Source of the DNA: a virus
Lineage: Duplodnaviria; Caudoviricetes
IMG/VR virus record: IMGVR_UViG_3300038674_000458
Location: 1 to 25,890 of that record
Direction: 5' to 3' (one strand)
Length of the DNA stretch: 25,890 nt
Shown here: positions 1-25,890 of the stretch, one piece after another
How the letters are laid out: the number at the start of each line of letters is the position of its first letter
Numbering within the stretch: position 1 is the stretch's first letter
Notes under the pieces: model-generated
The model's input: only the letters and a program-made list of their open reading frames with translations
Database searches by the model: none
What the model was told of the DNA's origin: nothing
Program-made: the position numbers and the translations under genes

Positions 1-3000
1 TGATCGAACGAAAGCACATTCTCGTCCCGCTTGATGTTCGCAAGCGCCGCAAGCCGTTCCTTTAGGCGGGCCAGAAGTTTCAGGAGTTCCCGCAGGGTCC
101 GGCTTTTCCTGTTGCCTGTTTCTTGTTCCGCGGCGATCGCCCTTTCCAGCTCGTCGATCGCTTCCTGAATCAGCTCCCTCTCGGTGTCCTGCGGGACGGG
201 GATCTTCTGCAGGTGTTCCTTGGTGACAATGACGGCATCCCAATCCCCGGTTGCGATCCGGTAGAGGAACCGCTGCCGATTCGCGGGCTCGAAGTCCTGC
301 TTCTCGGGAGCAAGGATCTTCGCCCCCGGAAACAGCGTCATGAAGTTATCCTGAATCTGCGAGAAGATGACTTTCGGAACGACGATCATCGGCTTCTGGG
401 CAATCCCCAGGCGACGGAGTTCCATCGCAAGGGTCGCCATGATGAAGGTCTTCCCGGTCCCCACCTCATGCCAAAGCAGGGTGTTCCCCTCGACGAGGGA
501 ACGCCATACGGCGTTGATCTGCGTGTCGCGGAGGGTGATCGCGGTGTTTTGCCCTGGGACCTGCACCTTCCCGGAAGATGCGTAGATCCTCGTCCCATCA
601 TGCTTCGGCTCCACAAACGAATTGAAATTGTCGTTGTAAGCCCGATGGAGGACTTCGGTTCGCTCCGGATCTTCCCATACCCATTTCTGAAAACGCGCCT
701 TCAGCTCCTTCTGCTTCTGTTCCGCCGCAAGGGTTTCTTGAAGGTTGACGACCCGCTTCTCGGTCCCTTCTTTGTAAACGGTATCGTAGACCTTGATGGG
801 CTGCTGGTTCAGGGAATAGGTGATGATCCCGATCGCATCCACGCGGCGGGTGCCCCAGGTGTTTGTCAGGAGAGCGATATTGTCGGTAGCACGGTAGCTG
901 CTTTTCTTCTCCCGCTCCACTACCCACGTTGCGGATCCCGGCAGGAAGGAAACCCGGATCGGCTCTTTCAGGAGGTCCTCGGCAAAATCTTCGATGTATT
1001 CCGGAGCAATCCAGGAAGCCCCGAAGTTGACGTAGATTTCCGAAGGCGGAACATCCGGAGGAATAACCGCTTTCAGGGCTTCTGCGTTCCGGCTGAACCG
1101 GGGATCGACGGCCGCCGCGGCCTCCGCTTCCCGGAGCTTCTTCCGGACGTTCCCGGAGAGGTAGCGGTCGCGGATCTCGACGACGCCTTCCGGGGTCTGG
1201 AACGCATCCCCCTGTATGGCTTCCCACGCCTTATTCTCGTCCGTGCCAAGCAGCTCGGCGATTCGCGCGAGGTCAACCGCCCCTGTCTCGAAAAGGGAAA
1301 TCAGCATCGCGTCCCTGGGACTCGACGCGACATCGGCTTTCCGGGTCGGCTGCACGATCCGCTTGAGAAGGATGTCGGCCTTGCGCGGCTTCTTGGTTTC
1401 CGGGTCGACGTATTCAAGCGCCCGGAGAAGGTGGTAATTCGGATCGTCCCCAAAGAACTTCTTGTTCTTCGGATCGGAGATGGGACCGCGGGCCTTCACG
1501 GTCTTGTCGTAGAGCTTGTTGAGGGCGACGCGATCGGCCTCGAATTGCTCGTCGGCGTAGTCGGGATCGAGCTGTCTCGTCACCAGCTCCCGGGCGGCCT
1601 TCCCGGTTTCGATATACATTTCGTACTCTTTGACCGTGGAGAACGAGGACGATATTTCAACGAGCTTGTCCCCGACCCGCTGGAACACCTTGTCGTCCTT
1701 GATCGTGTAGGCGTTGTCCGGGAGGTTCGGGATCCCATCGATCTGGATCTCCGTCCGGGCCCCCTTCTTCGGCGGAAGGCTGAACTTCCTCGGCTCGTAG
1801 GCGTTCGCGATGAACATCTTGGAACTGTGAAGGATCGCCTCCCCGAGGTTCTCGTTGGCCGGCTCGACGGTATACTCGTTGGCCGAATACATGCCCCCGG
1901 CAAAGGATTCGTTCCCGAGGATGTTCTGCGGGTGTTCCGCGTAATACTCGTTTGTGTTCGCGGTGTTCTCGCCCCGTCTGAATTCCTTGAGCCCCATCCA
2001 TTTCGCGCCGGCAGCCGGCTCGCCCTCCGCGCGCCGGCGCAGGAAGATGATGTCGGTTACAACCTCGGTTGAAGCGTTCGACTTGAACGCCGTCCGGGGA
2101 AGGCGCACGGAGCCGAGCAGGTCGGCTTTCCCGGCGATGTATTCCCGGATCTTGGCGTCCTGCTTGTCCATCGTGTACCGGGACGTGATGAACGCGATGA
2201 GCCCGCCCGGGCGCACCTTGTCGAGCGTCTTGGCAAAGAAGTAGTCGTGGAGGGAGAACTTGTGCCGCGTGAATTTCGGGTCGGAGAGGATCGCAATTTC
2301 CGCGAAGGGGACGTTGGAAATTGCCAGGTCGTAGAAGTTATCGGAGAGGGCCGATTCCTGGTATCCCTGAATCCGCACGTCATGGGACTGATTCAGGTTC
2401 TTGAGGATCGTCCCGGTGATGGGATCGAGCTCGATCGCCGTGAACCGCGTTTTCCCCCGGATCTCCATCGGGGTTCGCATGAGGAAGTTCCCGATGCCAG
2501 CTCCCGGTTCCAGGACGCGGCCGCCCTTGAATCCGGCCGCCCGGATCGCTGACCACATGGCGTCGACCACTTCGAGGGAAGTGTAATGCGCGTTCAGGAC
2601 GGAATCACGGGCTGCAAGGTACAGGTCCCGAGGTAGAAGGTCCTCGAGCTCCGTGGCGATTTCTCGCCAGGACACCTGATCGTCTTTGCCCTTATACCAA
2701 TCGAACGCACGGGAAAGCCCGCCCCATCCGGAGTACCGGACGAGGATCTTCTGTTCCTCGGGCGTGGCGAGGCGTCCCTCTCCTTCGAGCTTCTGCAGGA
2801 CCTTGATCGCGGCGATATTGTCGCGGGAGCGCGTGATCGCGCCGCGGCCGGTGAAATCCACGTCTTCCGGGGTGAGGATGTAATCGGTTTTGCCGGGGGT
2901 GATGCCGAATTCTTCGTTGGCTTCGGCGGCCGCGGTGGAGGCGTCCTCGAGGACCGGTTCCTCTACAGGAGCGGTTCCTCCGGTTCCTCCTTCTCCCTCA

Positions 3001-6000
3001 GAAGCAGGTCGTTTGCTACCAGCTCGACTGCCTGATGTTCCTCGTGGCCGCTTTTTCTTAACTGCCGGTACATCTCGATCGCCTGATTCTCCCGATCCTG
3101 CAGGTACGCTTCCAGCGTCCCCGCTTTCTCCATCTCCGCGAGAAGATCCGGCCGGCAGGTTTCCAGGTTCTCCTGGAACTGTTCCTTCCACGTCCGGAGC
3201 ATGGTCGGCGCCTCCTTTGTCCTTAATTATACCCCTTTTGCCGAGGATTTTTCCCTTATGCTCTGCCTCGGAAAGCCGTGCGTGCACGAGGGCTTTCTTT
3301 ACTTCTTCCGGATTGTAAAGATCCTTTTCGGTGATGTCGTAATTCGACCTGTTTGCCATCTTGAGAATTTTGGAATTGATGGCTTCGGCTATTTCTTCCG
3401 GATCGAATCCCATCTTCGCGGCGCGATTGAAAAGGCGCAGGAGGGCTTTCTCTCCCGAGGAATACTCCGATTCCTTCTTGAGGTCGACGACATTGAGGGA
3501 CAGGTGCTCGGCGATCTTGTCGAGGCGCGCCCGGGCTTCCTGGGGGTCCCGCTCGAGGAGGTTTTCCTCGCCCATTCCGGGGAGCCGTGCCTGTCCTGCT
3601 CTCGACAGGTCGATGTCCTTGGCGATCGCCGCGGGGACGGGAGGTTCAGCAGGTTCCTCGACCGGGACCGCATTCACGCCTTCCCGGGTCGGTACAATCT
3701 TCGCTTTAGGGACATCCTTTACCGTAGAAACAGGAAGCCCTTTCTTTTTCAGGGCGTTCTTGATTACTTCGATTTGTCCCCGGGGATTCCTCGGCTTCGT
3801 GACGACAACCGCTTCCGCGGCTTTCCTCTGTTCGGGCGTCAGCTCAGACACAAACCGTTTGTATTCAAGATCGGGAGAGAGGATCTCGTCTACGACAGCG
3901 GGCGGGGCTACCTCTTGCGGGCCTTTTCCTCGATTGCTTTCCGCTTCTCCTGCTGCTTCTTGAGGGCGAGTTGCTTCTGCTGCGGGTTCAGGGGTTTTCC
4001 GGATTGCAGTAGGGATTTCCGGTGCAGGTTCGGGTGCATCTACTTCTCCTTTCTGACCGCCGGCGGGACCGGCGGATTCTGCGGGGGCGGCCACCCCTTC
4101 TTTAACCCGCCGTGCTTTCTCAATTCCTTCACGAGCCCATCCAGGGAGTTCACCACGACCCGCGCGTTCGCCCCGCTCGACGGAGATCCGCTTGACTTCG
4201 TTGGCGTTGGCATCAGCTTCCTCCTCGCTTTTCCCCATTCCGAAGTTGAATTTCGCACCTTTTACAACAATATCCGTTCCGTCCTCGGCCTTGAAAACAA
4301 TCTTCTTGTCGGCAAAAATCTCCTTGGCCTTCGCAATCTGATTCAGGGTATTGGCTTCGTCGTCCGGATTGAACAGCAGAGAGAATTCATCCCCGCCCGT
4401 CCGGTAGGGATCCAAGCCGGCTTCTTTCAGAGCGTCTGCAGCATTCTTCAGGAGAATGTCGCCAACGGCGTGCCCGAGTTCCGGGGCGTCGTTCACGGCT
4501 TTCATCCCCTCGAGGTCCAGGGTCCCAAAGCGCGCGTCGGCCTTGTCGACGTCCTCCCACGCCCGCCGGTTCTTCAAGCCGGTGATCGGGTCGATGTAGA
4601 TGAGGTTGTGCACGCCTTCCGCGTCGCCGGCTTCGATGAGCCTCTGCACCTTCGCCCGGAGCTCGGTATCCGCACGCCGTTCCCGCGGGCCCTCCTGGGC
4701 GGCGCGTCGGCGGTCGTAATGCGCTTCCGCATCCCGGGCGGCCTCGTGCAGGGAGGTGTTCAGGGCGATCGGCTCCCCGGGGCCGCTCGAGAGGGTGGGA
4801 GGTGGTGCCCCCGCCGGCGAACCGGGGGAGGGGACGGTCTGCTGCGGCGTTTCCGCCGCCGCCGGCGCGGACGCGGCTGGGGGGGGCGCCGGGGGGGGCA
4901 CATGCGGGCCACCCGCGGCCGGGGCCGGCGCGGAAGGCGCGGCGGGCTGCGTGGCTGCAATCTCGGGGGGGACCGGGGGGGCCGCTGGAGGCGCGGGAGG
5001 TGGTGCCTCGGCCGGCAGGGTCCCCTTGGGATACTTCGATACGACATGCTTCCCGTCCGGGGAAGTCCCGATCTTTACGTCGAACCCTTCCCGGGACCAG
5101 ACATCCCGCAAGGAAAGGGCCGAGCTGTAGTCGCTGACCGCCCTGGAATCTATTATCTCGGGCGACATAGGCATCGGGCCGCCGGAAGGCGAGATCGGCT
5201 CTCCTGGGGGCGCCTGGGCTGCGGGCGGGCCGGTTTCGAGGGCGCCGCGAACCTCTACCGGGGGCTCCGGAGAGGGCTCCTGTCCCTTGACGGTGCGCTT
5301 GGCCTTCTTCCCGAGGATTTCCCCGAGCCAATTCGGGTGGACATCCTCGACGGAAATCTCCCCTTTCCGGATCGCGTCGGCAACCGTCGACCGGAAGGTG
5401 GGGTCGGTTTTCATCAGGTTTACGAGGTCCGGATTGGCCGTCGGATCGTCGGCCATGACTTTTACAAGGTCTTGTTTCGTGTAGTTACGGGACTTGACGG
5501 TCTTGTACAACATTTCCTCGGGAACGACTTTGCCGGCCGCCTCGACAACCTTCCCGGCGCCCTTCTTCGCGGCGTACTGCAATCCCTTCCGGCCACCGTA
5601 GAGGATCGGCGCTGCCTCGAGTCCGGTCGCCGTGAGGGCCGCGGCCAAGGGGGAGCCCGTCGCCTCGAAGATCGCCTCGCCAGCGCCCTGCCCCGCCCGG
5701 GCCGGGAGCCCGAGGACGTGATCGAATCCTTCCTTGACGGCCATTCCCTCGGGGGAGAGTACCCGCTCCCAGGGGATCGGGAAGGCGCCGGTGATCTCCT
5801 TGTACCCCTCGCCGATCTTCTCGGGGGTCCCTCGAAGTAGGTTCACCGGAAGGCCAAGGGCTTCATAAAGCCCGCCCGCGAGCGCCTGGGCGCTACCTTT
5901 TACAAGATCCACTCCCGAAGCGCCAAGCGCCGAGAGGGAATCCCCAAGCGCCTTGATCGGGGTCGTGATAGGGTTCTGCGGTGCCGAAAACGGGACTGCG

Positions 6001-6146
6001 ACCGGCTGGTTGTTGTCGTCGACCGGGGTAAGGTCGTATTCCTGGGCCGCCAAGGGTTTATTGTCCTCGCCGACCGGGGCGAGATCGTATCCGGCTGCGG
6101 AAAGCGGTTTGTTGCTATCGTCTACCGGTATTAGGTCGTATTCCAT
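1..6146 (-). CDS. Giant multidomain virion/ejection protein (partial, >2048 aa): N-terminal repeats, Pro/Ala linker, GGDEF domain, DarB-like N6-adenine DNA methyltransferase and SF2/SNF2-type helicase
   Basis: ATG at 6146 after GAGGG; no in-frame stop found by manual translation, and absence from the ORF track fits a frame open to the window edge. Motifs: IDPITGLKNRR..DLEGMKAVND..GHAVGD..YRTGGDEF (GGDEF at 4383-4397); NIAAIKVLQKLEGEGRLATPEEQKILVRYSGWGG; VLEPGAGIGNF (2484-2516); SNVPF (NVPF 2304-2315); Walker A HEVGTGKT (447-470). Last in the ejection-protein gene run. Confidence 0.92.
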   Translation of the reverse strand, partial: MEYDLIPVDDSNKPLSAAGYDLAPVGEDNKPLAAQEYDLTPVDDNNQPVAVPFSAPQNPITTPIKALGDSLSALGASGVDLVKGSAQALAGGLYEALGLPVNLLRGTPEKIGEGYKEITGAFPIPWERVLSPEGMAVKEGFDHVLGLPARAGQGAGEAIFEATGSPLAAALTATGLEAAPILYGGRKGLQYAAKKGAGKVVEAAGKVVPEEMLYKTVKSRNYTKQDLVKVMADDPTANPDLVNLMKTDPTFRSTVADAIRKGEISVEDVHPNWLGEILGKKAKRTVKGQEPSPEPPVEVRGALETGPPAAQAPPGEPISPSGGPMPMSPEIIDSRAVSDYSSALSLRDVWSREGFDVKIGTSPDGKHVVSKYPKGTLPAEAPPPAPPAAPPVPPEIAATQPAAPSAPAPAAGGPHVPPPAPPPAASAPAAAETPQQTVPSPGSPAGAPPPTLSSGPGEPIALNTSLHEAARDAEAHYDRRRAAQEGPRERRADTELRAKVQRLIEAGDAEGVHNLIYIDPITGLKNRRAWEDVDKADARFGTLDLEGMKAVNDAPELGHAVGDILLKNAADALKEAGLDPYRTGGDEFSLLFNPDDEANTLNQIAKAKEIFADKKIVFKAEDGTDIVVKGAKFNFGMGKSEEEADANANEVKRISVERGERAGRGELPGWAREGIEKARRVKEGVAAPAESAGPAGGQKGEVDAPEPAPEIPTAIRKTPEPAAEATRPQEAAGEAESNRGKGPQEVAPPAVVDEILSPDLEYKRFVSELTPEQRKAAEAVVVTKPRNPRGQIEVIKNALKKKGLPVSTVKDVPKAKIVPTREGVNAVPVEEPAEPPVPAAIAKDIDLSRAGQARLPGMGEENLLERDPQEARARLDKIAEHLSLNVVDLKKESEYSSGEKALLRLFNRAAKMGFDPEEIAEAINSKILKMANRSNYDITEKDLYNPEEVKKALVHARLSEAEHKGKILGKRGIIKDKGGADHAPDVEGTVPGEPGNLPAGSSRGDGESGDAGSVPAGSGESGDRDVPAVKKKRPRGTSGSRAGSKRPASEGEGGTGGTAPVEEPVLEDASTAAAEANEEFGITPGKTDYILTPEDVDFTGRGAITRSRDNIAAIKVLQKLEGEGRLATPEEQKILVRYSGWGGLSRAFDWYKGKDDQVSWREIATELEDLLPRDLYLAARDSVLNAHYTSLEVVDAMWSAIRAAGFKGGRVLEPGAGIGNFLMRTPMEIRGKTRFTAIELDPITGTILKNLNQSHDVRIQGYQESALSDNFYDLAISNVPFAEIAILSDPKFTRHKFSLHDYFFAKTLDKVRPGGLIAFITSRYTMDKQDAKIREYIAGKADLLGSVRLPRTAFKSNASTEVVTDIIFLRRRAEGEPAAGAKWMGLKEFRRGENTANTNEYYAEHPQNILGNESFAGGMYSANEYTVEPANENLGEAILHSSKMFIANAYEPRKFSLPPKKGARTEIQIDGIPNLPDNAYTIKDDKVFQRVGDKLVEISSSFSTVKEYEMYIETGKAARELVTRQLDPDYADEQFEADRVALNKLYDKTVKARGPISDPKNKKFFGDDPNYHLLRALEYVDPETKKPRKADILLKRIVQPTRKADVASSPRDAMLISLFETGAVDLARIAELLGTDENKAWEAIQGDAFQTPEGVVEIRDRYLSGNVRKKLREAEAAAAVDPRFSRNAEALKAVIPPDVPPSEIYVNFGASWIAPEYIEDFAEDLLKEPIRVSFLPGSATWVVEREKKSSYRATDNIALLTNTWGTRRVDAIGIITYSLNQQPIKVYDTVYKEGTEKRVVNLQETLAAEQKQKELKARFQKWVWEDPERTEVLHRAYNDNFNSFVEPKHDGTRIYASSGKVQVPGQNTAITLRDTQINAVWRSLVEGNTLLWHEVGTGKTFIMATLAMELRRLGIAQKPMIVVPKVIFSQIQDNFMTLFPGAKILAPEKQDFEPANRQRFLYRIATGDWDAVIVTKEHLQKIPVPQDTERELIQEAIDELERAIAAEQETGNRKSRTLRELLKLLARLKERLAALANIKRDENVLSFD
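2963..3202 (-). CDS. Nested 79-aa helical protein (TnpV/DUF1896-like) overprinted in the +1 frame of the giant gene
   Basis: AAGGAGG at 3211-3217, 8 nt before ATG, and TATAAT at 3226-3231. Protein-like sequence (RPDLLAEMEKAGTLEAYLQDRENQA..YRQLRKSG..AVELVANDLL), while the host frame here is a low-complexity G/S/P/R linker. Family resemblance is by eye. Confidence 0.75.
   Translation of the reverse strand: MLRTWKEQFQENLETCRPDLLAEMEKAGTLEAYLQDRENQAIEMYRQLRKSGHEEHQAVELVANDLLLREKEEPEEPLL
3211..3231 (-). promoter_or_regulatory. Internal -10 box (TATAAT) and Shine-Dalgarno (AAGGAGG) upstream of the nested 79-aa gene
   Basis: Minus strand reads GGGGTATAATTAAGGACAAAGGAGGCGCCGACCATG. An exact TATAAT is unusual in GC-rich coding DNA. 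No clear -35 hexamer. Confidence 0.6.
3908..4039 (-). CDS. Nested 43-aa basic Lys/Gln-rich protein in the +1 frame of the giant gene
   Basis: MHPNLHRKSLLQSGKPLNPQQKQLALKKQQEKRKAIEEKARKR. AAGGAG at 4046-4051, 6 nt before ATG. 33 of 42 internal codons end in G/C, while host-frame codons here are often A/T-ending. Below the ORF-track size cut-off. Confidence 0.55.
   Translation of the reverse strand: MHPNLHRKSLLQSGKPLNPQQKQLALKKQQEKRKAIEEKARKR
4040..4213 (-). CDS. Possible nested 57-aa protein in the +1 frame, directly after the GGDEF core
   Basis: GAGGAGG 6 nt before ATG 4213, although this also encodes Glu-Glu in the host frame. The segment VVVNSLDGLVKELRKHGGLKKGWPPPQNPP has GC3-biased codons. 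Its TAG abuts the next nested ATG. Confidence 0.4.
   Translation of the reverse strand: MPTPTKSSGSPSSGANARVVVNSLDGLVKELRKHGGLKKGWPPPQNPPVPPAVRKEK
5994..6146 (-). repeat. Three imperfect 51-nt (17-aa) tandem repeats at the N-terminus of the giant protein
   Basis: MEYDLIPVDDSNKPLSA / AGYDLAPVGEDNKPLAA / QEYDLTPVDDNNQPVAV. Confidence 0.85.
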
Positions 6147-6155
6147 GCGGCGCCT

Positions 6156-7382
6156 CTACTTGGACCGGGGGGTGACTTTGAATTTCTGGCCGTTGATCCT
6201 AACGTAGTAGTTTCCGTCGGGCTCGAGGTTTGCCGTCATCGGCTTGCCGTCCTTGCCCTGCAGCTGCAGCACCTTGGGCTTTCTCCCCGGCTTGGCCAGC
6301 GCAGGGGCCGCCGCGGAGGACGCGTTCCCCCCGTTGAAGATCCGGTCGAAGATCCCGGGGGACTTGGCCGGCGCGGGCGGCGCGGGGGCCGCGGGCTCCT
6401 TCCACGGTGGCGCGGCCGGGGCCGGCATTTCTCTGTCCTGTGACTGCAGCAGCGTCCCGAGAATCCCCTGCTTCTCGACGATCGGGCGCAGGTACTCCAT
6501 CATCATGATGTCGTCCTCATCGGCTTTCCCGACCGAATAGGCGTTGAGAAGCTGAACATAGTAATGCTGGATCGTCTTGGGATCCGAAGCGCTGGCAAGG
6601 TCGATCTTGTATTTGACGAGAGAGCGCGCGCCGGCTTGCCGCAACCGCTCCTGATCCATCCTGCCCTCGGCCATGACCCTGGCGATCCGCTCCCGGGCCT
6701 CGGCCGCGGCCACGGCGCCCTTGTTCTTGAGGGTCTGCACCTCCGTCTGCATCGGGCGAACACCGACGTGCTCGAGGGCTTTCCCATCTTCCTCGACGGT
6801 CGTGAGCCATCCCCGTTCGCTGACGCCGAACGAGGGGCGCACGGGCTTGTTGGGGACGGAGAACAGGACCTTGCCCGTCCTGTCGGTGACGACGCTCCCC
6901 GGGGCGTGCGCGTAAAGTTCTTTCTTTCCCGGATCGAAAAAGTCGTTCCCGAACAGCTTGTTGACCAAGCCAACCGCTTCCGGAACGTAGTCTCCGGTGT
7001 TTGCGATCGCCTGGAAGATGCCTTTCTGCAGGGTATCCTGCGCGCTCGGCTCGGCAAGGCCGGCGCCCTGCGGCGGCGCGGGCATGGCGGCCGTCGGCAT
7101 CGGAGCGGGCGCCGTCACTCCCGGGACCGGAGCGGAGGGCCCGCCGAAAACGATCTGCCCCGCGGCCGCGGTAGGAAGCGCCATCGGGGGGGTCCATCCC
7201 TGCGGTGCGTCCGGCGCGGGGGCCGGCGCGGGGGTTTCCGCTTCCGGGGAGGGCTTCGGGGAATCGAGAAGGACGGAGAGGGAGCTCATCAGCTCCTTCA
7301 TCGCCTTGCTGGTTTCCTTCTTTACCCGATCCGACTTCGCTTCATCAAGCCCTTTGAAAAAATAGGTGGTCAGGTCGCTCAC
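6156..7382 (-). CDS. Internal virion/DNA ejection protein (position of P22 gp20 / T7 gp15), 408 aa
   Basis: GTG start after AGGAGG. Pro/Ala-rich linkers and helical segments. Lies between the small ejection protein and the giant protein. Confidence 0.7.
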   Translation of the reverse strand: MSDLTTYFFKGLDEAKSDRVKKETSKAMKELMSSLSVLLDSPKPSPEAETPAPAPAPDAPQGWTPPMALPTAAAGQIVFGGPSAPVPGVTAPAPMPTAAMPAPPQGAGLAEPSAQDTLQKGIFQAIANTGDYVPEAVGLVNKLFGNDFFDPGKKELYAHAPGSVVTDRTGKVLFSVPNKPVRPSFGVSERGWLTTVEEDGKALEHVGVRPMQTEVQTLKNKGAVAAAEARERIARVMAEGRMDQERLRQAGARSLVKYKIDLASASDPKTIQHYYVQLLNAYSVGKADEDDIMMMEYLRPIVEKQGILGTLLQSQDREMPAPAAPPWKEPAAPAPPAPAKSPGIFDRIFNGGNASSAAAPALAKPGRKPKVLQLQGKDGKPMTANLEPDGNYYVRINGQKFKVTPRSK

Positions 7383-7392
7383 GTCGGGCCTC

Positions 7393-7875
7393 CTACTTGA
7401 AATATCTGTCGGCGATCTTCCCTACCCCGTAAGCCCCCGCCATGCCCATCAGGTTTCCGATGCTGTTGGTGAAGATGGCGGAAGTGCTCGGCCCGGAATT
7501 GACCGGCTGAAGCGTGGGCGTGCCCGACTTCATGCTCATGGCCGTTTTCACCATGTCGGAATACAGGTCGCCGATCGCGGAGGTCCTCGATCCCGCAAGG
7601 CGCGTAATCGGCGCCGCCACGGAATCACCTCCCAGGCCGCGCGCAGCCAGGGCGCGGGTCGTGGTGTCGAGCCCGGAGGTGTACCCCGCGTTGATCTTGC
7701 TGACTCCCGAGTTGAAGAACTGCGCCTGTTCCGCGGGCGTCATGGTGTGGGCTTCGATGTTCGCCTGGTTCGCCGCCTGTTGCGCCTCCGCGGCTTTGTT
7801 CGCTGCCTTCCTCTGGGCGCGAGACGATAGGTACGATCCGCCCAGAAGCAGACCGGCTCCTAACGCTGTGGCCAT
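7393..7875 (-). CDS. Small DNA ejection/pilot protein (P22 gp7 / T7 gp14-like), 160 aa
   Basis: AAGGAGG RBS. Gly/Ala hydrophobic N-terminus (MATALGAGLLLGGSYL) followed by AQRKAANKAAEAQQAANQ, and a Gly-rich hydrophobic C-terminus. Follows the GNAT gene. Confidence 0.75.
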   Translation of the reverse strand: MATALGAGLLLGGSYLSSRAQRKAANKAAEAQQAANQANIEAHTMTPAEQAQFFNSGVSKINAGYTSGLDTTTRALAARGLGGDSVAAPITRLAGSRTSAIGDLYSDMVKTAMSMKSGTPTLQPVNSGPSTSAIFTNSIGNLMGMAGAYGVGKIADRYFK

Positions 7876-8360
7876 TTCGTGTCCTCCTTGGAGATTCCGA
7901 CGAGGATTTCGTCGTACAAGATGCCGTTTTTAAGAAACGACTTTTTGATGAGACCTTCTTTCCTTAACCCCGCCTGGAGTGCAAACAAAATGGCCGGCCG
8001 GTTGCAGGACGGCACGAAGGATATCACCTTGACGATCGGCGTGTTTTCCCATATCCACGCAATCGTCCGCTTCGCGGCGTCCAGCCCCTCCTTACCCCGA
8101 CCTTCCGGGAGAATGCTCGTATGAACTTCGGAACAGACCGCGTTCCGCGGGAAAAGCATGAACACAGACATCTCGTTCGGCATAAGGGCGTACACCTGCG
8201 GGAGCTCGAGGATCGACCGGTACGTTTCATCCGACGGGATCGGCGTCAGGTCGTCCGTCGTCCACGGCGCGACTTCCGGATGGGACAGGACACGCATGAC
8301 GCTCCCAATATCCTCGGGGCCGCAACGGTGCACGTTAAGTCCTGGCAACAAAGTATCCAT
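7860..8360 (-). CDS. GNAT-fold acetyltransferase (DUF2824 / T7 gp13 / P22 gp14-like morphogenesis protein)
   Basis: EVHTSILPEGRGK..VPSCNRPAILFALQAGLRKEG GNAT signature. Canonical position before ejection genes. ATG 8360 with GGAG upstream; alternative GTG at 8372. Confidence 0.85.
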   Translation of the reverse strand: MDTLLPGLNVHRCGPEDIGSVMRVLSHPEVAPWTTDDLTPIPSDETYRSILELPQVYALMPNEMSVFMLFPRNAVCSEVHTSILPEGRGKEGLDAAKRTIAWIWENTPIVKVISFVPSCNRPAILFALQAGLRKEGLIKKSFLKNGILYDEILVGISKEDTKWPQR

Positions 8361-8958
8361 TCGGTTCTGCACTCCAATAATTCGCGTGGAAGTAGTTCTT
8401 GTGGAAATACCCCTGGTACGGGGTGATGATCTCCGCGAGTTTCAGGGCCGCGATGATCTCGTTCACCTTGGCCTTGATCTCATTCACCATGGCCATTGTC
8501 GTACCCGGGTCGACCGCGTCAGCCGTGAGAATCGTCTGTATGGATTCCTGCTGCTTCACCCCGAGGGCTGTCCCGTTAATCTTCTCGAGCCCTCTTGTAG
8601 ACGCCAGGACAAGGGTAAGCACCTCGGAAACGATCGTGAACACATCCCCGAGTTTCGCCCCGCCCCGCTGCGCGGCCGCCATGAGCTTCGGAGGTTGATC
8701 GTCGGCCAGGACGCCGGAAAGTCCTGTCACGTCGATCTCATCGTACTCCCCGCTCTGATGGGAACTTGCGTGCTTGGCCGGGATCAAGGGCGCGGTGTTC
8801 ATCATCGGGATCCCGCGCAAGTCCAAAGGACCAGAAAAACGTACAGCACGGCCGCCCTCCCCCTTCATCCGGGAGATTTCCTCCCAGACGAGCCGGAAGT
8901 GCTCGTTCAGCTGATCCTCGAAATTCGGGTCTTTCACATGGACATTCGGCGGCTTCAT
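8335..8958 (-). CDS. Tail needle/fibre-like structural protein, 207 aa
   Basis: ATG 8958 overlaps the upstream stop (ATGA). HASSHQSGEYDEI His motif and coiled-coil MVNEIKAKVNEIIAALKLAEII are typical of trimeric phage fibres. P22 gp26-like position. Confidence 0.55.
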   Translation of the reverse strand: MKPPNVHVKDPNFEDQLNEHFRLVWEEISRMKGEGGRAVRFSGPLDLRGIPMMNTAPLIPAKHASSHQSGEYDEIDVTGLSGVLADDQPPKLMAAAQRGGAKLGDVFTIVSEVLTLVLASTRGLEKINGTALGVKQQESIQTILTADAVDPGTTMAMVNEIKAKVNEIIAALKLAEIITPYQGYFHKNYFHANYWSAEPNGYFVART

Positions 8959-11114
8959 TCGAGAAACCAGGGCTCGTAGATTTTCACGTCTTTGTCCGTA
9001 GTCGTGTCGATCCGGAACCCCACGCGATAGAAGTTTCCTTTCGGCAGGGAGATAGATTTCCGGACGCGGCCGACGGTGGCCGGCAGCGTGAGCGGGGAAT
9101 ATTCGAGCCCATCGCAAATCGGGGTGATCGTGACGGTCGCTCCATCGGTGTCAATATCGTATTGAAGTTTCGAGAAGGTGCCGGCGTCGACGAGCCCGTT
9201 GGTCGGATATTCCTTTGTGGTGAGCTCGAAGGTCCTCTCCCCTGTCCCGCCGGCGAGCGTCATCAGGTTCCCGTTCTCGTCGCCCAGATAGACCGTCCCG
9301 GTGGTCACATCAACGAAACCGGCAGACGCAGCGCGATCCCCTTCAGTCCCGCGGGCGTTTTCGAGGCCGCCCACGAGGTCGACAACGAGCTCCCGATTGT
9401 TCACCTCCGAGGTTCCCGTAGGGTAATAGAGCCGGTAGAACCGGCCATCCCAGAGGGCGAACGCCTTGTCGAAGGCATCCCAATTCACGTTCGCCATGAG
9501 GTTCTTCCCCTGGTCGAAGAACAAGGTCGTGTGGTATTCGTTGAACACCCACAACCCGCTTTCCCGGGGGAAGATGATCCCGTAGGGGGTCGTACATGCG
9601 GATTTGTCGGTGAGAGGTCCGATCGTCGCCTGGGTCGGGTCGAACGTCCAGACATCCGGCGTGCGCCCGCGGAGCCGTTTCCATCCCTTCTTGCAGCCGA
9701 CATAAATCGTGTCGTTGTATACCTTGAGAGCCGTGTTGTCCTCGTCGTCGAACACCGTGGAATTGAAGCCGTCCCAACCGGTGTCAAGCGACTGCGGCTC
9801 CATCGGCTGCGTCCACCAGATATACCGCCCGTAATTTGGGACGCCGGCGAAGAATAAGACCTTGTTCTTCATCACGATCATCGTCCCGATTCCGCCCAGG
9901 GATCCCACCGGCTCGTCGGGCTCCCACTCCGTGTCAAGGATCTTCACGAATTGGTTGCCGTATTCGTTTAAGTATCCTTTCGCCTCGAAGGCGTAAAGCG
10001 TCCCGTCCTTACCGGTGTGTAAAGAGAGGTATCCGGTGGTTCCTACATCAATGTAAACCGACGACGTAATCCCGAAGGGCCATGCCGTGGAACGATATAC
10101 CGTCGGATTAGTGCCGAACCCGAAGTAAATTGCTCTTTTTTTATTTGATTCGACAATGTCGAAGGCGTCGACTGCGACCCCTTCACCCGCACTATAATCG
10201 GTGAACGCGGTCAGCTTCTCATATGCGATCGCTCCGGTTGCCGTGTTATATCGGAAATAAATAGGTACAGCATGCAACGCGGTTCCATCCGAGTAACTCC
10301 CGTAGGAGAACCAATATACATAATCGTCCGTCCACGCCTTGTACCTTTGGGGAGTCCCTGGAAAATAGAAGCCCGACCGGTATAGGAAACTATTGAGGCC
10401 AAGCTGGCTGTGAATTTGAGAAGCATACGGAAGCGGGCCGGGAAGCATATTCCCGCCGATTGATGCGTAATAGCAGCAATTCGATCGGTCATCCGTATCC
10501 TTGTGGGCTACCCATGCTTCGTGCGGGAACGCCTTGTCGAAAACCGGGGACAGTTCTCCACCCATGGACCCGACTCCGGTCTTGAATCCGGAAGTCACGC
10601 TACTGCCGTACATCTTCGTTACTGCTCCCTGTTGCCCCCCACCGGAAACCGCCATGAAAAACATCGTCCCGTTCCATGTAGGGATAGAGGACGTAAATCC
10701 TGCAAGCTCGAGAGACTGCCACAAGCCCGGGTTAGGCCCTTTGTCCGTAAGGAGATTGGTAAAAGTTCCATCCAATACATTGATTTCCAATATCGAAACG
10801 TCGCTTTTTATCGGAGATCCGACCAAATTTTGCGTTCCGTGAGCTATAACATAGTGCGGAGTAGAATCCGTTTCTCCATTAAGAAAGTCGAAATTCACAT
10901 CAAGAGCTGCTCCATAGAACCTATGATTGTTCAAAATCGTCCCGAGGTCGACGATCAGCGTCGGGGACGAATCTCCCCACTTGATCGTATAAAAAGCCCA
11001 TCCGCTGCCGTAGGGCGCCAAGAAATAGAAGCGGTCGAAATCCCTCACGTCTTGGCAAACAGCCCTCGGCGCCACGGTGTCCAACAGCACTCTGCCAACG
11101 ATGGTCAACGCCAT
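8955..11114 (-). CDS. Tail protein, 719 aa: low-GC N-terminal beta-rich domain fused to the C-terminal part of a tail nozzle/tubular protein B-like beta-propeller
   Basis: C-terminal ~310 aa (LFFAG..IWWTQPMEP..IGPLTDKSACTTPYGIIFPRESGLWVF..WDGRFYRLYY..FELTTKEY) resembles P22 gp10/T7 gp12-type nozzle propellers. N-terminal ~400 aa is Tyr/Gly/Ser-rich and lower in GC. Confidence 0.7.
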   Translation of the reverse strand: MALTIVGRVLLDTVAPRAVCQDVRDFDRFYFLAPYGSGWAFYTIKWGDSSPTLIVDLGTILNNHRFYGAALDVNFDFLNGETDSTPHYVIAHGTQNLVGSPIKSDVSILEINVLDGTFTNLLTDKGPNPGLWQSLELAGFTSSIPTWNGTMFFMAVSGGGQQGAVTKMYGSSVTSGFKTGVGSMGGELSPVFDKAFPHEAWVAHKDTDDRSNCCYYASIGGNMLPGPLPYASQIHSQLGLNSFLYRSGFYFPGTPQRYKAWTDDYVYWFSYGSYSDGTALHAVPIYFRYNTATGAIAYEKLTAFTDYSAGEGVAVDAFDIVESNKKRAIYFGFGTNPTVYRSTAWPFGITSSVYIDVGTTGYLSLHTGKDGTLYAFEAKGYLNEYGNQFVKILDTEWEPDEPVGSLGGIGTMIVMKNKVLFFAGVPNYGRYIWWTQPMEPQSLDTGWDGFNSTVFDDEDNTALKVYNDTIYVGCKKGWKRLRGRTPDVWTFDPTQATIGPLTDKSACTTPYGIIFPRESGLWVFNEYHTTLFFDQGKNLMANVNWDAFDKAFALWDGRFYRLYYPTGTSEVNNRELVVDLVGGLENARGTEGDRAASAGFVDVTTGTVYLGDENGNLMTLAGGTGERTFELTTKEYPTNGLVDAGTFSKLQYDIDTDGATVTITPICDGLEYSPLTLPATVGRVRKSISLPKGNFYRVGFRIDTTTDKDVKIYEPWFLE

Positions 11115-11117
11115 AGG

Positions 11118-12074
11118 TTATGCTCCGAAGATCGGGCGATACCGTTCTCGGAGGAACGGCGCGCACAGCACGAGGTCGTCGTCGCTGAGATTGTCGTCGT
11201 AGGAAACCGATCCGATGTCCACCTCTCCAACGAAAAACGGTCCCACAATCACGTCCGGGGGCAAGCTCATGTTGCTTGCGATCTTCTTGTTGGTCTGCGC
11301 CCGAATCATGTCCTGGAACAGGTTCCCGTACTTGAGAACGCCGGCCGTTTGCTCCAAGGAAACCTGCCTCGATTCGATCGCCTTCCGAGCGTCATCAAGG
11401 GATGCGGTGAGGCCAGTCTTATCTCGGTAAAGGCGCAGGTGGGTAATCTGCGAATCCGGAGCCACGGCCGGCAAAGTCCACTTGATTGCCTGAAGGGAGG
11501 TGACGATATGCCCCTCCGGGGAGAGGTCAGTTTCGTATTCCGTCCCATCGAGATACTTGGCGACATAGGTGTAGAACAAGCGATAGGTGCCCTCGGTAAC
11601 GCCCGTTCCGCCGAGGATCGCGGTGGGGGCATCTTGGGGGTTTTCGATTCCCCAGGTCGAGGGACTCATCGTCGGGAGGTAGAACTTCACCTTTGCCTCA
11701 CCATCGGTGACGTACAGGAAATTCTCGTAGGCGATCATGGCGAGGTCGTTACCATTGAACAGGGAATAGATCGTCTGCCTCGTCATGGTCGTCTTGTCGT
11801 AGTGATACAAGTTCACGCCGGCGCCGACGAACAGGTTGTCTCCGGTGCAATAGATTGAATGGACGCGATCCCCGAGGCCGGTATCAAGAACAAGGTTGGG
11901 CTTGGCAATCTTGAGCTCTCCGAAGTTCTCGAAGTCCGCGTTGAGCAAGGTCGCCGCTTCCCCGTCCTGCAGGAGCATCCGGTTCTTCTGAAAGGTATTG
12001 ATGCCCCGCTGGAAATTAATATCCGGGGGACCCTGAAGTCCTGCCCGCCGCGAGGGAGTTTTCGGAGCAGCCAT
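11118..12074 (-). CDS. Tail nozzle/tubular protein B-like protein, N-terminal part, 318 aa
   Basis: ATG 12074 in a TAATG overlap with the adaptor stop. FQRGINT..GEAATLLNADF..GELK opening and WGIENPQDAPT..GTYRLFYTYV..ETDLSP..RLYR..YDDNLSDDDL pattern typical of podoviral nozzle/stabilisation proteins. Confidence 0.7.
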   Translation of the reverse strand: MAAPKTPSRRAGLQGPPDINFQRGINTFQKNRMLLQDGEAATLLNADFENFGELKIAKPNLVLDTGLGDRVHSIYCTGDNLFVGAGVNLYHYDKTTMTRQTIYSLFNGNDLAMIAYENFLYVTDGEAKVKFYLPTMSPSTWGIENPQDAPTAILGGTGVTEGTYRLFYTYVAKYLDGTEYETDLSPEGHIVTSLQAIKWTLPAVAPDSQITHLRLYRDKTGLTASLDDARKAIESRQVSLEQTAGVLKYGNLFQDMIRAQTNKKIASNMSLPPDVIVGPFFVGEVDIGSVSYDDNLSDDDLVLCAPFLRERYRPIFGA

Positions 12075-13210
12075 TACAGCTCCCCGATGTAGTCCGGATC
12101 CATTTCTATCGCCTCCGGGAATCCGAGGTTGTCGCCGTTCATCTGTTTTCCGCTCGATAAGGTATCTGCCCACAAGGTCAGGTAAGACGTGGAGAGCGTC
12201 TTGTCGACGCGCCCGTCGTGCTCGGTCCCAATGAGCATCCCTGCCGCGAACCATTCCAGACCGTCATGAAAGATCGACGGGATTTCCGGATACTGCTGTG
12301 CGTTTGCCAACTTGGCCGCTTCCCGGACATACTCGAATTCCACATTCCCTTTCGGGGTCGTGATATTCGCCAGAACGCCGATCTCCGTGTTGAAGATGTA
12401 TTGCTCGGTATCCGACTGCCAGGAGGTCAAAACACCGTACTCCCCGGCATAGATGATGATGGAATCCCCTTCGTCGAAATCGTTGTCCGTCCCGCCGGCA
12501 AGGGTGACGGTTATCTTGTCGTTGGTCGCGTCCTGGTCGCCGACGGCCGTGATGGAGCCCTTTGATCCATCGGTGAGGTTCTCGATCACCATTCCCGCAA
12601 CCACGCCAAGGGCTGCAAGATCCCGCCCTTCCGCATCAACGTAAAACGCGGAATCACCGAACCCGGTCTTATGGTTTCCGAGAATGTTATTCCCGATGGA
12701 GAAGTTGGTTCCAGAAACGATTACCCCGGGATCCGAAGCGCCGGTATACGCTTCCCCGTCGGCGTCCGGGATCGGCATCAGGCCGAACAGGCGGGTATTC
12801 CCGAAAACGGGGCCGAGCATGATTCCGCGGGGGGAGCCGACCTGATCACGCCATGTCCCCGAAACATTGTCGAGGCGCTGCATGGAGGTCCGTTTGAGAC
12901 GGGTGTACCCGGAGCCGTCGGCCGCTCGGTATCTGGCCGGCCAGCGGGCATCGACAAAATCATGGAAGTTGGTCGGCAGCTTGTAATAGCGGGTGCCCGA
13001 CTTGATCTGGGCGATTGCCTTGGCTTTCAAGAGGCGCGTTTGATGGCAGAAGATCCGGAGCCCCTGATTAAGATATGCGCGGATCTCGTCCTGGGTGTAG
13101 CGGGTGAAGGTCTGCGCGGGCTCCCCGAGCTTGGACAGAACGCCGTCCTCGAGCTCGGTAAGGGTTTTCCCGGAGAAAAGCCCCGTGGTGGTCGTCTGCA
13201 GTTCAGGCAT
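12074..13210 (-). CDS. Head-tail adaptor / tail tubular protein A-like, 378 aa, with an inserted beta domain
   Basis: TLTELEDGVLSKLGE..EIRAYLNQGLRIF..YKLPTNF N-terminus and PEIPSIFHDGLEWFAAG C-terminus typical of P22 gp4/T7 gp11-type adaptors. Position before the nozzle genes. Confidence 0.8.
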   Translation of the reverse strand: MPELQTTTTGLFSGKTLTELEDGVLSKLGEPAQTFTRYTQDEIRAYLNQGLRIFCHQTRLLKAKAIAQIKSGTRYYKLPTNFHDFVDARWPARYRAADGSGYTRLKRTSMQRLDNVSGTWRDQVGSPRGIMLGPVFGNTRLFGLMPIPDADGEAYTGASDPGVIVSGTNFSIGNNILGNHKTGFGDSAFYVDAEGRDLAALGVVAGMVIENLTDGSKGSITAVGDQDATNDKITVTLAGGTDNDFDEGDSIIIYAGEYGVLTSWQSDTEQYIFNTEIGVLANITTPKGNVEFEYVREAAKLANAQQYPEIPSIFHDGLEWFAAGMLIGTEHDGRVDKTLSTSYLTLWADTLSSGKQMNGDNLGFPEAIEMDPDYIGEL

Positions 13211-13502
13211 TACGAGGTCCCTTTCTCCCGCGTCTTTTCACGAAGGTTTCCGCGATCTCGCTGCTGGTGTTGGCTTCGCCGAATTCGCCCAGGAATGGAT
13301 CCCCGGGGAGTTCGGCGCCCGCGAGGCCCTCCGTATCGAGGGCCTTATCCCGGGCTTCCTCCGGAACGACTTGGGGAATCTGCCCGGGGAGCAGTTCCTC
13401 CGTCACCGGATCGAATTTCCACGGTCCTTGGGTAATCCACCGCTTCTCACCGTCGACGCCGATCCCGGAAGGGCGATGAGGGTCGAATTTTGGCGTCGCC
13501 AT
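13203..13502 (-). CDS. Hypothetical phage protein, 99 aa
   Basis: AAGGAGG RBS before ATG 13502 (MATPKFDPHRP..). Basic C-terminal tail KRRGRK. The longer ORF-track start is not supported. Confidence 0.7.
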   Translation of the reverse strand: MATPKFDPHRPSGIGVDGEKRWITQGPWKFDPVTEELLPGQIPQVVPEEARDKALDTEGLAGAELPGDPFLGEFGEANTSSEIAETFVKRRGRKGPRNA

Positions 13503-15028
13503 TTGCGATATACCTCCTTCATTTTCGGCAGGATGTCGGACGGATCGAATTCCGAGGCACATTGGCACACCCGGAACCGCTCGTCTTTCGGGCAGTCGTT
13601 TTCGAGGAACACCATGCGATGGCAGGGGGAACATGCGGCCCGGGACTGCACCGAGTAGTCGTTCTCCCAATACTTGCAAAGGTTCGCCCAGGAAGAATGG
13701 GTGAGCATACAGATTTTCGGCGTCGGGAAGCAGCCGGCGATGTTCAGAACACCGGTTTCGGGACCTACCACAAGATCCGCATATTTGACGGCCGCCGCCA
13801 CGTTCCGGATCGTCCATCGGCCGGCGCGGTGCAGGAAGTTCGGGTCGTCGTCACAGCAGAGTTCGAGCAGCTTCTCGGGGGCTCCCCCGACGGTGATGAA
13901 CAGGACTTCCGGATGTTCCCTCCGGAACGCCTCCATGCAGAGGTTGAAAAAGGGGAACCGCTTGTGGGGACCGGATCCCCCCAGGGCCCATATCACAATG
14001 AACCGACCGGCGGTTGCGGCCCGGAAGATCCGGGCATTGAGCTCTTCCTCGTTTGAGAGGAAAATTTCCCCATTCTCCCCTCTCGCGTCGATGCCGGCGG
14101 CCTTGAGGGCGTAGTCGTAGTAGTTGATCAGCCCGTACTTTAACCGCCGCTCCTTGTCAGGGAGGTCGTAGTCGGGGGATTTCCGCTTGATCTGCAGGAG
14201 GGCCTCCTCACAAGTTCCCGAGAGGTTTATGAACCGGTCGAAGTTCTTGGAGAGCCGTTCCCAATATTCCTCGAGCTCCGCGTTGGCGACTTCGTTGGAG
14301 CCCTGATAGATGATCCGATCGACGTTCGGATTGTGGCGCAGGATCTCCAGGCCGTTCTCGGAGGTGTTGACGGTGACGTGATACCCCTCTTGTTTCAGGT
14401 GTCGGATGACGGGCGTGGCGATGATGATGTCGCCGATCCCGCCGTACCGGACGACGCACGCGGTTTTCTCGTTCTTCATCGGGGCCCGGGAAACCAGCGG
14501 GGGCACGCCGGCGAAGTCTGCAATCTTCTGCACAACCAAGTCGAAGGAATACTCGTCGCCCTCGGAGTGAACCTCCATATGCAGCGTCTTGTAGGAAGCG
14601 AATTCGTTCAGCATCCGGAAGATGTCGGCCGGCTCGAAATCGTTCTTGTGGGCGGGGTTTGCCCCGGGCTGTCCCATCCTGGGGTAGTGGTCCTTGTGGG
14701 GCAGGTACAGCACGAGGTTCCCGCCCGGGCGGATTACCCTCCACCATTCCTGAAGCGCCAGCACGGGATTCGAGAGATCCTCGAGACAATGGGACGAGAA
14801 GACGTAGTCGAAGGTGCCGTCGGCAAATAGGGTCAAGCCGTTCTCCAGGTCGATCGCAAGGTCGGCCTGGGAGCCGTTCGCCTTGCCGATGTCGAGCCCG
14901 ATCGCCGAGGTCTTGATTTTCTCCGCGCCGCATCCGATATCGAGCCCCTGCCCTTCGCAGTACCCGATGAGCCGCGGCCGGCACTTCTTCACCTCCGGGA
15001 CGTAGGGGGCTTTCGGGTCCCAGGTCAT
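13403..15028 (-). CDS. Class I SAM methyltransferase fused to a GT9 (heptosyltransferase-like) glycosyltransferase, 541 aa
   Basis: ATG 15028 in an ATGA overlap. GLDIGCGAEK, FDYVFSSHCLED and WWRVIRPGG (methyltransferase); VVRYGGIGDIIIATPVI, HKRFP, ADLVVGPETGVLNIAG (GT9); Cys motif CSPCHR..C..C.C. Confidence 0.9.
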   Translation of the reverse strand: MTWDPKAPYVPEVKKCRPRLIGYCEGQGLDIGCGAEKIKTSAIGLDIGKANGSQADLAIDLENGLTLFADGTFDYVFSSHCLEDLSNPVLALQEWWRVIRPGGNLVLYLPHKDHYPRMGQPGANPAHKNDFEPADIFRMLNEFASYKTLHMEVHSEGDEYSFDLVVQKIADFAGVPPLVSRAPMKNEKTACVVRYGGIGDIIIATPVIRHLKQEGYHVTVNTSENGLEILRHNPNVDRIIYQGSNEVANAELEEYWERLSKNFDRFINLSGTCEEALLQIKRKSPDYDLPDKERRLKYGLINYYDYALKAAGIDARGENGEIFLSNEEELNARIFRAATAGRFIVIWALGGSGPHKRFPFFNLCMEAFRREHPEVLFITVGGAPEKLLELCCDDDPNFLHRAGRWTIRNVAAAVKYADLVVGPETGVLNIAGCFPTPKICMLTHSSWANLCKYWENDYSVQSRAACSPCHRMVFLENDCPKDERFRVCQCASEFDPSDILPKMKEVYRKWRRQNSTLIALPGSASTVRSGGLPKDRGNSIR

Positions 15029-15723
15029 TCCTTCACCCCCACCATCGTCACCAGGTCGAAGGGGGATTCCGGGTTCCGGATCTCGCCTTCCTTGAAGTCC
15101 CACCATTTGACGCAAAAGCCAAGCTTCTCGAACAAGGCGTAAAGAGCCGGCACGGTGTAATAGTGCAGGTGCTCCCCGGGCTTGTAATGCCTCCATTCCC
15201 GGAATCTGGATGGGTGGACGTTCCCCGCGTTCGGCGTGAGGATGACCAGAACATTCGGGTCGATCCGCTCGATGACGCTGCGCGGGTGCTGGATATGCTC
15301 GATCACGTCGAACATGGTGAGGACCTGCGTGTCGTGGATCAGGTCCCCGATGACGGTGCTCCCTTCCGGGAGGTAGTAGGGAGAAAAAGGATTGATGTCC
15401 ACGCCGGCCAGATTCAACCCCGGGGGGGCGTTCTCGTACTGCAGGAACGCCCCGGCCCCGGCCCCGAAGTCGAGGACGTTGGTGTGCCCGTTCATGAAGC
15501 GGCGCACCGTCGCCCAACGATGGGCGGAAATGATCTTGCTCTTGTGGGTTTTCGCCAGCTCAGCATAGTGCTCGAAGTAATCCTTTCCGTACAGGTCCTC
15601 CCTGCACGGGAAATCCAGCGTGATCCGCCCACACATCGGGCACCGCCAGAGGTGCGGTTCTTGCTTCACCATTCCGATCCTGCAGGTATCGCAGATCCCG
15701 GTGAACCAGCTCGATTCGTTCAA
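15025..15723 (-). CDS. Class I SAM-dependent methyltransferase with N-terminal Zn-ribbon, 232 aa
   Basis: TTG start after GAGGGGGAG. CDTC..CPMC, VLDFGAGAGAFL, TMFDVIEHI, ILTPN and EHLHYYT, the pattern of glycan-associated methyltransferases. Confidence 0.88.
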   Translation of the reverse strand: MNESSWFTGICDTCRIGMVKQEPHLWRCPMCGRITLDFPCREDLYGKDYFEHYAELAKTHKSKIISAHRWATVRRFMNGHTNVLDFGAGAGAFLQYENAPPGLNLAGVDINPFSPYYLPEGSTVIGDLIHDTQVLTMFDVIEHIQHPRSVIERIDPNVLVILTPNAGNVHPSRFREWRHYKPGEHLHYYTVPALYALFEKLGFCVKWWDFKEGEIRNPESPFDLVTMVGVKE

Positions 15724-16711
15724 AGATCTCCCCCTCGTTGAAATAGTCGTTGCACGGCGTCCGTCCGTCCCCGCGAACGGACAGGTAGCAATCCTCGGGC
15801 TTGTAGATCGCCCTCAAGCAGGGCGAACAAGAGATAGAGGACTGTAAGGAATGGTCGTAGATATGCCCGCTGACTGCCTGTGCTACTGAAGAAGTCGTGC
15901 AGAGCATGGTTTTCGGCGTTCCCCACATCCCCGCGCCGACCAGGAGCCCCGTTTCCGGGCCGATGACGTAATCGGCGTACCGTGCCAGGAGAAGGGCCCG
16001 CCGGAAGGCCAAGCCGGCACGCGGATCGGGAATTTTGATCCGGTCGCTTCCGATCGCGTGGAATTCCGGCCGGCGCGCTGCCAGCGTTTCGGGATCGGAA
16101 ACAAGGAGGATGTAGGCGTCCTTGAATTCTTCGACGATCTTCCGGGCGATCGACGCTGCCTGGGGGAACCGCTTCTGCGCGTTGGAGCCGGCAAGCGCCA
16201 TCAGGACCAGGAAGCCGACATCCCCGCGGACTTTCTTGGCCCACTCGATTTCCCACTCGTAGAAGGCGGCGGTCCCGCACTCCCCCGGAAGCCGCTCACG
16301 GGAGAGTCCTGCGGCCGCCAGAGACAGCGAATAGAACGATTCGCCAGGGAGGGAGTTCCTCCGCTGTTCGATCGACCACTCGAAGTTGTCATCCCCACGC
16401 GCGGGGATCAGCGTCGTTTCGATCGTGTTGGAGAGGTTGACGACAAGATCCGGCTGGAAACCTTCCACGTCCTCATCCATCACCTTCTGGATCTTCGCGG
16501 AAACATCTTCCGGAGATTCCGAGAAGAACGGGGGCTCGTAGAACGTCATCCCCTCGAATCGCGTGTCGGCATCGAAGATTTCCTTCCCCTTGAAGCCCGT
16601 GTGCAGATACAGGACGTTCCCCTGCTCCCGCAGCCGGTCGATTACCGGCAAGGTGTAGAGCAGGTCGCCGAACGCCCCGTACCGCCAGAGCATGATCCGC
16701 TTTCCCTTCAT
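15560..16711 (-). CDS. GT9 family glycosyltransferase (heptosyltransferase-like)
   Basis: ATG 16711 after a G-rich RBS. WRYGAFGDLLYTLPVI, QKRFP, ADYVIGPETGLLVGAG..TPKTML and CSPCLR..C..C. Paralogous to the GT9 half of 13403-15028. Confidence 0.9.
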   Translation of the reverse strand: MKGKRIMLWRYGAFGDLLYTLPVIDRLREQGNVLYLHTGFKGKEIFDADTRFEGMTFYEPPFFSESPEDVSAKIQKVMDEDVEGFQPDLVVNLSNTIETTLIPARGDDNFEWSIEQRRNSLPGESFYSLSLAAAGLSRERLPGECGTAAFYEWEIEWAKKVRGDVGFLVLMALAGSNAQKRFPQAASIARKIVEEFKDAYILLVSDPETLAARRPEFHAIGSDRIKIPDPRAGLAFRRALLLARYADYVIGPETGLLVGAGMWGTPKTMLCTTSSVAQAVSGHIYDHSLQSSISCSPCLRAIYKPEDCYLSVRGDGRTPCNDYFNEGEIFERIELVHRDLRYLQDRNGEARTAPLAVPDVWADHAGFPVQGGPVRKGLLRALC

Positions 16712-16732
16712 CTTTCCCCCCGGAAAGGTTGC

Positions 16733-16758
16733 GGGGGGCACCCGCGAAGGTGCCCCCC
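16733..16758 (-). terminator. Perfect 10-bp GC hairpin after the capsid/decoration genes (weak terminator or mRNA stabiliser)
   Basis: GGGGGGCACC-TTCGCG-GGTGCCCCCC on the minus strand, just after the stop at 16766. Followed only by a poor U-tract (GCAACCTTTCC). Confidence 0.6.
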
Positions 16759-16765
16759 TGGTTCG

Positions 16766-17185
16766 CTACGCAGTCACGAATTCCTCGACCACATCAAGGA
16801 AAGCCGAGATGACCGGGGAGGAAGCCGCGGTGCCCGCGCCGACGGCGAGCTGCAGGAAGTCGCCCGCGTCGCACGAGGTTTCCGTGACCGCTCCCGCGAC
16901 GCCGGTCGCGTCGGCCTTCGTGCCGATCGTGATCGTTCCGATCGCCGCATAGGAGCCCGTGCCGGCGACGGAGCGCTGCAGCAGGACCACGGGACCGGCC
17001 GCCGTTCCACCGGTCTTGATGTACGCGGAGATACCCGTGATCTTGCATTTGAAGTTGACCCGCCATTGGGTCGCGTCGATGGCCGTGATCGCGGCCGCGG
17101 TGCCGGCGCACGTCACGTTGTTGCAGAGCTTGAACACCGAACGGGACCCGACATCGACGTAGCTGCGTCCTCTGGAATCGCTCAT
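16766..17185 (-). CDS. Capsid decoration/cement-like protein, 139 aa
   Basis: GGGAG RBS. Directly after the major capsid gene. Small Ala/Gly/Thr-rich beta-strand protein. Confidence 0.65.
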   Translation of the reverse strand: MSDSRGRSYVDVGSRSVFKLCNNVTCAGTAAAITAIDATQWRVNFKCKITGISAYIKTGGTAAGPVVLLQRSVAGTGSYAAIGTITIGTKADATGVAGAVTETSCDAGDFLQLAVGAGTAASSPVISAFLDVVEEFVTA

Positions 17186-17197
17186 GGTGGCTCCCCC

Positions 17198-18115
17198 CTA
17201 TCCCGCCGAACCGAACATGACGATCGAGTTGTCCGGGTCGGACTGCCAGAAGATTTTGAAGCCCAGAAGGGCGTACCAAGCGATCGCCTTGTCGCGGCCA
17301 AAGTCCCTGCTCTCGTACCGGATTTCCTCCGGGATGACGATCGCCTCCATGACGGTGTCGGCGCCGAACACATACGCCTCGCCGAACGCCGCGCTGACAC
17401 CCATCGAGTTGTCGAGGGCGTGGTTGGACATCGAGAAGCGGGTCTTGTAATACGCCCCGATCTCTCCGTTGACGGGGTACTTCGTGTACTGCCAGATCGC
17501 CTGAAGCTTGTCGTGCAGACCGCGGGCGGCCTGGGTGGAGAGGATCCCGTGGAAGAACCCGCCCGAGAACTTCTGCGCCTTCAACGTCGAGTAGAGGTAA
17601 TCGACGATGTTCTTGAGGTGGTAATCGTCGAAGCTCGCCGAGCAGGTCTGCGTCGGGGTGCCGTCGGTGTAAATGTTGTAGGCGGAACTCGAGGAAGCGA
17701 CATAGACGATCTTGGTCTTGGCGAATTCGGCCTCGACTTCGGTATCCATGACGGAAACCATGTCGTTCTTCAGGATCCGGTTGATCTTCTTCGACTCATC
17801 GAACTGCGACAGGGCCTCGAGCTTGCCGGTGTAGCCGTGGGCGTTCCCGTATTCGGAAACGGAGCCCGTACCCTTGTACGGGGTGTGGGTGCGCCGCGGG
17901 ATCGTAGCGGTTTCCACGAGCTTCCCACCGGCCGTGGTGATGTCACCCCACCGGTCGAAGTTCCAGGTGTCGCCCTTGCCTTTGCCGAATTCCTCCTGCA
18001 CGTCGGCGTACTGCCGGAAAACCATCTCGGCCTGTGCCGCGTGGCGGGTGGTACGGCTGAGTTTCGGGTTATACAGGTAGTCGCCCTGGCTAACCCAATT
18101 CGATGCAACGCCCAT
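17198..18115 (-). CDS. Major capsid protein (HK97 fold, N4-gp56/P22-like), 305 aa
   Basis: FRQYADVQEEFGKGKGDTWNF, LVETATIP, VSEYGNA, GEIGAYYKTRF and DFGRDKAIAWYALLGF motifs. Follows the scaffold. Confidence 0.92.
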   Translation of the reverse strand: MGVASNWVSQGDYLYNPKLSRTTRHAAQAEMVFRQYADVQEEFGKGKGDTWNFDRWGDITTAGGKLVETATIPRRTHTPYKGTGSVSEYGNAHGYTGKLEALSQFDESKKINRILKNDMVSVMDTEVEAEFAKTKIVYVASSSSAYNIYTDGTPTQTCSASFDDYHLKNIVDYLYSTLKAQKFSGGFFHGILSTQAARGLHDKLQAIWQYTKYPVNGEIGAYYKTRFSMSNHALDNSMGVSAAFGEAYVFGADTVMEAIVIPEEIRYESRDFGRDKAIAWYALLGFKIFWQSDPDNSIVMFGSAG

Positions 18116-18142
18116 AGTCTGCTCTCTTGATCCTCCTGATCG

Positions 18143-19093
18143 TTAAAGGGTTGGCTGGAAGATCCGCGCACGCATCGACTGACGGCGGGAGACTTCCGAT
18201 TTCGGGTCGTCGCCGACATCATCGGGATCGCTGTCGCGCGGCTGTCCAGCAGAGGGAAGCGCTTCGCCCAAGCTGATCGCCGAGCGTTTCGTGTTGATCC
18301 GTTCCGCGATTTGCTTTTCCTTCTCCTTGTCCCGCTGCTGGAAGTGCTCCGATACGACCTTCCCGATCCGTTCCAGCTGTTCGAGCGGAGGAAGGCCCTG
18401 CAGTTCCGGGCCCATCTTCTCGGCGGCCTTGAGGAACACCCCGTATGCTTCCCCGGACTCGACGTAAGGGACGACGTGCTGGTTCTTCCCGTAGTAGTCG
18501 TCGAGGAACTTCTGGGAATCTTCCTCGGAGATGGGGGAGGAAGGCGCCTCCTGGGCCGACTTTTCTTCCTTGTTCTTGGCAAGGTCCTCGAGGTCGCGGC
18601 GCGTGAGGGGCTGGTCGAGGCGCTTTTCTTCCTCGATCTTGTCGTATTCCTCGAGCTTCTGGAAATCGACGTACTTCTCGACCTTCTTGAGTTTCGCCTC
18701 GGCGTCCTCGCGCGCCTTCCGCTCCTTGGCGAGTTCTTCCCTCGTCTTGTGGAAGGCCGTCTGGGTGTCCTTGATCCGCTTCTCGGCCGGATCATCGGGC
18801 TTGGTGTCCTTGCCGGGGGATTTCGGCTTGCCGTCGGGCGCCGAATCCTTCTGGGGCTCCTTGGAGGGCTCCTTCGGGGGCGTCGCGTCCGGGGTCGCCT
18901 TGTCACCTTCGGCCGGAACGTCTGCGCCCGCTGCCTGGGAATCCGCGGCTTCGTAGATCTTCTCGCGGGCCGAGCTTGCGGGCAGGGGTCCTGCTGCACT
19001 TGCCGACGGGATGGGGGTTTCCCCTCCCCCGCCGGATCCGCCGTCGCCTTCCGTCCCCGGTTCGGCCAGGGAGAGTAGAAGGTGTTTGAACAT
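18143..19093 (-). CDS. Capsid scaffolding protein, 316 aa
   Basis: AAAAGGAGG RBS. Disordered acidic/Pro N-terminus and KRIKDTQTAFHKTREELA coiled coil. Directly upstream of the capsid gene. Confidence 0.82.
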   Translation of the reverse strand: MFKHLLLSLAEPGTEGDGGSGGGGETPIPSASAAGPLPASSAREKIYEAADSQAAGADVPAEGDKATPDATPPKEPSKEPQKDSAPDGKPKSPGKDTKPDDPAEKRIKDTQTAFHKTREELAKERKAREDAEAKLKKVEKYVDFQKLEEYDKIEEEKRLDQPLTRRDLEDLAKNKEEKSAQEAPSSPISEEDSQKFLDDYYGKNQHVVPYVESGEAYGVFLKAAEKMGPELQGLPPLEQLERIGKVVSEHFQQRDKEKEKQIAERINTKRSAISLGEALPSAGQPRDSDPDDVGDDPKSEVSRRQSMRARIFQPTL

Positions 19094-19108
19094 GGTTGTT
19101 CCTCCTTT

Positions 19109-19432
19109 TTACGGTTGGACCACCGGAGATTCGTCCTCCGGGAGGTCGTCGATCGACAGGTTCGCTTCCGCGGCGATCTCGTGAAGGCCCTTGAGCATGG
19201 TGTCGAACGCCAGGTGGTAGGCGATGCAGGTTGCCAGCGCCGCATGGCTGTCCATCGAGGCGTATGCCTTCTGGATCGCATCGGCCTTTTGGCCCTCGAT
19301 GAAGGGGCCGATGTCGTTCTTGAACAGCTTCGAGTTGAGGAACGCCTGGAATTCCCTCCCCCGGGCGATCCTGCTTCGCAGCTCCATCTCCTGTTCCGGC
19401 GTCAACGGCTCTTTCCCGATCGGTTCCGCCAT
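19109..19432 (-). CDS. Small helical phage protein between portal and scaffold, 107 aa
   Basis: GGAGG RBS. Helical protein in the conserved portal-scaffold interval of podovirus-like head modules. Confidence 0.75.
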   Translation of the reverse strand: MAEPIGKEPLTPEQEMELRSRIARGREFQAFLNSKLFKNDIGPFIEGQKADAIQKAYASMDSHAALATCIAYHLAFDTMLKGLHEIAAEANLSIDDLPEDESPVVQP

Positions 19433-19444
19433 GTGTTCCTCCCC

Positions 19445-21382
19445 TTACTGCGGTATTCCTCCTGCGACTTCCTGCAGGAGGGAGACAAGTTTCTCGGCTG
19501 AAAACTTCTCGTTCCCGGGTGCTGGCGCGCCGCCGCCGGCCGGCGGGAGGGCTCCTGCCAGTGGCGCCGGGAGAGGCAAGCCGGTTGCGGGATCGACCGG
19601 CCCCGCGATCGGAAGCGGGCCCTTGAACACGAGCTGTTCCGGATTCGGCCACGGGAACGATGTGAAGAACCGCTGCGCGAGTTCTTCCCAATTCACGCGC
19701 TGCGCGAAGAACGGGACCTTGCCGGCGACTTCGATCGTCCCGAGGATGTCCTGCCGCTCCTTCTCCTTGTCGAAGAACGCCTGAAGGCCCTTGACCTTGA
19801 TCGGGTACCGCTTGTTCAGGAAGGCGTACTTCTGAGGTTCGGGGAGCATCCGGAGGTCGATGCCCTCCTGCAGGAAAATGTCCTCGGTTTCGGGATTGAG
19901 AAGCGGGTCCATGAAATACTGCACGGTGAGGTCCCGGGCGAGCTCGACGGCCTCGATGACGCCGCTTTTCTCGATCGACGCCGCGATGTTCTCGAAGGAC
20001 AGGGAGGACGCCTCGGTTTTACGTTCCACCTCGGTCGCTGTCACGTCGCGCCGCATGGACGGCATCCCCTGCATAAATTCCGTCCATCCCGTGTAGTTCT
20101 GTACGAACGACCGGAGCAGGTCGACGAGGGTAAAGGTCCCTTGGGGGATATCCCCCCCCTGCACCTGTCGAAGCGCCTGACCGAGGGGGCCCTTGGTCTT
20201 GAACAGCTTGCCGGGGGTCAGACCTCCTTCCGCCTGTTGCGGGTCTTTCAGGGCTTCGACGTTGACTTCCGACGGCGCCAGGAGCGCGAACAGCGCCTTG
20301 TCGCCGGCGATGTTCACGAGGTTGTCGATCGCATTGATAAGCGGCCGGATCCCGTCGACCATGCCGGCGCCGATCACCTGGAACAGGATTTTCAAGGGCG
20401 TGATGAAAACGTAGCCGTGCTTGCGGAGCCAATACGGGGACTTCGCGGGCTTGAGAAGGAGGAACTTCTGGTTCGCCACGACGAAGCGGCCGTCTTTGAC
20501 GACGACATTCCCCTTCGGGTCAGTTACCGTTCCCCAGAAGGTATGGAGCACCACCTCTTTCCGGAAGCGGTTCTTCGGCTCCTTGAGGCGCAGCATGTTG
20601 AGCCGCTCGATGTCGGCTTCCGTCCGGGCCGCGTCCTCGTAGTCCTCCCGCTTGAGGCGGTTCAATTCTCGCTTGTCGTAGGCGATCCCTTCCTCGTTCT
20701 CGAGGATCTTATAGAGGGGGACGCGGGTTTCCTCGATGATCCACGACATATCGAGCGGGAAGTGCAGCAGAAGCGGGTTGACGACTTCGATATGGAGCTT
20801 GGCCCGCTTTCTGGTTTCGGCCACGAAATCGTATTTCTCGATGGCCGGCTGCCCGGTAGCCGGATCAAGCATGGGTTGTCCGGTCGTTGGGTCAACCACC
20901 GGGACGCCGGCCCAAATCACGCGGGTATCCTCGACGTTCTTCGGGGAGAAGCGGAGGACGCCCATCATGATGGCGAGTGCGGATTCGACGGCTTCCTCGA
21001 ACTTGGAGATGTAGTCGGCCTCGTCGAGGTGGAACCGGACCTTGCGGGTGAAGGCGCGCGCGAAGTTGTCGGTGTTATCGGGAATCGGCTGTCCCGTCAT
21101 CGGATTGTTGGGCTTCGCCGCGTTATCCTGCCGTTCCGGGACAAACTTGAAGAATTCATCGGACTTCATCAGGATCCGGCGAAGCAGTCCCGAAGAACCC
21201 TTGATCGCGGGGTACACGGTCGGGACGACGATCTTGTGCTGCCATCCCTTTTTCTTGGAATGATCCCGGTAGGACCGATACCGGTCGTAGCACTCGGCCT
21301 GGACCTTGCGGAATTCGCCCCAGGTGTCCTGGGACTCCTTCAGACAAGCGTTCAGGAAGTCGATGACTTCTTGATTCGTCAT
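19445..21382 (-). CDS. Portal protein (P22-like), 645 aa
   Basis: ATGA coupling. Size, position and motifs YDRYRSY, IEVVNPLLLHF, GAGMVDGIRPL..IDNLVN and TGWTEFMQG..VTATEV. Confidence 0.92.
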   Translation of the reverse strand: MTNQEVIDFLNACLKESQDTWGEFRKVQAECYDRYRSYRDHSKKKGWQHKIVVPTVYPAIKGSSGLLRRILMKSDEFFKFVPERQDNAAKPNNPMTGQPIPDNTDNFARAFTRKVRFHLDEADYISKFEEAVESALAIMMGVLRFSPKNVEDTRVIWAGVPVVDPTTGQPMLDPATGQPAIEKYDFVAETRKRAKLHIEVVNPLLLHFPLDMSWIIEETRVPLYKILENEEGIAYDKRELNRLKREDYEDAARTEADIERLNMLRLKEPKNRFRKEVVLHTFWGTVTDPKGNVVVKDGRFVVANQKFLLLKPAKSPYWLRKHGYVFITPLKILFQVIGAGMVDGIRPLINAIDNLVNIAGDKALFALLAPSEVNVEALKDPQQAEGGLTPGKLFKTKGPLGQALRQVQGGDIPQGTFTLVDLLRSFVQNYTGWTEFMQGMPSMRRDVTATEVERKTEASSLSFENIAASIEKSGVIEAVELARDLTVQYFMDPLLNPETEDIFLQEGIDLRMLPEPQKYAFLNKRYPIKVKGLQAFFDKEKERQDILGTIEVAGKVPFFAQRVNWEELAQRFFTSFPWPNPEQLVFKGPLPIAGPVDPATGLPLPAPLAGALPPAGGGAPAPGNEKFSAEKLVSLLQEVAGGIPQ

Positions 21383-21741
21383 CGCGTGTCCATCCCACGC
21401 CCGATGTAGCGAAGTTTGCCATCCTCGTTGAATTCGCCGAATTCGCGGAAGAAGCGACGGTCAACGTCGCGGTTGTAGATCAGAGTGCGTAGGACACGGG
21501 GATCGTCGATGTCAATCGACCCGCGTCGGCCGGCTGAGCGCACGTCGCGGAATTCCTTGTGCACGGCTCCGCAGTCCTGACATTGAAAAATCTGAACGAT
21601 CTTGTGGGCGCCGGGATCGTCCCGGAAGGAGGTCCCCACGAACTTCGTGACGTGGTGGGGGCAGCGGGTCGGATCCTTCTGCCAAGGCGTGCCCAGGAGC
21701 ATGATCTTGGGCTGTTGGGCCAAGAAGTCTTTTTTCTCCAT
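21379..21741 (-). CDS. Hypothetical protein with a possible Zn-binding motif, 120 aa
   Basis: GGAGGG RBS. CPHH..CQDC. Stop overlaps the portal start. Confidence 0.7.
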   Translation of the reverse strand: MEKKDFLAQQPKIMLLGTPWQKDPTRCPHHVTKFVGTSFRDDPGAHKIVQIFQCQDCGAVHKEFRDVRSAGRRGSIDIDDPRVLRTLIYNRDVDRRFFREFGEFNEDGKLRYIGRGMDTR

Positions 21742-21783
21742 GCGGTATACCCTCCAGAGGGAAAGCCCCGGTCGAAAAAATAT

Positions 21784-22503
21784 CTACGCGCTCGGAGTGA
21801 GTACCATCCCCGTGCGCTCCGACGAGGTGTTGATGGTTGCCGCAACGCGAGACGCGGAGCCGTTGGGGGTCTTTATTGTCGCGCCGGCATCGGTCGTAAC
21901 GCCGGCAAGAACCGCCAGGGTGATCGAGAGGACCTGCTGGATGGTGTAGGAGCCCTCGGATTCGACGACAGCCGACTTGATCGCGTTGACGATCTCGGTC
22001 ACGGCGTCCGTGGCAAGGCCGGCCGCGTTCACAACGACGCCCGCGGTCCCGGTGTCGTCGACAATCGCGGCCGTCTCGGCCTTGACCGCGGCGATGTCGG
22101 CCGAAAGGTTTGCACCGGCGGGCGTCCCCAGGAGTGTGGCAACGGCCGCGGCGTCGACGACGAGGGAGTCCGAGGCCGCGATCAGGGAATCGTAGACGTT
22201 GGCTGCCAGGACGGCGCACTCGAGGCGAACCGGGAGTGCGCCGGCGACGTGGACGAAAACGACCAGAGGCCCGAGCGTGCTCGTGTCCGTGGCGTCCAGG
22301 GTGGCGTGGTAGATCCCGCCCGCGATGTGCGTGGCGCCGCCGCTGTTCTTGTTGGCCAGGGTTGTGGCACCGGCCTTCCAGATCTTGATGTCCGTGTTTG
22401 CGATCGTGAGCCCGTCCTCGGCCGTCTTCCCGTCAGTGTCATCGAGGAACGGCCCGAGTGGGATCTCCTGGGACGCCGTGCTTTGCTTGAGATAGATGGG
22501 CAT
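21784..22503 (-). CDS. Hypothetical Ala/Thr-rich structural protein, 239 aa
   Basis: TAATG coupling to the LamG gene. Beta-rich N-domain (GPFLDDTDGKT..GIYHATLDATDTSTLG) followed by an Ala-rich coiled segment. Strong GC3 bias. Confidence 0.75.
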   Translation of the reverse strand: MPIYLKQSTASQEIPLGPFLDDTDGKTAEDGLTIANTDIKIWKAGATTLANKNSGGATHIAGGIYHATLDATDTSTLGPLVVFVHVAGALPVRLECAVLAANVYDSLIAASDSLVVDAAAVATLLGTPAGANLSADIAAVKAETAAIVDDTGTAGVVVNAAGLATDAVTEIVNAIKSAVVESEGSYTIQQVLSITLAVLAGVTTDAGATIKTPNGSASRVAATINTSSERTGMVLTPSA

Positions 22504-23300
22504 TAGCAGATCCCCATTTCGCGGTAGTGGTTCATGAACACGGGGATGGGAGAAGCGCCAGGAGCGGCGGCCTCGAGACAGGCCGAGTGGAGGTTCTTCT
22601 TGGTAGGGTAACCGCTCGAGCGGAAGTAGTCGAGGTGTTCCTGGTCAGAAGTCGGGCGGGACAGAACGCCGAAATCGGCGATCTTCCCTCCCCATTGATA
22701 CGTCGGATCCGTGTTGTTGGCATTCCCGCCGATCCAGGTATTGAAGGATCCAGAATATCCCGTGGTTCGGCTGTTGGTCATCGAGCCGGCAAACATACCG
22801 TTAAGGAAGCACCTCGTTATCGTCGCCGCATGGTTATACGAGTAGGAAATAAGACTCCAGGCCCCAATCCTCCCACCCGGAAGGGTTACGGTCGTCCATC
22901 CGGCAGAACCATACGCCGAAACCGCGAAACGACTCGTAGTTCCGGCCCAGGTCAACGCAAGGTATATGCTGGTTGTTCCTCTTGAATGCTCGATGATCCT
23001 GGAAGCGTCCGTCGTCTTGGTCGGCAATGCCCACACAAATACCGAATGGGATCCGTAGGGGATAATCGCATTGGCGCCACAATCGACGCGATCATTCGTT
23101 CCGTCGAACCAATAGCAGGAGCGCCCGAAGGAATCCCCATTCGACGGAAGGGCTCCGGATACAGACAGGGCCAACCTGGAAGGCCCGCGGTCTATCGCTC
23201 GTCCGTCCAGGGGTGCGTTGAAGTAAACATGAGATTTGAAGTAGTCCAAGAATCTCACCCTGGATTGGCGAATCGGGATCTGTGCGAGAACATCTGCCAT
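22503..23300 (-). CDS. LamG/concanavalin A-like domain protein, 265 aa
   Basis: WFDGTNDRVDCG, HSVFVWA, WSLISYSY, CFLNG and WIGG..WGGKIADFGVLSRP pattern of Laminin_G_3 domains. Confidence 0.8.
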   Translation of the reverse strand: MADVLAQIPIRQSRVRFLDYFKSHVYFNAPLDGRAIDRGPSRLALSVSGALPSNGDSFGRSCYWFDGTNDRVDCGANAIIPYGSHSVFVWALPTKTTDASRIIEHSRGTTSIYLALTWAGTTSRFAVSAYGSAGWTTVTLPGGRIGAWSLISYSYNHAATITRCFLNGMFAGSMTNSRTTGYSGSFNTWIGGNANNTDPTYQWGGKIADFGVLSRPTSDQEHLDYFRSSGYPTKKNLHSACLEAAAPGASPIPVFMNHYREMGIC

Positions 23301-23304
23301 TCCG

Positions 23305-23718
23305 TTACACGCTCACGATGTTGATTCCCTGCCATCGCAGGGCTACGGCGACATTGGCTCCGGTGTTGTTCTTGCCAAGGATCCTGAAGTACTGCGGCGC
23401 CTGGAACAAGCCGCCATGGCCGCAGAGGGAGAAGAACGCCCGCTGCAAGTCCACGGAGAGATCCACGACGCCCAAGGGGATCGCGGATTCCCAGGTGCCG
23501 AAGTCGGTGCCGTTCTCCGAGGGGGCAAGTCGGAAATCCATCCATGCCGTTGCTGCTGCCGTCCCGTCGACATACGCCTCGATGAGGTAATCCTGGTACA
23601 GGGCCGAGGAGTTATCTACCGCGTTCGAGGTTCCGACCGCTGCCGTCGACAAGGTGGCGAAACTTGTTCCGGCGAAGTCGGCCGACCGCGAGGAATACGA
23701 GGGCTTCATCGTGGGCAT
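23305..23718 (-). CDS. Hypothetical beta-sandwich phage protein, 137 aa
   Basis: GGAG RBS. Tight spacing with neighbours. Alternating beta pattern ending PQYFRILGKNNTG. Confidence 0.75.
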   Translation of the reverse strand: MPTMKPSYSSRSADFAGTSFATLSTAAVGTSNAVDNSSALYQDYLIEAYVDGTAAATAWMDFRLAPSENGTDFGTWESAIPLGVVDLSVDLQRAFFSLCGHGGLFQAPQYFRILGKNNTGANVAVALRWQGINIVSV

Positions 23719-23721
23719 GAG

Positions 23722-23886
23722 CTATTTCTCCTTCTCGAGCTCGCGCAGCTGTGCGTTCACGTTCCGGTTCCCGCTTGACATCTTGGGCGCCTGGGGTTTC
23801 GGGTTGGAGAAACCGGACTTGGTGCGGCCGTCCTTCTTCCGGTTGGCGTCGTAGGGGACCTTCTCCGATTTGCTGAAAGGCCACAT
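23722..23886 (-). CDS. Small basic hypothetical protein, 54 aa
   Basis: AGGAGG 6 nt before ATG 23886 (MWPFSKSEK..). Fills the gap between the terminase nuclease gene and the next gene. Confidence 0.65.
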   Translation of the reverse strand: MWPFSKSEKVPYDANRKKDGRTKSGFSNPKPQAPKMSSGNRNVNAQLRELEKEK

Positions 23887-23896
23887 GGGGAACCTC

Positions 23897-24805
23897 CTAT
23901 CCGTTGTACGTCGATGCGATCCCATCGTCGGATCCCCTTCTCGGGGGCGGCGCCGGTCGTCCGTACTGCAGCCGGGAAACCAGGTATTCGAGGGCATTCA
24001 TCAGGTGCGAGTATTCGTTCTTCTCGGGCTCGTCGAGGTAGATCTCCTTGTTGGCGACCTGCTTCTTCCGATACCCGCCCTTGAAGGCGTCGATCAGGAA
24101 CCGCTCCCGAGGATCAACTTGTAAGAAGGGAAGCCCGTCGTCCTCGATCCTGCGGAGAACGTCCTCCATCGCGCGGTGCCGGCCGGTCCAGGTCACTTCG
24201 CCGGCCTCGACCTGGATCAGGGATCTCCCCTGATCATCCTTGAAATCGCGCTGGATCTCGAAGCAGGTCCGCTCGTCGGTCTGTGCGCGCTGACCACCCG
24301 CGGGGTCGCCGTAGTCGATGAACGTGAAGCCGGGGAAAGTCATGTTGCAGTATTGGAGGACCTTCTCGGAGAACCGCTTGATGCCGATGGATTCGTTCTG
24401 CGCGGTGAACACGCATGGGAAGATGTTGAGGTGCGGCCGCCTGGTCAGCTGTGCGATCGCGCACGCCGGGGTCAGACCGTAGTCCCACCCCCGTAAGATA
24501 GGGGTGTGAGGGATAGGGATCAGCGGGCTTTTCGCAACGTGGTGTTCCTCCCGGAAGATTTTGTAGATGGGCACCCCGGAGCGGATCGAGAAGTCGATCT
24601 CCTGCTCCATCTTCCACGCGGGATTGTCCTTCCCGCCGATGTACCCCTCGAGGGCTTTCTGCAGCCACGCGGCGCCCTGGGGCGTGTCGGGATCCCGCTT
24701 GGGGAAGGCCGAGTAGTGGAGCCGGATCGTCCGGACGCCGGTCGAGGTAGTCCACTTCTGGATTCCCTTGGGCGATGCCGAGGGATCGGGGACATGCGCG
24801 CTCAT
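23897..24805 (-). CDS. terL: Terminase large subunit, C-terminal (lid plus RNase H-like nuclease) part, 302 aa
   Basis: ATG 24805 overlaps the ATPase-ORF stop (ATGA). WKMEQEIDF, LRGWDYGLTPAC, YGDPAGGQR and KNEYSHLMNALEY nuclease motifs. Confidence 0.88.
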   Translation of the reverse strand: MSAHVPDPSASPKGIQKWTTSTGVRTIRLHYSAFPKRDPDTPQGAAWLQKALEGYIGGKDNPAWKMEQEIDFSIRSGVPIYKIFREEHHVAKSPLIPIPHTPILRGWDYGLTPACAIAQLTRRPHLNIFPCVFTAQNESIGIKRFSEKVLQYCNMTFPGFTFIDYGDPAGGQRAQTDERTCFEIQRDFKDDQGRSLIQVEAGEVTWTGRHRAMEDVLRRIEDDGLPFLQVDPRERFLIDAFKGGYRKKQVANKEIYLDEPEKNEYSHLMNALEYLVSRLQYGRPAPPPRRGSDDGIASTYNG

Positions 24806-25521
24806 GCTTCCCCCCCGAACGAGCCGGCCTGGGCGAGCTCGAACCCGGACAGCTGGCCGAAGAAAGATCCGCCCTCGGCCGAGGACACCATGATGATCTT
24901 GCGGCAGCACGCCTTCGCGGCGCGGTACGCCTCGCGGGCGAAGGGCTGGAAGGCGCTTTCGTCGGAGAACAGGCCGGATCCGGTGTAAGACCGGATGATG
25001 TCGCCGCCCTGGGGGATGCCCCAGAGCTTCGACCCGTTGGGGTACACGATGATGCCGTAGGCCGTGGAGAGGGGTTGTTTCATCCACACGGGCAGGTTTT
25101 CCTCGATGAACGACGCGCGGGCGAGTCCGGGCTCCTTGTTGAAAACGAGGTTCGCGGCGTCCTCCTCCTTCTTGCTCTGGATGAACAGGAGCTGATTCCC
25201 GTGGAACCGTGCCCACCATGCGAAGTAGGCAACGATGAGCCAGGTGACGGAGAGCTGCCGGGACTTCCCGATGCATGTCACCTGCTGATGCCCGTTGTGG
25301 ATCTCGCCGAGGACTTCACGCAGGGCCGGCTCGTCGGGGAAGGGCTTCACGGGATTGTCCGGGTCGTACTCGTCCCGGGTCCAGACGTAGTGCTGATCGT
25401 TCCAGAGCCAATAGGCGGGATCGGAAGCGCAGATGGACAGCTCGAAGTTCCGGGCCCGGGGGGAGGACTGCAGCAGCAGGAACCGGCGTTCGCGGCGCTC
25501 CTGGCGTTCCTCTGGCGTCAC
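24802..25521 (-). CDS. terL: Terminase large subunit, N-terminal ATPase part, 239 aa
   Basis: GTG 25521 overlaps the terS stop (GTGA). Walker A-like KSRQLSVTW, Walker B LFSDESAF and coupling motif VSSA. Confidence 0.88.
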   Translation of the reverse strand: MTPEERQERRERRFLLLQSSPRARNFELSICASDPAYWLWNDQHYVWTRDEYDPDNPVKPFPDEPALREVLGEIHNGHQQVTCIGKSRQLSVTWLIVAYFAWWARFHGNQLLFIQSKKEEDAANLVFNKEPGLARASFIEENLPVWMKQPLSTAYGIIVYPNGSKLWGIPQGGDIIRSYTGSGLFSDESAFQPFAREAYRAAKACCRKIIMVSSAEGGSFFGQLSGFELAQAGSFGGEA

Positions 25522-25890
25522 CTGACCACCCGCAAGGTGACGCGCTTGGCCGATTCGATCATCTTCTCCAGCTCCCGCTTGCGTTCTTCGAGCGGCATCT
25601 TCTCGATGGCGTCGAGGTGCTGCACGGGGATCGGCACGCCGTCGCCCTTGGCCGCGGCGCCTGGGGTCTGGATGACAGCCGGCCGGTAGGGGAAGGCGTT
25701 GCGGAGCTTGAATCCCATCTCGAGGTACTTCAGCCTGGTGTAGTAGTCTATGACTTGCTCTATGCGGTCCACGTCTCTGCCGGCGCGGACCTTGACACAC
25801 TCTGTCGCGGAGAGCCCGTCTTTGAGGATGTCCATCAACTGCCGGTCGGAAAGTCCCTCCTGATCCATGAGCTCGGTGATCGCGGGGCCG
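25518..25890 (-). CDS. terS: Terminase small subunit-like protein (5' partial)
   Basis: Frame is open to the right edge. ITELMDQEGLSD..DYYTRLKYLEMGFKL motif. Directly upstream of and coupled to terL. Confidence 0.7.
   Translation of the reverse strand, partial: GPAITELMDQEGLSDRQLMDILKDGLSATECVKVRAGRDVDRIEQVIDYYTRLKYLEMGFKLRNAFPYRPAVIQTPGAAAKGDGVPIPVQHLDAIEKMPLEERKRELEKMIESAKRVTLRVVR

Follow-up and report, generated by a model that had tools for sequence, protein, structure and literature searches.

Long genes embedded on the same strand of another gene are thought to be rare in prokaryotes, and gene callers drop them. In type II toxin-antitoxin systems and polymorphic toxin-immunity pairs, a small gene from a domain-specific family is tightly linked to an enzyme domain. 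The embedded Rz/Rz1 spanin genes, which are present in Bcep22-like phages according to the available excerpts of PMC9144972 and PMC10269572, consist of a complete small gene inside another one, on the same strand and in a shifted frame, and their products form a complex. TnpV of Tn4451/Tn4453 (PF14198) has been described as belonging to a transposon and as having a postulated role in excision, and not as a nested gene. DarB-type polyvalent proteins, such as P1 DarB and Bcep22 gp75 (Iyer et al. 2017, PMC5512222), carry GGDEF, adenine methyltransferase and SF2 helicase domains and are encoded in the virion module; the main text of that article does not mention TnpV, overlap or DUF1896. A literature search returned no description of module-linked nested genes such as those considered here.

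The stretch of DNA that we analysed (the window) comprises 25,890 nucleotides of a phage record that is 45% complete. It contains a giant gene for a DarB-like polyvalent protein (positions 3..6146, minus strand; PHROG 10089, E 6e-284), which codes for 2048 aa before the contig ends, with no stop codon, and is the final gene of a podovirus-type morphogenesis module, downstream of portal, adaptor, major head and internal virion protein genes (Pfam/PHROG matches). Like the DarB-type proteins, it combines a GGDEF domain (aa 517-672, 4131..4598, minus strand; Pfam PF00990, E 3e-7, above the cut-off), with its motif at aa 584-588 and a conserved GERAxRGExP motif at the domain end in the alignment, with a DNA adenine methyltransferase domain (aa 1105-1375, 2022..2834, minus strand; PHROG 11801, E 4e-121) that is followed by the start of an SF2/SNF2 helicase region (aa 1870-1986, 189..539, minus strand; Pfam ResIII, E 7e-8, cut by the contig end). 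The position of the gene in the virion module fits a packaged and injected protein, and the homologous DarB-like protein of phage JC1 was detected in virions by mass spectrometry, as reported in the part of PMC9144972 that was available.

Three small ORFs lie on the minus strand inside this gene, all offset by +1 to its 6146->3 frame, and each is a whole ORF within another coding sequence with a ribosome site of its own. ORF A (4040..4213, 57 aa, conserved core 4156-4040) follows an AGGAGG Shine-Dalgarno (SD) sequence located 6 nt before its ATG (4220..4225); ORF B (3908..4039, 43 aa, basic) has its ATG directly after the ORF A stop and an AAGGAG sequence within the end of ORF A (4046..4051, 6 nt spacing); and ORF C (2963..3202, 79 aa) is preceded by AAGGAGG (3211..3217, 8 nt spacing). 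These coordinates bear out the preliminary description, which had reported three +1 frames with SD sequences 6-8 nt upstream. Contigs from runs X2 and X3 that overlap the region match it without indels, so that, as far as these contigs show, it is not an assembly artefact.

The preliminary description had also claimed that the G/C third-position bias of the genome moves to the nested frames, and this proved correct: third-position GC is 0.81, 0.80 and 0.76 in the frames of ORFs A, B and C, compared with 0.53, 0.31 and 0.30 in the host frame. Using a codon model built from the 19 other genes of the window, we obtained nested-minus-host scores of +0.03 (A), +0.45 (B) and +0.73 (C), which were reached by none of the overlapping windows of equal length in the same 19 genes (0/4387, 0/4653 and 0/3969, respectively), a null that is in-sample and therefore favours the result. 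The associated claim that the host frame is mostly low-complexity linker does not apply to the first 19 codons of ORF A, which run across the conserved final helix of the GGDEF domain and keep a host-like bias (score -0.52, ordinary for the null); there, the codon flip is confined to the last 38 codons (+0.30).

Judged by sequence similarity, ORF C is a distant relative of TnpV: the single sequence matches PF14198 with 18.4 bits (E 0.002), below the 27-bit gathering cut-off, and E<=0.1 is reached by 19/33 members of its family (best 4e-8). In Bacillota, the classical TnpV proteins too are encoded in the +1 frame of giant genes; unlike TnpV, ORF C has no N-terminal extension. It lies in a virion gene, and no serine recombinase of a Tn4451-type transposon was found in the window, a 45% complete phage record. 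Its match to DUF1896 (PF08989) reaches 15 bits over 39 residues, below the 25-bit cut-off across 142 positions; it is about half as long as DUF1896/PG0816 (PDB 2APL) and 12% identical to it, and the genome search gave no DUF1896 match. The structure model of ORF C is a complete, stand-alone four-helix fold. A counterpart is nested in the same way in 62/69 viral loci and in at least 58/80 bacterial loci, and the ORF C indels between the window and its nearest relative (L001) are multiples of three; loci and sequence pairs are related, so that such counts are not independent. Among strain differences in ORF C, 10/20 are synonymous in the nested frame and 5/20 in the host frame, a lean toward nested-frame selection that is not significant (p 0.19).

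For ORF A, the family adjoins the end of this GGDEF type in 9/10 other loci, whose flanks are unrelated, while L118 retains the GGDEF motif and lacks ORF A. The ATG and SD sequence of ORF A lie elsewhere in L001, the start codon varies across the family, from whose consensus the window's copy diverges, and a start with an SD sequence of at least 4 nt is present in 8/9 A-type loci. ORF B has a counterpart in L001 (5403-5567) that keeps its SD sequence, ATG, C-terminus and stop, and no relative was found beyond L001. The homologue comparison thus upheld the proposed conservation of the +1 ORFs for C and A and, for B, in one relative only; it also supports the view that the nested frames are conserved and domain-tied, with selection acting more strongly on them than on the host linker. 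We regard ORF C as almost certainly a real gene, ORF A as very likely one and ORF B as probably one. That the ORFs are chance frames created by the amino-acid bias of the linkers is an idea to which we give hardly any credence, even if Glu/Gly-rich linkers yield GGAGG-like words and ORF B has a single relative: family-level protein conservation, the predicted fold, pN/pS and the promoter signal described below refute it for ORF C and, largely, for ORF A.

One could instead imagine an operon of separate genes, the long host frame being open by chance or as a by-product. In plasmids L120, L121 and L128, RefSeq indeed annotates the small gene together with a shortened helicase, and a host frame quite often stays open across a single gene (0.08 by synonymous resampling, and 0.37 of 80-codon windows in ordinary genes). 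Nevertheless, the host frame is open across the nested gene in 62/62 viral and 58/62 bacterial matches, a host-frame start with an SD sequence near the nested stop occurs in 0/50 loci, and both the indels in multiples of three and the virion detection of the JC1 protein (available part of PMC9144972) argue against separate genes, making such an operon very improbable.

ORF C is further distinguished by a TATAAT -10 box (3226..3231, minus strand), 23 nt before its ATG, which stands at the same distance in L001, L012, L015 and L036, with no -35 match upstream in this genome. In bacterial loci, a first, crude -10 test gave no enrichment (3/57 versus 7%), and enrichment appeared only once starts were chosen by SD sequence and the search window was widened. 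From these sequence signals, ORF C quite likely has its own sigma70-type promoter, whereas such a signal is absent from ORF A as a family. The preliminary description had missed this promoter signal.

These start signals also bear on the possibility of alternative tails: by shifting into the +1 frame after a module, ribosomes would produce shorter versions of the giant, each with the A, B or C peptide at its end. All candidates being +1, the variable start and host-like 5' third of ORF A, and the PBC5 record, in which the upstream giant frame runs into TnpV-like sequence (possibly a sequencing error), would suit such tails. However, ORF C-type starts have an ATG with an SD sequence in most loci (SD of at least 5 nt in 51/61 bacterial matches), ORF C has the promoter signal and a predicted fold that is complete on its own, and the A-type starts mostly carry SD sequences as well, so that we consider frameshifted tails improbable. 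The exclusive use of +1 is partly a property of the genetic code, because 80-codon windows of ordinary genes are open more often in +1 (0.37) than in +2 (0.17).

Other domains of related giants carry their own +1 genes: a different small-gene family follows a ParB-like region in a cluster of 12 loci. An HNH-like gene is nested likewise in L020. Direct support comes from the location of the ORFs, their SD sequences, the shift in codon use, the conservation of C and A in divergent elements, nested-frame selection, the open host frame and the domain linkage, and we see roughly even chances that this is a dual-coding giant gene whose three +1 frames are translated separately as cognate, probably restraining, partners of the enzyme modules. 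ORF A, and ORF B coupled to its stop, would be made by internal initiation on the late mRNA of the giant gene; the ORF A product would then appear together with the GGDEF enzyme and may hold its activity down in the producer cell up to packaging and delivery of the giant. ORF C would be transcribed on its own, from a host-type sigma70 promoter that lies within the giant gene, possibly also without giant transcription, on newly entered DNA or in a prophage or plasmid state, and its product may partner the methyltransferase-helicase. That the small proteins are partners of the adjacent enzyme is, from comparative data, an evenly balanced proposal, and that they are inhibitory is a somewhat more tentative one. 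The roles put forward in the preliminary description, as inhibitors, chaperones or immunity factors, are thus candidate ones.

Adjacency is no proof of partnership, because the distance between ORF C and the methyltransferase varies widely, from <=~90 codons in most phages up to ~1400 in Bacillota elements. Methyltransferase-helicases also occur without an ORF C-type gene (the P1 darB region, L122, L125, L127, L129 and others), and TnpV copies occur apart from them (L069, L208). The small genes could thus be real but independent regulators, ORF C for instance a DNA-binding or excision-type factor, placed in linkers because such regions can accommodate dual coding and the length of the genome is constrained. 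The own promoter signal of ORF C, its variable enzyme distance and its free-standing relatives fit such regulators, as does the postulated help of TnpV in Tn4451 excision (available part of PMC3158075), and the HNH-like gene indicates that unrelated genes can lodge in linkers. The one-to-one linkage of A to one GGDEF subtype and of another family to the ParB-like region nevertheless suits cassettes. Xis proteins have a winged-helix fold, unlike the four-helix model of ORF C. Independent regulation is therefore a serious but unlikely reading.

Returning to dual coding with cognate partners, the preliminary description had proposed that the giant grew by read-through capture of free enzyme-partner gene pairs, and this was not borne out: among 10 plasmid and 80 genome loci, none contained a free-standing pair. 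In L121, L136, L139 and probably L120, short methyltransferase-helicase genes that have only 130-185 residues ahead of the enzyme are already continuous across the small gene, and for ORF C the nesting therefore predates the giant. Of the two readings, that of the small genes is probably older, and the linker was probably overprinted on it. A wider and rather tentative extension is that giant injected effectors of phages and conjugative elements consist of two-gene cassettes, in which the inhibitor or chaperone gene of each module lies +1 in the adjoining linker, modules are shuffled with their self-protection and one gene has an internal promoter. If so, inhibitors dedicated to single domains would form a general hidden proteome directed at diguanylate cyclases, ParB-like nucleases, zeta toxins, kinases and DarB-type methylase-helicases.

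The arrangement resembles toxin-antitoxin and immunity pairs in that a small gene is linked to one enzyme domain, but here the enzyme forms one part of a giant protein whose gene encloses the small gene, and family profile searches gave no antitoxin match for the small proteins. Compared with Rz/Rz1, several unrelated small genes share one multi-enzyme gene of 2000-5000 residues, each tied to a domain and one with a promoter signal; the nested ORFs are charged, soluble sequences without lipoprotein or membrane features and without a lysis role, and family profile searches gave no spanin match. Embedded genes would recur as a rule throughout a common class of proteins, cultured phages included. 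This suggests how cells manage to produce a protein packed with conflict enzymes, accounts for the unusual linkers of polyvalent proteins and places TnpV and DUF1896 in a context open to testing. Anyone who edits or recodes a DarB-like gene may unknowingly alter a second gene and a promoter. As the preliminary description had anticipated, annotation misses this layer of genes. The Bcep22 record omits the ORF C counterpart nested in its giant; some RefSeq entries annotate the small gene instead, at the price of a truncated giant. Of 41 matching Burkholderia/Ralstonia phage records, the 40 listed all have one giant or hypothetical gene spanning the match.

The window, a phage record of 25.9 kb, is 45% complete; on its minus strand, family matches identified genes for the portal, the adaptor, the major head protein and an internal virion protein. 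The final gene of this strand, the DarB-like giant, runs from 6146 up to the end of the contig with no stop in its 2048 codons (PHROG 10089, E 6e-284) and encodes a GGDEF domain (Pfam, aa 517-622), an adenine methyltransferase (aa 1105-1375) and, just before the contig end, the start of an SF2 helicase. Such giants belong to the class described by Iyer et al. (2017; PMC5512222) as polyvalent proteins. Since the homologue in phage JC1 was detected in virions (PMC9144972), and considering the position of the gene, the window's giant is probably packaged as well. The short motif PAAIAK, repeated in its inter-module linkers (aa 712 and 838; aa 685, 729, 828 and 922 in L001, the window's nearest relative), may be a processing or recombination mark. 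Between the head and adaptor genes, we also observed a methyltransferase and glycosyltransferase gene cluster (13403-16741), whose ORF 13403-15517 has the appearance of two overlapping genes.

Three small minus-strand ORFs had been proposed to lie in the +1 frame of the giant, each with a Shine-Dalgarno (SD) site and a shift of G/C third-position bias: ORF A (4040-4213), ORF B (3908-4039) and ORF C (2963-3202). Re-examination of the sequence bore all of this out. A codon model, built from 19 window genes whose frames had been checked, gave nested-minus-host scores of +0.03 for A, +0.45 for B and +0.73 for C; the null averaged -0.76, and none of its windows, which were in-sample and overlapping, attained any of these scores. 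Contigs from sequencing runs X2 and X3 agreed with the region without indels. A variant co-occurring in X2 had diverged or replaced host segments (window 3206-3375 and 3707-3900) and retained ORF C and the A/B region. We consider the nested genes to be real and their functions putative. Embedded genes are already known as a kind from Rz/Rz1 (PMC9144972, PMC10269572); a literature search, mainly of abstracts, found no description of them in DarB-like giants, although relevant material may exist in the online tables of Iyer et al. and in the original papers on Bcep22 and P1. What the window contributes is two nested families within one gene, differing in expression signals.

Codons 1-19 of ORF A overlap the last GGDEF helix and show host-like codon use, and the bias switches to the nested frame over its last 38 codons. 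The GGDEF domain closes with a host-frame motif, GERAxRGExP, that is kept in other giants, so the DNA of ORF A is partly fixed by the host frame. A DNA-pattern search for this motif returned 47 loci, 14 of them with a GGDEF core (10 distinct). In nine of these ten, all but L118, a +1 ORF ended 29-50 codons past the motif start and shared a helix followed by LPxGxKI..V.LP. Over the 18 codons past the searched motif, mean pair similarity relative to shuffles reached z 20.4 in +1, versus 4.2 in the host frame and 3.4 in +2 (n=12 sequences). Host third positions were identical between the window and L001 at 17/18 codons of A's core versus 24/70 of the GGDEF core (p 5e-6). Start codons are variable (the window's ATG is ATT in L001), 8/9 ORFs having a start with an SD of at least 4 nt, and the window's ORF A is a divergent family member. 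The domain retains its GGDEF signature (aa 584-588) but has no RxxD inhibitory site, so an external brake could be useful.

ORF B is probably a real gene, the least certain of the three. Its L001 counterpart (5403-5567), directly behind that relative's A, retains the SD, ATG, basic C-terminus and stop, and pN/pS between the two was 0.67 in the nested frame and 1.15 in the host frame; no B-like ORF was seen among the other GGDEF loci shown.

ORF C encodes a TnpV-like protein, and a TATAAT ends 23 nt upstream of its ATG, with no match to a -35 box (promoter matrices were approximate). A -10 box of at least 6 bits was found 12-60 nt upstream of C-type genes at 22/50 loci (controls about 1, shuffles 2.9), and at 14/37 after removal of near-duplicates (control 0.7, maximum 4). 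A crude test of bacterial loci was negative (3/57); with starts picked by SD, boxes reaching 8 bits occurred within 50 nt at 9/61 (control 3.3%) and within 110 nt at 22/61 (control 8.5%), TTGCAA-17-(T/C)A(T/C)AAT being recurrent. In Bacillota, this signal could partly be a motif of the host protein, but Bcep22-like phages and the window have the -10 box in different host registers. No comparable signal was found at A-type, ParB-linked or Bcep-type nested genes. Across 50 loci, no host-frame start with an SD was found close to the stop of the nested gene.

Most likely, A and B would be translated by internal initiation on late giant-gene mRNA, and inside the producing cell A's product would hold its own GGDEF module in check. 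ORF C would be transcribed from its own promoter, and its product would partner the methyltransferase-helicase at other stages. The existence of the nested genes, their domain linkage and the promoter signal are directly observed or strongly indicated; translation of the small proteins, binding to the enzymes and restraint of them are putative. The main rival is that the genes are real and serve as independent small regulators housed in tolerant linkers.

Among 70 host giants, all 88 SD-bearing nested candidates with codon gain were in +1 (47 TnpV-like, 41 not). This rule is in part a property of the genetic code, since, among 80-codon windows, 37% had the host-required frame open when nesting was +1 and 17% when it was +2. 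Twelve candidates clustered behind the region following a DdrB-like ParB domain, two clusters (8 and 6 members) came mostly from Bcep22- and Ralstonia-type giants, and lone candidates lay behind zeta-toxin domains in L038 and L051 and behind a kinase domain in L066. Other giants showed a 184-aa HNH-endonuclease-like +1 ORF with SD (L020, 5505-6059; family called by eye, giant's frame open throughout), an extra conserved +1 ORF deep in the C-terminal part (L021, 13914-14099; L033, 14247-14432), and, in Bacteroides phage BKO1-TP3 (L211), two unannotated +1 ORFs with weak SD (6606-6917, 4107-4271), one immediately upstream of the methyltransferase, that did not match the TnpV-like profile. In phage PBC5 (L210), the giant is divided between two frames (937-7527 and 6954-16733), the upstream one entering a TnpV-like stretch, by either sequencing error or real frameshift.

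The nested frames appear to be the older coding sequence, overprinted later by the linker, to judge from their ordinary codon use, their fold and the free-standing relatives of the C-type gene in L069, L208 and Streptococcus phages. Short methyltransferase-helicase versions, with 130-185 residues ahead of the enzyme, already traverse the small gene in L121, L136 and L139, and in L120 as judged by position only; those of L122, L125, L127 and L129 have no such nested gene. Among 10 plasmid loci and 80 genome loci, no free methyltransferase-helicase was found to be directly preceded by a free small gene. Read-through capture of enzyme and partner genes may have occurred, and would then be ancient. 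QL(S/D)LF-like motifs, which we take to resemble sliding-clamp binding motifs, occur shortly upstream of the nested gene or methyltransferase in the N-termini of L120, L121, L122, L125, L127, L136 and L139 and in ParB-linked hosts. In L120, a Pseudomonas plasmid, a zeta-toxin family gene lies immediately upstream of the methyltransferase-helicase's leader-plus-nested-gene start (region 949-3004 as a whole), which resembles an unfused counterpart of the arrangement in giants L038 and L051.
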